A DNA stretch of 60,732 nucleotides, from contig CAYQZL010000006.1 in NCBI GenBank assembly GCA_964421975.1, positions 1 to 60,732 of the forward strand, given 5' to 3'. The position numbers were made by a program, and so were the translations under genes. Shown here one piece after another: positions 1 to 60,732 of the stretch. The notes beneath the pieces are model-generated. The model did no database searches. It was not told the DNA's origin and worked only from the letters and a program-made list of their open reading frames with translations. This DNA comes from an uncultured Rikenellaceae bacterium. GTDB taxonomy: Bacteria > Bacteroidota > Bacteroidia > Bacteroidales > VadinHA17. The stretch's first letter is position 1, and every line of letters starts with the position of its first letter.

Positions 1-58
1 CCTGGTAACACAATCTCAACCGGCAGCCATTCCCGTACTGAGGTTTTACAGAATTTTA

Positions 59-1099
59 TCAATTATCTAAAAGCAGGAACTTATCCTGTTTTTCCAGCAC
101 CTCTCCTATGATTGCAGAAGTGGTCAGACCTGCAGAATGAAGTTCAGAAAGAACATCTGCCGACTTTTCACAGTGAACGCACATCAGAAGTCCTCCGGAG
201 GTTTGTGCATCACAGGCGATCATCTTAAGATTATAGTCAAGATCAGATGAAAAATCTGTAACAGAGTCAATATAATCAAGGTTTCTGAATGAAGCGCCGG
301 GGATGCAGCCGTCATCTGTTATTTTCAGGGTACTGCCGATAAGCGGGACACTCTTCATATTAATTCTGATGGTCACCTTGCCTGCATTTGCCATCTTAAG
401 GGCATGACCTGCAAGTCCGAACCCGGTAACATCAGTTGCTCCGCGGATATTGAATTTTTTCATTACCTCAGCTCCTGCCCTGTTCAGCATCTTCATATTC
501 ATTTTTGCAAGGGAAATATCCTCATCAGAAGCAAGACCGAACCTGTGCCCTGACAGGATAGTACCTGTTCCAATAGGCTTTGTCAGTATGATATGGTCCC
601 CGGGACGTGCCCCTGCATTTGTGATTATTTTCAGGGGATGTATATAACCAATAACTGCAAGTCCGTATTTCGGCGGAAAATCATCAATAGTATGTCCGCC
701 AATTATTCTTACTCCCGCTTCAGATGCAATATCATATCCGCCCCTTAGAATCTCAGTATAAGCTTCAGCCGGCAGGCGGGCAGATGGGAACATCATAATA
801 TTCAGGGCTATAACGGGATCACCTCCCATTGCATAAATATCACTTATTGAATTAGCTGCAGCTATCTGTCCGAATTCATATGGATCACTGCATACCGGAG
901 GGAAAAAATCTGTTGTAAATACCAGTGCCAGCTCATCATTTACCCTGTACACTCCGGCGTCATCCGAAGTATCAACATCAACCAGTATATTCTTATCAGC
1001 TGAAACCGGAAGTAATCTGAGTATCTCTTCCAGCTGCTTCGGGGAAATCTTAGAGGAACAACCTCCGGTTTCAACCATTTGAAGAAGATCAGTCTTCAT
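59..1099 (-). CDS. selD: Selenide, water dikinase (selenophosphate synthetase), Cys form
   Basis: N-terminal GGCSSK (catalytic C-x-x-K; the codon is TGT, not TGA), DDAGVY, TTDFFPP, AAANSISDIYAMGG, GGHTI, DVTGFGLAGH, DAQTSGGLL. Confidence 0.95.
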   Translation of the reverse strand: MKTDLLQMVETGGCSSKISPKQLEEILRLLPVSADKNILVDVDTSDDAGVYRVNDELALVFTTDFFPPVCSDPYEFGQIAAANSISDIYAMGGDPVIALNIMMFPSARLPAEAYTEILRGGYDIASEAGVRIIGGHTIDDFPPKYGLAVIGYIHPLKIITNAGARPGDHIILTKPIGTGTILSGHRFGLASDEDISLAKMNMKMLNRAGAEVMKKFNIRGATDVTGFGLAGHALKMANAGKVTIRINMKSVPLIGSTLKITDDGCIPGASFRNLDYIDSVTDFSSDLDYNLKMIACDAQTSGGLLMCVHCEKSADVLSELHSAGLTTSAIIGEVLEKQDKFLLLDN

Positions 1100-1114
1100 T
1101 TCCTTAATACTGCT

Positions 1115-1855
1115 TCAGGGTCTCACTACATGCCCGGCTGATGCCATTACCTGTGCTATTTCATACATGTTGCTCAGTGTTCCGGTCTTTATCTTGCCGT
1201 CAAGCGAAAAATACTTTACACAAGTTGAACAGACCAGGATCCTTACACCCATCCTGTCTATTTCGGAAATAAACTCCGAAACCGGTGATTCGGGAATTAG
1301 GAGTCTGACTCCGCCTTTATAAAATAACATAGCTGAAGGAAGGGCATCAAGATCTTTTATGGCTTTAATGAAATTAGCCATCAGAATATCACCCAGCTCT
1401 TCATCACCTTCTCCCATTTTATCGGAGCTGAACACAATAACAAAATCGCCTTTGGTGAAATGAGGAACAGATATATTGCAATACATCTCCGCCTCCTGTC
1501 TGTACTCACCATCACCCTCAACCTCATCCTTAACCTCATCCTTAACCTCATCCTCAACCTCAGCCTCAGCCTTAACCTCAGCCTTAACCTTAACCTCAGC
1601 CTTAACCTCAGCCTTAACCTCAGCCTCAGTCTTTCCCGCCATTCCTTTCCTTATGTCAAGTATCCATTCTCCGTCAGTTTCCTTAACTGTAAACTCCGCC
1701 ATGTTGTCTTTAAGATAACGTTTCAGGTTGTCAAGTGAAGTTTTACTGTCTGTCAGTAACCTGAACATCTCTCCTTCAGCCGTTTCCCTGAGAGCCTTCC
1801 TTGCAGCTATGATCGGAGCCGGACATAGGAGTCCCCTTGTATCTGTAATTTTCAT
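1115..1855 (-). CDS. yedF: YedF-like selenium metabolism sulfurtransferase (TusA domain + DsrE-like domain) with an internal repeat insert
   Basis: DTRGLLCPAP (TusA CPxP motif); C-terminal GEGDEELG..LM.NF and VCSTC; directly upstream of selD. Confidence 0.85.
   Translation of the reverse strand: MKITDTRGLLCPAPIIAARKALRETAEGEMFRLLTDSKTSLDNLKRYLKDNMAEFTVKETDGEWILDIRKGMAGKTEAEVKAEVKAEVKVKAEVKAEAEVEDEVKDEVKDEVEGDGEYRQEAEMYCNISVPHFTKGDFVIVFSSDKMGEGDEELGDILMANFIKAIKDLDALPSAMLFYKGGVRLLIPESPVSEFISEIDRMGVRILVCSTCVKYFSLDGKIKTGTLSNMYEIAQVMASAGHVVRP
1516..1629. repeat. 19 tandem degenerate hexamers (CCTCAG/CCTTAA/CCTCAT/CCTCAA) in frame inside yedF
   Basis: Counted directly; encodes AE/VK/DE/VE dipeptides on the minus strand. 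Confidence 0.95.
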
Positions 1856-2847
1856 TTTTCCTGTGTTTTTTTTCTTGTTGTGATCTCAGCCAGTCTGCCC
1901 AGAATTATCCTGCCTCTGGCGATAATTCCCGGAGATGTTTCGCCACGGAGCATGTTTATTGAAGCTGAAAGCTCATTAGCCAGTTCGGGATAGACAAGCG
2001 CAAGCTGGTATATTATCTCCATTGAATAAGCTTTTATCGCAACAGCCGACAAACCTGAATTCAAGGCCTTAAAACAGTAGTCGGCCAGTATTCCGTGGTG
2101 TTTAAGGCTCATTTGTTTAATATCGATCATTGAAATGATCCTTAAAAAAGAGCGCCGGACACTATCATTGTCAAGAGAATTCAGCTTTTCGATGATTCCG
2201 GGAACAAAGGGAGCGACGATTTCCGGGTTTTTATCAAATACTTTCGATAAGGTCCATGATGCGCGGAACGAAAGTTTCCTGTCTTCACTGTATGAAAATT
2301 CCAGCAATTTTAAAACAAGTGCCGGATTATCGAGTGCTGTTACAGCAAGCCAGTCCGCTTCCTGTGTACTCATCATGCTGTATATCATTTTCTGAATCTC
2401 CTGTTCAGTTCCAGGATCTATGCCGTTCGTATTATGAGTTTCGTTTGCAGATGGCAGATTACAGTTATTCCGGAGATATTGATCGAGAACACGCAGATCA
2501 GCCTCCTGGAAGTCAAATGATCTAAGTTCCTCCGGCACGCACCACCTGAAATCATTATGTTCCGTAAGAAGGGGTAACTCATCCAGTGTATCGCAGATAA
2601 AGGGGATCAGTCGTATTTTTTTATGCCCGTAATCGTGGTTCACGGGATGAAGCTTTCCGCAGATAACGATATCTAAAAAAAGTTCCTCCCTGATCTCCCT
2701 GATTATACATTCCTCCTCTGTTTCTCCCTTTTTTATCTTTCCTCCGGGGAACTCCCACTTGTAAGGATGATCGCTCTGTTCTCCCCTCTGGACAACAAGC
2801 ACTTCATTCTCTTCATTCCTTATGATTGCACAGGTTACGTTTATCAT
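1852..2847 (-). CDS. NUDIX hydrolase (MutT/NudG-like) fused to a helical HEAT/ARM-like domain
   Basis: Nudix box GKIKKGETEEECIIREIREEL and WEFPGG in the N-terminal ~130 aa; C-terminal part is helical repeats (RASWTL, VRRSFLRII); ATGA overlaps with both neighbours. Confidence 0.8.
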   Translation of the reverse strand: MINVTCAIIRNEENEVLVVQRGEQSDHPYKWEFPGGKIKKGETEEECIIREIREELFLDIVICGKLHPVNHDYGHKKIRLIPFICDTLDELPLLTEHNDFRWCVPEELRSFDFQEADLRVLDQYLRNNCNLPSANETHNTNGIDPGTEQEIQKMIYSMMSTQEADWLAVTALDNPALVLKLLEFSYSEDRKLSFRASWTLSKVFDKNPEIVAPFVPGIIEKLNSLDNDSVRRSFLRIISMIDIKQMSLKHHGILADYCFKALNSGLSAVAIKAYSMEIIYQLALVYPELANELSASINMLRGETSPGIIARGRIILGRLAEITTRKKTQEK

Positions 2848-3308
2848 TTCAGCAAGCCAGGTAAATCTTCATACAAGGGTATGGCGTAAAGGTATTCCGG
2901 TTTCCGGGTTTCACCGGGCAGTTTACATGCATAATGATGAATACCGTTGGTAACGATCAGAAATGGCACCCTGAATTTCATATTATATGTTGCGATCTGT
3001 TCAAATACAGGCTCGTCCAGAGGCACATCATATGATTTGCACTCAACTATCATTACAGGTCTTCCTGTACGGTCGTGGATGAGTATATCAACTCTTTTTT
3101 TCAGCTTGTTATATGGTGCAGGAACTTCAATCCCGATAAGACCCGGGGGATATTTCCCTTCCCTTATCAGATACTGAACAAAGTTCTGCCTGACCCATTC
3201 TTCGGGAGTAAGTTTTACATACTTCCTCCTGAGTTTGTCAAGGATCATTTTCTTCCCATCCTGCTCAATGATCCGGAATGAATATTCAGGCAGATTTAAC
3301 TCTTTCAA
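2844..3308 (-). CDS. Stand-alone HsdR N-terminal-like PD-(D/E)xK protein
   Basis: TPEEWVRQ, RVDILI...IVECK, QIATYN, TNG. The start is moved from 3377 to the TTG at 3308 because a -7 promoter element lies at 3331-3338. Confidence 0.8.
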   Translation of the reverse strand: MKELNLPEYSFRIIEQDGKKMILDKLRRKYVKLTPEEWVRQNFVQYLIREGKYPPGLIGIEVPAPYNKLKKRVDILIHDRTGRPVMIVECKSYDVPLDEPVFEQIATYNMKFRVPFLIVTNGIHHYACKLPGETRKPEYLYAIPLYEDLPGLLK

Positions 3309-3318
3309 CTTAGTTTTG

Positions 3319-3338
3319 TACTTTTGACAGCAAATATA
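3319..3338. promoter_or_regulatory. Overlapping divergent Bacteroidota -7 promoter elements
   Basis: TACTTTTG at 3319-3326 (+, towards amn) and TATATTTG at 3338-3331 (-, towards the HsdR-N/NUDIX/yedF/selD operon); consensus is TAnnTTTG. Confidence 0.6.
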
Positions 3339-3366
3339 TTGAGATAATCCATAAAAGTCTGCAATA

Positions 3367-4140
3367 ATGAAAACCAAAGAGGAGATTGTTAATAACTGGC
3401 TTCCAAGATATACCGGAAAAAAGATCGAAACTTTCGGGAAATATTTTCTCCTGACAAATTTTCTGTATTATGTGGAACTTTTTGCAAAGCTGAATAATGT
3501 CGAGATAGAAGGTAAAGATAAGAACATGTCCAGTGCAACATCAACTGACGGGATTACCATTATCAATTTCGGAATGGGCAGTCCGAATGCTGCAACGGCA
3601 ATGGATCTTCTCAGTGCAGTATCTCCCAGTGCAGTGCTGTTTCTGGGAAAATGCGGCGGACTGAAAAAGAAGAACAAGCTTGGCGACCTTATTCTCCCCA
3701 TAGCAGCCATCAGAAGTGATGGTACTTCAAATGATTATCTGCCTGTAGAGGTACCTGCATTACCTGCATTTAAGCTTCAGAGTGCCATTTCAGCATCAAT
3801 AATACGGTATAAAAAAGTTTACTGGACAGGTACAGTTTATACAACAAACAGAAGGGTCTGGGAATATGATGACAGGTTCAAAAAATACCTTGTAAAAACG
3901 AGGGCTATGGCAATAGATATGGAAACTGCAACTATATTTACGGTGGGTTTTGCAAATGAAATACCTACCGGCGCGTTGTTACTGGTCTCAGATCAGCCAA
4001 TGATATCAGCAGGCATAAAAACAGAAGCAAGCGACAGAAAGGTAACGGGTAAATTCGTTGAAACCCATCTTAAAATTGGCATTGATGCCCTTCGGGAAAT
4101 AAAAAATAACGGGATCTCTGTAAAACACCTACGGTTCTGA
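3367..4140 (+). CDS. amn: AMP nucleosidase
   Basis: MKTKEEIVNNWLPRYTG start, INFGMGSPNAA, LFLGKCGGL, AIDMETAT, LLLVSDQP. Confidence 0.93.
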   Translation: MKTKEEIVNNWLPRYTGKKIETFGKYFLLTNFLYYVELFAKLNNVEIEGKDKNMSSATSTDGITIINFGMGSPNAATAMDLLSAVSPSAVLFLGKCGGLKKKNKLGDLILPIAAIRSDGTSNDYLPVEVPALPAFKLQSAISASIIRYKKVYWTGTVYTTNRRVWEYDDRFKKYLVKTRAMAIDMETATIFTVGFANEIPTGALLLVSDQPMISAGIKTEASDRKVTGKFVETHLKIGIDALREIKNNGISVKHLRF

Positions 4141-4141
4141 A

Positions 4142-5152
4142 ATGGAAATAAACTATGAAGAAATAATCTCCGACCTCAGGAAAAGGATTTTTAAACCTGT
4201 TTATTTTCTTGCAGGGGAAGAGCCTTATTATATTGACCTTATCACTGACTATATAGAACAGAATGTACTTCCCGAGGCCGACAGATCTTTTAACCAGATG
4301 GTACTGTATGGTGAGGATACCTCGGTCGGCAATATAATTGAAATATCGAGGCGATATCCGATGATGGCTACCCATCAGGTTGTCATTATAAAAGAAGCAC
4401 AGGTTATAAAAAAGATCGAAGACCTGGCTATTTATGTAGAAAAACCTCTGGCATCAACCATTCTGGTAATCAATTATAAATACAAAACACTCGATAAGAG
4501 AACCCGCCTGGTAAAGCTTCTTGATAATTATGGTATCTACTTTGAATCCAACAGGTTGAGAGATTATCAGGTTCCGGCCTGGATAGACAGGTTCCTGATG
4601 ATACAGGAAATTAAAAGTGAGCCGGATGTCAGTGCAATGCTTACCGAATACCTTGGTAATGATCTTCATAAGATCGCCAATGAACTGAATAAACTGATAA
4701 TAACACTGCCTGAAGGTAAGCCTGTAATAACAACAAATCTGATTGAGAAAAACATCGGGATCAGCAAGGATTATAACAACTTTGAATTACAGAAAGCGGT
4801 TGGCGAAAGAAATATACTGAAAGCCAATATGATAGTTCATCACTTTGCTTCCAATCCAAAGGATAATCCGATAACACTCACAATTGCATCTCTGTTCAGC
4901 TACTTCAGCAAACTGCTTACTTACCATTATCTTACCGATAAATCCAGAAACAACGTTGCTGCGGCGCTGAAAATCAATCCCTTCTTTGTAAGGGATTATG
5001 AAACGGCTGCAATGAAATACAATGTGACAAAGACCTTACAGGTCATCAGCCTGTTAAGGATATTCGATCTGAAATCAAAGGGAGTCGGAGATATGGGCAG
5101 CGAAGCGGGCGATCTGCTTAAAGAGTTGGTATTTAAGATTTTACATCTTTAA
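4142..5152 (+). CDS. holA: DNA polymerase III delta subunit
   Basis: PVYFLAGEEPYYID, YPMM...QVVIIKEAQ, GISKDYNNFELQKA; follows amn as is usual in Bacteroidota. Confidence 0.93.
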   Translation: MEINYEEIISDLRKRIFKPVYFLAGEEPYYIDLITDYIEQNVLPEADRSFNQMVLYGEDTSVGNIIEISRRYPMMATHQVVIIKEAQVIKKIEDLAIYVEKPLASTILVINYKYKTLDKRTRLVKLLDNYGIYFESNRLRDYQVPAWIDRFLMIQEIKSEPDVSAMLTEYLGNDLHKIANELNKLIITLPEGKPVITTNLIEKNIGISKDYNNFELQKAVGERNILKANMIVHHFASNPKDNPITLTIASLFSYFSKLLTYHYLTDKSRNNVAAALKINPFFVRDYETAAMKYNVTKTLQVISLLRIFDLKSKGVGDMGSEAGDLLKELVFKILHL

Positions 5153-5162
5153 TACATACATA

Positions 5163-5753
5163 CTAATTCATATCCGGTGATTCAGGAAAATCGGCCCACA
5201 CGCGATATTTGTTTTTCAATCCCCTGAGCACCCGTTTCCAGCTTATATTGATCTGATTATTGAGAACTACATCTGTTGCCACCCGTGCAATGACCCATGA
5301 ATTTTCTTTCAGTTCCCGTTCCAGTTGTCCGGCTGACCATCCTGAATAACCAAGGAAAAACCTGATCTGGGATCTGTTCAGATTCCCGGATTTTATCATA
5401 TTTCTGATGTACTCGATGTCGCCTCCCCAGAATATATTTTCATTGACCCAGACACTTTTCGGGATCATATCGCCCATGCTGTGGAGATAATGAAGGGTAT
5501 CCGGGGCAACGGGACCTCCCATGCTCAGATATTCTTCCCATCCTTCGAAGCCCGATATGGCATCACATACCTTTATTTCAAGCTTTTTATTGAGAATGAA
5601 TCCAACGGAACCTTCTGCATTATGATCAGCGAGATATACAATGGTCCGGTTGAAAAATGTATCAGGAAGGAAAGGTTCCGAAATAAGTATTTTACCCTTT
5701 TCCGGTATCTTATCCTCAGGCAGTATAGTAAACAGATCCAGCTCCTCTTTCAT
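5163..5753 (-). CDS. YqgE/AlgH family protein
   Basis: ILISEPFL.D.FF.RTIV, GFILNK, GGPV, RFFLGYSGWSAGQLE; likely start at ATG 5753. Confidence 0.9.
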   Translation of the reverse strand: MKEELDLFTILPEDKIPEKGKILISEPFLPDTFFNRTIVYLADHNAEGSVGFILNKKLEIKVCDAISGFEGWEEYLSMGGPVAPDTLHYLHSMGDMIPKSVWVNENIFWGGDIEYIRNMIKSGNLNRSQIRFFLGYSGWSAGQLERELKENSWVIARVATDVVLNNQINISWKRVLRGLKNKYRVWADFPESPDMN

Positions 5754-5893
5754 ATCGCAAAAATGACATGCCAATTTACAAAAATTTCTTAAAATGGCCA
5801 TAAGTATAAACAGATGCCATAGAGAAATTCACAAAAACCACACCAGGAAAAGCCAGGCAGTAATTAATTTTAACGTTTTAAAATCTTAAAAGT

Positions 5894-8305
5894 TTAAAAT
5901 TTTGCCGGCACAGCTTCTTTCATCATATTGTAAACTGCATCAAAAACATCCTCAGCACTTGGTTTGGAGAAATAATCACCATCGGTCGTATAAGCCGGTC
6001 GATGCTCTTTCCCGGTAAGGGTACGCGGAAGTGAGTCGAGATAATTCCATCCACCCTGTCTTTCCAGGATTTCCTGCATCATGTAGGCAGTTGTACCGCC
6101 GGGAACGTCTTCATCCAGAAGAAGCAACCTGTTTGTCTTTTTCAGGGATTCAAGTATTATCCCTTTCAGGTCAAAAGGAACAAGTGTTTGCACATCAATC
6201 AGTTCTACCGAAATATCATGTAAAGCAAGCTGGTTAACCGCTTCATATGCTATCCTGACAGTTGATCCGTAGGTTACCAGGGTCACATCACTTCCTTTGC
6301 TGATAATTTCAGGTACTCCCAGTGGAATACGGTATTCGCCAATGTTATCCGGCATTTTTTCTCTCAGTCTGTAACCATTAAGAGGCTCTATCACAATTGC
6401 AGGATCGTTTCCCTGAAGAAGAGTATTATAGAATCCGGCTGCTCTTGTCATATCTCTCGGACTGCAGACATAAACACCTCTGACGGAATTGATCAGCATG
6501 CTCATTGGAGAACCTGAATGCCAGATACCTTCCAGCCTGTGTCCCCTTGTGGAAATAATCAGGGGTGCTATCATCCGGCCTGCCGTACGGTAATGGGTGG
6601 TAGCCAGATCATCGCTTAGTATCTGAAGTGCATACATCAGGTAATCGAGATACTGTATCTCTGCAATTGGCCTCATACCTCTCAGTGCCAGGCCGATACC
6701 CTGACCAAGAATTGTTGCTTCCCTTATCCCGGTATCAGTTATACGGAGTTCCCCGTATTTTTTCTGTAAACCTTCAAGCGACTGGTTAACTCCCCCGATG
6801 TTTCCTGTATCCTCCCCGAATGTTACCAGTAATGGATATAAGGTAAAAAGCTTATCGTAGTTGTCCCTCAGTATCTGACGGCCCGGCACTTCAGGTGAAT
6901 TATCAGAATAAACAGGATCAATTGGCTTTACATTCAGTACAGATGTCGGTGTTTCGTTATAAAGGAATTTATTATAACTCAATGAAGCATCTTCATAGTT
7001 CCTTTTCAGCCATCCGTGAAGCTCTTCCCTTAGATTATCAGCTTTGTTACATGTTTCACAGATATTTCTGAGAATTTTACGTGCTGCCATGAAATTATCT
7101 CTGCGGATAGGATGAAGGACTCCGGTTAGTTCCGTTGTAATAGCTTCCACTGAAGCTTCCTTAACCTCTTCGTGACACCGGCATGTGCGTTCATTTATTA
7201 TCTTAACAAGGGCATCACGCTCAATTCTGATAGGATTCTGGAACATCTCCCATCCTTTCTTTCTTGATTCCCTTGCTTCTGATTCTGCATCAGCGGCGAG
7301 TAAATCAAGTTCTTCGGCAGATGCTATCTTATTTGTTATGATCCACTCTCTCATTTTTCTAACAGGATCATATTCCTCTTCCCATTTAAGTCTTTCAGGG
7401 CTCTTGTAACGTTCATGTGAACCCGATGTCGAATGGCCAAGTGGTTGTGTCACCTCTTCTACATGAAATACCACCGGTATATGATCTCTCCTGCAAAGCT
7501 CAACACCTTCCCTGTAGAGCTTTATGAGTCCCGGATAATCCCATCCCTTTCCTTTAAAAATCTTTATTCCCGGTTTGCCCGGCTCGTCTTCAAAACCCTT
7601 CAGTATATCCGAGATGCTTCCTTTGGTAGTCTGATATTTCTTTGGAACCGATATTCCATATCCGTCATCATAAACCGACAAAGCAATGGGTACCTGCAAC
7701 ACACCTGCAGCATTTATTGTTTCCCAGAAATGGCCTTCCGATGTACTGGCATCACCAATTGACCCAAAAGCTACCTCATTTCCCTTATTCGTAAGTGTTG
7801 TATATCCGTGCAGTTCGCTGTTCTGTCTGAAGAGCTTTGATGCATATGCCAGTCCCAGAAGCCTTGGCATTTGTCCTGCAGTCGGAGAAATATCGGAAGA
7901 AGAATTCTTCTGTTTCATCAGATCACGCCAGGATCCGTCTGAATTGACATTCGGTACAGAAAAATGATTGTTAAATACTCTTCCCCCATTGCCAGGATTG
8001 AGTTCCCTGTCGGTATTGCCATAAAGCTGGTGGAAAAATTGTACCGAATCATAAAGCTTCATAGCCATCATCCATGTCTGATCCCTGTAATATCCTGACC
8101 TCCAGTCGCCTTCCCTGAATTGTTTAGCCATTGCAAGTTGAATTATCTCTTTTCCGTCTCCGAATATTCCGAATTTAGCTTTCCCGGTAAGAACTTCACG
8201 CCGGCCTATAATACTAAGGTTACGGCTCAGGTTTGCAAGCCGGAAATCTGCAAGGACCTCTTCCCTGCTTATGCCAGATTCGTTTAATATATTGTCTGAA
8301 TTCAT
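5894..8305 (-). CDS. 2-oxoacid (probably branched-chain) dehydrogenase E1, fused alpha/beta
   Basis: TPP motif GDASTSEGHFWE, GHSTS, DTGIREATILG, EIQYLDY; 803 aa fusion. Confidence 0.9.
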   Translation of the reverse strand: MNSDNILNESGISREEVLADFRLANLSRNLSIIGRREVLTGKAKFGIFGDGKEIIQLAMAKQFREGDWRSGYYRDQTWMMAMKLYDSVQFFHQLYGNTDRELNPGNGGRVFNNHFSVPNVNSDGSWRDLMKQKNSSSDISPTAGQMPRLLGLAYASKLFRQNSELHGYTTLTNKGNEVAFGSIGDASTSEGHFWETINAAGVLQVPIALSVYDDGYGISVPKKYQTTKGSISDILKGFEDEPGKPGIKIFKGKGWDYPGLIKLYREGVELCRRDHIPVVFHVEEVTQPLGHSTSGSHERYKSPERLKWEEEYDPVRKMREWIITNKIASAEELDLLAADAESEARESRKKGWEMFQNPIRIERDALVKIINERTCRCHEEVKEASVEAITTELTGVLHPIRRDNFMAARKILRNICETCNKADNLREELHGWLKRNYEDASLSYNKFLYNETPTSVLNVKPIDPVYSDNSPEVPGRQILRDNYDKLFTLYPLLVTFGEDTGNIGGVNQSLEGLQKKYGELRITDTGIREATILGQGIGLALRGMRPIAEIQYLDYLMYALQILSDDLATTHYRTAGRMIAPLIISTRGHRLEGIWHSGSPMSMLINSVRGVYVCSPRDMTRAAGFYNTLLQGNDPAIVIEPLNGYRLREKMPDNIGEYRIPLGVPEIISKGSDVTLVTYGSTVRIAYEAVNQLALHDISVELIDVQTLVPFDLKGIILESLKKTNRLLLLDEDVPGGTTAYMMQEILERQGGWNYLDSLPRTLTGKEHRPAYTTDGDYFSKPSAEDVFDAVYNMMKEAVPAKF

Positions 8306-8397
8306 TTTTAAACAAATAATTTATGATTTATGTCGTAATTCACACATTAAACAAATTTTCCGCCGTCTTGTTTAATTATTACAGATGAAATGATGAT

Positions 8398-8405
8398 TAT
8401 ATTTG
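8398..8405 (+). promoter_or_regulatory. -7 promoter element, possibly giving a leaderless transcript
   Basis: TATATTTG ends 4 nt before the ATG at 8410. Confidence 0.55.
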
Positions 8406-8409
8406 CCCC

Positions 8410-8625
8410 ATGTTTATCAAACTGCTCATCATAAGTATAATTTTTCTTGGCATTTCATTTACGGGACTTGCCATAAGAGTGTTGTTACGATCAGGCGGCC
8501 GTTTTCCCGAAACACATACAGGCAGGAATAAGGAAATGCGAAAGCTTGGTATCAGATGTGCACAGAAGACTGATATAGGATGTACCGGAGCCGGTCAGAA
8601 AGGAAGCTGTGAAAGCTGTGGTTAA
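8410..8625 (+). CDS. Small single-TM protein with a Cys-rich tail (candidate NqrM-like factor)
   Basis: Hydrophobic N-terminal helix, GGRFPETH, four Cys ending in SCESCG; has its own promoter; convergent with apbE. Confidence 0.7.
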   Translation: MFIKLLIISIIFLGISFTGLAIRVLLRSGGRFPETHTGRNKEMRKLGIRCAQKTDIGCTGAGQKGSCESCG

Positions 8626-8656
8626 TAGATATCCATCAAATATCTGCATAGATATA

Positions 8657-9676
8657 TCACTCCGATTCTTCTATATATTTTTTCAGTTTCTCCGAGGTCC
8701 AGGTCATGAAATTCCCCGAATCATCAGAATAAATAAGGAATGCTTCAAACTCCGGATGCTGATTAAGGAACTCTATGCTTTTGTCCTTACCCATTACCAT
8801 GCAGGCAGTTGCTATACCGTCGGCAGTAGTGCAGTCTGAGGCAAGGATAGTGGCACTTAAAAGCTGGTTTCTGGCAGGATAGCCTGTTTCCGGATCAATT
8901 GTATGGGAGTATTTAATACCATTTTCCACATAAAATTTCCTGTAATTCCCTGAAGTAGCCAGTGATTTGTTTTTCATCCTGATTATTGCCTGAAGCTCAT
9001 TCCCCGGAATCATATTATTGTCTGAGGGTCTGTCGATACCGATTTTCCAGAACTCACCTCCCTTATCACCCTTCACTCTTACTTCCCCGCCAATTTCAAT
9101 CAGGTAACTCTTTATATTCTTTTCGTCAAAATAGCGGCTTATAATGTCGACTGAAAAGCCCTGGGCAATTGCATTGAAATCAAGGCTCACCCGCGGATCT
9201 GATTTGATGAGTCTGCCATCGCGGATATCGACTTTTTCAAATCCGACGATCTGCATCAGACTGTCCCGGTCAGCTTCCGAAAAATTTTTATGAGCATCCG
9301 GTCCGAATCCCCATGCTTTAACCAGAGGCCCGACTGTAATATCAAATGCACCTCCTGTCAATGCCGATATTTCTTTCGATCTTTTAAAAACCTCGGTAAA
9401 AAGATCATCCGGAATATCGGTCTCATTCCGGTTTACACGGCACAGGACAGATGAATCTTCATAAAGTGAAAGCGACATGTTAAAATCCTGGAGTATCTTC
9501 TCAACTTCATTCTGCACGGCAGATACATTAAATCTGCCGGGATTTTCAAAGATCATACTATAGGTGCTACCCTGTGCTAATCCGTTGAAATTTGAGTAAA
9601 CCGGCTGGTCCTTACACGATGTTGCTGTAAAGAGGACACAAAAACCTAAACTTAAAAATTTGAAATACATATTCAT
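8657..9676 (-). CDS. apbE: FAD:protein FMN transferase (lipoprotein)
   Basis: Lipobox ATSC, GAFDITVGPLVKAWGFG, DFNAIAQG, EIGGE, ATSGNY, HTIDP, ADGIATA; follows nqrF. Confidence 0.95.
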   Translation of the reverse strand: MNMYFKFLSLGFCVLFTATSCKDQPVYSNFNGLAQGSTYSMIFENPGRFNVSAVQNEVEKILQDFNMSLSLYEDSSVLCRVNRNETDIPDDLFTEVFKRSKEISALTGGAFDITVGPLVKAWGFGPDAHKNFSEADRDSLMQIVGFEKVDIRDGRLIKSDPRVSLDFNAIAQGFSVDIISRYFDEKNIKSYLIEIGGEVRVKGDKGGEFWKIGIDRPSDNNMIPGNELQAIIRMKNKSLATSGNYRKFYVENGIKYSHTIDPETGYPARNQLLSATILASDCTTADGIATACMVMGKDKSIEFLNQHPEFEAFLIYSDDSGNFMTWTSEKLKKYIEESE

Positions 9677-9711
9677 CAGTTAAGATCTCACAGAGTTACA
9701 TAAAGAGTTTT

Positions 9712-10965
9712 TCAGATACCAAAGTCGTCAAACGAAATATTTTCTGCAGGCACACCGAGATCGTCCAGCATTTTAACAACAGCATCATTCATAACGGGCG
9801 GGCCGCAGAAATAATATTCTATATCTTCAGGTTCATCGTGTTTACTAAGGTAATTATCTAACAGAACCTGATGTATATTACCGGTCAGTCCTGTCCAGTT
9901 ATCTTCCGGCAGCGGAGCAGAAAGTGCAAGATGGAATTTGAAATTCGGGAACTGTTTTTCAATTGCCCTGAATTCATCTTCATAGAATACCTCCCTGAGT
10001 GACCTGGCACCATACCAGTAAGAGACTTTTCTGTTTGTCTCAAGTGTATGGAACAGATGAAAGATATGAGATCTCAGGGGAGCCATCCCGGCACCTCCGC
10101 CTATATAGACCATTTCACTGTTTGTATCTTTTATGTGAAATTCACCGTAAGGGCCTGAAATTGTTACTTTATCACCCGGTTTTCTGGAGAAGATAAATGA
10201 AGAGCAGATACCTGGCGGAACATTGAGATATTGATTCTTCTGGTTATCCCACGGAGGAGTTGCTATCCTTATGTTCAGTTTGATAAGATTCTTTTCAGCA
10301 GGATAGTTAGCCATTGAATATGCCCTGAAAGTTTCAGTGTTATTTTTTATACTGAAATCCCATACTTTAAACTTGTCCCAGTCGGATCTGAACTGTTCTT
10401 CAATAACAAAATCCCTGAAATTTGCAGAATATACCGGAACATCAATCTGTATATAACCACCTGGTTCGAAGTTCAGTTCCTCACCATCAGGGAGTTTAAC
10501 GACGAATTCCTTGATAAATGTAGCCACGTTCCTGTTCGACACCACTTCACACTGCCACTTCCTTATCCCCAGCACTGCATCAGGGACTTTGATCCTCAGG
10601 GATTCTCTGACCTTGACCTGGCAACTTAGTCGCCAGTTATTCAGTTGTTCCTTTCGTGTAAAAAAACCGGTTTCAGTTGGAAGAATTGATCCGCCTCCTT
10701 CAAGGATCTGGCATTTACACATTCCACAGGTACCTCCTCCCCCGCAGGCTGAAGGAAGGTATATCCCGTTTGAAGAAAGTGTTGAAAGCAGGTTTGATCC
10801 CGGTGAGACTATCACTTCCCGGTCGTTTATCGTCAGAGTCACATCGCCTTTCGGAGAGAGTTTATCCCTTGCAAAAAGCAGCATGATAACCAGAACAAGA
10901 ATAATTATAAGAAAAACAATTATACTGTACAGTAAGGTAAGCCCGGTTGAAACAGCTAAAACCAT
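9712..10965 (-). CDS. nqrF: Na+-NQR subunit F
   Basis: 2Fe-2S motif [12 protein letters not shown]...[34 protein letters not shown]. Confidence 0.97.
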
Positions 10966-10981
10966 ATTATGAATATTTCAA

Positions 10982-11599
10982 TTAAAAAGTAATTCCCATG
11001 AATCCCATGAATGCAATGGCCATTAATCCGGTAAGAATAAATGTAATACCCAGGCCCTTGAGTGGATCGGGGACATTACTGTACCGCATTTTTTCCCTTA
11101 TTGCCGCTATTCCCACAATGGCAAGGAACCAGCCTACTCCTGAGCCTGCACCGAAGACCGTTGCTTCAGCAATATTTGCATATTCCCTTTCCTGCATAAA
11201 TAGTGAAGCTCCCAGTATTGCACAATTCACCGCTATCAGAGGAAGGAATATTCCCAGAGAGTTATAGAGTGCAGGACTGAATTTCTCGACAACCATTTCC
11301 ACAAGTTGAACCATTGCGGCAATAATTGCAATAAAGACCATAAAGGTAAGAAAGCTGAGATCGACATCTGCAAATCCTTCGCCCAGCCATATAAGTGCGC
11401 CTTTTTTTAATATATACTTTTCAATCAGGAAGTTCACCGGTACGGTTATCAGCAGTACAAAGATCACTGCGATACCCAATCCGATTGATGTCTTTACAGT
11501 CTTTGATACAGCCAGATATGAACACATGCCCAGGAAGAAGGCAAAGACCATATTATCGACAAAAATCGATTTAATGAATATGTTAAGCAGATTTTCCAT
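10982..11599 (-). CDS. nqrE: Na+-NQR subunit E
   Basis: [28 protein letters not shown]; multi-TM. Confidence 0.97.
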
Positions 11600-11611
11600 A
11601 ATCAGTTTACA

Positions 11612-12265
11612 TTATTTATGTTCGATCAGACTCTTATCCCTGCTTCTCTGAACCCAGATAATCAGTCCCACTACTATCAGAGCCATAGGAGGGAGTATCA
11701 TCATACCGTTATTTTCATAACCTGTAGAGTAGATTCCTAGTTTCTGCATTACCGGGTACCCGAGTATAGTACCTGATCCCAGGAATTCCCTGAAGAATGC
11801 CACAATGATAAGGATCAGTCCGTAGCCTGCGCCGTTACCCACTCCATCAAGGAAGGAAGGCCAGGGTTTGTTTGCCATTGCAAATGCTTCCAGCCGGCCC
11901 ATAATTATACAATTGGTGATTATCAATCCTACAAAGACAGAAAGCTGTTTGCTTACATCAAAAGCATAAGCTTTAAGGATCTGATCAACCAGTATCACTA
12001 ATGTTGCAATAACAACCAGTTGTACTATAATTCTGATCCTCTCAGGTATATAGTTACGCATTGCCGCAATCACCACATTGGATATTGCTATCACTATAGT
12101 GACCGACAATGCCATTACAAGGGCTGGCTTAAGTTTCACAGTAACAGCCAGTGCCGAACAGATACCGAGAACCTGAATTGTGATCGGATTGTTTTTGCTC
12201 AGCGGACCTGTCAGCAAGTCCATATTCTTTGCCGAAAATAACGGCTCTTTTTCCGGAGCACTCAT
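11612..12265 (-). CDS. nqrD: Na+-NQR subunit D
   Basis: [36 protein letters not shown]. Confidence 0.97.
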
Positions 12266-12268
12266 ATA

Positions 12269-12970
12269 TTAATTCCTGTTTTTTAATAAATAACTGTCAT
12301 ATTTACTTATGCAGTCGCTTAGCATTTTCTCAAGACCTTTACTTGTGATCGTTCCCCCTGATATGGCATCGACACCATGAATATCATCATCTTTAGCACC
12401 GCCTTTAATAACCTTCACCGAGACAAATTTCTGACCATCATACAGTTTTTTGTCGCGGAACATGTTTTCAAAAGGTGTTGTATTTATTTCAGCGCCCAGG
12501 CCGGGTGTTTCACCCTTATGATCAAAGGTCACACCATATATGGTATTCATATCCTGTTTCAACGAAACATATCCGTTAATCGGCCCCCAGAGGCCTTTCC
12601 CCTCTACAGGAAGTATTATGACCTGTTCACCATCCTCACCAGTGGCCCTGAATACGGGCAATGATTGCTGCTCAGGCGGTTTTTTCTGTTCATTTCTCAG
12701 AACCACGGTAAAGGCATCAACACCATCAACAGGTTCTCCCCTCGTATTAAGGACAAAACTTTCCTTAATATACCTGTCATATAATTCCACGGCATTGTGC
12801 CTGGTTGCAGGTATCCGTATCGATTCAAGCATACTCCTCTTCTTCTCTATTTCAAGATTCCTTGCCTGTGCAGGCTGAAGAAGTGTTGCTGCCAGTGAGA
12901 GTAATGCAGCGACGATAACAACCATCACTGTCGAGAATATGAATATATATTTATTACTGAAGTGTTTCAT
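12269..12970 (-). CDS. nqrC: Na+-NQR subunit C
   Basis: GKGLWGPI, HKGETPGLG, FMN-attachment motif DAISGGTIT. Confidence 0.96.
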   Translation of the reverse strand: MKHFSNKYIFIFSTVMVVIVAALLSLAATLLQPAQARNLEIEKKRSMLESIRIPATRHNAVELYDRYIKESFVLNTRGEPVDGVDAFTVVLRNEQKKPPEQQSLPVFRATGEDGEQVIILPVEGKGLWGPINGYVSLKQDMNTIYGVTFDHKGETPGLGAEINTTPFENMFRDKKLYDGQKFVSVKVIKGGAKDDDIHGVDAISGGTITSKGLEKMLSDCISKYDSYLLKNRN

Positions 12971-12979
12971 TTTTCCTGA

Positions 12980-14143
12980 TTATAGATTTACCGGTTGAAC
13001 ACGTCTTATTCTCCTTTTAATATTTGACTGAACCACAAAATGATCGATAAGCGGCGCAAAAAGGTTCATCAGAAGAATTGCAAGCATCACACCTTCGGGG
13101 TATGCCGGATTAAGCACCCTGAAAAGCACTGATAATATCCCTATGAGGAATCCGTAGATCCATTTACCCTTCTCTGTCTGTGCTGCTGTAACGGGATCAG
13201 TTGCCATGAAAACAGCTCCGAAGGCAAAACCACCCATTACAAAATGATAATAAAAAGGCAGTTCCATATACTCATTTGCCGCGAAAGCATTCAGCAATAA
13301 ACCCATTCCCAGACCTCCGGCAAATACGCTTAATATGATCTTCCAGCTTCCGATACCGGTAATTATCAGGATAAATGCACCTATCAAAATGGCCGCTGTT
13401 GAAGTCTCACCGACTGAACCGGGGATCGTTCCTATAAACATTTCCATGAACGACGGAAGATCTGCACTTTCTCCCTGCGCACACAATGCAAGAGGAGTGG
13501 CTCCCGAATAGCCATCAACCACATTCAGTCCGGCGGTAAGTCCGTCAGTCCATACTTTATCACCTGTCATCCAACCGGGATAACTGAAAAATATAAATGC
13601 CCTTGCCAGAAGTGCCGGATTAAAGACATTCATACCTGTTCCGCCGAATACTTCTTTTCCAAGTATAACTGCAAAAGCAGTGGCAAGTGCAAGCATCCAG
13701 AGAGGAACATCGATTGGCATGATCAATGGTATCAGCAGACCTGATACAAGAAATCCTTCATTGATCTCATGTCCTCTTATCTGTGCGGCGGTAAATTCAA
13801 TCCCAAGCCCCACAACATAACTGACTATTATAAGGGGTAGTAGTCTCAGAAATCCATACCAGAACATAAATAAAACCGTTGCATCTGTTCCGGTCGATCT
13901 GAAATGCTGAAGGCCGGTATTGTAACAACCGAAAAGAAGGGCGGGAACAAGGGCAATCAAAACTACGGTCATTGTCCTTTTGAGATCTATACTGTCGCGT
14001 ATGTGGGAACCCTTAAAGGTTACCCTATCCGGAACAAACAGGAATGATTCGAAACCCTCAAATACCGAATGAAGCTTCCGGAATTTACCTCCTTCAGAGA
14101 AGTGAGGTTTAAGTTTATCTAATTGTTTTCTAAGGGAATTCAT
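12980..14143 (-). CDS. nqrB: Na+-NQR subunit B
   Basis: HIRDSIDLKRTM, KEVFGGTGMN, FMN motif SGATPL, MATDPVT, YPEGVMLAIL. Confidence 0.96.
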   Translation of the reverse strand: MNSLRKQLDKLKPHFSEGGKFRKLHSVFEGFESFLFVPDRVTFKGSHIRDSIDLKRTMTVVLIALVPALLFGCYNTGLQHFRSTGTDATVLFMFWYGFLRLLPLIIVSYVVGLGIEFTAAQIRGHEINEGFLVSGLLIPLIMPIDVPLWMLALATAFAVILGKEVFGGTGMNVFNPALLARAFIFFSYPGWMTGDKVWTDGLTAGLNVVDGYSGATPLALCAQGESADLPSFMEMFIGTIPGSVGETSTAAILIGAFILIITGIGSWKIILSVFAGGLGMGLLLNAFAANEYMELPFYYHFVMGGFAFGAVFMATDPVTAAQTEKGKWIYGFLIGILSVLFRVLNPAYPEGVMLAILLMNLFAPLIDHFVVQSNIKRRIRRVQPVNL

Positions 14144-14164
14144 TATGCAAGTATCTCTGTAATA

Positions 14165-15517
14165 TTAACTCATTTCCTTTTTCATCAGATCCAGACCTTT
14201 TCTGACTATGTACTGAATCTCTGTTTTTGACGGACAGATAAATTCGCAAAGTGCAACATCCTCTTCCGCGATCTCATAAATACCAAGATTCTCCATCAGA
14301 TCTATATCTTCGGCAAGGATTGCTTTAAAAAGGTTCATCGGATAGATATCCATGGGAACAACCTTTTCATACTGCCCTGTCAGAACAAAAGCTCTTTCCC
14401 CGCCGTGCAGGTTGGTATCGATACTGAATGATTTTGACGGTAAAAGACTGGATAAGAAGGTACGGTAAAAGCTGAATTTATCCGCTCCGGGTGCAGCCCA
14501 TCCGAAAAACTCAAAGTGATCACCTTCCTTAATGACAGTGATCTGTGAATCATAATACCCCAGGAAACCTCCTGCAGATATTTTGCACCCTGTAAGCACA
14601 TTTCCGCTAATATATCTCAGACTGCCCGGCTTCACATTATCCTTTACAATATTTGCTACCGAACTGCCCGACAACATCTTATAATACTGAGGTTTGACTA
14701 CCTCCGAACCGGTCAGGGCCACTATTCTCTCAGGATCATACCTGCCCTCGGTGAATAGTCGTCCGATGGCATAAATATCCTGCAGGTTTACAAACCACAC
14801 TACCTCACCTTTGTTTAGCGGATCAAGATGATGGATATGAATCCCTACATTCCCTGCAGGATGGGGCCCTGAAAAATATGATATTTCCACATCAGGGCAA
14901 TCAGCAAAAAGGGCCGGAGCCTTTTCTTTCCCGTTCAGGATCAGATTAATCTTGCCGTCAGTAAGTTTTGATACAGCTTTTATACCAGTAAGGAATAATT
15001 TATTATCGGAATTTTCTATAATGAAATTATAATCCGGAGCCAGAGGAGCAGTATCAAATCCGGAAATAAATACCGATTTGGGCTTGTCTCCCGGCTTTGC
15101 AACCACGTGATAGGGTCTTTGCCTTATTGCCGGCCACAAACCTGAACTGATCAGCATTTCCTTTATCCTTTCAGGACTGAGAGAGCCCGGATCAGTCTTC
15201 ACAAAATCGACATATTCATCACCTTTTTTTTCGACAATAACCTCCAGTATCTTACGGCGCTCACCTCTTTCAACAGACAACACAGTCCCGCTTACAGGAG
15301 ATGTGAAAAGGATCTCGGGACGGAGCTTGTCATGGAACAAAGCCGATCCGGCTTTAACCTTGTCACCCGGCCTCACATCCAGCTTGGGAATAAGCCCCGG
15401 AAAATCTGAAGGACTGACTCCGAAATGATCCGGAACTGCCACCGGGCTTATGATCTTGTCAGCTTTCCCAATCAGAGGGATATCTAATCCCTTTTTCAAC
15501 CTTATTGTTCTGGACAT
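14165..15517 (-). CDS. nqrA: Na+-NQR subunit A
   Basis: IRLKKGLDIP, FTSPVSG, GPHPAGNVG, EEDVALCEFICPSK. Confidence 0.96.
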   Translation of the reverse strand: MSRTIRLKKGLDIPLIGKADKIISPVAVPDHFGVSPSDFPGLIPKLDVRPGDKVKAGSALFHDKLRPEILFTSPVSGTVLSVERGERRKILEVIVEKKGDEYVDFVKTDPGSLSPERIKEMLISSGLWPAIRQRPYHVVAKPGDKPKSVFISGFDTAPLAPDYNFIIENSDNKLFLTGIKAVSKLTDGKINLILNGKEKAPALFADCPDVEISYFSGPHPAGNVGIHIHHLDPLNKGEVVWFVNLQDIYAIGRLFTEGRYDPERIVALTGSEVVKPQYYKMLSGSSVANIVKDNVKPGSLRYISGNVLTGCKISAGGFLGYYDSQITVIKEGDHFEFFGWAAPGADKFSFYRTFLSSLLPSKSFSIDTNLHGGERAFVLTGQYEKVVPMDIYPMNLFKAILAEDIDLMENLGIYEIAEEDVALCEFICPSKTEIQYIVRKGLDLMKKEMS

Positions 15518-15581
15518 ATTATTTTAATTCCAATTATAGAAATTCAAAAACAGGGTTCTGTTAATTTGATAACATTGTCTG

Positions 15582-15589
15582 CAAATGTA
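15582..15589 (-). promoter_or_regulatory. -7 promoter element of the nqr operon
   Basis: TACATTTG on the minus strand, 65 nt upstream of nqrA. Confidence 0.55.
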
Positions 15590-15680
15590 TAAATAGCTCT
15601 CTAAAGTTTGCTAAAAATGCTAAATATGATTGTAACTTTTTTGCACTATTTTTGTAAATATTTTCATTCAAGCCTGCATA

Positions 15681-16970
15681 ATGACAAGAATACTGACATT
15701 TAGCATCTTCTATACCATTATCCTGCCTTTCATAAAAGGATCAGATTATGATCCGGCTTTTTACACCGACACCATACTTGATGACAGAATTAAAACGGTT
15801 CAGCTTTACAGGGAAGAATGGAATCTGTCATATCCCATTATCAGACTTAACAGTCCCGATAAACTTGTGTTTCACTTTGATCTTATTGACGATCAGGCTG
15901 AAACTTATTATTATACTTTAATCCACTGCGATAAAGACTGGCAGAAATCTGATATTTTCACGAATGATTATCTGGAAGGATTTACTTATGATGAAATAAC
16001 TGATTATAAATCATCATTTAACACTACGGTAAGTTACTATCATTACAAACTGATCTTCCCGGGTGACAGATTGAAACCCCGCATTTCAGGAAATTATATT
16101 CTTTATGTATATCCGTACGACAATCCTGAGAAACCGGTCATTACAAAACGCTTCATGATAACAGAAGATGCGGCAAAGATCGACATAAACGTACATCGTC
16201 CCCAGATGAACAAGGGCTTCAATGAAAATCAGCAGGTGGATTTTACGGTAAACATTTCGGGACTCGGTATCATTGATCCTTTCAGGAATATTTTCTCATT
16301 CATCCTGCAGAACGGAAGATGGAGCAATGCCAGGAAAAATCTTAAACCTGACATCTACAGCAATAATGAACTGAAGTACAATTCACTTTCAGACAGGAAT
16401 ATCTTCAAAGGAGGGAATGAATACCGGTATTTCGACATAAAAAGCATAAGACGTTCCGTTGAAAATATTGAAAGGATCGATTTTCGTCCGCCGAATTATC
16501 ATGTATTACTTACTCCTTCCGACAACCGCGAATTCAAACCATATTTTTACCGGCAGGATTTTAACGGAAAATACTTTGTTGCAATACAGGAAGGAAGGGA
16601 GCCGGATACCGATGCTGATTATGTATATGTCTATTTCACCTTACCCTCACCTGATCAGGTTAATGGAGGGAAAATATATGTCTCGGGTTCACTGGCAGGC
16701 TGGACTTTTAGCCCGGAAAATCTGATGTTATACGATCCTCAGCGGAAACAGTATGAATGTACCATGCTTCTTAAACAGGGCTGGTATAATTATGAATATG
16801 TAAATATCAATAAGGAAAACCTGGACGGAGTAGCATCAACATTTGAAGGAAGCCATTCCGAAACTGAAAACGATTACCATGTGCTGGTTTATTACAGAAA
16901 TCCGCGTGACCGTTATGACAGATTACTGTCCACAGGCAGTATAAACACTCTTAACCGGCTTACTTACTGA
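15681..16970 (+). CDS. DUF5103 family protein (T9SS plug-like)
   Basis: IKTVQL, FDL....YYYTLIHCDKDW, SFNTTVSYYHY, ISGNY, GGNEYRYFD, LKQGWYNY, ETENDY; TATTTTTG -7 element at 15647-15654. Confidence 0.75.
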   Translation: MTRILTFSIFYTIILPFIKGSDYDPAFYTDTILDDRIKTVQLYREEWNLSYPIIRLNSPDKLVFHFDLIDDQAETYYYTLIHCDKDWQKSDIFTNDYLEGFTYDEITDYKSSFNTTVSYYHYKLIFPGDRLKPRISGNYILYVYPYDNPEKPVITKRFMITEDAAKIDINVHRPQMNKGFNENQQVDFTVNISGLGIIDPFRNIFSFILQNGRWSNARKNLKPDIYSNNELKYNSLSDRNIFKGGNEYRYFDIKSIRRSVENIERIDFRPPNYHVLLTPSDNREFKPYFYRQDFNGKYFVAIQEGREPDTDADYVYVYFTLPSPDQVNGGKIYVSGSLAGWTFSPENLMLYDPQRKQYECTMLLKQGWYNYEYVNINKENLDGVASTFEGSHSETENDYHVLVYYRNPRDRYDRLLSTGSINTLNRLTY

Positions 16971-17484
16971 CATTCCCATGGGTGTCGATCCCATGCTGCA
17001 TCAATATTGTATGCTCAAGTGTCTTAAGGATCTCTTCCATATATTCCCTGACAGCCTTCACTGATCCTGGAAGAGTATAGATCAGTGCTTTCCCGCTGAT
17101 ACCTGCTATTCCTCTGCTAAGAAGTGCCGCGGGGTGGGTTGAACCATATTTGATCCTGATATATTCCATGATACCCGGGATCTCTTTGTCCAGGAAGGGC
17201 TTTACAGTTTCAACAGTTATATCCCTTGGACCAATTCCGGTCCCTCCCGTAGTAATTATGAGATTATATGTATCATGTGCTTTAAGCAATATTTCTTCCA
17301 GCTCATCCGGATCATCAGGTATTATCTTCATTTCAATATTATATGACCAGTTAAGCGATTTGAAAAACCGCGCCAGCTGATCCATGATCTCAGGACCGCT
17401 CAGGTCCCTGTATTCACCTCTGCTTGCCCTGTCACTGAGGGTGACAATCAGTACTTTAAATTTCTCAGGCAGATCCATATTCAT
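16960..17484 (-). CDS. mog: Molybdopterin adenylyltransferase (MogA/MoaB family)
   Basis: VTLSDRAS.G...DLSG, TTGGTGIGPRDITVE, LPGS. Confidence 0.9.
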   Translation of the reverse strand: MNMDLPEKFKVLIVTLSDRASRGEYRDLSGPEIMDQLARFFKSLNWSYNIEMKIIPDDPDELEEILLKAHDTYNLIITTGGTGIGPRDITVETVKPFLDKEIPGIMEYIRIKYGSTHPAALLSRGIAGISGKALIYTLPGSVKAVREYMEEILKTLEHTILMQHGIDTHGNVSK

Positions 17485-17491
17485 GTGTTTT

Positions 17492-18667
17492 TCAGATGTA
17501 TCGGAATGTTAATATTGTGTCCTTTTGTATCCGCGTAACTCCCACAGGAACAGAAATAATACCCTCTGCTCCGGTTAATGCCGTAATATGGGCCGATCCG
17601 TGGTACTCTACCGGGTCAATAAATCCATCATCAGTAATTTTTGCAGGGATCAGGGCCATCCTTTCAGCAAATTTCCTGGAAAATTCTCTTTTTAAGGGGA
17701 ATTTTAATTCAGCGGGTTCCCATTTGTAATTCATTATTGCCGCAATATATGGTCTGACGATCATTTCAAACATCATAAATGATGATACAGGGTTACCTGG
17801 AAGTCCGAAAACTTTCGCTTTTTCATGTATACCGAAAGTTGTTGGCTTACCTGGCTGAACAGCAACTCTGGTAAAAAGAAGCCTGACACCTGCACGTTCA
17901 AGTACTCCGGGAACAAAATCAAAATCACCCATAGATACTCCCCCGGTTATGATAACAATATCATTTTCCGAAATTGCCCTGTCAACCAGTCTTAATGTCT
18001 CTTCCTCATCATCCCGTGCAATACCATAATAGCTGCCTTTTGCTCCTGTTCCCGCTACCTGTGCAAGAAGCTGAAACGAATTTGAATTTCTTATCTGCGA
18101 TTCACCGGGCACGAAATGTGGTTCAACAAGCTCATCTCCGGAACTTATTACAGCTACTGAGGGACTTTTATTTACCAATACCGACACTTTTCCTGCCGAT
18201 GCCAGAACCGCAATTTCCTGAGGCCGTATCTTTATTCCCCTTGTAAGAAGAACTTCACCCTTTCTCACATCCTCCCCCATAAAAGATATATTATCCTTTG
18301 TATACGATCCCGTGAACTTGATTTTTCCGGAAGGCAGTGTTTCAGTCTCTTCAACTATTAATACACAGTCAGCGCCCTGTGGCAGACAGGCTCCTGTCAT
18401 TATCCTTGCGCACTGGTTTATACCAAGCTTTTGTGATGGTTTCTGCCCTGCCCGTATTGTTTCCGTTATTTCAAGTTCATGGTCTATCTCTGATCTCCGG
18501 CATGCAAAGCCGTCCATTGATGCTTTGTCGAAAGGAGGCATATTAATATCACTTGTCACATCCCCGGCAAGGATCCGGTTCAGCGATTCCATGAAAGGTA
18601 CTGTTTCAGTGCCGGCACTGAACACTGTGCTCATCACAATTTCCTGAGCTCTTTCAAGAGGTATCAT
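17492..18667 (-). CDS. moeA: Molybdopterin metal-insertase (MoeA/gephyrin family)
   Basis: PPFDKASMDGFA, IMTGA, SSGDEL, IRNSN, TGGVSMGDFD, QPGKP, GLPGNPVS. Confidence 0.95.
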   Translation of the reverse strand: MIPLERAQEIVMSTVFSAGTETVPFMESLNRILAGDVTSDINMPPFDKASMDGFACRRSEIDHELEITETIRAGQKPSQKLGINQCARIMTGACLPQGADCVLIVEETETLPSGKIKFTGSYTKDNISFMGEDVRKGEVLLTRGIKIRPQEIAVLASAGKVSVLVNKSPSVAVISSGDELVEPHFVPGESQIRNSNSFQLLAQVAGTGAKGSYYGIARDDEEETLRLVDRAISENDIVIITGGVSMGDFDFVPGVLERAGVRLLFTRVAVQPGKPTTFGIHEKAKVFGLPGNPVSSFMMFEMIVRPYIAAIMNYKWEPAELKFPLKREFSRKFAERMALIPAKITDDGFIDPVEYHGSAHITALTGAEGIISVPVGVTRIQKDTILTFRYI

Positions 18668-18777
18668 ATAATAACCTTATTTGTTAAGCAAATCCGTTAA
18701 CTTTTATTGATCCGGTAATTGTAACCCGGCAGAATGTAAAATATTATTTCAGAAGTGCGGGTCCTGTATTTCAAACA

Positions 18778-20919
18778 TTACTGGTAATTCTTAACCACAT
18801 CGATCAGCTCCGGCAGATCCATACCTATTTTCTTCAGGAACTTAATTTCAGGCACTCCGTTTTTGTTCCATCCCCTTCGTTGATAAACGGCATCGAGAAG
18901 CTTTTCATACTGATCTTCCCTGTATCTGCGCAGTATTATCATTTTTCTTTCTGTTGACAATGCTCCGGTGCCGATGCCAAGTTTTTCAATGATCTGTTTG
19001 TCATATCTTTCAGCACGTGATTCATATTCCTCTTTTGTGACAGGTCCGGCCGCCCTGTAAGGCTGTCTGTCGTGAATACGTGTACCATAGCCTCTTCTGA
19101 GGTTGAATACCCGCTGGAAGTTATACACTCTTTCAGAGTCCTCAATGAGACGGTTCTTGTCGAAATCTCTTCCGGTCACAGCCTTATATATTGTTACATA
19201 ATTATCTACATGCTCCGGCACCTTGGCAGGTTCATCCGAAAGGGCATTGCTTTCAGGCTCAACATCGTTCCATGGAAGCTTGCAAAGGCCAACAAGTCCG
19301 AACCATGTTCTGAACATAGGGAAATAATGTAATGCATCGGCTTTCTTCTCAAATGTAGGAAGCTGGTTATTCACCATATCCATGAATATCAGCCAGGCCT
19401 CGTCGTGCTGAGGTCCTTTGTTTGTCATGGCATAACCACCCTGCTGCGCCAGTGACTCTTTTGAAAGATACTGGGAATATTCCAGCCCCTTGTTTTCCAT
19501 TGCAATATCATTCAGGAATGCAGCGTCTCCCCAGCCTCTGCTTATAAACAACTCTTTCATTTTTCTTACACCCATTCCTGCTGTTAGTCCGAAACCCTTT
19601 CCTTCCGCCACCTGATGTAACAATTCAAGAGCGGCATCCTTATTGCCGAATCTGAGGTCGAGGCCTCCGGTCCTTTCAATACTGAGTATCCCGTTCTCAT
19701 AACACTCCATGATGAAAGCGGTAATGGTGCTCCAGCTGATGGTACAAATGCCATATGTGTCGCAATAGAAGTTAGCTTCGATTATATAAGCCGGATCAAA
19801 TATCGCACAGTTTGAACCCAGACCCGCAGCGTTTTCATATTCGGGTCCGTCCACAATGACTTTCTGTCCTTTGCAGGGACCCGTGGTGATCTCAAAATCA
19901 TCAACTGCTTTACTGCATGACATATTGCATCCTATCCAGCATCCGTCGGGAATATTCTGGGTAAAATTTCTTTTCCAGACAGATGAATCGATCTTATAAG
20001 CTTCAGGATGGCTTCCGTATTTGAAATTCATAACCGGAAGAAGGTCATGATCATTCATAATTTCCATAAGATGTGCAGTGCCCACCTGCTTCATCTGGCA
20101 CTGCTTGTCATCAAGTTCGCGCATCTCCCTGTTGAATCTCCGTCCCCGCTCCATTATTGCCTCCAGATCAGCTACATTGTTAAGGTTTCCTTTCACACCG
20201 GGTATCCTGCAGACAAGAGCTTTGATCCTTTTCTTCCTGAAAACGGTTCCCGTACCTCCCCTTCCGGCCTGTTTCTGCCTCACCTTCTTCCTTTTGGGAT
20301 CATAAAAGCTGAAGTTGAGCATACCTATGAGTGATTGTTCCGCGGCGATCCCTGTAGATACTATTCCTATATTTTTTTTGTCACTCTCACTCAATGCAAA
20401 CATATCCGTCAGCTTCTCTGCAAGACAGTGACTGTAAGAATCTTCCCCGCCTGCATCATATATTTCCACACTGTGATTGATGCCATCAATGAATATTATT
20501 ATATCCTGCTCCGCTTTCCCCTGCAGTTCTATTGCATCAAAACCCGAGAATTTCAGAAAAGGTCCAAAGAAACCGCCAACATTGCTGTCCATAACAGAAT
20601 CGGTTGCAGGTGAAATGGTTACCACAAGCGATTTCCCTGTTCCGGAGTACTGTGTTATGCCCCCTATCGGGCCTGAGGAAATGATTATCTCATTTTCCGG
20701 ATCATCCCACTTTGTGTCTGGCTTTGTTGCATCCCAAAGTAATCTTAAACCATAACCCTTCCCGCCTATGAACTTCTCTTTCATCTCAGCCGGAACTTCT
20801 TTCTCCCTGGCTTCCGAACTGCCTGTATTTATATAAAGTATCTTATCTGTGTATCCCCGGTAAAGTGGTGTCCACTTATAATCCCATCCCTTTATCAGCT
20901 TATATTTTATTTTATCCAT
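18778..20919 (-). CDS. aor: Aldehyde:ferredoxin oxidoreductase (tungstopterin AOR family)
   Basis: FIGGKGYG, GPFLKFSGFDAI, QAGRGG, Fe-S motif CWIGCNMSC plus GLCK, DGPEYE, YYQRRGW-like C-terminus. ATG 20919 is preferred over TTG 20946 because the -7 element is at 20955-20962. Confidence 0.9.
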   Translation of the reverse strand: MDKIKYKLIKGWDYKWTPLYRGYTDKILYINTGSSEAREKEVPAEMKEKFIGGKGYGLRLLWDATKPDTKWDDPENEIIISSGPIGGITQYSGTGKSLVVTISPATDSVMDSNVGGFFGPFLKFSGFDAIELQGKAEQDIIIFIDGINHSVEIYDAGGEDSYSHCLAEKLTDMFALSESDKKNIGIVSTGIAAEQSLIGMLNFSFYDPKRKKVRQKQAGRGGTGTVFRKKRIKALVCRIPGVKGNLNNVADLEAIMERGRRFNREMRELDDKQCQMKQVGTAHLMEIMNDHDLLPVMNFKYGSHPEAYKIDSSVWKRNFTQNIPDGCWIGCNMSCSKAVDDFEITTGPCKGQKVIVDGPEYENAAGLGSNCAIFDPAYIIEANFYCDTYGICTISWSTITAFIMECYENGILSIERTGGLDLRFGNKDAALELLHQVAEGKGFGLTAGMGVRKMKELFISRGWGDAAFLNDIAMENKGLEYSQYLSKESLAQQGGYAMTNKGPQHDEAWLIFMDMVNNQLPTFEKKADALHYFPMFRTWFGLVGLCKLPWNDVEPESNALSDEPAKVPEHVDNYVTIYKAVTGRDFDKNRLIEDSERVYNFQRVFNLRRGYGTRIHDRQPYRAAGPVTKEEYESRAERYDKQIIEKLGIGTGALSTERKMIILRRYREDQYEKLLDAVYQRRGWNKNGVPEIKFLKKIGMDLPELIDVVKNYQ

Positions 20920-20954
20920 GACAGTAATCCTGTAATCCCTTACCAATCAAATAT

Positions 20955-21047
20955 CAAATTTAACTTTTTCCGGCTGCTTTCAGCATGATATTAATCAGTT
21001 TGTTATACAGGGCATTTTGGAAATGGTTTAAAAGGTATTTATCTTTG
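20955..21047. promoter_or_regulatory. Divergent promoters of aor (-) and thiF-thiS (+)
   Basis: TAAATTTG on the minus strand at 20962-20955; on the plus strand TTTG (21016-21019), 20-nt spacer, TATCTTTG (21040-21047), a canonical -33/-7 pair. Confidence 0.65.
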
Positions 21048-21062
21048 GACTTATAAACAGAG

Positions 21063-21653
21063 ATGAAGATCTTCGAAATAAGGCAACATCTGTCACATTT
21101 CAGAGTGGGAATAGCGGGAGCGGGTGGACTTGGCTCAAACTGTGCAGTAGCCCTCGCACGAAGCGGCCTCGGAACTCTGGTAATATCAGACTTTGATTTG
21201 GTTGAACCGGTAAATCTTGACCGCCAGTACTATTTTATCAGCCAGACAGGAATGTATAAGACCACTGCACTAAAAGAGACCATTTCACGTATAAGTCCCG
21301 ATACAATAGTGATCCCTCATACTGAAATGCTCAATCCGGATAATATACCTTCAATCTTTACCGGTTGCCATGCCATTATAGAGGCACTCGATGCCGACAA
21401 TATGAAAGAGATGCTCGCCGACACTATTCAGACAAAAATGCCAGGCATTCCGCTTATTTTGGCATCAGGGGTGGCCGGATGGGGAAAAAATGAAACAATA
21501 AGATGCAGGAAAATTGACGATTCACTTTATGTGTGCGGCGATGAGACTTCAGAAACCGGTCCCGGGAATCCCCCCATGGCCCCAAGAGTGGCTGTTGTGG
21601 CTAATATGCAGGCAAATCTGGTACTGGAAATCCTGATGAACAGACAAGCGTGA
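21063..21653 (+). CDS. thiF: Sulfur-carrier adenylyltransferase (ThiF/MoeB/E1 family, short form)
   Basis: GIAGAGGLGSN, DFDLVEPVNLDRQ, IIEALD; no Zn-binding CxxC pairs. Confidence 0.88.
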   Translation: MKIFEIRQHLSHFRVGIAGAGGLGSNCAVALARSGLGTLVISDFDLVEPVNLDRQYYFISQTGMYKTTALKETISRISPDTIVIPHTEMLNPDNIPSIFTGCHAIIEALDADNMKEMLADTIQTKMPGIPLILASGVAGWGKNETIRCRKIDDSLYVCGDETSETGPGNPPMAPRVAVVANMQANLVLEILMNRQA

Positions 21654-21663
21654 ATAATAATTC

Positions 21664-21867
21664 ATGAAGATATCATTCAATAACAGGGAGGAAGAATTAA
21701 GGCAGGACATATTGACTGTGAGCCAGTTCCTGGAAATAAGAAAACTTTCATTCAGGATGCGGATCATCAAGATCAACGGAATACTTATCCCGAAAGATAA
21801 ATATGATACAACAATTATCCGGGATGGAGATAACGTACAGCTTATATATCTGATGAGCGGGGGATGA
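21664..21867 (+). CDS. thiS: Ubiquitin-like sulfur carrier (ThiS/MoaD family)
   Basis: 67 aa, C-terminal Gly-Gly (LMSGG), GDNVQL; next to thiF. Confidence 0.88.
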   Translation: MKISFNNREEELRQDILTVSQFLEIRKLSFRMRIIKINGILIPKDKYDTTIIRDGDNVQLIYLMSGG

Positions 21868-21893
21868 AAAAAAAGTTATAGCTTTGTACAGAG

Positions 21894-22232
21894 ATGGCAA
21901 AGTTCAGTTTCACAGACAGAATACCGGCATTTTTCAGGAGCAAGTATGTTCTTACAATACTTTTATTCCTGATCTGGATATTTCTTCTCGACTCCAATAA
22001 CCTTATTGCAAGGATCAGGGAAATGCGGGAATTGAATAAGCTCAGAAATGAAAAGGAATATTATGCAAATAAAATTGAAGAGGACAGCAGAAAGCTTAAG
22101 GAATTAAGTACTGATAATGACAATCTTGAGAAATTTGCAAGGGAACAGTACCGGATGAAGAAACCGGATGAAGATCTCTATATAGTTCTCTCCCCGCGTG
22201 AAGAAAGAAAGGTCTCCAGACGGAACCATTAA
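21894..22232 (+). CDS. Septum formation initiator (FtsB/DivIC family)
   Basis: One TM helix, coiled coil, LEKFAREQYRMKKPDED. Confidence 0.88.
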   Translation: MAKFSFTDRIPAFFRSKYVLTILLFLIWIFLLDSNNLIARIREMRELNKLRNEKEYYANKIEEDSRKLKELSTDNDNLEKFAREQYRMKKPDEDLYIVLSPREERKVSRRNH

Positions 22233-23491
22233 CTTCCCCTTTCAAGCTGTCTGAAATAATTCAGTAAATAAACAGCATCATCAGATACTACTTCATGACC
22301 CATATACCTCAGCAGTTCAAAAGCTGTTACTGTAACAGGTTTTTTTGAATAAATCCCTTCATGGACATAATTCAGGAATTTTACTATCCTGAACATGCTG
22401 AACCACCCGAAGTACCTTTTACTGAATGATTCAAACGAAGAGGTATTGGAATTTATTTCCGATATCTTAAATACCCATTCCCTCTTATTTATAAAAGATC
22501 TCAGTCCCCGGGGAAGGTTATTATAAATATCTTCCGGATCCTTTGCAGAACAACGGAAAAGATATTTCCGCAGTCCGAATACTGTTTCCAGTTCTCTGAA
22601 AGCACCGAAATCATAAGTAAGGAAATGCTGACCCTGTTTTCCGGATAACATAGAGATAGTGGCTCCTGTCCCGAAAGGAACCCGCATAGATTCTCTGGCC
22701 GAAGGATATACAGCAGTGGAATTAAGGGAAAAATAAGTACCCGACTGAACCAGTTTCTGGATGAAATAAAAATCCTCTCCTGCCTCTCTGCGGTTCATTC
22801 CCCCAACACTTACATACTCTCCTGCCTTTACTGCCATAGCAGAACCAACTGTATGAAAGGCATAAGGATATCCTATTGTCCGGAGGGCACAGACATAATA
22901 ACGTAAATGCAATTCATAACTTACTATATTGCGGCACCCACCGCTGCCAGATTTATCTGACTGAAAAGGATGTTCAAAATAAAGTGAACAGGATGTATGT
23001 TTTTTGCTGTTCAGCAGTTCTTTTTCAATTGAAACAAAATAATTTTTTTCGACGGTACAATCTGCATCAAGACAAACAATTGCTCCGCCGGGATTATCTG
23101 TTGCATCAAAGCGCCTTACTGCTTCATCCATTCCTGTTTTCCTGGCCAGTCCCACACCCCAACCTTTTATTGACGGTATTCCGGTATCAAAATAATAAAG
23201 CCGGAAGAAGCAACAGGAATTGTTCTTTTTCCAGGTTTCAATATTTTCAATACATTTCCGGTTATTCAGGACTGCTTCCGGCAGGGGGTCCTTTTTCTGA
23301 TTTACAATTATTATTACTTCAGCTTTACAGCCAGGTTCTTTACATGATGCAAGTGAATCCAGTACCAGAGCGATATCCGGTTCACTGTATGCAGGTATTA
23401 CTACAATTATACCTGTATTGTCACAAGGTTTTTCTTTGAATAATTCCGGGAACAGGGCATTTTCCGCCAGCCACTTTGTGGCAAAACCCAT
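22229..23491 (-). CDS. GT-A fold glycosyltransferase, family 2-like, substrate unknown
   Basis: VVIPAYSE, GVGLARKTGMD, DADC (DxD), GGM....GEDFYF. Confidence 0.75.
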   Translation of the reverse strand: MGFATKWLAENALFPELFKEKPCDNTGIIVVIPAYSEPDIALVLDSLASCKEPGCKAEVIIIVNQKKDPLPEAVLNNRKCIENIETWKKNNSCCFFRLYYFDTGIPSIKGWGVGLARKTGMDEAVRRFDATDNPGGAIVCLDADCTVEKNYFVSIEKELLNSKKHTSCSLYFEHPFQSDKSGSGGCRNIVSYELHLRYYVCALRTIGYPYAFHTVGSAMAVKAGEYVSVGGMNRREAGEDFYFIQKLVQSGTYFSLNSTAVYPSARESMRVPFGTGATISMLSGKQGQHFLTYDFGAFRELETVFGLRKYLFRCSAKDPEDIYNNLPRGLRSFINKREWVFKISEINSNTSSFESFSKRYFGWFSMFRIVKFLNYVHEGIYSKKPVTVTAFELLRYMGHEVVSDDAVYLLNYFRQLERGS

Positions 23492-23496
23492 GATTC

Positions 23497-24108
23497 TTAT
23501 TTTTTCGTCGCTTTTTCCGACTTATATTTCAGATTGATCGCCTCTGTTACCTTTTCGGTGATATCAAGTGCTGAATCGCCATACAGGACTACACTGCCGA
23601 ATGATTTACCAAGTATATACTGGTAATTGAATTCAGACTTATTCTGTTCCAGGTAAGTGGTTATATAATCAATGATCTGTCTGTTCATCACCTGTTCTTC
23701 TTCAAGAAGGTTCGTCTGGAGATTATCCCTGAGCGATATCAGATCCTGCTGTTGTTTAAGCAGACCCTGTTCCATCTCTGCAGCTGTAGCACGTGTAACC
23801 AGTCCTTTTGTCACTTTTTCCTGGAAATCCCTTGCATCCCTTTCATACTTGTTTCCCTTGGATGTGAGTTCTGTTTCAGCATTCTTCTGCTTGGCCATCA
23901 GTTCTTCCCGTCTGTCAAAGAACATATCAAAATTCATTATGACCGAATCGATGTTGACAAACGCTATACCCTCTGATGTTACCGCAGCGGGAAGGTTCTC
24001 CTGACTGCCGGGCATTACTTTCTTATTTCCGCTAAAATGAAGTATATAAAGAATGATTAATGCAAGAAATAAAACTGAAAAAAGGGCAATGGACAGATTC
24101 TTCATCAC
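23497..24108 (-). CDS. OmpH/Skp family chaperone (membrane-anchored type)
   Basis: N-terminal hydrophobic helix, IAFVNIDSV, coiled coil, LDITEKV; TATATTTG -7 element at 24145-24138. Confidence 0.85.
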   Translation of the reverse strand: MMKNLSIALFSVLFLALIILYILHFSGNKKVMPGSQENLPAAVTSEGIAFVNIDSVIMNFDMFFDRREELMAKQKNAETELTSKGNKYERDARDFQEKVTKGLVTRATAAEMEQGLLKQQQDLISLRDNLQTNLLEEEQVMNRQIIDYITTYLEQNKSEFNYQYILGKSFGSVVLYGDSALDITEKVTEAINLKYKSEKATKK

Positions 24109-24194
24109 AGATTTAATATTGGTTAAACATTAGTCCGCAAATATAAAAACAATTAAATAAACGGAACTAATTAAAGAAAGTAAATTACGCCAAT

Positions 24195-25205
24195 TTAAAA
24201 CTCCGGACAGGGAATTGCCCTGATTTTTCTTTTCTGTGGATTTAGTGAGAATGAAGTGAATTCGTATATTATTGCAAGTTCGTGGGCTCCTGCTGTTGAA
24301 CTGATCAGATTAGATATTGTAAAGTCGTAGCTGTATCCCAGATGAAACTGGTTTGTTTTTATACCTACAAGTCCTATTATTGCATCGCCGGCCTGGGATG
24401 TCATGAATGGTATACCCCTGTACCACATACCAAATATCAGAGGATCACGGTAATAATAAAGACCCAGATCGGTCTGGTAAAATTTTGCCTGTTTCTGGAA
24501 GTTTACCGCAACAGAAAGTACTTCCTGGAGCTTAACCCTGAGCCTCGTTTTTCTCATGATCTGGGTACCTCCAAAAAGATTGAATTTTACCGGTACATTT
24601 GAATCCTCCCCATAAAAGGAAGTTTTAGGTACGAGCAGATGATCGAGTGTAAATCCGGCCCAGACCCGGTCATTATAAACCAGTGCTGATGTGGCAAAAT
24701 CAACATCCGCAACATTATCAAAAGGCGGCGGATAGACAGATGGAGTGGTTCCACTGCCTGTCAGCTGACTATTGAATATCAGTTTATAGATATCAAGTCC
24801 CAGATAATAGAATTTGAACTGTACCCCCGGTCTTATATGCCATTCCTTGTTTATATTGAAATCGTATGAATATACCAGACCGATATTTGTTGTGCTCAGA
24901 TCACCGGAACCGGCTACATCATATGTTGCAAGGACCCCGATCCCTGAATTAAAATTGGGCATTGCCTTATCAAACGAAATACTGTAAGTGTGGAATACAC
25001 CGGGTACAGCAGGCCACTGGTTTCTGTAATTCATCCCCAGGCGGTACTCTTCTGTTGCACCAGCAAATGATGGTGCAAGATATAATGGATTTGCATAAAA
25101 CTGTGAAAATGTCGGATCCTGACCCCGGCTTTCTACAACCAGAATTAATAATACTGCTACAATATATATGATTCTTTTGTGCAAACCCCTTAACTTGACT
25201 TTCAC
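24195..25205 (-). CDS. PorP/SprF family T9SS outer-membrane barrel
   Basis: QDPTFSQFYANPLYLAPSFAG, NYRNQWP, GYSYDFTIS, GAHEL. Confidence 0.92.
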   Translation of the reverse strand: MKVKLRGLHKRIIYIVAVLLILVVESRGQDPTFSQFYANPLYLAPSFAGATEEYRLGMNYRNQWPAVPGVFHTYSISFDKAMPNFNSGIGVLATYDVAGSGDLSTTNIGLVYSYDFNINKEWHIRPGVQFKFYYLGLDIYKLIFNSQLTGSGTTPSVYPPPFDNVADVDFATSALVYNDRVWAGFTLDHLLVPKTSFYGEDSNVPVKFNLFGGTQIMRKTRLRVKLQEVLSVAVNFQKQAKFYQTDLGLYYYRDPLIFGMWYRGIPFMTSQAGDAIIGLVGIKTNQFHLGYSYDFTISNLISSTAGAHELAIIYEFTSFSLNPQKRKIRAIPCPEF

Positions 25206-25349
25206 CTGCGAAATTAACTATAACTATTAATCTCTAATTTCACCGTTGTACGGATTTTCTCACTAAAAGTTAAAGTTATTAACAAAAATATTACTGCAGT
25301 CAGCCCCGGATTTAGCTAAATAATTGTATCTCAGACTTCCGGTTAAATG

Positions 25350-25385
25350 TTTTTTTGTAAGCTCAGATTTTTTTGTAAGCTCTGA
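25350..25385. repeat. 18-bp tandem direct repeat, two copies
   Basis: TTTTTTTGTAAGCTCAGA / TTTTTTTGTAAGCTCTGA, one mismatch; intergenic, upstream of the porP-like gene. Confidence 0.9.
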
Positions 25386-25393
25386 AATGAGAA

Positions 25394-26719
25394 TCAGTTT
25401 TTTAGCAATGTAAGATCTCCCATTTTTGTAAATGCCTCGCCGTTTATGTAATTGCCCCTGACTTTCCAGATATAAACTCCGGAATGACATAACTGGCCTT
25501 TATGATAACCATCCCAGCCAATGTTTATATCATTGCTTTCAAAAATCAGGATTCCCCGTTTACTGAAGATTTTCAGCTGATATTCCGTTACTCCCGATGA
25601 AACAGGATGAAAGATGTTGGCAGCATCATCGCTTGAAGCCGAATAAAAGCCCCCCTGAGGTCCATTCTGATCCGGGAAAAAGGCATTGGGAAATCTGATA
25701 TAATTCTCTGATAACTTAAACGGATTGACAACAACAGTAGTATCAGTACAACCTTCTTCTGAAGTAACTATCAGACTGACATTATAATCACCCGATTCCC
25801 TGTAAACATGAACCGGTTCATATAGTTCAGAGGTACCACCGTCACCGAAAAACCACCTGCATTTTACGGCATTGACAGAATAGTTCACCAGAGTAATTTT
25901 ATTCCCCGGCATCCTTTCATCTCCGCCTGTTATCTGAAAGTGTGCAACAGGCCGGGGAAAAACAGTTATCAGACAGGTCGAAACAGAATGTAGCTCACCT
26001 GAGATATAAGCATGAAGAGTGACTTTATATTCTCCTTCCACATCATATATCCATACAGGGTTTATATCATCCGATACTCCTCCGTCACCGAATGCCCATC
26101 TGCATTTATCAAAAGAAGTTTCTCCGGGTTGAAATGATACTTTGAGAGGACAACATCCTTTTGTAACAGAAGCGCGTATCTGCCCGGAAGATGGAAATGA
26201 GCTCCTGAGTTTCTGATTTTCCGGATCAGTTTTCCGGATTAAACCTCTTCTGCCTGCCGCATCTAATATTTCAGGTCCTAACGGGATATTATGTATTTCG
26301 TCGGGAATCTTTTCAGAAGGTATTTCAGTCACCTGAATATCACTGATCCCGGTACTTATCTCAATCAGGTTTTTGTCCTTGCGGCTGATATTTAAATCCG
26401 GTGAAGAGGTAAAGGCAGCTACAGGTGAATCCGTTACAGACCGGACCTTCAGAGTTTCAACAGCAGCATCCGGAGATGAATCTGTTCCCTTATTCAAATC
26501 GCCTGCAGTCAGAAAAATGATCAGGGCAGCCGCACAGGCTGTTGCAATAATGCCTGCATACCAGATATTAAAACGGAAAGGATTGAAACGAAAGAATTCT
26601 TTCACAGCCAGTCTCCGGAAAAATTCTTCCTCCATAGCCTGTGAAGGTATGATCCCGGCATGCTCAAGACCTTGCCGGAACAGTTCTCTCAGAATCTTGT
26701 CTTCCTTCTTGTTCTTCAC
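25394..26719 (-). CDS. Probable anti-sigma factor: short cytoplasmic N-terminus, TM helix, two PKD domains, T9SS type-B (CHU_C) C-terminal domain
   Basis: DKILRELFRQGLE..PS N-terminus; TM IWYAGIIATACAAALIIFL; two FGDGG PKD motifs; FPNAF, IF...G.LIFES, WDG, GVYIWK, GDLTLL; GTG start 18 nt after the sigma stop. Confidence 0.8.
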   Translation of the reverse strand: MKNKKEDKILRELFRQGLEHAGIIPSQAMEEEFFRRLAVKEFFRFNPFRFNIWYAGIIATACAAALIIFLTAGDLNKGTDSSPDAAVETLKVRSVTDSPVAAFTSSPDLNISRKDKNLIEISTGISDIQVTEIPSEKIPDEIHNIPLGPEILDAAGRRGLIRKTDPENQKLRSSFPSSGQIRASVTKGCCPLKVSFQPGETSFDKCRWAFGDGGVSDDINPVWIYDVEGEYKVTLHAYISGELHSVSTCLITVFPRPVAHFQITGGDERMPGNKITLVNYSVNAVKCRWFFGDGGTSELYEPVHVYRESGDYNVSLIVTSEEGCTDTTVVVNPFKLSENYIRFPNAFFPDQNGPQGGFYSASSDDAANIFHPVSSGVTEYQLKIFSKRGILIFESNDINIGWDGYHKGQLCHSGVYIWKVRGNYINGEAFTKMGDLTLLKN

Positions 26720-26737
26720 TTATTTACAACCAAAATT

Positions 26738-27304
26738 TCACTGGCTGTCTGCCGGATAATAAACTCTCAACGTTCTTAATTTTTCCAGTTTTTCCCTTAT
26801 GACTGCTTTTGCCCTGCTATACTGAGACTTTGAGGTGTTTGTATCAATCTTCAGCATTTTTGCTATCTCCTTATGCTTATAACCTTCTATGGCATAAAGA
26901 TTGAAAACCATCCTGTAACCGGCGGAGAGATCATTAAGGACCTTATACAGCTCATCAGATGTGAAAAAGTCCTCATCAAAACATGAACTACCAACCTCGG
27001 ATAGCGCAAATTCATCAATATCAATATTATACCTGAATTTAAGGTTTTTATGATAATGAGTAATGGCAGTGTTAACCGCAACTTTTCTCAACCAGCCTAT
27101 AAAAGAACCTGTTCCTGTAAATTCGTCGATGTTGAAGTATATTTTCAGCAAACTTTCCTGCAGTATATCTTCTGCCTCAGCTCTGTCAACAGCAAACCTG
27201 AGACAAACACCCAAAAGGAACCTTGAGTATTTGTCATACAGCATTTTCTGAGCTTTACGGTCATGCCTGGCACAACCAAGTATGATCTGCTGGTCGCTCA
27301 TCAT
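26738..27304 (-). CDS. ECF RNA polymerase sigma-70 factor
   Basis: AQKMLYDKY, AEDILQE, GSFIGWLRKVAVN, YRMVFNLYAIEGYKHKEIA, TSKSQYSRAK. Confidence 0.95.
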   Translation of the reverse strand: MMSDQQIILGCARHDRKAQKMLYDKYSRFLLGVCLRFAVDRAEAEDILQESLLKIYFNIDEFTGTGSFIGWLRKVAVNTAITHYHKNLKFRYNIDIDEFALSEVGSSCFDEDFFTSDELYKVLNDLSAGYRMVFNLYAIEGYKHKEIAKMLKIDTNTSKSQYSRAKAVIREKLEKLRTLRVYYPADSQ

Positions 27305-27320
27305 AAGCTGAGGACAATTT

Positions 27321-27350
27321 TAAGACAACCCCGGAGAAAAAATGGTTGCA
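27321..27350 (-). promoter_or_regulatory. Putative ECF-dependent autoregulatory promoter
   Basis: TGCAACC-N16-TGTCTTA, matching the ECF -35 AAC / -10 (C/T)GTC pattern, 16 nt before the sigma ATG. Confidence 0.55.
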
Positions 27351-27485
27351 TTGCCTGAATAATTATTCCAAATGAAAAAATTGACTTTCCTTTGTATGTA
27401 TACGATGACAAAGGTCATCAAAAATTAATTTGATTCAACCTTTATTAGTGTCGAAAAATTAACAATTATCAACAATCGCCCTGCC

Positions 27486-28397
27486 ATGTTCAATAAATTA
27501 ATAGCCTCGTTATTACCTTATATGCCTCAAAAACTGATATGGATCTTTTCCAGGTCATATATCTCGGGCGAAACAATTGAAGATGCCATGAGAGTATCAA
27601 AAGATCTTAACAGCATGAATATCAAGGTAACTATAGATGTTCTCGGGGAATTCATAAAAACTCTTGATGAAGCTGAAATAAACAAGCGTGAATACCTTGA
27701 TCTGATCGAAGTTGCCACCCGGAATGGTATTGACGGACATTTTTCAACAAAACCAACAAGCTTCGGACTTCTGATAGATGAAGAAGCTTGTTACCGGTAT
27801 ATGAGGGAAATAGTGGCTAAAGCGGCATCATATAAGGGATTCGTAAGGATCGATATGGAGGATTCTGCCTGTACCTCGAAAGAGATTGAGCTGTTCAGGA
27901 AACTGAAAAAAGAATTTCCGGCAAATGTCGGGCTGGTACTCCAGGCCTATCTTAAAAGAACTCATGATGACCTGATCAGCCTTTCAGATCTTAATACCCC
28001 GGAAAATCCCCTGAACATAAGGCTTTGTAAAGGTATTTATATTGAACCGGAAGCGATCTCATATAAGAAATACGAGGAGATAAACCGGCATTATCTTGAA
28101 GATCTCGAATACATGCTTGTGAACAGGATATACGCAGGCATAGCAACACATGATAAGTTTCTGATTGAAAATGCATATAAACTTATATCACAGTATAATG
28201 TTCCTTCGCATATGTATGAATTCCAGATGCTTTATGGTGTAACCCCAAAATTAAGACAAAGCATAGTGGATAAAGGACATACAATGAGAGTCTATGTCCC
28301 TTTCGGTGAAAAATGGTTCGGTTATTCAACCCGAAGGCTGAAAGAAAATCCGAAAATGGCAAGTCATATCATCAAGGCTATCTTTATTAAGGGCTAG
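27486..28397 (+). CDS. Monofunctional proline dehydrogenase
   Basis: YISGETIEDA, TIDVLGE, VRIDMED, VLQAYLKR, RLCKGIY, ATHD, EFQMLYG, RVYVPFG, RRLKENP. Confidence 0.93.
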   Translation: MFNKLIASLLPYMPQKLIWIFSRSYISGETIEDAMRVSKDLNSMNIKVTIDVLGEFIKTLDEAEINKREYLDLIEVATRNGIDGHFSTKPTSFGLLIDEEACYRYMREIVAKAASYKGFVRIDMEDSACTSKEIELFRKLKKEFPANVGLVLQAYLKRTHDDLISLSDLNTPENPLNIRLCKGIYIEPEAISYKKYEEINRHYLEDLEYMLVNRIYAGIATHDKFLIENAYKLISQYNVPSHMYEFQMLYGVTPKLRQSIVDKGHTMRVYVPFGEKWFGYSTRRLKENPKMASHIIKAIFIKG

Positions 28398-28420
28398 CTG
28401 AGGCTGAGGCTGAGGCTGAG
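28397..28420 (+). repeat. (GCTGAG)4 tandem repeat starting at the proline dehydrogenase stop codon
   Basis: Read directly; same CTGAGG unit as the yedF insert. Confidence 0.9.
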
Positions 28421-28511
28421 GTTGCCTCCTGCCAACTGCCTGCTGGGCCGGGACCAGAGGTGAGGGGGATAGAGGATGAGAGGGTGATGGAAAACCCGGA
28501 GTCAGGGGAAT

Positions 28512-29228
28512 TCAGTCTTTGACGTAGGTTTCAAGGTATTTTTTGTAAATCATATTCAATTCATAATCAGAGAGACTTGGGGTAATGGCCGGAGGTTTTG
28601 GAGGGAATCCGTTCATCAGAAGATAGACTGCAGGAATGATCATGAAAGGACTTAATCCGACAATCTGATCGGAAGGGATCTGACCTTTCGAATAAACTTC
28701 CGCCCTTCTTTTCTGCTGAAGGAACTGATAATTCATATCAGGATCCCCCAGATTACCCTGGGAAATCTTTGCCTGATATGCAGAAACTTCCAGATTATAT
28801 CTGGCGTTTTCATTTATGGGATCGTGTTCAACAGCTGGTCTGAGCAGATCAGATTTCAGGGTTCGTAACCTGGGAACAATCACTATTTCATCTATCGACA
28901 GAGTATCTGTTTTCATATAGATCCCGGTTATGAATTCATTTCCCTGAAGGGTATCACTTATGTGCAATACTGTAGTTTTATATCCCAGCATCCTGAACCT
29001 GACAGTATCGAGCCTGCTGACATAAAATGCAAATTTGCCTTCACTGTCACTAATTGATGAAAAAGCCCTGTTAATAATTATCTGTGAGCCGGCAAGCGGA
29101 GTCCTGGTCTCTGCATCCATTACGATCCCGTGAAAAAGTATATTATTCACCGGCTGCTGTCCCGATATGACCGGGATAATTATAAGAAAAAACAATAATC
29201 CGTATAAATACTTTTTCATCTTAAACAT
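28512..29228 (-). CDS. Exported protein with a carboxypeptidase-regulatory-like domain
   Basis: Signal peptide, G.VMDAETRTPL, SDSEGKF, F..LGYK, L.IDEIVI. Confidence 0.7.
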   Translation of the reverse strand: MFKMKKYLYGLLFFLIIIPVISGQQPVNNILFHGIVMDAETRTPLAGSQIIINRAFSSISDSEGKFAFYVSRLDTVRFRMLGYKTTVLHISDTLQGNEFITGIYMKTDTLSIDEIVIVPRLRTLKSDLLRPAVEHDPINENARYNLEVSAYQAKISQGNLGDPDMNYQFLQQKRRAEVYSKGQIPSDQIVGLSPFMIIPAVYLLMNGFPPKPPAITPSLSDYELNMIYKKYLETYVKD

Positions 29229-29233
29229 CAGAA

Positions 29234-29806
29234 TCAGAATCTTACAATCAATTCGCTCAGCGGCCTTTTCGGAACATGGTGATTATCATTTTCATCTCTC
29301 CAGTATCTGACATCACCGTCTTTTATCTCATCAACAATAACATTTTCAGCAGGTTTCCCGAGAGCCAGAACAAGCAGTATCTCAAATCTTTCCGGAATGT
29401 TAAGTTCTTTCCGGAGCAGTTCTTTTTTTATGGAAGCTATCATACAACCCCCGAAACCTGCCTCAGTGGCACCAAGCATAATGCTCTGTGCAGCTATACC
29501 ATGATCGACGCCAAATGATTCGAAAACAGACTTGTCGCCCAGTATTATAATGTATGCCGAAGGCTTCTCTCCTGGTCCGGGTCCATCCCAATCCTTCAGA
29601 TAGGCTGCCCATATCAGAGACGGAAATATTCCGGAACACTCATCAGGCGAATTCATGATCATGAATTTCAATGGCTGGCGGTTGGCACCTGATGCTGACA
29701 TTCTGGCCAGATCAACCAGCTTTTCAAGCTTATCATAACTTATGTTCACAGACTCATCAAAACGTCTGAAACTCCTTGTCCTGTAAACCAGATCAGTAAT
29801 TTGCAT
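29234..29806 (-). CDS. Nitroreductase family protein
   Basis: RTRSFRRF, ASGANRQP, VDHGIAAQSIMLGA, VPKR. Confidence 0.92.
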   Translation of the reverse strand: MQITDLVYRTRSFRRFDESVNISYDKLEKLVDLARMSASGANRQPLKFMIMNSPDECSGIFPSLIWAAYLKDWDGPGPGEKPSAYIIILGDKSVFESFGVDHGIAAQSIMLGATEAGFGGCMIASIKKELLRKELNIPERFEILLVLALGKPAENVIVDEIKDGDVRYWRDENDNHHVPKRPLSELIVRF

Positions 29807-29941
29807 ATAATATAAATTTCTACTCTGATTATTAATAAACTTTGCCTGTTCTTAATCTTCCTTCCGGCAGATTTTTATAAACCATAAAGGTAGTCTGCAA
29901 GTATTCTAACAAATTTAGTCATTCCTGATGTCATGTCAGGT

Positions 29942-30775
29942 TCATTTGATAAGGAAAATATCTCCGGGGAGTTCAGGAACAACACCTTTTTCCCGTCCCT
30001 TGCTGAAAAGCTCGGATATTGCCCTTTTTCCCTCAGATCCCAGTTCGTGTGTAAAATCATTAACATATAATTCAATATGACTTTCAATTACTGATTTCCT
30101 CATTTCTCTGGCATTCATCTCAATGAAACCGCTGATGTCCTGCCCATGTTTTACTGCATAGTTAATACTTCTTTTAATCACACGGTTTACTTTCATTGCC
30201 ATATCCGAAGGAATACACCTGTTGACCGCGATCAGACCAAGGGGTATAGGCAGACCTGTAAGTTTTTCCCAGTACTGACCCATATCAGCAATTTTTATAA
30301 GTCCTTTTTCGTGGAAAGTGAACCTGGTTTCATGTATGATAAGACCCGCATCAGCTTTATTTTCCAACACTGCATCAACAATACCCGAAAACAGGTATTC
30401 GGTTTTGTTTACCGATTCCGGCCAGGCAAGGCTGAACAAAAGGTTTGCAGTGGTATATTTTCCCGGGATTGCGATCCTTGAACTGCATATTTCTTCATCA
30501 GTCAGCTTTTTCCTGCCTATCAGCAGGGGACCATTCTTATAACCCAGGGCACTGCCCGAATTAAGTATAAGATAATTACCGGCAGCAAAAGCATATGCAT
30601 AACAGCTCATCTTTGTGATATCCGTTGTTCCTGCAAAAGCCTTTTTATTGAGATCTTCAACATCAGCCATAAAATAATCGAACTCAAGACCCTCTGTATC
30701 AACGAGCCCATGTACCATTGCCCCAAAAATATATGTATCATTCGGACAGGGAGAAAATCCAAGAGTCAGTTTCAT
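29942..30775 (-). CDS. mqnD: 1,4-dihydroxy-6-naphthoate synthase (futalosine pathway)
   Basis: LGFSPCPNDTYIF, DVEDLN, GSALG...GPLL, IPGKYTTANLL, LIIHETRF, LPIPLG, HIELYVN. Confidence 0.93.
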   Translation of the reverse strand: MKLTLGFSPCPNDTYIFGAMVHGLVDTEGLEFDYFMADVEDLNKKAFAGTTDITKMSCYAYAFAAGNYLILNSGSALGYKNGPLLIGRKKLTDEEICSSRIAIPGKYTTANLLFSLAWPESVNKTEYLFSGIVDAVLENKADAGLIIHETRFTFHEKGLIKIADMGQYWEKLTGLPIPLGLIAVNRCIPSDMAMKVNRVIKRSINYAVKHGQDISGFIEMNAREMRKSVIESHIELYVNDFTHELGSEGKRAISELFSKGREKGVVPELPGDIFLIK

Positions 30776-30779
30776 CCTT

Positions 30780-31454
30780 TCAGTTGATTGTTGTTAAAAT
30801 ATCTTTTAGTGCCACTGACAGATTGTCAAGTGCGAGTTTAATATCCCATTTCCCACGGTTTCGGGGACCGACTTTGTTTGAAACAGCTCTCAGGGCCATG
30901 TAGGGTACTTTTTCCATACTGCAGACATAGAAGAATGCAGCTCCCTCCATGGTCTCTATATCCGGATAATATTTCAGGAACAATTTGCGGGCTGTTGCAG
31001 CGGTGCCTGTTACAGTATTTACGGTTATTGCCGTAACAGGTCTGAACTTTAATGCAGCCTGTTCAACATATCTGTTTACTGCACTGATTTTTCCGTTGGT
31101 GAAAGGGTATGTCCACGGATCCTGCAGACCTGATTCATAAAGAGCAAGAAAGCCTGAAGCTGTTTCTATTCCTGAATCTGCGAAACAATCCAGTACCGGC
31201 ATCACAACGTCCCCTGTTTTAATGTCGTCCATGAAACTGCCTGCAATTCCGGCATTTATTGCCAGATCAGGACGGGATTCCGTACTAAACCATCTTGTCA
31301 GTGCCCATGCTGTAGCAACCGCACCAACTCCTGTCACAAGCAGATCAACGGATTTATTTCCTGCAATATAACTGTCAGTCTTCTTATCCGGTACAAAAAA
31401 TTTCCTTATAATCCCGGCTTCTGTTTCTGTGGCTGTTACCAGTAATACCCTCAT
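30780..31454 (-). CDS. mqnB: Futalosine hydrolase
   Basis: LLVTATETE, TGVG, NAGIAG, TVNTVTG, ETMEGAAF, RAVSN.VG.RN...WDI; coupled to mqnD. Confidence 0.9.
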   Translation of the reverse strand: MRVLLVTATETEAGIIRKFFVPDKKTDSYIAGNKSVDLLVTGVGAVATAWALTRWFSTESRPDLAINAGIAGSFMDDIKTGDVVMPVLDCFADSGIETASGFLALYESGLQDPWTYPFTNGKISAVNRYVEQAALKFRPVTAITVNTVTGTAATARKLFLKYYPDIETMEGAAFFYVCSMEKVPYMALRAVSNKVGPRNRGKWDIKLALDNLSVALKDILTTIN

Positions 31455-31548
31455 GTATTATATTTACAGAATCAGTTCAATCAATAAGAGCTTAAATATA
31501 TTTAAAAAGATCAACTATATTGGTTAATATTGCAAGCTAATTGAACAA

Positions 31549-31962
31549 ATGATGATATATCTTACCCGCCGTGAAAGATTCAGTGCTGCCCACAGGATGT
31601 TCAGGCAGGACTGGACGGATGAAAAAAACATGGAGCTTTTCGGAAAATGTTCCAATCCGAAATGGCACGGACATAATTATGAACTTTTTGTTACGATAAA
31701 AGGAGAAGTATCGTCCGAAACCGGGTTTGTAATGAACATTAGTACTCTTAAAGAGATTATCAGGGAAAGGATAACAGAAAAGATAGATCACAAGAATATA
31801 AATCTCGAGGTCCCTTTTATGGAAGGTAAGATTGCAACCACCGAAAATCTTGCCGTTTCAATATGGGAAGAACTCAGGCCCTTTATCGAAAAAGAAGGTG
31901 CAAAGCTTCATTGTGTAAGAATTTGTGAAACTGAAAATAATTCAACCGAATACTATGGCTAA
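31549..31962 (+). CDS. queD: 6-carboxytetrahydropterin synthase (QueD/PTPS)
   Basis: [28 protein letters not shown]. Confidence 0.92.
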
Positions 31963-32602
31963 AATAATTAAAGACGCGCAGAATGAGGAGACAACCGTAC
32001 GAAACGGTTATAATAAAATTGAATCATGGAACGAAGAAAATATAAAAGAACTCTCGGGAATATACTACAGGGTACTCCAGCTTCTTGGTGAAGATCCTGA
32101 TCGCGAAGGGTTAAAGAAGACCCCGGAAAGAGTTGCAAAAGCATTGAATTTCCTTACTATGGGGTACTCCATGAATCCCTGCCAGATAATCAATTCTGCC
32201 AAGTTCAGGGAAGATTACAGACAGATGGTCATTGTAAAGGATATAGACATTTATTCCATGTGTGAACATCATATGCTCCCCTTTTTCGGTAAAGCACATG
32301 TTGCCTATATACCTGATGGTTATATTACCGGTCTAAGCAAACTTGCCAGAGTTGTGGAAGCATTCAGCCGCCGGCTGCAGGTTCAGGAAAGACTGACCGT
32401 TCAGATCAGGAATACGCTTCAGGAGTGTCTCAATCCACTTGGTGTGGCAGTAGTTATTGAAGCACAACACATGTGCATGCAGATAAGAGGTGTTCAGAAA
32501 CAGAATTCGGTCACGACAACATCAGCCTTTACCGGTATTTTCCTTTCAAACCTAAACACCCGTGAAGAGTTTATTCATCTGATAGGTTCAAGACTTCATT
32601 AA
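31955..32602 (+). CDS. folE: GTP cyclohydrolase I
   Basis: [42 protein letters not shown]; ATG 31955 overlaps the queD stop. Confidence 0.96.
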
Positions 32603-32611
32603 AAATCTTCT

Positions 32612-33493
32612 ATGAAAGCATACGTATTCCCCGGACAGGGAGCACAATTCCCCGGCATGGGAAAAGATCTGTATGAAAGATCCACCCTTGCTAAAGAAAT
32701 GTTCGAAAAAGCAAATACTGCTCTGGGTTTCAGGATCACCGACCTGATGTTTAACGGAACTGAAGAAGACCTGAAGCAGACAAGGGTTACACAACCTTCG
32801 ATATTCCTTCATTCAGTCATTCTTGCTTCATTAGCAGGAAACGGATTTGTTCCCGAAATGGTCGCAGGCCACTCTCTTGGAGAATTCTCGGCACTTGTGG
32901 CAAATAAAACATTATCATTTGAAGATGGGCTGATCCTTGTATCGGGAAGAGCGTCTGCCATGCAGAAAGCCTGCGAAAAAGCACCATCGTCAATGGCCGC
33001 GATAATCGGCCTTGATGACAGGATAGTTGAAGAAGTATGTGCCGGTCTAAGCGATATTGTTGTCCCGGCCAATTATAACAGTCCGGGCCAGATAGTAATT
33101 TCCGGCTCAGATCGGGGTATTGAAAAAGCAATTGAGATACTTAAGACGAAGGGTGCAAAAAGGGCATTGAAGCTGCAGGTAGGCGGAGCTTTCCATTCAC
33201 CGCTCATGGAACCTGCAAGAGCAGAACTTGAGGAAGCCATCCGGAATACAAAATTCAGTAAACCAATATGTCCTGTCTTCCAGAATGTCGATGCTAAACC
33301 ATCACTTGATCCTGTTATAATCAAAACAAACCTGGTCGCACAACTGACCTCTCCCGTGAGATGGACTCAAAGTATTGAGAATATGATTTCACATGGTGCT
33401 GATCATTTTATCGAAGCAGGTCCCGGAAGTGTCCTTCAGGGTCTTATCAGAAAAATTAACAAGGATGTAATTACAGAGGGAGCCACATTCTGA
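32612..33493 (+). CDS. fabD: Malonyl-CoA:ACP transacylase
   Basis: FPGQGAQ, TQP, AGHSLGEFSA, ANYNSPGQIVISG, GAFHSPLM, PVRW. Confidence 0.97.
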   Translation: MKAYVFPGQGAQFPGMGKDLYERSTLAKEMFEKANTALGFRITDLMFNGTEEDLKQTRVTQPSIFLHSVILASLAGNGFVPEMVAGHSLGEFSALVANKTLSFEDGLILVSGRASAMQKACEKAPSSMAAIIGLDDRIVEEVCAGLSDIVVPANYNSPGQIVISGSDRGIEKAIEILKTKGAKRALKLQVGGAFHSPLMEPARAELEEAIRNTKFSKPICPVFQNVDAKPSLDPVIIKTNLVAQLTSPVRWTQSIENMISHGADHFIEAGPGSVLQGLIRKINKDVITEGATF

Positions 33494-33497
33494 AGAT

Positions 33498-36470
33498 CTA
33501 TAAAGGCTTCATTATTACCCCTTTATGTTTTCGTCCATCAATTCTGATATCCATTGGTTTGTCAAATCTCACATGCCTTACCGAGTTGTCTTCATAAACC
33601 GGGGTCATATTGTTGAGATAATCAACATCATAGTGACCTTCATTAATAAAGGGATTAATGGTGAAATAACCCACTCCGAAAGAAGTAAGGTTCTGAAAGA
33701 AATGTGTACCCTGGCTCGGATCGATCCGGTAGTTCTTCAGACCTGACTCAACTATTAATCTTGCAGCCGAGATCTGGGCCCATTTGACCGGTATTCCAAG
33801 CCACGGGTCGGTAGAACCCCATCTGCCGGGTCCGATCAGCACATATCCTTTTCCCTGCATGGCAAAAGAGGAATTCAGATTTTCAATTGTTTCTGCCAGA
33901 TTCTTGTTATGAGACGGATTGAAAGACTCGGGTTTTACATAAACAAGGTCCGAAATACCTTTAAATACACCATGTCCGAGTGCCGATCCGGAAAAAATAA
34001 TTGTATCAGCCGGATTTATATTTTCGATATTTATATTGTATGCTTCATCAGTATGTACTATCGGCCTTATCTGAAGAAAATTGAATGTCTTCGGTGTCCC
34101 GGCAGGAGTCTCAAGATTACAGGCAAATTCAATTTCGATGGGATTATTCATCTCTCTCTGTCCGAGTTCCAGTAATGTGTTCAATATGTCGGCCAGCGGA
34201 AAAAGATTGTGCTGAAGTATCCCTGCGAAGGATATTATTCGCCTGCCGGCCGACATAATACCGTCTCTCATGACATTGTTAGCATAATCGTAAGTTGAAG
34301 CCAGGTATTTCATTGCCCCGTCATTTACAGCATCCCTGATATCAATCCGTGGTATGTTAACACCGTCATCCGTGGATGGAACAAAACTGTTGATGTTAAG
34401 GTCCAGTGCCCTGAAAATTTTCTGGGTGTCGCGCAGGGCGGTTTCAGGTGATGAAAGCTGAAGTATTTTCTTTGGCATCTTCGGACAGAAACGCAGAGAC
34501 AATCCTCCTTCAACAATCAGTTTCCCGAGTCCGAAAGCAACATTTGCGATCCCGTCTTCTGCTTTCTCTGAACCTATGGGATAATAATTAATTGACCTTG
34601 CCACACCTGAAAATGTGGGATAAAATATATCGCCATGGCGGTTTCCGCAAACCTCCTGAAGCACAATGCCCATTTTTTCTTCATCAATAACATTGCTTGT
34701 GGCGGTCATATATGCTTTGCTGGCTTTGTAAAATACAGAAGCATAAACCTCCTTTATTGCATCCGACATTGCCTTTATCATGAGCTTGTTATCGGTCAGC
34801 CTGGGGATCATGTATGTTGAATAGACACCGGCAAATGGCTGATAATGTGAATCTTCAAGCTTGCTTGATGATCTTACCGCTATGGGATGGTTACGTGACA
34901 CTGCCAGATATGCATAGAAATCCTGGTAAACATGCCCGGGCAGCTCTGCAACAAGGAACCTGTTCAGTATTTCATTATCCGGAAGATCTGAAAGAGCAAC
35001 CGAATAAAGGTTGTTATGATCCATGAATTCATCGAAAACATCGGTGCTCAATACCACTGTTCTTGGTATTGTGATCAGAACATCCGTGAACTTGTTATAT
35101 AGCTTGTTAATCTTTATTATCCTGTTAATGAACGCCAGTCCTCTTGCTTTACCTCCGATTGAACCTTCACCGATACGTGAGAATATCTGGTACTCATCAA
35201 AGCTGGATTTATCGAATTTGGCTATGACACCTCTTCCCTTTCCCAGCCGGAAACTGGAAATGGCCACATAGAGAAAACGCCTCATCTCATCAACAGTGGG
35301 AAAGTCCTCCTTACTGATATACTTGAACATCTGGGCAACAGGAAAAAGAGCCCTTGCATTGAGCCACTTGGAGAAATGGTTCCTGGTGGCATGATACTCA
35401 AGAACATTATCCGGAACTGTCAGAATCTTCTGCTGAAGGCTCTGCAGGTCCGTGGCAATAGCTATCGGTTCCAGGGTAACCGGATTTCTGAAAACAAAGG
35501 GACCGAAAGCCAGATTCTGTATTATGAAATTACGCAATTCAAGAGAGAGGGTCTTGGAATACTTATATATGAATCCTGCTCCCATCTCCTCAGCTTTCCA
35601 TTTATGATCAAGATTGGATGATTGCAGCAGGAAAGGGACCTTATCATCGTCGTCCATTACGATCTTACACAATTCTATACCTGCATTTTCATCCTGGATA
35701 TTATCCCTTTTATAACTTATATCGGAGATCACCCCGAGAACATTATACTTATACTTACTGTATAATGCGATTGCATCATTGAAATTATTTGCCAGGAGTA
35801 TTTTAGGACGCCCTCTCATTTTAAGCATCCTCTGATGCTCATTTAATGCTTCCCTCTGGAAATCTAGTGACTGCTGAAGCACGATCCTGTAAATGTTGGG
35901 AAGATATGATGAAATATATCTGATAGAATTCTCGATAAGTATTATTGCCTGAACGCCGACTCTTTCAATATCATTATCGGCATTCATTTTATCCTCAATA
36001 AGCTTTATGATTGCAAGTATCAGCGATGCATCACCAAGCCAGCAGAATACATAATCTATGGCACTCAGATCCTCACCTTCAAGTCTGAGGGAGACTTCCC
36101 TTGAAAAATATGTCAGTACAACTATCGGTATATCCGGATAATCACCTTTTATCCTTTTGGCAAGAGCAAAAACATCTGTTCCCTTCAGGCTCACCATTGA
36201 GATCACCAGGTCGATTTTTTGCTCCCTCAGTATCCTGAACGCATCTTCAGCATTATCTGTCTGAACAAATATTGGAGGATAACGCAGATTCAGCGATACA
36301 TATTCATTGAAGATCTGTTCATCGATCCTTCCGTCCTCTTCCAGCATGTAATTATCATAACTGCTGCAGATAATCAACACCCTGTGTATCCTTTTCTGCA
36401 TCAGAAGATCAAAGGATGTATCGGTGAAATCATATTTTTCAAGGTCAAGCACCCCTCCTACAATAGTCAT
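33498..36470 (-). CDS. Receiver-domain / PEP-synthase-like ATP-grasp / phospho-His protein, paralog A (no pyruvate-binding barrel)
   Basis: Pseudo-REC; REC (VISD250, PFLLQS, FIYK); ATP-grasp (IGGKARG, AVRSS..ED...FAG, FGLGK.IVEG, IEFA, QIRP); C-terminal SQGTH923FF. Confidence 0.8.
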   Translation of the reverse strand: MTIVGGVLDLEKYDFTDTSFDLLMQKRIHRVLIICSSYDNYMLEEDGRIDEQIFNEYVSLNLRYPPIFVQTDNAEDAFRILREQKIDLVISMVSLKGTDVFALAKRIKGDYPDIPIVVLTYFSREVSLRLEGEDLSAIDYVFCWLGDASLILAIIKLIEDKMNADNDIERVGVQAIILIENSIRYISSYLPNIYRIVLQQSLDFQREALNEHQRMLKMRGRPKILLANNFNDAIALYSKYKYNVLGVISDISYKRDNIQDENAGIELCKIVMDDDDKVPFLLQSSNLDHKWKAEEMGAGFIYKYSKTLSLELRNFIIQNLAFGPFVFRNPVTLEPIAIATDLQSLQQKILTVPDNVLEYHATRNHFSKWLNARALFPVAQMFKYISKEDFPTVDEMRRFLYVAISSFRLGKGRGVIAKFDKSSFDEYQIFSRIGEGSIGGKARGLAFINRIIKINKLYNKFTDVLITIPRTVVLSTDVFDEFMDHNNLYSVALSDLPDNEILNRFLVAELPGHVYQDFYAYLAVSRNHPIAVRSSSKLEDSHYQPFAGVYSTYMIPRLTDNKLMIKAMSDAIKEVYASVFYKASKAYMTATSNVIDEEKMGIVLQEVCGNRHGDIFYPTFSGVARSINYYPIGSEKAEDGIANVAFGLGKLIVEGGLSLRFCPKMPKKILQLSSPETALRDTQKIFRALDLNINSFVPSTDDGVNIPRIDIRDAVNDGAMKYLASTYDYANNVMRDGIMSAGRRIISFAGILQHNLFPLADILNTLLELGQREMNNPIEIEFACNLETPAGTPKTFNFLQIRPIVHTDEAYNINIENINPADTIIFSGSALGHGVFKGISDLVYVKPESFNPSHNKNLAETIENLNSSFAMQGKGYVLIGPGRWGSTDPWLGIPVKWAQISAARLIVESGLKNYRIDPSQGTHFFQNLTSFGVGYFTINPFINEGHYDVDYLNNMTPVYEDNSVRHVRFDKPMDIRIDGRKHKGVIMKPL

Positions 36471-36481
36471 ACGATACTGTT

Positions 36482-39400
36482 TTACTGATTCAATGTAATG
36501 ACAGCCAGTCCTTTTTTCCCATCCATTCGGACCATAAGCGGTTTTTCAAACCTGATATGCCTGAAGAATTCACCAGTTCCGATTATTTCCTGACCCTTAA
36601 GCTTGTCCCAGTTCATCAGACCGTCATTAATCCCCTCATTGACTGAGAAGTATCCCACATTCATAGCGGTAACATTATGGAAAAAATGGGAACCGAGTGA
36701 TGCATCAAGGTAATAACCAGGAAGACCGATCTCCACAATCACTTTAGCATTTGAGATTTGCGGCCAGACAACCGGTATTCCAAGGAAACGGTCCTTTGTT
36801 CCCCATCTGCCCGGACCGATAAGGATATAATTGCGGTTTTCACGGATAAGACTATCATTAATCTTTTCTATCTCATCAGCCATTTCAAGTGTCCTAAGAT
36901 TAGTGAACTTTTCAGGTTCAACATATACCACATCTGTAATATTACTGATAACACCATTGCCCATACTTTTTTCGGTCCTGAGAAGCAGATCATCATAATT
37001 GATACTGTCAGGATCAATTTCATAATCCGCCCCAATCCCGGTAAGAGGCTTAATCTGAAGAAGGTAAAACGTTGCATTTCCGTTTTCATCCTTTGTGAGA
37101 TCGACTGCAAATTCAATCTCGGAAGGATTACCAATAGCCTCTTCCACAACTTCCAGTATCGTTTTCAGGGTTGGGGCCAGAGGTACAAAATTATATTTCA
37201 GGATATTGGCAAAGTTTATCACCCTGGGCCCTGATGTTTCCAGACCGGGAGTAATTGTATCATTGTCAACATTTAAGACAGATGCCGTATGATTAATTGT
37301 TCCATGGGATTCCGCTTCACTGATATCGAGGCATACCAGCCCTGCTTTTTCGCCATCAAGCAGATCTATTTCCTGCTTCTTCATATCAACAGCATAAAAG
37401 CGAACCTGTGAATTCTTATAAAGATCCCTTTGCGATATAATGTCCATGTTGGGATATTCCGGACAGAATCTGAAAGCCCTTTCTCCCTCTGCAACATAAT
37501 GCCCCAGACCTACAGCCACTACAGCCACTCCATCTTCAGGTTTCATATGAGAAACAGGGTAAAAATTATATGACTGAGCCGTACCGCTTATATGAGGATA
37601 ATAAACATCCCCAAACCTGTTCCCCACTACTTCCTGTATCACAACAGCCATTTTTTCAAGCTCTATCTTGTAATTTATTGCCTCAAAATATGTCCTGGAA
37701 CTCTTTGAATAGATCGATGAAAATACAAGTTTAATGGCTCCGGTAAGTTGTTTCAGTCGTATTTCAAACTCGTGGTGATTATTTGGAAGTATATATGTCT
37801 CAAATATCCCCGAGAATGGCTGGCTGAGTGAATCCTCAAAGAGACTTGAAGATCTTACAGCCAGTGGTTTCCCGATATGCTTCAGAAATATCCGCAATTC
37901 TTTCTCAAGGGTATAGCTCAGGCTTCCCTCGATGAACATCTTCTGGATAAGGGCATAATCTTTAATCTCTTTGATCTTTTCCCACAAATGATTACGTTCC
38001 ATAAACATATCAAACTCGTCAGTACCGATAATGGCCGTGACGGGTGTCTTGATATTAATCCCGGGTAATAATCTTCCCAGTTCAAAACTATAAATAAGTG
38101 TATTGATGAATGCCAGGCCTCTGCCCTTTCCTCCCAGCGATCCGCTGGACAGGCTTACCACATTGGCCTCATCGGCAACTGCTGATTCCTCGAAATTAAC
38201 TACTCTCCCTTTATTCTGTTCCCTGCGTCTTTTCCTTATCAGGTCGAGAAGATATTCCCTCAGTTCCTTTATACTTTTAAAATCAGATACTTTTATGGGG
38301 TTGATCTGCCAGGCTATTTTAACTTCTCCCCTTGCCATCAGCCATTGGGAAAAATGATTTCCAAGCGCATGATATTCAAGCGAATCTTCAGGGATTGTTT
38401 CCAGATATGCCTCAAACTCCTTCATAGACTTTGCAACGGCAATCTGTCTTCCCTTGTCATCCCTGTAAACAAAATGTCCGAATCCGAGATAATAATTTAT
38501 AAAGGACTTAAGATCCTGCATCAGTCCTTCGGAATTCTTATTTATGAAATTTGATTTGAGTGCATATGCATGCCTTGCATTTTCCGGATCAGCCGACTGT
38601 ATAACCGTGGGTAATTTCGGAAGCCGTGTCTTTATATGGCTGATAAGCTCAAAGCCTGCCGTATCATGATCTTTCCCGTTCTTTGTGAACCTTATATCAG
38701 AGATAACACAGAGCAGATTGTTTTCATATTTATTATAAATTGTAATTGCATCCTCCCAGTTAAGGGCAAGAAGTATCTTCGGCCGGGTTTTCAGTTTCAA
38801 TACCTTGTAAAGCTCATCCGTTGATACATCCTCTATAAGATGTCGTGTCTGATCCATCACAAGAGTATAAAGCATGGGCAGATAGCTCGAGTAGTATTCG
38901 GCTGAATCTTCCACCAGAAGGATTACACCGGTCAGACCTTTTCTGGTATCGTTGTCAACATTGACCTTGTCCTCAAGAAGATTGACCATTGCAAAGAACA
39001 CCTTCGATTCTCCTGTCCAGACGAAATAATTGTCAATAGGTACTCCGACTGCTTTCTGTTTCCTTATATAAGCCACATCTTCGGGATAATTAAGAAGAAG
39101 GTAAACGGGCATATAAGGATATTTGTATTTAATATTTCTGCAGAGTTTGATCGGCACATCCTTGTCGAGTCCCACCATAATGATAACCATGTCATAATGC
39201 CTGGCTTTAAGCCGGTTGAAAGCTTCCTCCTCGCCCGATACTCCGGTAAGTCTGGGTAATGAAGTAAGGCTCATCTGGTGATACTCTCCCAGCATATGAT
39301 CAGCAAATCTTCCTTCACCTTCAATAGAATAAGCATCATACAGATTCGCCACAAGAAGAATTTCCTTTACCTTGAAAGGCTGCAGATCGTGGAAAACATC

Positions 39401-39928
39401 CCTCTCGGCATTATGACGTTCCAGGAACTTCTGCAGTAACTGCCTGGAGGAGAGATCTTTAATTTCCTCCACATCTTCACCGGGGATGGATCTTCCCAGA
39501 ATAATATCACGCGCTTTTGAACTGTTGATATATCCGGTAATAAGATTTGCAATATTCAGGATCAGGTCCCTTTCTTCCTTTAAAAAAGGGCCTTCATATT
39601 CAATTTTGAATTCCTGTGTATAATAAACCTGTATTACACCCTTTTCATCGTCAATGGTATTGAATTCCTGCTCCATTTTCCATTGAGACTCAACGAAACC
39701 GGGAGTTTCAAATGATTTACCACGGTATTTGATCCTTGCTTCGGTATATTTCGGATATTGCCATGCAGCGGGCAGAAGGAGGACGATCTGCTGAAGGGTT
39801 TCATCAACAGGTTTGGATTCCTTAAGGATATAGGTGGTCTGGTTTATACACCCAAGTTCCTTTAAACGTTCATGTTGTTCATGGAGTAAACGATGGTACT
39901 CCGGGCTTATCTGGTTTTTATCTTCCAT
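36482..39928 (-). CDS. Paralog B: N-terminal sensor-like domain + pseudo-REC + REC + ATP-grasp + phospho-His domain
   Basis: ERLKEL.C...AWQYP...ARI...GPFL.EE N-terminal domain; LVED, VISD411, QS, FINK; LGGKGRG, AVRSS, EIEFA, QIKP; SLGSH1081FF. Confidence 0.8.
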   Translation of the reverse strand: MEDKNQISPEYHRLLHEQHERLKELGCINQTTYILKESKPVDETLQQIVLLLPAAWQYPKYTEARIKYRGKSFETPGFVESQWKMEQEFNTIDDEKGVIQVYYTQEFKIEYEGPFLKEERDLILNIANLITGYINSSKARDIILGRSIPGEDVEEIKDLSSRQLLQKFLERHNAERDVFHDLQPFKVKEILLVANLYDAYSIEGEGRFADHMLGEYHQMSLTSLPRLTGVSGEEEAFNRLKARHYDMVIIMVGLDKDVPIKLCRNIKYKYPYMPVYLLLNYPEDVAYIRKQKAVGVPIDNYFVWTGESKVFFAMVNLLEDKVNVDNDTRKGLTGVILLVEDSAEYYSSYLPMLYTLVMDQTRHLIEDVSTDELYKVLKLKTRPKILLALNWEDAITIYNKYENNLLCVISDIRFTKNGKDHDTAGFELISHIKTRLPKLPTVIQSADPENARHAYALKSNFINKNSEGLMQDLKSFINYYLGFGHFVYRDDKGRQIAVAKSMKEFEAYLETIPEDSLEYHALGNHFSQWLMARGEVKIAWQINPIKVSDFKSIKELREYLLDLIRKRRREQNKGRVVNFEESAVADEANVVSLSSGSLGGKGRGLAFINTLIYSFELGRLLPGINIKTPVTAIIGTDEFDMFMERNHLWEKIKEIKDYALIQKMFIEGSLSYTLEKELRIFLKHIGKPLAVRSSSLFEDSLSQPFSGIFETYILPNNHHEFEIRLKQLTGAIKLVFSSIYSKSSRTYFEAINYKIELEKMAVVIQEVVGNRFGDVYYPHISGTAQSYNFYPVSHMKPEDGVAVVAVGLGHYVAEGERAFRFCPEYPNMDIISQRDLYKNSQVRFYAVDMKKQEIDLLDGEKAGLVCLDISEAESHGTINHTASVLNVDNDTITPGLETSGPRVINFANILKYNFVPLAPTLKTILEVVEEAIGNPSEIEFAVDLTKDENGNATFYLLQIKPLTGIGADYEIDPDSINYDDLLLRTEKSMGNGVISNITDVVYVEPEKFTNLRTLEMADEIEKINDSLIRENRNYILIGPGRWGTKDRFLGIPVVWPQISNAKVIVEIGLPGYYLDASLGSHFFHNVTAMNVGYFSVNEGINDGLMNWDKLKGQEIIGTGEFFRHIRFEKPLMVRMDGKKGLAVITLNQ

Positions 39929-40006
39929 GGAGCGGTATCAGGGGAAATCAGGTTTAAAATTACTAAAATTCCCATTAACCGCATAGGGGTGGTATTGTGC
40001 TATTAA

Positions 40007-41029
40007 TTATCTGACCTCCCAGGTCGATCCGCTTTTAAGCAGATCATCCATCGATTTTATTTTGCTGTCAGCTTTGATATTCCTGATCTGTTCTTCCATA
40101 TCGGTTTCATATGTCTTTCCTTCCACGGCTCTTATAACACCAAGAGCAACAGGGTATTCAGGATATCTCATATTGGCAAGCATATAATGTATACCTGGGT
40201 TTGGCTCCTTAGCATCATGTTTGAGAAGATCCCCGGTTGTAATGTCATTCTCTCCTATTCTGACCACTTTCATTTTCAAACCTTCAAGTATCAGGCCTTT
40301 GTCATTCTCCCGCCCAAAGATCATCGGTTCCCCATGCCTCAGGATGATCGTTCTGTCATCCCTGTGATCCCTGCCGGTTACCTTTTCATGGATATTATCA
40401 TTGAAAATAACACAGTTCTGCAACACTTCTATTACAGATGTACCCTTATGTTTTGCAGCTTCAATATATATCTGTGTGGAGAGGGTCACATTGGCATCTA
40501 CCGTTCTGGCAAAGAATTTCCCTCTGGCACCCACAACAAGTTCACCTACAGAGAACGGTTCTTCTATAGTGCCGAAAGGTGAAGTTTTTGTTACCAGACC
40601 TTTCTCGGATGTCGGGGAATACTGACCCTTTGTAAGGCCATAGATCTCGTTATTGAACAATATTATATTAAGATCTATGTTTCGCCTGATCACATGTATG
40701 AAATGGTTTCCTCCGATAGCCAGCGCATCTCCGTCACCAGTGATCTGCCATACCGAAAGGTCAGGATTGGCAATTTTAACTCCTGAAGCAATTGCAGCAG
40801 CCCGGCCATGTATCCCATGGAATCCATAGGTATCCATATAATAAGGGAATCTGGACGAACAACCGATTCCGGATACAAAAACAAATTTTTCTTTGGGTAT
40901 GCCAAGTTCCGACAAAGCCTTCTGGACTGCATTCAGGATGGCATGGTCACCACATCCCGGGCACCATCTCACTTCCTGATCACTTTTAAAATCCTTTGGC
41001 GTATATTGAAATGGTTGTAGTTCTGTCAT
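40007..41029 (-). CDS. korB: 2-oxoacid:ferredoxin oxidoreductase beta subunit
   Basis: WCPGCGD, SGIGCSSR, HGRA, TPP motif GDGDALAIGGNH...NN, YGLTKGQYSPT. Confidence 0.93.
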   Translation of the reverse strand: MTELQPFQYTPKDFKSDQEVRWCPGCGDHAILNAVQKALSELGIPKEKFVFVSGIGCSSRFPYYMDTYGFHGIHGRAAAIASGVKIANPDLSVWQITGDGDALAIGGNHFIHVIRRNIDLNIILFNNEIYGLTKGQYSPTSEKGLVTKTSPFGTIEEPFSVGELVVGARGKFFARTVDANVTLSTQIYIEAAKHKGTSVIEVLQNCVIFNDNIHEKVTGRDHRDDRTIILRHGEPMIFGRENDKGLILEGLKMKVVRIGENDITTGDLLKHDAKEPNPGIHYMLANMRYPEYPVALGVIRAVEGKTYETDMEEQIRNIKADSKIKSMDDLLKSGSTWEVR

Positions 41030-41030
41030 T

Positions 41031-42875
41031 TTAATTGCCCTCCAGTATTTTGATGCAACTATCCTTTATTTCCCTGGTTGTGAAAGGCATACCCTGAACC
41101 TTATTTATCTGTTCAAAGGTAAATTCACCATGTTTCGATCTGAGATAGGAAGCAAACTGCCCCAGGTTTAACTCTGCCACGGCAATTTTTTTGAATCCGC
41201 TGAATATTTCCTTTACATTTTTTGGCAAAGGATTAATATAATTGAAATTTGCAAAGCTTACTTTATAACCCTCAGACTGTAATTCCTTCACAGCAGCAAC
41301 AAGGTAACCCCGTGCTCCGCCCCATCCCACAAGCAGCAGATCGCCGGAAGCTTCACCCCTGATCCTGAGGTCAGGCACTTTTTCAGTAACTCTGGCAATT
41401 TTTTCAGATCTTAATTTCACCATTAATTCGTGGTTTTCCGGAACATAGGAAACGGTTCCCTTAACAGTCTTTTCAAGACCTCCGATACGGTGTTCCAGAC
41501 CTTTTGTACCGGGAATCGCCCAGTAACGGGCTAAGGTATCGCTGTTCCTTTTGTAAGGATGGAATGGTAAATCATCTTTATCTGCATACGGAGGAGTAAC
41601 AGGTGGAAGATCCTTCATATCAGGAACTCTGAATGGCTCTGAACCATTTGCCAGGTAACCGTCAGTAAGCAATATTACAGGTGTCATATGTTCTATTGCA
41701 ATTCTGGCTGCCTCATAGGCAAAATGGAAGCAATCAACCGGGCTACTTGCTGCAATAACAACTACCGGACTTTCACCATTTCTCCCATACAGTGCCTGAA
41801 GAAGATCAGCCTGTTCTGTCTTTGTCGGCAAACCGGTTGAAGGGCCTCCTCTCTGAACGTTTATTATAACGATCGGAAGTTCAGCCATAACCGCCAGACC
41901 TATTGCTTCCGATTTAAGAGCCAGTCCCGGTCCGGATGTTGATGTTACAGCCAGATTTCCGGCAAAACTTGCACCAAGAGCAGAACATATACCGGCTATC
42001 TCATCTTCTGCCTGGAAACTTTTGATTCCAAGATCTTTATGTGCTGCAAACTCCTCAAGGATCCCTGTTGCAGGAGTAATGGGATAGGACCCTATGAAAA
42101 TTTCAAGCCCGGCCTTCTCTGCAGCTGCCATAAGTCCCCAGGCTGTTGCTGTATTCCCGTTTATGTTTCGGTATAAACCGGGGGCTATATTGGCAGGCTG
42201 GATCTTGATAACAGGAGTAAGTGCTTCAATTGTTTCTGCATAATAATAACCGGCCCTCAGTGCTATCTTATTGGCTTCAGCAATTTCCGGCCTTGATGAA
42301 AACTTTATATCGAAATACTGCTCGGTATATTTTAATTTTCTGTCAAACAGCCAGTATACCATTCCCAGAGCAAACATATTCTTTGTTCTGAGTACTGATT
42401 TCGGATCGAGTCCGAAATTCTTCAATGCTTCCTTTACCATTGAAGTTATTGGTGCAGGAATGATATTATAGGTTTCAAGCTTCTCTTCAGCGATGGGATC
42501 GCTTATATAACCTGCTTTCTCAATATTCTTTTCGGTAAAATTATCCTTATCATAAATTATTGTTCCTCCCTGCTTTACCCACAGGGCATTGGCTTTTATT
42601 GCTGCCGGATTCATTGCCACCAGTACATCGGCATAATCACCCGGTGTCTCAATTTCTGAATGTCCGAGATGAACCTGAAAGCCTGAAACACCTCCAACGG
42701 TACCCTGTGGTGCACGTATCTCGGCTGGATAATCAGGGAAAGTAGTGAAATCATTCCCGTAATGGGCAGCAGCATCCGAAAACAGAGTGCCTGTCAGCTG
42801 CATCCCGTCACCCGAATCACCCGAAAAGCGGATGACCACTTCTTCTTTTGAAACAACTTTCGTACACTTAGTCAT
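41031..42875 (-). CDS. korA: 2-oxoacid:ferredoxin oxidoreductase alpha subunit (gamma-alpha fusion)
   Basis: SGDSGDGMQLTG, PAEIR, YPITP, QAEDEIA, TSGPG, QRGGPSTGLPTK. Confidence 0.93.
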   Translation of the reverse strand: MTKCTKVVSKEEVVIRFSGDSGDGMQLTGTLFSDAAAHYGNDFTTFPDYPAEIRAPQGTVGGVSGFQVHLGHSEIETPGDYADVLVAMNPAAIKANALWVKQGGTIIYDKDNFTEKNIEKAGYISDPIAEEKLETYNIIPAPITSMVKEALKNFGLDPKSVLRTKNMFALGMVYWLFDRKLKYTEQYFDIKFSSRPEIAEANKIALRAGYYYAETIEALTPVIKIQPANIAPGLYRNINGNTATAWGLMAAAEKAGLEIFIGSYPITPATGILEEFAAHKDLGIKSFQAEDEIAGICSALGASFAGNLAVTSTSGPGLALKSEAIGLAVMAELPIVIINVQRGGPSTGLPTKTEQADLLQALYGRNGESPVVVIAASSPVDCFHFAYEAARIAIEHMTPVILLTDGYLANGSEPFRVPDMKDLPPVTPPYADKDDLPFHPYKRNSDTLARYWAIPGTKGLEHRIGGLEKTVKGTVSYVPENHELMVKLRSEKIARVTEKVPDLRIRGEASGDLLLVGWGGARGYLVAAVKELQSEGYKVSFANFNYINPLPKNVKEIFSGFKKIAVAELNLGQFASYLRSKHGEFTFEQINKVQGMPFTTREIKDSCIKILEGN

Positions 42876-43068
42876 TATAACCTTTGTTTTTTCAATTCCG
42901 GGAGTTAATCAAATAAGTTATTAATATAAAAAAAATCAGGTATATAAATGCGAAGGAACATATAATAAATATCAAATGTGTTGATTTTGGTCATGTTTTA
43001 AGCGACCCGGTACATTTATAACAGCCTGTCCCTTTACAGGCAGGAAAATATTGCAGTAATTATATGAT

Positions 43069-43869
43069 TTAATTCCAGATATCCGCTTTTTTAAGGTTGA
43101 TCTCCCCGTCGAAAAACATTCTGGCTATTTTTTCAAAGTAAGGTGTATAATCAGATACAAAAAACCGGTCATCCACTTTACCGGAATCATTTAAAAGGTT
43201 GTTTTTTTCAAGATGATCCTTCAGGATAAGTGAAACCGGTTTCCCTGAATCTACAACTTCAATATTGAAATTGAAAATCTTACATATCTGGTTTCTTATG
43301 ATCGGATAATGGGTACAACCAAGTATCAGAGCCTGAATATCTTCGAGCGAATCATCTGAAAGATATGCCCTTATTATGGCATTACTTATATCATCGAATA
43401 TGAATCCTTCTTCTATCATCGGTACCAGCAGTGGTGTTGCAAGAGATACCACAGCTGTTGAGGGGGATTTGATCCTTATCTTGTTTTCATAGGTACCTGA
43501 ACTGATCGTTCTCTTGGTTCCTATTACCCCCACTTTTGAATAATTCCGGGTACTCAGATAATCAACAACCGGATCAATTACATCAATAAGTATTGTCCGG
43601 TCGCCATATTCATCCCTGAGAGAATCAAACGCGGATGCAGATGCTGAATTACATGCGACCAGAACTACTTTGGATCCATGTTCAAGAAGAAATTCAGTGA
43701 TCTTTCTTGAATAATTCTTTATCGCTTCAGCCGATTTATCTCCATATGGAAGATGAGCTGTGTCGCCGAAATAAATAAGACTCTCTCCCGGTAATATCTG
43801 TTTGATCGACTGTGCTACCGTAAGGCCTCCCACACCCGAATCAAAAATACCTATTGGCTTGTTTCTCAC
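43069..43869 (-). CDS. murI: Glutamate racemase
   Basis: IGIFDSGVGGLTV, YGDKS, VACNSAS, LGCTHYP; GTG start. Confidence 0.96.
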   Translation of the reverse strand: MRNKPIGIFDSGVGGLTVAQSIKQILPGESLIYFGDTAHLPYGDKSAEAIKNYSRKITEFLLEHGSKVVLVACNSASASAFDSLRDEYGDRTILIDVIDPVVDYLSTRNYSKVGVIGTKRTISSGTYENKIRIKSPSTAVVSLATPLLVPMIEEGFIFDDISNAIIRAYLSDDSLEDIQALILGCTHYPIIRNQICKIFNFNIEVVDSGKPVSLILKDHLEKNNLLNDSGKVDDRFFVSDYTPYFEKIARMFFDGEINLKKADIWN

Positions 43870-43883
43870 TCTGACCTGATATT

Positions 43884-43916
43884 AAAAAAAGACCACCCGT
43901 CATAATGCGGATGGTC
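43884..43916 (-). terminator. Rho-independent terminator after the second ompH
   Basis: Minus strand GACCATCCG-CATTATGA-CGGGTGGTC followed by T7. Confidence 0.85.
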
Positions 43917-43935
43917 AGGATTATATTTTGTTAAT

Positions 43936-44448
43936 CTATTTCAGTCCAAGCTTCGCCTTGGCAAGTGCCATTACATTGGTACTTTTAGTCTCATCAAAAT
44001 AGAGAAGGGAACCTTTGGCTATATCAAAGACATATACGAAACTGTTCTCCTTACCCACATCCTTGATTGCTTTGTCTACCTTATTATATATAGGCTGAAA
44101 TAATTCAACCTGCTTGTTCTGGAGCTGTTCCTGCGCATTGACCTGGAATTCCTGAATTCTCCTGTTAAGATCGATCAGTTCCTGTTCTTTGGTCTGACGG
44201 ACAACATCTGTCAGGTTTTTACTTTCTTTGTTAAAGGCATCACTTTTATTATTGAGTTCAACCGACATTATCTCAAGGTTATTTACCAGTTCCTGACGGA
44301 ATTTCTCCAGCTGGGCATTTGCTGTATCAAATTCCGGTAAAGCTCTTATCAGTTCATCACTGTTTATATGTCCGAATTTCAAATTCTGAGCCTGACCGGC
44401 AGAAATCATGAAAACAACAAGAGCCGCTAGTCCTATAAGTCTTTTCAT
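43936..44448 (-). CDS. OmpH/Skp chaperone
   Basis: Signal peptide, KFGHINSDELI, coiled coil, YVFD; TACATTTG -7 element at 44487-44480. Confidence 0.93.
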   Translation of the reverse strand: MKRLIGLAALVVFMISAGQAQNLKFGHINSDELIRALPEFDTANAQLEKFRQELVNNLEIMSVELNNKSDAFNKESKNLTDVVRQTKEQELIDLNRRIQEFQVNAQEQLQNKQVELFQPIYNKVDKAIKDVGKENSFVYVFDIAKGSLLYFDETKSTNVMALAKAKLGLK

Positions 44449-44492
44449 TATTTTACTGTGTATTAATTTTTAACAATTGCAAATGTAATTAT

Positions 44493-45008
44493 TTAATTCT
44501 TAAAACCTAATTTTTCAAGTACCTGATCGCTTATATCAAATTTCGGATTTGCAAAAAGTATATTACCTCCCGATGCAGAGTCGAAAATTACTGCATAACT
44601 TCCTTCCACTGCGATATCCTTGATGGCTTTGAGTATCTCATCCTGGATTGGTTTAACCAGTTCTTCCCTCTTTTTGAACAATTCGCCTTCCATTCCGAAA
44701 TATTTATTCTGGAGTTCTTTCATTTCCTTCTCCTTGTTGATAATAGCTTCTTCCCTCTTTATTTTCATATCCTGGGAAAGAAGCGGAGCCTCATTCTGAT
44801 ATGATTTATACATCTGTTCAACCACTGCATAACCGTCGGCAACCTCTTTCTCCCATTGTTTTGAAAGATTGTCAAGCTGTTCCTGTGCAGTTGTGAAGGC
44901 AGGAATATTCTTCCTTATGTATTCCGTATCTACGAATGCATATTTCTGTGCAACAGCCATGGCTGATGTCAGAAGCAGTATTCCTATAATAAAACTGATT
45001 TTCTTCAT
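44493..45008 (-). CDS. OmpH/Skp chaperone
   Basis: AQKYAFVDTEYI, KPIQDEI, VIFD, DISDQVL; start probably ATG 45008. Confidence 0.93.
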   Translation of the reverse strand: MKKISFIIGILLLTSAMAVAQKYAFVDTEYIRKNIPAFTTAQEQLDNLSKQWEKEVADGYAVVEQMYKSYQNEAPLLSQDMKIKREEAIINKEKEMKELQNKYFGMEGELFKKREELVKPIQDEILKAIKDIAVEGSYAVIFDSASGGNILFANPKFDISDQVLEKLGFKN

Positions 45009-45030
45009 GACTTTAATTTTTAACATACTA

Positions 45031-47544
45031 TTAAAATTGCTGACCTATAACAAAATGGAATTGTGATTTATTAGCGTTATTGAATCTTGCAGGATCGGGT
45101 ACCTGGTCAAAACCATAGCCCCAGTCAATCCCAAGCAATCCGAACATCGGAAGATTGGCTCTCAGTCCGATACCGGCAGCCCTGTTCATTCTGAAAGGAT
45201 TATATTCCTTTAGTTTGTTCCATGCCCTTCCTGCTTCAAGGAATGCCAGTCCGTATATTGTTGCCTGCTGATTGAGAGATATTGGATATCTTACCTCAAA
45301 GGTCATCTTTGAGTATACATTACCGACCGGAGCCCCGTTGGCTGCTGTAGGTGTAAGTGACTGGTTGGTATAACCCCGCAGAGCTATTATTTCCCGTCCG
45401 TAGAAGCTGTAACCTGTCATACCATCACCTCCCACACTGAATGATTCAAAGGGAGAAGGTCCGATATCCCTGTTGTAATGACCAAGATATCCGAATGCAA
45501 ATCTTGCACTCAGTACCAGCTTGTCATCTCTTGTAAGAGGGAAATAATTTTCTGATTTGAAAGTCCATTTATGGAACTCTATCCATTTATATTTTTCTTC
45601 ATCAGGTAAACCCGCCATGTTCTTTCCTGAGATATATGAATATGGAGGTGTTGCCTGAAGTGAAATAGTATAGGACGAACCGCTTCGGGGATATATTATA
45701 TTCGGACCAACGGAAAATCTCTGCAGTCTTGCCGTAAGGCTCAGAAGGTTTGATTCACCGTTCTCGAACAGAAACTGGTAATAATTATAATTATTAAGAT
45801 TATATTTCTGATAACTGAGTTCCCCGTATATTGAGAAATAGTCATCCGGCCATTCGAGTCTTTTCCCCAGTCCTATCGATGCACCGTCAATTATCATTGA
45901 CTGACGTCCGTCCTCTCCCTTCTTCTTGCCGTTTGTCATCATTGACCTGTAGAGCGAGACGGAGAATGAGTTGGCTCTTTTCCCGCCGAGCCATGGTTCC
46001 ATGAAAGATACCGAATATGACTGGTAAATCCGTCCGTTCGATTGTGCCCTGATGCTCAGTGACTGGCCATCGCCCGAAGGATAAGGTCTCCATTCCTTCA
46101 GGTTAAAGAAATTTCTCATCGCGAAATTATTGAAGCGGACACCAATTGTACCTACCAGCATTCCGGCTCCCCATCCTCCCGATATTTCAAACTGATCGTT
46201 TGCTTTTTCCTCAAGCTTATAAAGTAGATCTACTGTCCCGTTCATGGGATCGGGCATTGGTGTGGGATTTATTTTTTCAGGATCGAAATGACCCAGCACA
46301 CCAAGCTGCCGGATTGAGCGAAGGATCTTCTCCTTGCTGAAAAGATCTCCGGGAAGAGTATAAAGTTCACGACGTGCGACATGTTCATTGGTCCTCGTGT
46401 TCCCTGAAATGATCACATTATTCACATAAGCCTGGTCACCTTCATATATCCTCACCTGCAGATCAATCGAATCACCTTCGACTTTTGATTCAACAGGAGT
46501 TAGCTGTGAAAACAGATAGCCGTAATCGAGGTAAAGATTGCTGACGGCATCTTCAGCTCCGCTAAGACCTTTCAGCCTGTCAAGGATAAGTGACTGATTA
46601 TAAACAGATCCTTTCTCAACATTGAAAACCCTGGAGAGATCTTCCTTGCTATATACACTGTTCCCTACCCAGTCTACATTCCTGAGATAATACTGATCAC
46701 CCTCATCCACTTTTATTACCAGTCCCACACGATCTTCTGAAATATCATAAAGTGAATCGGATAAAACTGTAAAATCCCTGAAGCCGTTATCATTGTAAAA
46801 AGTGATCAGCTTTTCCTTATCTTCCTCATACTTTTCGGCAATATATTTTGATGGCTTAAAGAAATTCATGTTCTTTTTCTTCGTCCCTTTCATCTGGCGT
46901 CTGAGTTTCTTTTCGTCAAAACTTTCATTTCCGATGAAGGTAATATCACCAATCCTAACTCTTTCTTTTTTGTCCACATTGATCGTAAGGATCACATTAT
47001 TGGGCTGATCAGGATCATCTTTCTGAATGAAATCCACGGTAGTATTATAAAATCCTTTTTCAATGTAATGATCCCTGATTATTTTTTTTGTGTTTTCAAG
47101 AATGTAGGAAGTGATCTGTGAACCCACAGGAAGATTAATCTTTTCGTTAATATCCTGGGTTTCCGATTGCCTGATACCATAAAATTTTATTGCAGAAATC
47201 CTTGGTCGTTCCTGAAGAAGGATATCCAGGAAGACCGTATCGGATTTTGTTGACTCAATTGATATTCTCACATCGGAAAAAAGTCCCTGTGTCCAAAGTC
47301 TCTGAACTGCATTTTTTATTGCATCTCCCGGAATTGTTATAGTCTGATTGACCCTGAGGCCTGAAATACCGACAATGGCATTGATATCAAGATATCTTAC
47401 TCCTGAAACTGAAACACCACCGATCACATAATCATCTTCAGCTGTATAATCAAATATTTCCTGTTTTTCCTGGGTATAAGCAATAATGTTGAACATTGCC
47501 AGAACCAGCATCATAAAGATCCTGTTAAGCTCCCTGAATTTCAT
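45031..47544 (-). CDS. bamA: Outer-membrane protein assembly factor BamA
   Basis: POTRA repeats, GNTRTNEHV.RREL, ALRGY, C-terminal FHFVIGQQF. The start is moved to ATG 47544 (signal peptide; avoids overlap with uppS). Confidence 0.95.
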   Translation of the reverse strand: MKFRELNRIFMMLVLAMFNIIAYTQEKQEIFDYTAEDDYVIGGVSVSGVRYLDINAIVGISGLRVNQTITIPGDAIKNAVQRLWTQGLFSDVRISIESTKSDTVFLDILLQERPRISAIKFYGIRQSETQDINEKINLPVGSQITSYILENTKKIIRDHYIEKGFYNTTVDFIQKDDPDQPNNVILTINVDKKERVRIGDITFIGNESFDEKKLRRQMKGTKKKNMNFFKPSKYIAEKYEEDKEKLITFYNDNGFRDFTVLSDSLYDISEDRVGLVIKVDEGDQYYLRNVDWVGNSVYSKEDLSRVFNVEKGSVYNQSLILDRLKGLSGAEDAVSNLYLDYGYLFSQLTPVESKVEGDSIDLQVRIYEGDQAYVNNVIISGNTRTNEHVARRELYTLPGDLFSKEKILRSIRQLGVLGHFDPEKINPTPMPDPMNGTVDLLYKLEEKANDQFEISGGWGAGMLVGTIGVRFNNFAMRNFFNLKEWRPYPSGDGQSLSIRAQSNGRIYQSYSVSFMEPWLGGKRANSFSVSLYRSMMTNGKKKGEDGRQSMIIDGASIGLGKRLEWPDDYFSIYGELSYQKYNLNNYNYYQFLFENGESNLLSLTARLQRFSVGPNIIYPRSGSSYTISLQATPPYSYISGKNMAGLPDEEKYKWIEFHKWTFKSENYFPLTRDDKLVLSARFAFGYLGHYNRDIGPSPFESFSVGGDGMTGYSFYGREIIALRGYTNQSLTPTAANGAPVGNVYSKMTFEVRYPISLNQQATIYGLAFLEAGRAWNKLKEYNPFRMNRAAGIGLRANLPMFGLLGIDWGYGFDQVPDPARFNNANKSQFHFVIGQQF

Positions 47545-47551
47545 TCTTTTT

Positions 47552-48298
47552 CTATTTTTCCAAAATCTGTTCACTCGTTTTACCAAATCGTCTTTCTCTG
47601 TTCTGAAATTCAACAATTGCATTATAAAAATCCTCCTTACCAAAATCAGGCCAAAGTATTTCTGTGAAATAAAATTCTGCATAAGCCAGCTGCCATAACA
47701 GGAAATTACTGATTCTCAGTTCTCCGCTTGTCCGGATCATAAGATCGGGATCAGGTATGCCGCAAGTGATGAGCCGTTTTTCAAATTCTTCCTCATTTAC
47801 CGATTCCGGTTTAAGTATTCCTTGTGCCACATCGGCTGCAATTTTTCTTGCTGCTTCGGCCAGTTCCCACCTCGAACTATAGCTCAGTGCCAGTATAAGG
47901 TTGAGTCCGGTTGATACAGATGTAAGGCTGATGGTTTCATTTAATTTTGATCTCACATCATCACCCAGTCTGTCAAAATCACCTATGGCAGAAAGCTTTA
48001 CATTATTCTTCAGAAGGTTACTGCCCTCATTATTAAGAGACTGGACCATAATATGCATAAGAGCTGATACTTCTTCATCAGGCCGGCCCCAGTTTTCAGT
48101 GGAAAAAGCGTAGAGTGTAAGGTATTTAATACCCAGGCCTCCTGCCGCCTCAACAACCTGTCTTACGGATTCAACACCACGTTCATGTCCGTAAATCCTT
48201 CCCCTGCTGTGTTGTGCAGCCCATCTTCCGTTCCCGTCCATTATTATTGCAATATGGACAGGTAGTTTGTTCATATCAATTTTTTCCCTGAGCGACAT
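47552..48298 (-). CDS. uppS: Undecaprenyl diphosphate synthase (cis-prenyltransferase)
   Basis: HIAIIMDGNGRWA, YAFSTENW.RP, IRTSGELRISNFLLWQ.AY.E, RERRFG. Confidence 0.97.
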   Translation of the reverse strand: MSLREKIDMNKLPVHIAIIMDGNGRWAAQHSRGRIYGHERGVESVRQVVEAAGGLGIKYLTLYAFSTENWGRPDEEVSALMHIMVQSLNNEGSNLLKNNVKLSAIGDFDRLGDDVRSKLNETISLTSVSTGLNLILALSYSSRWELAEAARKIAADVAQGILKPESVNEEEFEKRLITCGIPDPDLMIRTSGELRISNFLLWQLAYAEFYFTEILWPDFGKEDFYNAIVEFQNRERRFGKTSEQILEK

Positions 48299-48301
48299 TT
48301 T

Positions 48302-48997
48302 CTAATGTTTGGTTTTATTATCCACATCAGCATATGCCGGACAACCTGCCAGCCTGTTGTAAATTTTCCATGTCAGCACAATACCGGCAAATGAATACCA
48401 GTCATTATTATGGATCCGGCTCTGATCCTCCTGTGTAACCATATCTTTCAAGCCGTCAAAGTTATCATAAAAAGTTTTACGAAACCCATATTCAGCTTCC
48501 AATCCCATATTTTTATATATATTGACCTTGAAGCCAATTGAAAACGGGATGACCGGCTGAAAAGAGGTTATTCTCGTATTGGCTGCTGTTGCGGTATTGA
48601 TTGAGACTATTCCTGCACCTGCCGCAAAGTATGGTGAGAAATCCCATAATCGGCCCTGGGTTGTATAAGGAAGGAAATTAAATTCAAACTGTACCGCCAG
48701 TTCTCCTACATTACCCGAGAAAGATGAGTCCCTGGCAGTCTGAAAATTATTTGAGAAATCCCTGTCATCACCTCTGATACCACCATAAAAAATATTGGCC
48801 CGGATAGCCTGACGAGGGTGAAAATTATATCTGTAAAGGGCTCCTGCAGCAGGTCGGGGTGAATACATAAGTTTTCCGGGATTAATATCACCGAAATAAG
48901 ATGATACACCTCCGAAGATCCCATAATCGGAATTACGCTGAGCGTTGGAAGAAATAAAAAAACCAAGAAAAAGAAAGATCCAAGGTATCCGCTTCAT
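48302..48997 (-). CDS. DUF6089 family outer-membrane beta-barrel (PorG-like)
   Basis: Signal peptide, YFGDIN, RYNF, EFNF, R.TF.D..DG, NDWY; position just upstream of uppS. Confidence 0.7.
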   Translation of the reverse strand: MKRIPWIFLFLGFFISSNAQRNSDYGIFGGVSSYFGDINPGKLMYSPRPAAGALYRYNFHPRQAIRANIFYGGIRGDDRDFSNNFQTARDSSFSGNVGELAVQFEFNFLPYTTQGRLWDFSPYFAAGAGIVSINTATAANTRITSFQPVIPFSIGFKVNIYKNMGLEAEYGFRKTFYDNFDGLKDMVTQEDQSRIHNNDWYSFAGIVLTWKIYNRLAGCPAYADVDNKTKH

Positions 48998-49018
48998 TAA
49001 AAATGATCCCGTTTATTA

Positions 49019-49780
49019 TTATCTGAATGAGGGCAACCCACGGGGCCCTGTCTTCAATTTATAAGTAATTGTAAAGTTCAAAAAATAATAAACGTCATTT
49101 GCCTTGGAAAATTGTTCTTTATGATAGGCATCGAGCCAGTCTGTGAAGGCATATCTTCCCCCCAGCTCGAGACCAAAATTAAGATTGGGTGTATAAACAA
49201 GGGTTGCACCAACGCCACCCGGAATGACAAAATCAAAGCCGCTGTCCTTCATATCGTATGAGGCCATTTCTTCTATCTGTGCATCATTGGGGTTTGCTTT
49301 ATAGGATACTCCTCCCACACCTGCAAATCCGTAGAAATCAAGTGACCTCAGAATAGACCATATAAATCTTCCCCTGCGTTTCATGAAAAGATAACTGCTT
49401 TCAGCCCTGTTCTTGATGAAATAATATTCACCGATAAGCGCCGGCTCAAAAATCTGTGTCGACACCTCAAACGGCCTGCCTTCATTTGATCCTCTTTCGT
49501 CTGTGGCATGCAATTGAGCATAAGTCATACTTAACCTGATATTGGCTTCCCGGGTTAAACGGTATCTTACACTCGCATTAACATCATACCTGGTCTGAAG
49601 ATAGGTTATATCCCTTATTCCCAGAAGATTTTCAGTTCTCCTGTATCCTCCTATATCGCCAAAGAAAAAAGAAGGTCCGGCGCCGGCAACTGCCTCCCAT
49701 CTTCTCATTTTCCATAACTGTGCACTGGAAAAAGGAATAACAAGACAAAAGATCAATAGAACCAAAATGGACCTTTTCAT
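49019..49780 (-). CDS. DUF6089 family outer-membrane beta-barrel, second paralog
   Basis: Signal peptide, FFGDIGG, RYAFTDWLD, NDVYYF; TATATTTG -7 element at 49812-49805. Confidence 0.7.
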   Translation of the reverse strand: MKRSILVLLIFCLVIPFSSAQLWKMRRWEAVAGAGPSFFFGDIGGYRRTENLLGIRDITYLQTRYDVNASVRYRLTREANIRLSMTYAQLHATDERGSNEGRPFEVSTQIFEPALIGEYYFIKNRAESSYLFMKRRGRFIWSILRSLDFYGFAGVGGVSYKANPNDAQIEEMASYDMKDSGFDFVIPGGVGATLVYTPNLNFGLELGGRYAFTDWLDAYHKEQFSKANDVYYFLNFTITYKLKTGPRGLPSFR

Positions 49781-49922
49781 AATGATTGCTTTTAGTTGCA
49801 GTTACAAATATACTAATCTAAATTTCAGAGTGTGTAAAATTCTGTCATAATATTAACCTTCTCCACGAATATTATTAACCGGACCATGTTGAAAAGACTC
49901 AAAACCTGCCGGCCGTTTATTA

Positions 49923-50801
49923 TCAATTCCTCTTATCAGCACCCCACATCAGCCTGTTTCTCAACGTACTGTAAAAATCCCTCCCTTTAAGCATTACCGT
50001 CTTAAGCCGGGATTTGCCCTGAGTAATATGTATCTCTTCATGTATCGGTATCTTGCTGAACCTGAAATCACAAGTTACAAGACAATCATCTGACCTTCCT
50101 TCCATAATCATTTTCAATTCACTGCTTCCCGATAGTACTATCGGCCTCATGGTAAGATTATGAGGGGAAATTGGTGCTATTATGATACTTTCATCTTCGG
50201 GTGACAGTATGGGCCCTCCGGCACTGAGGTTATAGGCTGTTGATCCTGTGGCTGTTGACACAATGAGCCCATCAGCCCAGTAAGTATTCAGAAATATATC
50301 ATTTACATAGACATGGATTATTACCATGCTCAGCAGTGTTTTCTGAATAGTGACTTCATTCAGGGCTGTTGCCGGTTCTGAACCAAACAATCCGTCCGGT
50401 CTGGTAATTTCAAGCAATGACCTTTCAATTATCTCATAATCGTTCGAACATAATTGCTCCACCGAATTGCCTATTTCCTCATTGGGTATATTGGCAAGAA
50501 AACCCATCCTTCCCGTATTTACACCTGCAACAGGTATACCCGTATCCCTGACCTTAAGTACCGTTTCAAGAAAGGTCCCGTCCCCGCCGACACTCAGTAT
50601 CAAGTCCGGCGCTGAGGGCATTTCGTCCAGACTTGTAAACGGAGTTACCAGTTCACCCGGACAGCTGATCCTGATATTGCCGGGTTTCTGATAAATGCTG
50701 ATCTCAATACCTCTTTTGCAGAATTCACTTACAAGTTTATGCACGGCATCCCGTGTACGGGTATTGTTATCCTTACTGTAAATTGCGATCCTTTTCAGCA
50801 T
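49923..50801 (-). CDS. nadK: NAD kinase
   Basis: GGDGTFL, GVNTGRMGFL, LNE, ADGLIVSTATGSTAYNLSAGGP. Confidence 0.96.
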   Translation of the reverse strand: MLKRIAIYSKDNNTRTRDAVHKLVSEFCKRGIEISIYQKPGNIRISCPGELVTPFTSLDEMPSAPDLILSVGGDGTFLETVLKVRDTGIPVAGVNTGRMGFLANIPNEEIGNSVEQLCSNDYEIIERSLLEITRPDGLFGSEPATALNEVTIQKTLLSMVIIHVYVNDIFLNTYWADGLIVSTATGSTAYNLSAGGPILSPEDESIIIAPISPHNLTMRPIVLSGSSELKMIMEGRSDDCLVTCDFRFSKIPIHEEIHITQGKSRLKTVMLKGRDFYSTLRNRLMWGADKRN

Positions 50802-50806
50802 ATTTG

Positions 50807-51472
50807 TTACATATTCAGGAACTTCATAAGCAGATCAAACCTTTCGGAATAAAACCTGTCAAGAGAATCATTTGTGGTTATCCAGGTTTTTACATCATAA
50901 TTATATCTTTCAAAGGTCCTGATTACCGAAAGAAGATCCGTTTCATTGACTTTCAGAGTTACCTCCAGCCTCGTTGAATCGGCAGGAGAGGTCATATACA
51001 TACTCAATACCTTTATATTATTGCTTTCTATTATCTGTGCAATCTGGGAAAGCGAATAATCCCTTTCAACCATTTCAAGTACAATAATACCTCCGGGCTG
51101 ATCCATCGAGGATAATGAGGCTATATGCCTGACAAGTTCGCTGGTCGTTATAACACCCAGATAATGATTATTATCATCCAGAACTGGAACAACGGTCAGT
51201 TTCAATCTGGCTGCAATCCCGATCACTTCAAACAGATGCTGGTCCTCCCTGACATATGGTTTTAACAATGTCAGTTCATGATTTCCTATTGGCTCTTCAG
51301 GCTGATTCATATCATAAATATCACTGTCGGATATCAGCCCCAGAAAATCCAGATTGTTTACAATAGGCAAATGTGATACCCTGAAAATCTCCATCCAGTT
51401 AAGGGCTGTCTGCCCTGTATCGGATGTTTTTAGGGATGGAATATTGTCGGATATCAGATCAACAGCAACCAT
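50807..51472 (-). CDS. CBS-domain protein with an ACT-like C-terminus
   Basis: Two CBS repeats (HLPIV..., VPVLD...YLGVIT); YSLSQIAQIIESN. Confidence 0.88.
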   Translation of the reverse strand: MVAVDLISDNIPSLKTSDTGQTALNWMEIFRVSHLPIVNNLDFLGLISDSDIYDMNQPEEPIGNHELTLLKPYVREDQHLFEVIGIAARLKLTVVPVLDDNNHYLGVITTSELVRHIASLSSMDQPGGIIVLEMVERDYSLSQIAQIIESNNIKVLSMYMTSPADSTRLEVTLKVNETDLLSVIRTFERYNYDVKTWITTNDSLDRFYSERFDLLMKFLNM

Positions 51473-51565
51473 AGAGGTTAATTTTTATGTAAAGTAATAA
51501 AAAAAAAGCCAGTTATATTACTTTTGTATATCGATAACAATACGTAATTAGCTAACATTTATTTT

Positions 51566-52282
51566 ATGACCAGGCTGAGTGTTAATATAAACAAGATAGC
51601 GACCATCCGTAATGCCAGAGGCGGAAACATACCAAATGTGGTAAATGCGGCGATCAACTGTCAGCTTTTCGGAGCTGACGGTATTACAGTTCATCCGAGA
51701 CCGGATGAAAGACATATAAGATACAGGGATGTAATGGAATTAAGACCTGTTGTCAAAACCGAATTCAACATCGAGGGTAATCCTACCGACAGTTTCATCA
51801 ATCTCGTGCTCTCGGTTAAACCTGAACAGGTAACATTGGTCCCCGACAGGCACGATGCCATCACTTCAAATTCCGGATGGGATACTCTCAGGAACCGTGG
51901 TTTCCTTACCGATGTGGTAAGGACTTTCAGAAAAGAGGGTATCAGGACTTCACTTTTTATTGATACCGACCCTGCAAACATAGAGAATGCAGCTGTGACA
52001 GGAACGGACAGAATAGAATTGTATACAGAACCATATGCGTCGGGATTCGCAACAAATGCAGCTGAAGCTGTCAGACCATTCATAATGGCGGCAGAGCTGG
52101 CTAAAGAACTCGGCCTGGGCATCAACGCAGGCCACGATCTGAATCTGGATAATCTGAACTACCTTTATAAAAACATCCCATGGATTCTTGAAGTCTCAAT
52201 AGGACATGCCCTGATCTCAGATGCACTCTATATGGGACTCGAGAAAACAATCCGGCTTTATAAAAAACAGATGGAAGACTGA
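51566..52282 (+). CDS. pdxJ: Pyridoxine 5'-phosphate synthase
   Basis: [52 protein letters not shown]; TACTTTTG -7 element at 51519-51526. Confidence 0.97.
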
Positions 52283-52290
52283 AATTCCTG

Positions 52291-53091
52291 ATGAAACTCT
52301 TTTACAGGAAATACGGGGAAGGACCTCCACTGATTATACTTCATGGCCTTTACGGCTCATCTGATAACTGGGTATCTGTAGCCAAAGCTCTAAACACAAA
52401 GTACACGGTATATCTGCCGGATCTCAGAAACCATGGCCGCTCTCCACATAGCGACATCCACGATTATGATGCTCTCAGCAATGATATATATGAACTGTCG
52501 GAAGAACTGACAGCAGCTAAGTTCTTTCTTGCAGGACACAGCATGGGAGGTAAGGCGGCTCTCTTTTTTGCAGCAAAATGGCCTGAAAAAATCCTGGGCC
52601 TTCTGATAGCAGATATTTCTCCCTTCCCTGCCCCTCTTTCAGGATCTGCTGAATATACCCGTCATCTCGAAATGCTCAATATTATTTCAGGAACTGATCT
52701 GTCGGCAATATCATCGCGTAATCAGGCAGAATCAATTCTCTCTGAAAAAATAAGATCAGAGAGAATACTGGGATTAATAATGAAAAACCTTCAACGGATG
52801 CCTGAGGGGAAATATACCTGGAAAATAAACGCCCCTTCACTGTTGTCAAACCTTAACAAAATAATGGGAGGATTACCCCGGCCGGAAGATAATCCTATGA
52901 CAGTGACCGGTTTTCCCGTTGTGTTCCTGAAAGGTGAACACTCAGATTATATACAGGATAATGACTGGAATGATATTTTGAGAATATTCCCGGCAGCAGA
53001 GCTTAAGGTGATTAAAGGTGCCGGTCATTGGCTCCATGCCGACAACCCTGATGCCGTTATCTCAGAATTTATGGCACTTTCTGATCACTGA
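52291..53091 (+). CDS. Alpha/beta hydrolase (YbfF-like esterase)
   Basis: ILHGLYGSSDNW, DLRNHG.S, GHSMGG nucleophile elbow, GAGHWLHAD. Confidence 0.92.
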   Translation: MKLFYRKYGEGPPLIILHGLYGSSDNWVSVAKALNTKYTVYLPDLRNHGRSPHSDIHDYDALSNDIYELSEELTAAKFFLAGHSMGGKAALFFAAKWPEKILGLLIADISPFPAPLSGSAEYTRHLEMLNIISGTDLSAISSRNQAESILSEKIRSERILGLIMKNLQRMPEGKYTWKINAPSLLSNLNKIMGGLPRPEDNPMTVTGFPVVFLKGEHSDYIQDNDWNDILRIFPAAELKVIKGAGHWLHADNPDAVISEFMALSDH

Positions 53092-53123
53092 TAATAAACC
53101 CGGCAAATATCAGGTACCGATTT

Positions 53124-53756
53124 TTAATTTATTTTCCCTTCTTTCCTTCTTTTAAGATGCTTTTCAATAATAGAGACGAGTACATTAATACCAACCTCAT
53201 TCTCGCCTCCACCGGGGATAATGATGTCGGCATAACGTTTTGAAGGTTCAATAAACTGAAGATGTGATGGTTTTACCGTATCATGATATCTCTGAAGCAC
53301 CATAAGTACGGATCTTCCGCGTTCAACTATATCTCTCTGTATGACCCGTCCGAGCCTGTCGTCGGCATCGGCATCAACAAAAACCTTTAAATCCATCATA
53401 TCGCGTAATTCCTGATCGGTAAGGATCAGAATGCCCTCTACAAGTACGACCTTTGCCGGTTTTATCGTGATAGTTTCCTTCGACCTGAGACATGTCAGGT
53501 ACGAATAAACCGGCATTTTTATTGATTTGCCTTTTCTTAACTCCCGGAGATGTTTAATAAGAAGCTGGAATTCAAGGGAATCGGGATGATCAAAATTGAT
53601 CTTCTGTCTCTCTTCCAAAGAAATATGGCTGTTATCCCTGTAATAAGCATCCTGAGGGATCACAACAACTTCACCATTCGGAAATTCCTTCATTAACTTA
53701 TTGACAACGGTAGTTTTCCCTGAACCGGTGCCACCTGCTATTCCAACAATCAGCAT
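53124..53756 (-). CDS. udk: Uridine kinase
   Basis: GIAGGTGSGKTT, QDAYY, NFDHP, EGIL, RDIVERGR, EPSKRYAD. Confidence 0.96.
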   Translation of the reverse strand: MLIVGIAGGTGSGKTTVVNKLMKEFPNGEVVVIPQDAYYRDNSHISLEERQKINFDHPDSLEFQLLIKHLRELRKGKSIKMPVYSYLTCLRSKETITIKPAKVVLVEGILILTDQELRDMMDLKVFVDADADDRLGRVIQRDIVERGRSVLMVLQRYHDTVKPSHLQFIEPSKRYADIIIPGGGENEVGINVLVSIIEKHLKRRKEGKIN

Positions 53757-53801
53757 TTATTCGTAAATTAGCGTCGCTTAAACCGACGAAAGTTAATAAA
53801 A

Positions 53802-54809
53802 ATGTCAGAACTGTATCCTCTTAAATTTGAACCACTCCTTAAGGAGAAAATCTGGGGCGGAAATGCATTGGTAAACCACTACAATAAGAAAGCCGATCCG
53901 GGTAAAAAATATGGAGAAAGCTGGGAAATTTCGGCTGTAGGGGATAACCTGTCGGTTGTCAGCAACGGATTTCTTGCCGGTAACAACATTGAGGAACTGA
54001 TAGAGGTCTATATGGGTGATATAACGGGTGATGCTGTATTTGATAAATTCGGGAACGAATTTCCTCTCCTTATAAAACTGATTGAAGCACAGCAAGATCT
54101 ATCAATACAGGTCCATCCCGGGAATGAACTGGCCTTAAAAAGGCATAAAGCATACGGAAAGACGGAAATGTGGTACATCCTGGAGAGCGGGAAGGATTCG
54201 AAAATATATTCCGGATTCAGGGAAGCTGTGAGCAGGGATACATATCTTAAAGCAACTGAAGAAGGAAGTATTGCAGAATTACTAAATTATGACATTTCAA
54301 AACCGGGAGATGTATTTTTTACCCCGGCCGGTAGAATACATGCAATCGGTGAAGGTATCCTGCTGGTTGAGATACAACAGACATCAGATATTACCTACAG
54401 GATATTTGACTGGAACAGGAAAGGAGACGACAAAAACCCAAGAGAACTTCATAATGATCTGGCTGTCGATGCTATAGATTTTAAAGCTGTGGGAAGCAAT
54501 AAGACATTTAAAACTCCGGTGCTCAATAAAACTGAGAATCTCGTAAAGTGCGGATTCTTTGTTACAAACATCATCCGTTTCGATGAATTCATCAGAAAGG
54601 ATTATAATCTTATTGATTCGTTTATAATATATATTTGTACTGAAGGTGAATTCCTTATCAGGTGGGATGGGAATTCAGAGCCGGTCACAAAAGGAGAAAC
54701 TGTTCTTCTCCCCGCAATGATCAAGGATGTCGTTCTGGAACCATCTTCAGAAGCGACCCTGCTTGAAATTTTCATACCGGAAATACTTGATCAACATAAT
54801 ATAAACTAA
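53802..54809 (+). CDS. manA: Mannose-6-phosphate isomerase, class I
   Basis: KIWGG, GESWEIS, FPLLIK, LSIQVHP, GKTEMWY, GRIHAIG, EIQQTSD.TYR. Confidence 0.92.
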   Translation: MSELYPLKFEPLLKEKIWGGNALVNHYNKKADPGKKYGESWEISAVGDNLSVVSNGFLAGNNIEELIEVYMGDITGDAVFDKFGNEFPLLIKLIEAQQDLSIQVHPGNELALKRHKAYGKTEMWYILESGKDSKIYSGFREAVSRDTYLKATEEGSIAELLNYDISKPGDVFFTPAGRIHAIGEGILLVEIQQTSDITYRIFDWNRKGDDKNPRELHNDLAVDAIDFKAVGSNKTFKTPVLNKTENLVKCGFFVTNIIRFDEFIRKDYNLIDSFIIYICTEGEFLIRWDGNSEPVTKGETVLLPAMIKDVVLEPSSEATLLEIFIPEILDQHNIN

Positions 54810-54810
54810 T

Positions 54811-55578
54811 ATGAAAGCTCAAACATTCTTATCTGCAGTCATTATAATTATCCTGGCTTTGTCAGGATGCAAAGGCGGAAATACGGCGAAACAGGCTGGT
54901 GCCGGAGACGATACCACATCCGTTCCGGATACGGGATATACTGGTATAAAACAATATATGAGCGGCGAACGTATGGTCCGGGAAGTGACATTTAAAAACG
55001 GTGTAAGGGAAGGACTGACGAAAACATTCTACCCGGGAGGTCAGCTTTACCAGACATTCTGGTATGAAAAAGGTCTCAGACAGGATTCCGGAAGGTATTT
55101 TTATGTTGAAGGACAGCTTTTCAGGACAACTCCATACAAAAATGACACAATTGATGGCATACAGAAACAGTATTACAGGACAGGAAAGCTGAAAGCCATG
55201 ATTGGTTACAGTAAGGGAATGCGGACACCTTACCTTCAGGAATTTACCCAGAACGGAAAGCTTTTAAAGGATTACCCGGAAATTATTGTAAACGTAAACG
55301 ATGAATATAATACAAGGGGATTATACAAAGTGACTCTAGAATTATCGGATAAAAATACAAGGGTCAGATTCAACAGAGGGGAATTAATGAATGAACGTTT
55401 CGATACAACATTCATAAGACCTGTCAATACGGTAAATGGAAAGGCAGTAATAAACCTGAAAAAAACCGGAAAAGCAGGTAAAAATTACCTGGGTATTATC
55501 GGAGAAATAACAACTCCCTTCGGGAACAGGCACATTGTTTATAAAAAAGTGGATCTCCCCTATAATGATCTTAATTAA
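54811..55578 (+). CDS. Lipoprotein with MORN-variant (YwqK-like) repeats
   Basis: Lipobox LSGC; repeats FKNGVREG..K.FY..GQL, YKND..DG....YY..GKL. Confidence 0.75.
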   Translation: MKAQTFLSAVIIIILALSGCKGGNTAKQAGAGDDTTSVPDTGYTGIKQYMSGERMVREVTFKNGVREGLTKTFYPGGQLYQTFWYEKGLRQDSGRYFYVEGQLFRTTPYKNDTIDGIQKQYYRTGKLKAMIGYSKGMRTPYLQEFTQNGKLLKDYPEIIVNVNDEYNTRGLYKVTLELSDKNTRVRFNRGELMNERFDTTFIRPVNTVNGKAVINLKKTGKAGKNYLGIIGEITTPFGNRHIVYKKVDLPYNDLN

Positions 55579-55586
55579 GTCCGCAT

Positions 55587-56201
55587 ATGATAATCCGTTC
55601 AGCGAAGTTTATTAAAAGCAGCGCTTTAGCGGAACAGTGTCCTTCTGCTGATATGCCCGAACTTGCATTTATAGGACGTTCAAATGTAGGTAAATCATCG
55701 CTTATCAATATGCTTACCGGCTTCGGAAAACTGGCAAAAACTTCCGGTGAACCGGGAAAAACAAGGACAATAAACCATTTCCTTATCAATGACAAGTGGT
55801 ATCTCGTTGACCTGCCGGGTTATGGTTATGCAAAAGTCTCAGCCCGGGAGAGAGAACACTGGACCAGGGCTTCACGCGAATATATCCTTAAACGGGAAAG
55901 CCTCGTCTGCCTGTTTGTACTTATAGATCCCAGACATAAACCTCAGAAACCGGATTCCGAATTCATGGAATTTCTCGGTAATAACCATATACCCTTTGCC
56001 AGGATCTTTACAAAAAGTGATAAGATGAGCAGGACACAGCTCAACAGGTCCATAGGGGAACACGATGCCATAATGCTTGAAAAATGGGAGGAACTTCCCT
56101 TGACTTTCGTTTCATCAACAGTCACGAAGGCAGGCAGGATGCAGATTCTGGACTTTATCGAAGAATCTTTGAACAATTTTTTAAAACAGGAAAGTTTTTA
56201 G
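55587..56201 (+). CDS. engB: Ribosome biogenesis GTPase YihA/YsxC
   Basis: GRSNVGKSSLIN, PGKTR, DLPGYGYA, TKSDK. Confidence 0.96.
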   Translation: MIIRSAKFIKSSALAEQCPSADMPELAFIGRSNVGKSSLINMLTGFGKLAKTSGEPGKTRTINHFLINDKWYLVDLPGYGYAKVSAREREHWTRASREYILKRESLVCLFVLIDPRHKPQKPDSEFMEFLGNNHIPFARIFTKSDKMSRTQLNRSIGEHDAIMLEKWEELPLTFVSSTVTKAGRMQILDFIEESLNNFLKQESF

Positions 56202-56253
56202 CAGGAATAATTAATTTTGCATGCGATTATCCAACTAAAAAATCAGCAAAGCA

Positions 56254-57192
56254 ATGTATGGGTACGCACCAATGAAGCTATTCTCCTGCAGGTCATCACG
56301 TCATCTGGCTGAAAGAATAGCCGGAGAGCTTGGTCTGGAATTAGGTAAAAGCTCTGTTACCGAATTCAGTGACGGAGAATTCCAGCCTTGTTTCGATGAA
56401 TCAGTCAGAGGCGATATGGTATTTATTGTACAATCGACAAATCCTCCTGCCGATAATCTTTTTGAACTTCTTCTGATGATTGATGCAGCAAAAAGAGCTT
56501 CTGCATATAAGGTTATTGCGGTTATTCCCTATTATGGTTTTGCCCGTCAGGACAGAAAGGATCGCCCCCGTGTATCTATCGGTTCCAAACTATCGGCAGA
56601 CCTGCTGAGCGCTGCCGGTGTTGACAGGGTCATAACCATGGATCTTCATGCAGACCAGATACAGGGATTCTTTGACGTTCCGGTCGATCACCTCTTCGGT
56701 TCCGCTATCTTTGCACCATATATCCAGAATCTCAGACTGGATAACCTTGCTGTTTCCGCACCGGATATGGGAGGCTCCAAAAGAGCAAATGCATACTCCC
56801 GCCATCTTCAGTCGGAAATGGTCCTTTGCTACAAGCTGAGGAAAAAACCGAATATAATAGAGGAAATGTCGGTAATCGGCGAAGTGGAAGGCAGAAATAT
56901 CGTTATAATCGATGATATGGTTGATACGGCAGGTACAATCTCAATTGCCGCCAATATGATGAAAGAAAGAGGCGCAAAAAGTATCAGAGCTTTCGCAACA
57001 CATCCAATACTGTCGGGAAATGCAGTTGAAAAAATAAATAATTCCGCAATAGAAGAACTTGTGGTTACCGATTCAGTCCCTCTCAGAGTCCGCTCCGAAA
57101 AGATAAAAGTGCTTTCAATAGCTGAAATATTCGCGGGTACAATACGTGCGGTAAATACAAATCAGTCTATAAGCACCAGTTTTGTATTCTGA
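56254..57192 (+). CDS. prs: Ribose-phosphate pyrophosphokinase
   Basis: FSDGE, PYYGFARQDRK, MDLHA.QIQGFF, PDMGG, DDMVDTAGT; TAATTTTG -7 element at 56212-56219. Confidence 0.97.
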   Translation: MYGYAPMKLFSCRSSRHLAERIAGELGLELGKSSVTEFSDGEFQPCFDESVRGDMVFIVQSTNPPADNLFELLLMIDAAKRASAYKVIAVIPYYGFARQDRKDRPRVSIGSKLSADLLSAAGVDRVITMDLHADQIQGFFDVPVDHLFGSAIFAPYIQNLRLDNLAVSAPDMGGSKRANAYSRHLQSEMVLCYKLRKKPNIIEEMSVIGEVEGRNIVIIDDMVDTAGTISIAANMMKERGAKSIRAFATHPILSGNAVEKINNSAIEELVVTDSVPLRVRSEKIKVLSIAEIFAGTIRAVNTNQSISTSFVF

Positions 57193-57211
57193 TTACTTTG
57201 TCATATATTTG
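57181..57211 (+). promoter_or_regulatory. Canonical Bacteroidota sigma-A promoter of rplY
   Basis: TTTG (57181-84), 19-nt spacer, TATATTTG (57204-11). Confidence 0.75.
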
Positions 57212-57238
57212 CAGTCCGATTTTTTAAAAATGTCTAAC

Positions 57239-57279
57239 GTGTGATGGGGAGTTGCCGTGGTGGTAACTTTTAGTAGCAC
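57239..57279 (+). promoter_or_regulatory. Structured 5' leader of rplY with a loop-E-like internal loop (candidate L25 r-leader)
   Basis: GTGT-GATG-GGGAGTTGCC-GTGGT-GGTAACTTTT-AGTA-GCAC: 4-bp stem, 4x4 internal loop, 10-bp stem, 5-nt loop. Confidence 0.6.
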
Positions 57280-57295
57280 AACAACAACAGTATAA

Positions 57296-57979
57296 ATGAA
57301 GACAATTGAAATTAAGGGAACCCTCCGAAATGAAGTTGGAAAGAAACATACCAGGCAGATCAGAAAAGCCGGAAATGTACCCTGCATTATCTACGGAAAA
57401 GATAAGAACATTAACTTCAGTGCACATGAAAACAGTTTTAAAAAACTTGTTTATACACATGAGGCTCATCTGGTAGATCTGAATCTGGATGGTCAGGTTT
57501 TTAAGGCTGTTCTACATGATCTGCAGTTCCATCCTGTTACCGACAAGATATTACATATCGATTTCGTACAGGTATTTGATGAAAAACCGATAACAATGGA
57601 TGTTCCCGTTGTTATTACAGGTGATTCTGCCGGTGTCAAGGCCGGAGGTAAACTGAGTGTGAAAAAAAGACACCTGAAAATAAAAGGACTGGCAACTGAT
57701 CTTCCCGATCATATTGAGGTAGATGTTACTGACCTCAAGATCCATAATTCAGTGAAGGTCGGAGATCTTGCGATCAATAAAATAGAATTCCTCGATCCCA
57801 AAATAGCAACCGTTGTAACAGTTTCAACATCACGCGTTGCACTTAAAACAGAAGAAGAAATGGCTGCTGAAGCAGGTGCTGCCGCAACTGCTGAAGGTGC
57901 TGAAGGTGCTGCTGAAGCTGGCGCTGATGAAAAGGGAAAAGAGAAGGAAAAAGGTAAGGAAAAAGAAAAGAAAGCTTAA
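57296..57979 (+). CDS. rplY: 50S ribosomal protein L25 (Ctc/TL5 long form)
   Basis: R...GK...RQIRK.G.VPCIIYG, DLQFHPVTD.ILHIDF, GVKAGG, LPDHIEVD; Ala/Glu/Lys-rich tail. Confidence 0.96.
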   Translation: MKTIEIKGTLRNEVGKKHTRQIRKAGNVPCIIYGKDKNINFSAHENSFKKLVYTHEAHLVDLNLDGQVFKAVLHDLQFHPVTDKILHIDFVQVFDEKPITMDVPVVITGDSAGVKAGGKLSVKKRHLKIKGLATDLPDHIEVDVTDLKIHNSVKVGDLAINKIEFLDPKIATVVTVSTSRVALKTEEEMAAEAGAAATAEGAEGAAEAGADEKGKEKEKGKEKEKKA

Positions 57980-58004
57980 TTCACTTTATAAATAATCAGG
58001 CACC

Positions 58005-58625
58005 TTGAAATATCTGATAGTCGGCCTGGGAAATATAGGTGATGAATATGCCGGTACAAGGCATAACATAGGATTTATGGTTTTGGATGCCATGGTACAG
58101 GCATCCAATTCTTTTTTCACCGACCGCCGTTACGGTTTTATAAGTCAGATCAGATACAAGGGACGGGAACTGATCCTTCTTAAACCTTCAACATTCATGA
58201 ACCTTAGCGGTAATGCAGTCAGATACTGGCTGAACAGGGAAAAAATAGAACCCGGAAACCTTCTGGTTATCGTCGACGATATAGCACTTCCGCTGGGAAG
58301 CATCAGAATGAGGTCGAAAGGCAGCGATGGAGGTCATAACGGACTTGCACACATCACATCCGTCCTCGGAACAAACGAATATGCACGTATCAGAGTGGGT
58401 ATAGGAAACGGCTTCCGCAAAGGATCACAGGTAAACTATGTCCTTGGTACCTGGAGCCCCGAAGAACTGGAATTCCTGAAAAAGAGACTGGATATTGTCA
58501 TTGAAATGATCAGATCATTCGCTGCCGTGGGTACCGAACTCACTATGACAGCCTTCAACAAAACAGGAAAGATCAGAGGTAAAGATACTGACCAGGATAA
58601 AACGGCAGAACAGATCCGTGACTAA
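58005..58625 (+). CDS. pth: Peptidyl-tRNA hydrolase
   Basis: LIVGLGNIG.EY..TRHNIGF, KP.TFMNLSG, DD, GGHNGL, R.RVGIG; TTG start. Confidence 0.96.
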   Translation: MKYLIVGLGNIGDEYAGTRHNIGFMVLDAMVQASNSFFTDRRYGFISQIRYKGRELILLKPSTFMNLSGNAVRYWLNREKIEPGNLLVIVDDIALPLGSIRMRSKGSDGGHNGLAHITSVLGTNEYARIRVGIGNGFRKGSQVNYVLGTWSPEELEFLKKRLDIVIEMIRSFAAVGTELTMTAFNKTGKIRGKDTDQDKTAEQIRD

Positions 58626-58637
58626 AATTCAATAATC

Positions 58638-59030
58638 ATGACTGATAACAAATCCGTCAGGATAGACAAATTCCTGTGGGCTGTGAGACTGTTCAAAACC
58701 CGGACACTTGCCGCAAATGCATGCAGAATGGGAAGGGTCATGATAAATAACACCACCATCAAACCTTCCAGACAACTTGAAGGCAACGAGATACTAACCC
58801 TCCGAAAACCTCCGGTAACATATACATACAGAATTACGGGACTCACCGAAAACCGTGTGGCTGCAAAACTTGTCGCCGGTTACCTCGAAGATCTTACACC
58901 GGGGGAAGAAAAGATGAAGCTGGAAATAAGCCATTCCGGACCATCCGCTTACAGAAAAAAGGGCAGCGGAAGACCTACAAAAAAGGACAGAAGAGTGATT
59001 GACCGATGGAAAGACATCTTTTTTTTATAA
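58638..59030 (+). CDS. hslR: S4-domain RNA-binding protein (Hsp15-like)
   Basis: RIDKFLWAVRLFKTR.LA..AC..G.V, GRPTKKDRR. Confidence 0.9.
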   Translation: MTDNKSVRIDKFLWAVRLFKTRTLAANACRMGRVMINNTTIKPSRQLEGNEILTLRKPPVTYTYRITGLTENRVAAKLVAGYLEDLTPGEEKMKLEISHSGPSAYRKKGSGRPTKKDRRVIDRWKDIFFL

Positions 59031-59096
59031 ATTGCAGCTTATCACATTTAATTTTCTTTAAAACCATTGTAACTTACATCACTTTTTTCACCGCAG

Positions 59097-60428
59097 ATGG
59101 GCAAGGAAAATATAGAACATCATTCCAAAAGGTATGCTTTACTGAAAGCTGTTGCAGGATTCTGGCATAACAATATCTTTTACAGAAGAGTGATCGTTGT
59201 CGGACGTGAAAACATCAATCCTGACCATCATCTGATATTTGCTCCCAATCATCAGAATGCGCTGATGGATGCTCTTGCCGTACTTTTCACTCATAAAGGC
59301 CAGCCGGTTTTCCTTGCCCGTGCCGATATTTTCAGAAGAAAAACCATAGCCTCTGTACTCTATTTCCTGAAAATGTTACCGGTTTACAGGATCAGGGACG
59401 GATTCAACACACTGAGAGGTAATGATGAGATCTTTGATAAAACAGTGGATGTCCTGAAAAATAAGAACGGGCTCGTAATACTTCCCGAAGGCGATCATGC
59501 AGGATACCGGAGACTGAGACAACTGAAGAAAGGAATTTGCAGAATAGCCTTTATGGCCGACGAGGCTTCAGACTTCCGGATGAAAATCAAGATCATCCCT
59601 GTGGGACTCGAGTTTACAAACTATCAGAGATTCCGTCAGGTACTGACAGTCGTCTATGGCAAACCGGTGGAAGTCGACGAATATCATGAACTATATAAAA
59701 AAAGCCCCGAAATAGCACTTAATGAACTGCGCGACCGTCTGGCCCGGGAAATGAAAATGCTGATGGTCCATATAGATTCTGAAGAGGACTATGAAGCTAT
59801 TGATGAACTGAGGAGCCTTGTCAACGGACAATACAGTGACGATGTAAGCTTTCCGAAACTCTTCAGGGACAGAATGCTTATCGATAAACTCAATAACCTT
59901 AAGATCACCAATCCGGAACTCTATAAAAAAATATGCTCCCTGAGCATTTATGTAAAACAAAAAGCAAAAGACCTGAATGCCGATTACCTTCTCCTCAAAA
60001 AAAACAAACATCCCCTCGGCTGGCTTATACTTGGAGTGATAGGGCTGATCGCAACTTTACCTCTTTTCATTTACGGAACCATCTTTACTCTCTTCTTCCT
60101 GGGAATACCAAATTCCCAGATCCCCAAAATAAGGGACAGACAGTTCCATTCGTCAATCAGGTACGGTATCTCACTGGGGCTTGCCCTTGTGTTCATTCCG
60201 GTGTTCCTGATTGCATTCCTGCTGATATTCTCACCTTTATGGTTTGGCCTGCTTCTGTTCCTGGTACTACCGGTCTCGGGCGTGTTCGCAGTAAACTACT
60301 GGCATTATCTCAGAAGAATAATAGGCGGATTCAGGATAAAAAATTATATCAGGAAAAATAACTCGGAATACATCAGACTTAAAACAGATCATGATGAACT
60401 GATTAATCTCGTCGGAAAACTTGTATGA
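59097..60428 (+). CDS. PlsC-family acyltransferase with C-terminal TM helices
   Basis: NHQNALMD (HxxxxD), FLARADIF, ILPEG; hydrophobic C-terminal helices. Confidence 0.88.
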   Translation: MGKENIEHHSKRYALLKAVAGFWHNNIFYRRVIVVGRENINPDHHLIFAPNHQNALMDALAVLFTHKGQPVFLARADIFRRKTIASVLYFLKMLPVYRIRDGFNTLRGNDEIFDKTVDVLKNKNGLVILPEGDHAGYRRLRQLKKGICRIAFMADEASDFRMKIKIIPVGLEFTNYQRFRQVLTVVYGKPVEVDEYHELYKKSPEIALNELRDRLAREMKMLMVHIDSEEDYEAIDELRSLVNGQYSDDVSFPKLFRDRMLIDKLNNLKITNPELYKKICSLSIYVKQKAKDLNADYLLLKKNKHPLGWLILGVIGLIATLPLFIYGTIFTLFFLGIPNSQIPKIRDRQFHSSIRYGISLGLALVFIPVFLIAFLLIFSPLWFGLLLFLVLPVSGVFAVNYWHYLRRIIGGFRIKNYIRKNNSEYIRLKTDHDELINLVGKLV

Positions 60429-60687
60429 TGGATAACAATAAGATCTTTTCAGGAAAAACAGTCTGGATAACAGGCGCATCATCAGGTATCGGCGAAGCTC
60501 TTGTTCATGCCTTTCTGAAAAAGGGAGCTTCTCTTATCATATCTTCAAACGATGTAAGCGGACTCGAAAGAGTTAAGGCAGACTGCGGTGATAAATCAGC
60601 CGATATCCTCATCGTACCCTTCGACCTGGCAGATACTTCCGGTATTGGACCTCTCGTTGATGATAGCCTGAAGAACAGAGAAAGCAT
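60428..60687 (+). CDS. Short-chain dehydrogenase/reductase, N-terminal fragment truncated at the contig end
   Basis: Not in the ORF track because it has no stop. Translates MDNNKIFSGKTVWITGASSGIGEALV... (TGxxxGIG Rossmann motif) and VPFDL, then runs into adapter. Confidence 0.88.
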
Positions 60688-60732
60688 AGATCGGAAGAGC
60701 ACACGTCTGAACTCCAGTCACCGCTCATTATC
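60688..60732 (+). other. Illumina TruSeq read-through adapter with i7 index (sequencing artefact)
   Basis: AGATCGGAAGAGCACACGTCTGAACTCCAGTCAC (60688-60721) + CGCTCATT + ATC. Confidence 0.99.

What the first reader, a model, noticed from the sequence alone, without database searches (positions are those of the whole stretch)
33498..39928. Tandem receiver-dikinase proteins: a possible phosphorelay built from PEP-synthase parts instead of a histidine kinase
Seen in both proteins (990 and 1148 aa): a pseudo-receiver; a receiver with beta3 Asp (VISD; D250 in A, D411 in B), beta4 Ser and beta5 Lys; a small helical domain (LEYH...NHFS.WL); and a complete PEP-synthase/PPDK ATP-grasp (GGK, AVRSS..ED, GLG..V.EG, EFA, Q.[RK]P). 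Each ends in a ~140-aa domain that aligns by eye with the phospho-His swivel domain of PEP synthase: SALGHG ~ RAIGHR, ISAARLIVE ~ MKKASAIVT, SQGTHFFQNLTSFGVG ~ GGRTCHAAIIARELGIP. The His is kept (H923 at 33702-04; H1081 at 36686-88). The pyruvate/PEP-binding barrel is missing. Established: dikinases move the ATP beta-phosphate to this His and then to an acceptor bound by a third domain; swapping that domain gives glucan-water dikinase or rifampicin phosphotransferase. Inference: the usual 'PEP synthase' label cannot be right. The phospho-His may donate to the receiver Asp or to a partner protein, or the receivers may gate a dikinase with an unknown acceptor. No classical histidine kinase or response regulator is in the window.
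Basis: partly seen in the sequence, partly recalled or inferred. Interest (0 to 1): 0.88.

Follow-up and report, generated by a model that had tools for sequence, protein, structure and literature searches.

The report
Receiver-controlled dikinase-like pair, GDH-linked
Two adjacent genes encode response-regulator-type proteins that join the ATP-binding half of a PEP-synthase-like enzyme to an undescribed domain with an invariant histidine, and because relatives across many lineages sit beside glutamate dehydrogenase genes, they probably belong to an unstudied control system for nitrogen assimilation.

Summary
Both ORFs are real paralogs (990 and 1148 aa, 36% identity). Each has a pseudo-receiver, a true receiver, a helical linker, a complete PPDK_N ATP-grasp and a ~170-aa C-terminal domain. 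AlphaFold plus Foldseek confirms the receiver fold, and its Asp/Ser/Lys are invariant in 94 of 94 Bacteroidota homologs. The C-terminal His is invariant in every subfamily.

The C-terminal domain is not a detectable PEP-utilizer swivel domain. A confident model (pLDDT 93.5) matches nothing in the PDB, profile searches find no dikinase, and hhalign gives 0.6%. A real swivel sequence finds all known swivel families easily.

The ATP-grasp plus C-terminal core also occurs without receivers and keeps the His. The receivers are therefore inputs, not the obligate phospho-acceptor.

New finding: family genes lie next to glutamate dehydrogenase (28 of 80 species loci; 6 of 6 divergent members) or, as here, next to 2-oxoacid:ferredoxin oxidoreductase. 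B's extra N-terminal module is shared with a nucleotidyltransferase-bearing partner paralog elsewhere.

Best reading: a receiver-gated, dikinase-like phosphotransfer enzyme acting on the 2-oxoglutarate/glutamate node. The "PEP synthase" label is wrong. I found no published characterization.

The parts
36482..39928 (-). ORF B, 1148 aa: N-terminal module, pseudo-receiver, receiver, linker, PPDK_N ATP-grasp, C-terminal His domain
39419..39928 (-). B residues 1-170: N-terminal module (ELNC.Y...AWQYP...GPFL.EE) with no Pfam match. It is present in all B-type partners and in the N-terminus of the nucleotidyltransferase-bearing paralog of distant clusters
   Evidence: (E 1.7e-32 to 2.9e-12)
38969..39373 (-). 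B pseudo-receiver (REC1); acceptor position is Met251
38492..38935 (-). B receiver (REC2): E340, D341, D411 (38696-38698), S445, K464
38204..38491 (-). B beta-hairpin plus helical linker, DUF5752-like (22.5 bits against a cutoff of 23)
37031..38140 (-). B PPDK_N-type ATP-grasp (residues 597-966); reads LQIKP instead of LQIRP, as in all 13 B-type paralogs
36485..36997 (-). B C-terminal His domain: GPGRWG (R1041), D1046, E1066, S1077, H1081 (36686-36688)
33498..36470 (-). ORF A, 990 aa: pseudo-receiver, receiver, linker, PPDK_N ATP-grasp, C-terminal His domain
35991..36392 (-). A pseudo-receiver (REC1); acceptor position is Met92
35517..35957 (-). A receiver (REC2): E180, N181 (Asp in 88/94 homologs), D250 (35721-35723), S284, K303; (beta-alpha)5 fold with an elongated alpha1 hairpin
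35226..35516 (-). A beta-hairpin plus helical-bundle linker (LEYH...NHFS.WL), DUF5752-like
34029..35162 (-). A PPDK_N-type ATP-grasp (residues 437-814): K441, R533, E781, R802 invariant; nearest solved relatives are rifampicin phosphotransferase and PEP synthases
33501..34013 (-). A C-terminal ~170-aa alpha/beta domain with no match in PDB or BFVD: GPGRWG (R883), D888, E908, S919, H923 (33702-33704), N927; His sits at the N-terminus of a helix
40007..42875 (-). Context: 2-oxoacid:ferredoxin oxidoreductase alpha (41031-42875) and beta (40007-41029), same strand, 78 bp upstream of B. Probably co-transcribed. This neighbour is conserved in 13 of 80 loci

Best explanation
A and B are paralogous response-regulator-class signalling enzymes, not PEP synthases.

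Shown. Each has a pseudo-receiver with no acceptor Asp, then a structurally genuine receiver with the full catalytic quintet (Asp250 in A, Asp411 in B). A beta-hairpin/helical linker follows, then a complete PPDK/PEP-synthase-type ATP-grasp. The last ~170 aa form an alpha/beta domain of a fold not seen in solved structures. That domain carries an invariant His at the N-terminus of a helix, beside an invariant GPGRWG loop, an Asp and a Glu. The ATP-grasp plus C-terminal domain is an autonomous core that also exists without receivers. B additionally carries an N-terminal input-like module. The B/A pair is the local form of a widely conserved two-partner arrangement.

Inferred mechanism. (1) A histidine kinase encoded elsewhere phosphorylates the REC2 Asp, and this switches the catalytic core on or off. 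(2) The ATP-grasp binds Mg-ATP and, as in every characterised PPDK_N enzyme, phosphorylates a His on the neighbouring domain, here His923/His1081, probably with the beta-phosphate and release of AMP. (3) The phospho-His passes the phosphoryl group to an external acceptor.

Inferred target. Gene neighbourhoods place the acceptor at the 2-oxoglutarate/glutamate node. The most likely target is glutamate dehydrogenase itself, modified at the protein level. In this window's clade the 2-oxoacid:ferredoxin oxidoreductase encoded just upstream is an alternative or additional target.
For: Architecture and paralogy.

REC2. The quintet is invariant in 94/94 homologs. The fold is confirmed by AF2 (pLDDT 93.3) and Foldseek (receivers only, prob 1.00, TM up to 0.79).

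ATP-grasp. The catalytic motifs are invariant. The nearest solved relatives are rifampicin phosphotransferase (E 6e-10) and PEP synthases.

C-terminal domain. The His and the GPGRWG loop are invariant in all subfamilies. The model is confident (pLDDT 93.5), and the His sits at a helix N-terminus after a parallel beta-strand.

Autonomous core. Receiver-less ~570-585-aa forms and two-unit fusions or adjacent pairs exist.

GDH linkage. GDH (NF010633, 839 bits) lies within 10 kb in 28 of 80 species loci and directly adjacent in at least 20. It occurs in several orientations: gdh-FAM-gdh in Flavobacteriia, divergent in Prevotella, Phocaeicola and Paludibacter, gdh-FAM-gdh-FAM in L028, and gdh-B-A-gdh in L017. 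Six of six divergent members (32-34% identity to A, 41-57% GC) with an informative flank are directly adjacent to GDH.

Kor linkage. It is found in 13 of 80 loci, and together with GDH in L008, L015 and L051.

Partner theme. B's N-terminal module is homologous to that of the second paralog and is present in all B-type partners.
Against: No biochemical step has been shown.

The His domain has no detectable relationship to the known phospho-His swivel domain. The 'dikinase via phospho-His' step therefore rests on analogy plus conservation, and the His could instead be a general base or a ligand-binding residue.

The window itself has no GDH in 60 kb. Its link to GDH is by homology of the system, and its own neighbour is the oxidoreductase.

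Substrate specificity of that oxidoreductase for 2-oxoglutarate is not established; only the subfamily-level model passes its cutoff.

Gene adjacency can reflect co-regulation rather than a direct enzyme-substrate relationship.

A has Asn at the second acidic receiver residue, which may weaken its phosphorylation.

No cognate kinase was identified.
Confidence: 0.4

Rival explanations
1. One reading: a self-contained phosphorelay in which the ATP-grasp charges the C-terminal His, and the phospho-His donates to the REC2 Asp of the same protein or of the paralog. This would replace a histidine kinase.
For: The invariant His and the invariant receiver Asp coexist in one chain. No histidine kinase is present in the window. 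The tandem paralogs could pass phosphate from one to the other.
Against: Receiver-less core proteins and the second paralog subfamily, which has no detectable receiver, keep the His, the GPGRWG loop and the ATP-grasp motifs. The His therefore has a role that does not need a receiver. Most genomes carry a single copy at the locus (67 of 80). Orphan response regulators with distant kinases are commonplace (established knowledge). A's own receiver has a weakened acidic pocket (N181).
Confidence: 0.08
2. A small-molecule enzyme of glutamate/2-oxoglutarate metabolism. The ATP-grasp and the C-terminal domain together phosphorylate or ligate a metabolite, for example glutamate, 2-oxoglutarate or a derivative. 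The C-terminal domain would be the acceptor-binding or catalytic domain, and the receivers would merely tune flux.
For: Known dikinases differ mainly in their acceptor domain (established knowledge: PPDK, PEP synthase, glucan-water dikinase, rifampicin phosphotransferase). The C-terminal domain has many invariant polar residues (R883, D888, E908, S919, H923, N927) clustered at the C-terminal edge of a parallel sheet, which is typical of a ligand site. Adjacency to metabolic genes that use 2-oxoglutarate supports it.
Against: The minimal core has only two domains, so one ~170-aa domain would have to be both carrier and acceptor site. No missing step in glutamate or 2-oxoglutarate metabolism calls for such an enzyme (own knowledge). 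Two receiver domains, an extra input module, and partner proteins with nucleotidyltransferase and phosphoesterase look like signalling rather than catabolism.
Confidence: 0.2
3. A nucleotide-based modification or second-messenger system. The conserved partner paralog with a Pol-beta-type nucleotidyltransferase writes a nucleotidyl mark or makes a signalling nucleotide, the Metallophos enzyme erases it, and the A/B-type proteins are regulatory subunits.
For: The cassette gdh - FAM - (PPDK_N + NTP_transf_2 paralog) - Metallophos recurs in L088-L094. B shares its N-terminal module with that paralog. An analogy by function only is adenylylation of glutamine synthetase by GlnE (established knowledge).
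Against: The window and nearly all 80 Bacteroidota loci lack the nucleotidyltransferase and the Metallophos gene at the locus. The system therefore works without them nearby. A and B keep full ATP-grasp catalytic motifs, which argues against a purely regulatory role.
Confidence: 0.1
4. A non-catalytic regulator. The ATP-grasp acts only as an ATP/AMP sensor, and the protein controls GDH or the oxidoreductase by binding, with receiver phosphorylation setting affinity.
For: The gene linkage is equally compatible with this. Pseudo-enzymes are common in signalling (own knowledge).
Against: Every catalytic motif of the ATP-grasp is invariant across members down to 31% identity, including the Mg-binding Glu and the Gln/Arg pair, as are the His-domain residues. 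That pattern is expected for catalysis, not for sensing alone.
Confidence: 0.1
5. The database label is right: a PEP synthase or pyruvate phosphate dikinase with regulatory domains.
For: The PPDK_N hit. Source annotations read 'phosphoenolpyruvate synthase'.
Against: There is no PEP_utilizers and no PEP_utilizers_C domain in any of 40 diverse members. NCBIfam PEP-synthase equivalogs score 52 bits or less against cutoffs of 598 or more. Matches to solved PEP synthases cover only the N-terminal half of the ATP-grasp.
Confidence: 0.01

Closest known systems
Rifampicin phosphotransferase (RPH; Listeria 5FBS/5HV1/5HV6, deposited as 'phosphoenolpyruvate synthase')
   Same: It is the closest solved relative of the ATP-grasp (E 6e-10 to 2e-9). 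It has the same order of ATP-grasp first and a His-bearing domain at the extreme C-terminus, and it has no PEP/pyruvate barrel.
   Different: RPH has a large rifampicin-binding domain and a canonical swivel His domain. A genuine swivel probe finds that domain at E 8e-17, whereas the family's C-terminal profile does not find it at all. RPH has no receivers.
PEP synthase / pyruvate phosphate dikinase / glucan-water dikinase (PPDK_N enzymes)
   Same: The PPDK_N ATP-grasp has conserved nucleotide and Mg residues. A His on a separate domain is the expected phospho-carrier.
   Different: The family lacks the PEP_utilizers swivel domain and the PEP_utilizers_C barrel. hhalign against real swivel domains gives 0.6%. 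Foldseek finds no match despite pLDDT 93.5.
Response regulators with enzymatic output and tandem or pseudo-receivers (e.g. PorX, RssB, PleD)
   Same: A receiver fold with the full quintet precedes an enzymatic output. PorX and RssB are among the structural and profile hits. A pseudo-receiver paired with a true receiver resembles PleD-type tandem receivers (NCBIfam PleD partial hit).
   Different: The output is a dikinase-type ATP-grasp plus a new His domain. I found no description of such an output in the searched literature. The receiver has a ~25-residue helical hairpin inserted in alpha1.
GarA/OdhI with PknG in Actinobacteria (functional analogy only; own knowledge)
   Same: It is a phospho-signalling device dedicated to the 2-oxoglutarate node, controlling glutamate dehydrogenase and the 2-oxoglutarate-consuming enzyme. 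The two conserved neighbours here are GDH and a 2-oxoacid:ferredoxin oxidoreductase.
   Different: The proteins are entirely unrelated (an FHA domain and a Ser/Thr kinase). The analogy is a hypothesis drawn from gene neighbourhood, not from homology.
PTS Enzyme I
   Same: It has a phospho-His domain that passes phosphate to a protein acceptor (HPr) rather than to a small molecule. This is the model for a protein target.
   Different: Enzyme I is charged by PEP through a barrel domain and uses a canonical swivel, found by the control probe at about 1e-9. The family uses an ATP-grasp and an unrelated His domain.

Membership tests
PEP synthase / PPDK (pyruvate, water or phosphate dikinase) | PPDK_N ATP-grasp nucleotide-binding domain | tested here: met
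   PF01326 E 1e-34 (A) and 2.4e-37 (B); 40/40 family members
PEP synthase / PPDK (pyruvate, water or phosphate dikinase) | PEP_utilizers swivel phospho-His domain (PF00391) | tested here: not met
   No Pfam hit at E<=10 in 42 C-terminal sequences or in 40 full-length members. Profile against PDB finds only chance hits. hhalign gives 0.6%. Foldseek finds no swivel chain. The positive control works.
PEP synthase / PPDK (pyruvate, water or phosphate dikinase) | PEP/pyruvate-binding TIM barrel (PEP_utilizers_C) | tested here: not met
   No hit, and the proteins end after the ~170-aa His domain
PEP synthase / PPDK (pyruvate, water or phosphate dikinase) | Score above the NCBIfam equivalog cutoff | tested here: not met
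   Best 51.7 bits against a cutoff of 883; TIGR01418 31.8 against 739.75
Rifampicin phosphotransferase | Full-length match including the rifampicin-binding and swivel domains | tested here: not met
   NF041857 23.8 bits against a cutoff of 999. The PDB profile match covers only ATP-grasp residues 468-613.
Response-regulator receiver (REC2) | (beta-alpha)5 CheY-like fold | tested here: met
   AF2 pLDDT 93.3. Foldseek hits are receivers only, prob 1.00, TM up to 0.79.
Response-regulator receiver (REC2) | Catalytic quintet: acidic pair, acceptor Asp, Ser/Thr, Lys | tested here: met
   E180, D250, S284 and K303 are 94/94; the second acidic residue is Asp in 88/94, and Asn in A and its nearest relatives
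Response-regulator receiver (REC2) | Phosphorylation of the Asp | not testable with these tools
   Needs biochemistry (acetyl phosphate, cognate kinase, BeF3-)
Pseudo-receiver (REC1) | Receiver homology but no acceptor Asp | tested here: met
   Pfam Response_reg E 1.1e-9. Acceptor position is Met/Trp/Ala/Ile in 94/94. The beta5 Lys is replaced by a conserved F-x-W-x-G.
Classical two-component histidine kinase | HisKA/HATPase_c core in A, B or nearby | tested here: not met
   No such Pfam or NCBIfam hit in A or B. A phmmer HK-core probe finds nothing in the window's ORFs (weak test).
DUF5752 (PF19027) | Score above the gathering cutoff | tested here: inconclusive
   B scores 22.5 bits against a cutoff of 23. 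18/40 members match at E<=0.01, best 5.7e-6.
Known anti-phage defence systems (PADLOC) | Match to any PADLOC model | tested here: not met
   No hits for A, B or a minimal core protein

The most novel reading that the evidence does not exclude
These proteins are the writers of a previously unrecognised covalent-modification system for glutamate dehydrogenase, and in some clades for 2-oxoglutarate:ferredoxin oxidoreductase. A dikinase-type ATP-grasp charges a new kind of phospho-His carrier domain, which then phosphorylates the metabolic enzyme under two-component control. A partner paralog carrying a shared N-terminal sensor module works alongside it, and in some lineages a nucleotidyltransferase and a Metallophos eraser are added. 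This would be the Bacteroidota counterpart of glutamine synthetase adenylylation or of the GarA/PknG switch. It could also explain old reports that Bacteroides GDH activity depends on additional gene products.
Probability: 0.25. Interest if true: 0.85.

Novelty: new variant of a known kind. Interest (0 to 1): 0.7.

Why it matters
Glutamate dehydrogenase is the main entry point of ammonia into biomass in Bacteroides, Prevotella and their relatives. These organisms dominate gut and rumen communities, and how they control the enzyme is poorly understood.

The family is very large. It occurs in major gut genera, yet it is annotated as 'phosphoenolpyruvate synthase', 'CheY-like chemotaxis protein' or 'PEP/pyruvate-binding domain-containing protein'. 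Those labels will mislead metabolic reconstructions.

If the mechanism holds, it adds three things:
- a new output class for response regulators;
- a new phospho-His carrier fold charged by a dikinase ATP-grasp;
- a concrete, testable candidate for post-translational control of the 2-oxoglutarate/glutamate node in Bacteroidota.

Even if the target is wrong, the C-terminal domain is a well-defined, uncharacterised domain. It has a confident model, no structural relative, and an invariant active-site-like signature.

Tried and rejected
1. Swivel homology of the C-terminal domain. I tried single-sequence Pfam, Pfam on 42 members at E<=10, profile against PDB sequences, full-length profile against PDB, hhalign against six genuine swivel domains (0.6%, His not aligned to His), and Foldseek against PDB and BFVD. 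All were negative. The controls worked. The order of secondary-structure elements (hairpins, helix, strand, helix, strand, His-helix, strand, strands) loosely resembles a swivelling beta/beta/alpha domain. An extremely remote or convergent similarity cannot be excluded.

2. [quoted passage not shown] I know the title only from the reference list of PMC4539542. The paper is not held. BT1969 is a malic enzyme (PMC8865466) and BT1971 is a catalase (PMC12596196). My belief that BT1970 is gdhA is from memory. The Phocaeicola locus has gdh-FAM...gdh-malic enzyme, which is suggestive. The B. thetaiotaomicron ortholog and its position were not determined: the homolog search with L037 returned Phocaeicola proteins, and L045's intervening gene is a prolyl oligopeptidase. 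The link is not established.

3. Other recurrent neighbours (PheS, hybrid two-component system, MFS transporter, MutS2-like, aquaporin, DPP-IV, RlpA-like) are not nitrogen-related and each occurs in 6 loci or fewer.

4. Defence-system reading: no PADLOC hits.

5. Literature searches found no characterisation of the family. The Prevotella ruminicola nitrogen paper does not mention it.

6. Promoter and terminator scans were uninformative, with counts at shuffle level. No Bacteroidetes-type TAnnTTTG motif lies between korB and B.

7. B's N-terminal module and the second paralog's N-terminal region have no Pfam match.

Full report
**1. The observation**

Two minus-strand ORFs lie exactly where stated: A at 33498-36470 (990 aa) and B at 36482-39928 (1148 aa), 11 bp apart. 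They are full-length paralogs, 36% identical over 982 residues, and B has about 160 extra N-terminal residues. Pfam finds PPDK_N in both (A 437-814, E 1e-34; B 597-966, E 2.4e-37). It finds Response_reg only on the first N-terminal module, and nothing for the last ~170 residues. NCBIfam PEP-synthase, PigC/RedH and rifampicin-phosphotransferase equivalogs match only the N-terminal part of the ATP-grasp, at 52 bits or less against cutoffs of 500-1350. Source annotations of close homologs read 'phosphoenolpyruvate synthase', 'PEP/pyruvate-binding domain-containing protein', 'response regulator' or 'CheY-like chemotaxis protein'.

**2. The receivers**

I used two sequence sets. The first holds 43 diverse full-length family members, 31-51% identical to A, from an exhaustive search of 50%-identity representatives. 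The second holds 94 family proteins from 80 GTDB species loci plus the window.

REC1 is a pseudo-receiver throughout. The acceptor position is Met, Trp, Ala or Ile and never Asp, and the beta5 Lys is replaced by a conserved F-x-W-x-G.

REC2 keeps the whole receiver quintet:

| Residue (A numbering) | Bacteroidota set (of 94) | Diverse set (of 43) |
|---|---|---|
| E180 | 94 | 42 |
| second acidic residue | 88 Asp, 6 Asn | 36 Asp |
| D250 | 94 | 39 |
| S284 | 94 | 37 Ser + 3 Thr |
| K303 | 94 | 39 |

A itself and its nearest relatives have Asn at the second acidic position (N181).

Pfam does not call REC2, so I tested it two further ways. A REC2 profile against PDB sequences returns almost only CheY-like receivers, in the correct register but at marginal E-values (best 0.013). 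An AF2 model of A165-430 has pLDDT 93.3 and pTM 0.89 and shows a (beta-alpha)5 unit with an elongated alpha1 hairpin, followed by a beta-hairpin and a helical bundle. Its Foldseek matches are receivers only (ARR1, PorX, CheY, Rcp1, Spo0F, PmrA) at probability 1.00, with TM up to 0.79 and 2.7 Å. REC2 is therefore a genuine, presumably phosphorylatable receiver. The helical linker matches DUF5752 weakly in 18 of 40 members.

**3. The ATP-grasp**

All nucleotide and Mg motifs are invariant: GGK.RG (K441, R443), AVRSSS..ED (R533), Q605, E779/E781 and LQ.[RK]P (Q800, R802). All 13 B-type paralogs have Lys instead of Arg at position 802. With a full-length family profile, the nearest solved relatives are Listeria rifampicin phosphotransferase (E 6e-10 to 2e-9) and PEP synthases. 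Only ATP-grasp positions ~468-613 align.

**4. The C-terminal domain**

His923 (A) and His1081 (B) are at the stated coordinates. The His is invariant:
- 43 of 43 diverse members;
- every domain copy that covers the position among 150 representatives;
- 93 of 93 Bacteroidota proteins;
- the divergent second paralog subfamily, which reads LSFGTHFFQD.

It sits in the motif PS-x-G-[ST]-H-F-F-x-[ND]. Upstream lie an equally invariant GPGRWG..D..LG[IV]PV.W loop and an [IV]-E strand end.

The claimed homology to the PEP-utilizer swivel domain failed every test.
- No PF00391 hit at E<=10 in 42 C-terminal sequences or in 40 full-length members.
- A 42-sequence profile finds only chance hits in the PDB, at E >= 0.1.
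- hhalign against six genuine swivel domains gives 0.6%, and His is not aligned to His.
- A confident AF2 model (pLDDT 93.5, pTM 0.90) has no Foldseek match at E<=0.001 in the PDB. The best hit is E 0.008 with TM 0.29 or less, and no dikinase, Enzyme I or pyruvate kinase chain appears. BFVD also gives nothing.

The controls show these tests have power. One 94-aa E. coli PpsA swivel segment finds PEP synthases, RPH (8e-17), the pyruvate kinase C-terminal domain (3e-15), Enzyme I (~1e-9) and PPDK (~1e-6). Foldseek also recovered the receiver fold for REC2, which Pfam missed.

In the model, the His lies at the N-terminus of a helix after a parallel strand, and the order of elements loosely recalls a swivelling beta/beta/alpha domain. 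My conclusion is that this is an undescribed domain. Its His is a plausible phospho-carrier by analogy and conservation, not by homology.

**5. The core is autonomous, and paired paralogs are a theme**

The C-terminal domain defines 1743 clusters at 50% identity and is always C-terminal to a PPDK_N domain. Besides the ~1000-aa receiver form, there are ~570-585-aa proteins made only of PPDK_N plus this domain. There are also ~1500-1650-aa proteins with two such units.

In L083, a 580-aa minimal unit is followed, with a 4-bp overlap, by a 1062-aa paralog with PPDK_N, the His domain and a Pol-beta-type nucleotidyltransferase. This is the same combination that is fused in P0196.

B's extra N-terminal ~170 residues match no Pfam family. 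They are homologous to the N-terminal module of that second paralog (phmmer E 1.7e-32 to 2.9e-12). The module is present in every B-type partner of the tandem loci, and it also occurs fused to LuxR-type HTH domains. The window's B/A pair is thus the local version of a conserved two-partner arrangement.

The B-then-A tandem itself is limited to about 13 of 80 species loci. Bacteroides, Prevotella, Phocaeicola, Muribaculaceae, Lutibacter and Gillisia have one copy at the locus.

Together these facts argue that the receivers are regulatory inputs to a self-sufficient catalytic core. They argue against an obligatory His-to-Asp or A-to-B relay.

**6. Genomic context, the main new result**

In the window, the genes directly upstream on the same strand are the alpha and beta subunits of a 2-oxoacid:ferredoxin oxidoreductase (TIGR03710, 649 bits against a cutoff of 483). 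The gaps are 1, 78 and 11 bp along korA-korB-B-A. fabD lies convergent downstream.

I clustered the flanking ORFs of 80 species loci. Only two neighbours are broadly conserved:
- Glutamate dehydrogenase (NF010633, 839 bits): within 10 kb in 28 loci and directly adjacent in at least 20.
- The Kor-type oxidoreductase: 13 loci.
- Both together: L008, L015 and L051.

The GDH arrangement varies, which argues for retained linkage rather than inherited synteny:

| Arrangement | Where |
|---|---|
| gdh-FAM-gdh, two GDHs 57-61% identical | Lutibacter, Polaribacter; Gillisia has a single gdh directly downstream of FAM |
| divergent gdh/FAM | Prevotella, Phocaeicola, Paludibacter |
| gdh-FAM-gdh-FAM | L028 |
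| gdh-B-A-gdh | L017 |

The divergent arrangement was confirmed with independent gene calls in Phocaeicola, where a second gdh next to a malic enzyme lies 4.5 kb away.

I then sampled the seven most divergent full-length members (32-35% identical to A; contigs of 33-57% GC). All six with an informative flank are directly adjacent to one or two GDH genes. The seventh contig starts at the gene. Four of the six are followed by the nucleotidyltransferase-bearing paralog, and three of those have a Metallophos phosphoesterase on the opposite strand.

The window has no GDH, Metallophos or nucleotidyltransferase relative in its 60 kb.

**7. Mechanism**

Shown: the architecture, folds, conservation and context described above.

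Inferred: (a) an unlinked kinase phosphorylates the REC2 Asp and gates the core; (b) the ATP-grasp phosphorylates the invariant His, as in all characterised PPDK_N enzymes; (c) the phosphoryl group goes to an acceptor at the 2-oxoglutarate/glutamate node. GDH itself is the most likely acceptor, and the upstream oxidoreductase is the candidate in this window's clade.

The rivals, with confidences, are given in their own section.

**8. Comparison with what is known, and novelty**

This is not a PEP synthase, PPDK or rifampicin phosphotransferase, because two of the three defining domains are absent. It is a response regulator by its REC2 domain, with an output I did not find described. Ten literature searches returned nothing on this architecture.

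A possible connection to the 1996 report that B. thetaiotaomicron GDH activity depends on gene(s) downstream of gdhA could not be established. The paper is not held, and the reported neighbours BT1969 and BT1971 are a malic enzyme and a catalase.

I rate it a new variant of a known kind: a receiver-gated dikinase-like enzyme with a new His domain. There is a realistic chance that it defines a new regulatory system for GDH.

Noticed in passing
window 40007-42875 (-): The 2-oxoacid:ferredoxin oxidoreductase alpha and beta genes lie directly upstream of B on the same strand, with gaps of 1 and 78 bp. They are probably co-transcribed with B and A. The order ompH-like, Glu racemase-like, korA, korB, B, A is conserved in the window's clade (L002-L015).
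   Followed up: partly
L088-L094 (e.g. L090 3553-13409; L094 265-8510): A recurrent cassette appears in distant lineages: one or two gdh genes, a REC-type family member, a second paralog (N-terminal module + PPDK_N + His domain + Pol-beta nucleotidyltransferase), then a Metallophos phosphoesterase on the opposite strand. It looks like a writer/eraser set.
   Followed up: partly
window 39419-39928 (B residues 1-170); P0480-P0483: B's N-terminal module (ELNC.Y...AWQYP...GPFL.EE) has no Pfam family. It is rare (93 hits), occurs twice in tandem in L019, and is fused to LuxR-type HTH (PF00196) in four ~280-aa proteins. It behaves as a portable input module.
   Followed up: partly
window 35928-35930 (A N181); B LQIKP motif, approx. 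window 37046-37060: There are paralog-specific substitutions. A-type proteins of the window's nearest clade have Asn instead of Asp at the second acidic receiver residue (6/94). All 13 B-type paralogs have Lys instead of Arg in the LQ.RP ATP-grasp motif.
   Followed up: partly
L038 5958-9863, L043, L044 (Bacteroides spp.): A ~1300-aa hybrid two-component system (histidine kinase + receiver + AraC) lies divergently adjacent to the family gene in several Bacteroides species. It is a candidate cognate kinase. It is seen in only 6 of 80 loci.
   Followed up: no
L028 3-8175: Two consecutive gdh-FAM cassettes lie on one strand (partial gdh, FAM 1010 aa, gdh 445 aa, FAM 1006 aa). This suggests one-to-one pairing of a family member with a GDH.
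   Followed up: partly
window 29942-32602: A MqnA-like menaquinone (futalosine-route) gene sits beside a PNP_UDP_1 nucleosidase. Next come 6-pyruvoyl-tetrahydropterin synthase and GTP cyclohydrolase I, whose ORFs overlap (31549-31962 and 31925-32602).
   Followed up: partly
window 9712-15517 (-): Six consecutive same-strand ORFs of 450, 387, 233, 217, 205 and 417 aa have the sizes and order of an Na+-translocating NADH:quinone reductase (nqrA-F) operon. This judgement is from memory and was not checked.
   Followed up: no
window 36758-37234 (+): A 158-aa ORF lies antisense inside B. It has no support and is probably spurious.
   Followed up: no

What the first reader, a model, noticed from the sequence alone, without database searches (positions are those of the whole stretch)
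57239..57279. rplY leader mimics 5S rRNA loop E: candidate L25 autoregulatory RNA in Bacteroidota
Seen: between a canonical promoter (57181-57211) and the rplY ATG (57296) is a hairpin. It has an outer stem G39-C79, U40-A78, G41-C77, U42-G76, a symmetric internal loop 5'-GAUG-3'/5'-AGUA-3', a 10-bp inner stem with four G-U pairs and a GUGGU loop (numbers are 572xx). Established: L25 binds 5S rRNA loop E, which in E. coli contains G72-A73-U74-G75 opposite A101-G102-U103-A104, the same two strands. Ribosomal proteins often repress their own mRNA through rRNA mimics, and rplY autoregulation is known in Gammaproteobacteria. Inference: L25 binds this leader, which ends 16 nt before the start codon. 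I know of no described Bacteroidota L25 leader.
Basis: partly seen in the sequence, partly recalled or inferred. Interest (0 to 1): 0.72.

Follow-up and report, generated by a model that had tools for sequence, protein, structure and literature searches.

The report
L25 leader that mimics 5S rRNA
A small conserved RNA hairpin in front of the ribosomal protein L25 gene of Bacteroidales bacteria copies the spot on 5S ribosomal RNA where L25 normally binds, so the protein can probably shut off its own synthesis; no such element has been described for this group.

Summary
It is one member of a large conserved family.

- **Occurrence:** the same element sits 3-28 nt before the rplY start codon in 55 of 58 Bacteroidales-type genome loci. 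It also sits there in at least 88 metagenome contigs and in Bacteroides finegoldii, Phocaeicola massiliensis, Parabacteroides distasonis and a Prevotella. All 23 Flavobacteriales loci lack it.
- **Conservation:** the inner stem covaries strongly. The internal-loop bases A44 U45 G46 G47 / A72 G73 U74 A75 never change.
- **Mimicry:** those bases, in the same register, are the lower half and centre of 5S rRNA loop E, the L25 binding site. I confirmed this on 5S rRNA of B. finegoldii and Segatella copri. In B. finegoldii the leader copies 6 of the 7 loop E layers of that strain's own 5S rRNA.
- **Novelty:** no Rfam 15 family matches, and no paper I could search describes it. The only known L25 leader (E. 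coli) does not resemble loop E.

The best reading is that free L25 binds the mimic and blocks 30S loading on the short A-rich, Shine-Dalgarno-less spacer. Binding and repression are inferred, not shown. This is a new member of a known kind.

The parts
57181..57211 (+). Bacteroidetes-type promoter: -33 TTTG (57181-84), 19-nt spacer, -7 TAtaTTTG (57204-11). The -33 element lies inside the 3' end of prs.
   Evidence: Read directly. A TAnnTT[TC]G box lies 16-37 nt upstream of the hairpin in the genome-set loci and in 74 of 83 metagenome instances. The consensus itself is from my own knowledge of Bacteroides promoters.
57216..57295 (+). Predicted rplY 5' UTR of about 80 nt. The start site is inferred from the -7 box and has not been mapped.
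   Evidence: Metatranscriptome contigs at 100% identity cover 57204-57394, 57247-57791 and 57254-57530. One contig also spans the prs-rplY junction, so read-through or DNA carry-over is not excluded.
57233..57238 (+). Conserved single-stranded 5' flank UCUAAC (consensus UCNAAC in this clade).
   Evidence: A4 and A5 are invariant, and T1, C2 and C6 are at least 90% conserved in alignment A2. Other Bacteroidales clades have YCC here instead.
57239..57242 (+). Outer stem, 5' strand GUGU. It pairs with 57276-79.
   Evidence: It is invariant in the 55 unique hairpins of the genome set apart from U42->C in 2 (paired with G). There is no covariation.
57243..57247 (+). Loop E-like 5' strand G43 A44 U45 G46 G47, equivalent to 5S rRNA G72 A73 U74 G75 G76.
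   Evidence: A44, U45, G46 and G47 are invariant and position 43 is G or A. The bases are identical with E. coli, B. finegoldii and S. copri 5S.
57248..57256 (+). Inner stem, 5' strand. It pairs with 57262-70 and takes the place of 5S helix IV.
   Evidence: Eight of ten pairs show compensatory changes: 111 double-change cells against 27.8 +/- 6.5 in shuffles, and 125 against 29.6 in A4. G48.U70 is kept in 125 of 135 unique hairpins.
57257..57261 (+). Apical loop GUGGU. Its sequence and length vary among relatives.
   Evidence: Total hairpin length ranges from 31 to 62 nt.
57262..57270 (+). Inner stem, 3' strand.
57271..57275 (+). Loop E-like 3' strand U71 A72 G73 U74 A75, equivalent to 5S rRNA G100 A101 G102 U103 A104.
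   Evidence: A72, G73, U74 and A75 are invariant. Position 71 is G in 74, U in 28 and A in 7 of 109 unique hairpins.
57276..57279 (+). Outer stem, 3' strand GCAC.
   Evidence: G76 alternates with A, giving U.G or U-A. C77 and A78 are invariant, and C79 is U in one locus (L021).
57280..57295 (+). A-rich spacer AACAACAACAGUAUAA with no Shine-Dalgarno sequence. This is the presumed 30S landing site.
   Evidence: Across 143 instances the spacer has a median length of 15 nt, is 59% A and 6% G, and has SD-like tetramers in 2 of 143. Bacteroidia rely on upstream adenines rather than SD (PMC13000457 abstract; PMC7797042).
57296..57979 (+). rplY, encoding the two-domain (CTC-type) ribosomal protein bL25, 227 aa.
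   Evidence: Pfam PF01386 + PF14693 in all homologues. The best solved relative is Flavobacterium johnsoniae ribosome chain 7jil_V, aligned from residue 1, which fixes the start codon.

Best explanation
This is a cis-acting autoregulatory leader of the rplY mRNA, used across the order Bacteroidales. It imitates the L25 binding site of 5S rRNA.

**Architecture.** A dedicated promoter produces a 5' UTR of about 80 nt. [quoted passage not shown] These match layers 72.104 to 76.100 of loop E, flanked by a helix on each side.

**Mechanism (inferred).** When bL25 exceeds the free 5S rRNA available, it binds this mimic. The bound protein clamps the weak 4-bp outer stem about 15 nt, and in some lineages only 3-8 nt, upstream of the AUG. 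That occludes the short A-rich, SD-less region which Bacteroidia 30S subunits need, so translation of rplY falls. This corresponds to a displacement or competition type of feedback.

**What is shown:** the structure, its strand specificity, covariation, invariance of the loop, exclusive linkage to rplY, identity in register with cognate 5S loop E, and absence from Rfam.

**What is inferred:** L25 binding, the direction of the effect (repression), and the level at which it acts (translation initiation).
For: **Structure**
- The window hairpin is the predicted fold, with z = -3.98 on the + strand only.

**Family and linkage to rplY**
- 55 of 80 genome loci found through L25 protein homology carry the element 6-28 nt before rplY. 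That is all Bacteroidales-type loci but three, and none of the 22 Flavobacteriales loci.
- Model R1 hits only these sites in 340 kb, with 55 hits at E = 1e-16 to 0.5 and nothing else at E <= 10.
- An unbiased DNA-pattern scan of metagenomes gave 120 matches. 88 are followed within 3-27 nt by an L25 ORF that is 29-72% identical to the window's. The rest lack a stem and lie in coding or repeat DNA.
- Named species carrying the element: B. finegoldii, Phocaeicola massiliensis, P. distasonis and Prevotella sp.. By protein look-up: Muribaculum, Porphyromonas and Muribaculaceae.

**Covariation**
- Double-change cells number 111 against 27.8 in shuffles, with 0 of 500 shuffles reaching the observed value. 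All slid controls fall to a quarter or less of the observed count.

**Mimicry**
- E. coli, B. finegoldii, S. copri and Persicobacter 5S all read CCGAUGGUA / GAGAGUAGG.
- The leader reads GAUGG / (G)AGUAG in the same register relative to the closing pair.
- In B. finegoldii the leader reads GAUGGU / AGAGUA, which is 6 of 7 layers of that strain's own 5S.

**Variation fits loop E geometry (my own knowledge of loop E)**
- Position 43 is G or A. Sheared G.A and A.A pairs are isosteric.
- Position 71 is mainly G or U. Those are the two carbonyl acceptors seen in the bifurcated pairs G76.G100 and G102.U74.

**Context**
- The spacer is SD-less and A-rich. Bacteroidia initiate translation through upstream adenines.
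- L25 feedback on rplY has a precedent in E. coli.
Against: - There is no binding or expression data of any kind.
- Only 4-5 of the 7 loop E layers are copied in the window (6 in Bacteroides). The layers next to helix IV, where L25's helix docks according to the published abstracts as I recall them, are replaced by G.U and Watson-Crick pairs.
- I could not retrieve the L25-RNA contact maps. Lu & Steitz 2000, Stoldt 1999 and Leontis & Westhof 1998 are not held.
- The leader model does not recover loop E in Bacteroidota 5S. In E. coli 5S it does so only at 4.4 bits, E = 1.5. The resemblance is therefore too short to be statistically significant on its own.
- The outer stem GUGU/GCAC never covaries, so its pairing is not proven, and its sequence invariance is unexplained by simple mimicry.
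- The E. coli precedent failed to show L25 binding in vitro.
- The transcription start is predicted, not mapped. RNA contigs gave no 5' end.
- The metagenome set was selected by the pattern itself, so invariance there is circular. Only the genome set is unbiased.
Confidence: 0.78

Rival explanations
1. The element is a protein-independent 5' UTR stem-loop that tunes mRNA stability or basal translation of rplY. On this view the likeness to loop E is incidental.
For: - Stable 5' hairpins are common in bacterial mRNAs.
- The GATGG...AGTAG words alone occur at chance frequency in the window.
- The CM-level similarity to 5S is not significant.
Against: - A stability element needs pairs, not eight invariant unpaired bases.
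- The loop stays constant while the stem turns over.
- The loop is identical in register to the binding site of the very protein encoded downstream.
- Lineages differ in how many layers they keep, but always in that register.
- The hairpin sits about 20 nt inside the predicted transcript, not at its 5' end.
Confidence: 0.08
2. The loop E-like module is the docking site for another partner. Candidates are a different ribosomal protein or assembly factor, an RNase, or a tertiary RNA contact. A further variant is recognition by the C-terminal domain of two-domain bL25 rather than by the 5S-binding N-domain alone.
For: - Loop E-type modules recur in many RNAs as docking sites (PMC8080527).
- The invariant outer stem and conserved flanks are not accounted for by 5S mimicry.
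- Only part of loop E is copied.
Against: - The element is linked exclusively to rplY in about 150 instances.
- In bacteria loop E is the site of L25 and of no other known protein (established knowledge; PMC4408793).
Confidence: 0.1
3. The element acts at the level of transcription, either as an intrinsic attenuator or as a DNA operator (an inverted repeat bound by a transcription factor just downstream of the promoter).
For: It is an inverted repeat placed 27 nt after the -7 box.
Against: - No U-tract follows the hairpin. The 3' flank is A-rich, and no terminator-like site was called there.
- The pairing depends on conserved G.U pairs, which would be C.A mismatches on the other strand and mismatches in DNA.
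- The - strand folds at -4.3 against -15.0 kcal/mol.
- Stem length and sequence vary freely, unlike a protein operator.
Confidence: 0.03

Closest known systems
E. coli / gammaproteobacterial rplY (L25) leader (Aseev, Bylinkina & Boni 2015, PMC4408793)
   Same: It is a cis element in the 5' UTR of monocistronic rplY, just upstream of a weak or absent Shine-Dalgarno sequence. It is proposed to let L25 repress its own translation by competing with the 30S subunit.
   Different: - There is no sequence or structure homology.
- The authors state that their hairpin HII does not resemble loop E, and that L25 did not shift the RNA in vitro.
- It depends on a conserved GAGA(G) SD-like element, which is absent here.
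- It is reported only in families with the short one-domain L25, whereas this protein has two domains.
5S rRNA loop E / helix IV domain bound by L25 (PDB 1DFU, 1D6K; T. thermophilus TL5, 1FEU)
   Same: - It has the same bases, in the same register, for layers 72.104 to 76.100, and to 77.99 in Bacteroides.
- It is flanked by a closing pair and a helix capped by a small loop.
- E. coli nt 71-105 align without gaps to the 35 central positions of the leader model.
   Different: - The A78.G98 layer, and in most lineages U77.A99, is replaced by G.U or Watson-Crick pairs.
- The helix V and helix IV sequences are unrelated.
- It is part of an mRNA, not of 5S rRNA, and there is no RF00001 match.
rRNA-mimicking ribosomal-protein leaders in general (for example S8/spc, L1, L20, S15, L10; reviewed in PMC10931766)
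   Same: The logic is the same. The mRNA carries a copy of the protein's rRNA site, so surplus protein feeds back on its own synthesis.
   Different: - The ligand is new in the sense that this would be the first L25 case with evident mimicry.
- The host translation system does not use Shine-Dalgarno pairing, so occlusion must act on an A-rich unstructured landing site.
Bacteroidia r-leader candidates for L13 and S4 (Eckert & Weinberg 2020, PMC7247131)
   Same: They are from the same class of organisms and are the same kind of comparative-genomics candidate: hairpins upstream of r-protein genes.
   Different: - They sit upstream of different genes and have different structures.
- That survey lists an L25 leader only for Enterobacteria and none for Bacteroidia.
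- Their S4 motifs show no rRNA resemblance, whereas this element does.

Membership tests
Autoregulatory, rRNA-mimicking ribosomal-protein leader (r-leader) | Lies in the 5' UTR of the gene for the presumed ligand, on the sense strand | tested here: met
   The hairpin sits between the promoter and rplY in the window. It lies 3-28 nt before rplY in about 150 instances. It folds on the + strand only.
Autoregulatory, rRNA-mimicking ribosomal-protein leader (r-leader) | Conserved secondary structure supported by compensatory changes | tested here: met
   For the inner stem, 8 of 10 pairs covary and 0 of 500 shuffles reach the observed score. For the outer stem the pairs are 100% standard but invariant, so they are uninformative.
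Autoregulatory, rRNA-mimicking ribosomal-protein leader (r-leader) | Resembles the ligand's binding site on rRNA | tested here: met
   10-12 bases are identical in register with loop E of E. coli and of Bacteroidales 5S rRNA. The stretch is too short for a significant CM score.
Autoregulatory, rRNA-mimicking ribosomal-protein leader (r-leader) | Direct, specific binding by the ribosomal protein | not testable with these tools
   This needs EMSA, filter binding or footprinting with bL25.
Autoregulatory, rRNA-mimicking ribosomal-protein leader (r-leader) | Feedback repression of the gene in vivo | not testable with these tools
   This needs a reporter fusion with bL25 supplied in trans.
Gammaproteobacterial L25 (rplY) leader | Homology to the described operator hairpin and match to any curated model | tested here: not met
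   No Rfam 15 family matches the window at gathering score or at E <= 10 in 57150-57350. None matches the Bacteroides, Phocaeicola, Parabacteroides or Prevotella leaders. I did not verify which accession, if any, holds the E. coli leader.
Gammaproteobacterial L25 (rplY) leader | Conserved atypical SD-like GAGA(G) required for control | tested here: not met
   The window spacer is AACAACAACAGUAUAA. SD-like tetramers occur in 2 of 143 spacers.
Gammaproteobacterial L25 (rplY) leader | Occurs with the short one-domain L25 | tested here: not met
   The protein is 227 aa with PF01386 + PF14693.
Bacterial 5S rRNA loop E motif | Base identities of the lower submotif and centre (G72 A73 U74 G75 / A101 G102 U103 A104) | tested here: met
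   The window has GAUG / AGUA. A, U, G and A, G, U, A are invariant in the family, and position 72 is G or A.
Bacterial 5S rRNA loop E motif | Seven consecutive non-Watson-Crick pairs symmetric about G75.A101 (PMC1976436) | tested here: not met
   The window keeps 4 layers plus a G.U at 76.100. Most relatives keep 5 and B. finegoldii keeps 6. The A78.G98 layer is never kept. The element is a partial copy, not a full loop E.
Bacterial 5S rRNA loop E motif | Mg2+-stabilised cross-strand stack with widened minor groove (3D geometry) | not testable with these tools
   This needs chemical probing, NMR or crystallography.
5S rRNA gene (Rfam RF00001) | Match to the 5S covariance model | tested here: not met
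   There is no hit in the window. The true 5S genes score 81-93 bits.
Intrinsic terminator / attenuator | GC-rich hairpin followed by a U-tract | tested here: not met
   No terminator-like site was called at the hairpin. The 3' flank is 59% A.

The most novel reading that the evidence does not exclude
The leader may be more than a plain decoy. Its absolutely invariant outer stem (GUGU/GCAC) and its conserved single-stranded flanks have no counterpart in 5S rRNA. They could be read by the C-terminal domain of two-domain (CTC-type) bL25. That would give this long-unexplained domain its first defined RNA ligand. It would also make rplY translation a read-out of the free-bL25 to 5S rRNA balance in a translation system that lacks Shine-Dalgarno pairing.
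Probability: 0.1. Interest if true: 0.8.

Novelty: new member of a known kind. Interest (0 to 1): 0.68.

Why it matters
**State of knowledge.** Feedback control of ribosomal proteins through rRNA mimics is a textbook principle. For L25, however, the only known leader (E. coli) shows no mimicry, could not be shown to bind L25 in vitro, and is confined to bacteria with the short protein. A 2024 review still lists nothing for two-domain bL25.

**What this element offers.**
- It gives a clean, minimal (about 40 nt) candidate in which the mimicry is visible base by base.
- It occurs in culturable gut and oral genera (Bacteroides, Phocaeicola, Parabacteroides, Prevotella, Porphyromonas, Muribaculum).
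- Their ribosomes ignore Shine-Dalgarno sequences.

**What becomes testable.**
- How much of loop E is needed for L25 recognition. Natural variants keep 4, 5 or 6 of the 7 layers.
- How a repressor blocks initiation on an SD-less, adenine-dependent mRNA.

**Practical uses.** It is a ready seed for an Rfam family, and it may serve as a compact protein-responsive RNA part for Bacteroides engineering.

Tried and rejected
- **Rfam.** No family matched at gathering score or at a lax E-value.
- **Leader model against 5S rRNA.** In the E. coli rrf locus the best of five noise-level hits is exactly nt 71-105, in register and without gaps, but it scores only 4.4 bits, E = 1.5. In three Bacteroidota 5S loci loop E was not recovered at all. 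I do not count this as evidence.
- **RNA-seq for the transcription start.** Only assembled Logan contigs were available. They show that the leader is present in metatranscriptomes. In isolate transcriptomes the contigs are 5-10 kb with flat depth, so they give no 5' end.
- **Primary structural papers.** Lu & Steitz 2000, Stoldt 1999, Leontis & Westhof 1998 and an MD paper are not held. The contact map and isostericity statements therefore rest on my own knowledge and on secondary citations.
- **5S rRNA in the fetched loci.** I looked by regex and nhmmer and found none. It was finally obtained from chromosome fragments filed as plasmids in PLSDB.
- **A long-range helix between the 5' flank (UGUC) and GACA before the AUG.** It is present in some clades but absent in the window, L001 and L002, so I rejected it as a family feature.
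- **Pattern hits not followed by rplY.** L083 and L136 lie inside a coding region on the other strand. L095, L097, L104 and L150 lie in a repeated eukaryote-like sequence. All were judged chance.
- **My first regex required GATGGG.** It therefore missed the Bacteroides, Phocaeicola and Prevotella variants (GAUGGU, GAUGGC). The covariance model found them.

Full report
**1. The observation**

The sequence at 57239-57279 reads GUGUGAUGGGGAGUUGCCGUGGUGGUAACUUUUAGUAGCAC.

- RNAfold gives exactly that structure: -15.0 kcal/mol, z = -3.98, with none of 200 shuffles as good.
- In the 86-nt leader it is the only predicted structure.
- The complementary strand folds at only -4.3 kcal/mol. The structure therefore exists in the mRNA sense only, because it leans on G.U pairs.
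- The promoter is a textbook Bacteroides type: TTTG, 19 nt, TAtaTTTG at 57181-57211 (the consensus is from my own knowledge).

The downstream ORF (57296-57979) is a two-domain bL25.
- All homologues carry PF01386 + PF14693.
- It aligns from residue 1 to the bL25 chain of the Flavobacterium johnsoniae ribosome, which fixes the start codon.

The neighbours are prs upstream and pth plus an S4-domain gene downstream.

One caution applies. The words GATGG-N10-40-AGTAG by themselves are not rare. The window has 1 match against 2.9 expected.

**2. It is a family, and it belongs to rplY**

*Genome set.* I collected rplY loci by L25 protein homology, so the sampling did not depend on the RNA. Of 80 loci, 55 carry GUG[UC][GA]AUGG - variable stem-loop - [UGA]AGUA[GA]CA[CU] 6-28 nt before the start codon.
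- The 25 without it are 22 Flavobacteriales, where rplY follows prs directly without a promoter, plus L029, L062 and L065.
- L029 looks like a decayed copy.

*Covariance model.* A model built from 34 equal-length members (R1) found 55 sites in 340 kb of window plus loci. All are on the sense strand directly before rplY, and nothing else appears at E <= 10.

- 88 are followed within 3-27 nt by an L25 ORF, and three more are cut off by contig ends.
- Those L25 proteins are only 29-72% identical to the window's.
- The remaining hits have no stem and lie in coding or repeated DNA. That is about what chance predicts for a pattern of this size.

*Taxa from exact protein look-ups.* Carriers are Muribaculum and Muribaculaceae, Parabacteroides distasonis and Porphyromonas.

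*Named species.* PLSDB holds chromosome fragments filed as plasmids. These gave rplY loci of Bacteroides finegoldii, Phocaeicola massiliensis, P. distasonis and Prevotella sp. oral taxon 299. R1 finds the leader in all four (E = 9e-9 to 7e-5) and not in Chryseobacterium.

The element is therefore order-wide in Bacteroidales. Cytophagales, Chitinophagales and Sphingobacteriales were not sampled.

**3. Anatomy from comparison**

*Inner stem.* It changes freely in sequence and length; the total hairpin is 31-62 nt.
- 8 of 10 pairs show compensatory changes.
- There are 111 cells with changes on both sides, against 27.8 +/- 6.5 in shuffles, and 0 of 500 shuffles are as high.
- Sliding the 3' partners by 1-3 columns drops double-change cells to 31 or fewer and paired cells from 90% to 30-65%.
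- A second alignment of 74 distinct hairpins, with the apical part cut out, gives 125 against 29.6.

*Internal loop.* It does not change. A44, U45, G46, G47 and A72, G73, U74, A75 are invariant.
- Position 43 is G or A.
- Position 71 is G (74), U (28) or A (7) of 109 unique sequences.
- G48.U70 is kept in 125 of 135.
- Invariance in the metagenome set is partly circular, because the pattern selected it. The genome set of 55 unique sequences shows the same.

*Outer stem.* GUGU/GCAC is always pairable but never covaries. Only the closing pair varies: U.G, U-A or C-G.

*Upstream and downstream.*
- A -7 promoter box lies 16-37 nt upstream in the genome set, and in 74 of 83 metagenome instances.
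- The spacer to the AUG has a median of 15 nt, is 59% A and 6% G, and is essentially free of SD-like words.

**4. The comparison with 5S rRNA, including the cognate one**

The E. coli 5S sequence I used is 100% identical to annotated rrf in all 5426 genomes. Its loop E strands are G72 A73 U74 G75 G76 U77 A78 and G98 A99 G100 A101 G102 U103 A104.

5S genes of B. finegoldii, Segatella copri and Persicobacter (Cytophagales) were confirmed by RF00001 at 81-88 bits. They read CCGAUGGUAC and GGGAGAGUAGG, the same loop E.

Layer by layer, in E. coli numbering:

| Layer | 5S rRNA | Window | Family majority | B. finegoldii | Phocaeicola, Prevotella |
|---|---|---|---|---|---|
| 71-105 | C-G | U.G | U.G or U-A | U-A | U-A |
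| 72.104 | G.A | G.A | R.A | G.A | G.A |
| 73.103 | A.U | A.U | A.U | A.U | A.U |
| 74.102 | U.G | U.G | U.G | U.G | U.G |
| 75.101 | G.A | G.A | G.A | G.A | G.A |
| 76.100 | G.G | G.U | G.G | G.G | G.G |
| 77.99 | U.A | G.U | G.U | U.A | C.A |
| 78.98 | A.G | G.U | R-Y | G.U | G.U |

The B. finegoldii leader is GUGUGAUGGUGAAUU...AAUUUAGAGUAACAC. It copies six of the seven layers of that strain's own 5S rRNA.

Loop E is described as seven non-Watson-Crick pairs symmetric about G75.A101 (PMC1976436). It is also described as highly conserved in bacteria and the site of L25 (PMC4408793). The crystallised L25 complex contains exactly these strands (PMC1920249).

From my own knowledge of loop E geometry, the variable positions fit.
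- G72 can become A, because sheared A.G and A.A pairs are isosteric.
- Position 100 is G or U, the two acceptor bases of the bifurcated pairs G76.G100 and G102.U74.

I could not check these rules or the protein contact map in the primary papers, which are not held.

*Limits of the resemblance.*
- It spans 10-12 nt, too short for statistical significance on its own.
- The leader model's best hit in the E. coli rrf locus is nt 71-105, in register and gap-free, but at 4.4 bits.
- In Bacteroidota 5S loci the model does not recover loop E.
- The weight of the argument is the coincidence of three things: an invariant loop in a covarying hairpin, identity with loop E in register, and a downstream gene that encodes the one protein that binds loop E.

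**5. How it most likely works**

*Shown.* A strand-specific, conserved RNA hairpin lies in the rplY 5' UTR and presents a partial loop E.

*Inferred.*
- Free bL25 binds it as it binds 5S rRNA.
- The five residues I recall as the conserved RNA-binding set of the family (TL5 R10, R19, Y29, H85, D87) correspond to invariant R11, R23, Y33, H87 and D89 here (the mapping is from my own knowledge).
- Bacteroidia do not use Shine-Dalgarno pairing. No rplY in Bacteroidetes has a strong SD (PMC7797042), and start selection relies on upstream adenines (PMC13000457 abstract).
- The 30S subunit must therefore load on the short A-rich stretch that begins right at the 3' foot of the hairpin. That stretch has a median length of 15 nt and is as short as 3-8 nt in some lineages.
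- A protein of about 25 kDa clamping the weak 4-bp outer stem there should exclude the 30S subunit. This is a displacement mechanism, as argued for E. coli rplY.
- No U-tract follows the hairpin, so attenuation is unlikely.

**6. Rivals**

- *A protein-independent stability hairpin.* It would not need eight invariant unpaired bases.
- *A DNA operator.* This is contradicted by the dependence on G.U pairs and by the strand asymmetry.
- *Another partner for the loop E module.* This cannot be excluded, and it is the best home for the unexplained invariance of the outer stem and flanks. The exclusive linkage to rplY still points to bL25.

**7. What is known, and novelty**

- No Rfam 15 family matches the window or the leaders of four named species.
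- Eckert & Weinberg (2020) report Bacteroidia leaders for L13 and S4. They report an L25 leader only in Enterobacteria.
- Aseev et al. (2015) state that the E. coli operator does not resemble loop E, that L25 did not shift it in vitro, and that the features go with short L25 only. A 2024 review repeats this.
- Six further full-text searches found nothing on a Bacteroidales L25 leader.
- The library is limited to open-access papers and preprints, so a description elsewhere cannot be excluded.

I file the element as a new member of a known kind (rRNA-mimicking autoregulatory r-protein leaders). It is not a member of the gammaproteobacterial L25 leader family, because all three defining features were tested and not met.

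**8. Verdict**

Its scope is narrowed to the order Bacteroidales.
- Binding and regulation are still to be shown.
- Confidence that this is an L25-responsive leader: about 0.78.
- Interest: 0.68.

Noticed in passing
L205:1415-1445 (B. finegoldii) and L206:505-535 (Phocaeicola massiliensis): These leaders carry a direct repeat of CAUCGUGUGAU. One copy forms the 5' strand of the hairpin. A second copy lies about 17 nt upstream and could offer an alternative partner (GUGU) for the 3' strand ACAC. The adjacent CAC-AUC-GUG could compete with the outer stem. This may be an alternative fold or a duplication remnant.
   Followed up: no
L029:110-160 (Bacteroidales MAG Gw_SlDig_bin_226): A hairpin of the same shape and position is present, but the loop E bases are changed (AUGCAGCGAAGUU...AACUUUUAGCAU). 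This looks like a decayed copy, that is, a natural loss in one lineage. L062 and L065 have unrelated simple hairpins after the promoter.
   Followed up: partly
L046-L080 (Flavobacteriales loci), L209 (Chryseobacterium): In Flavobacteriales rplY follows the prs stop codon by a few tens of bases, without its own promoter box or hairpin. Here it is probably co-transcribed with prs. In the window the rplY -33 element lies inside the end of prs.
   Followed up: partly
window 57850-57976: The C-terminal tail of bL25 is a low-complexity Ala/Glu/Gly stretch followed by a Lys/Glu-rich stretch (…AAEAGAAATAEGAEGAAEAGADEKGKEKEKGKEKEKKA). Its length and composition vary among relatives.
   Followed up: no
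window 58083-58118: A terminator-like hairpin plus T-run (TTGGATGCCATGGTACAGGCATCCAA TTCTTTTTTC) lies inside the 5' part of the pth coding region, about 100 nt after rplY ends. One such site against 0.9 expected in the region scanned, so it may be chance.
   Followed up: no
L202, L203, L205-L208 (PLSDB records NZ_OY725918.1, NZ_CP085934.1, NZ_OY725932.1, OY725992.1, NZ_OY725754.1, NC_022111.1): Records filed as plasmids of B. finegoldii, Phocaeicola massiliensis, P. distasonis, Segatella copri and Prevotella carry rRNA operons and core genes (nusB, rplY, pth). They are evidently chromosome fragments or second chromosomes. This was useful here, but it is a caveat for plasmid statistics.
   Followed up: partly
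window 56973-57697: One metatranscriptome contig (run X3) runs uninterrupted from inside prs through the promoter and leader into rplY. This suggests read-through transcription from prs or DNA in the library. Three other runs have contigs that start at 57204-57254.
   Followed up: partly
L095:813-840, L097:57-84, L104:3221-3248, L150:3374-3401 (all from sample Ga0307511): The same 28-nt sequence GUGUAAUGGGCGAUGCCAAUAGUAGCAC recurs on four contigs of one metagenome, inside a repeated, eukaryote-like (retroelement-like) sequence. It has no Rfam match and no L25 gene. It was judged unrelated to the leader.
   Followed up: partly
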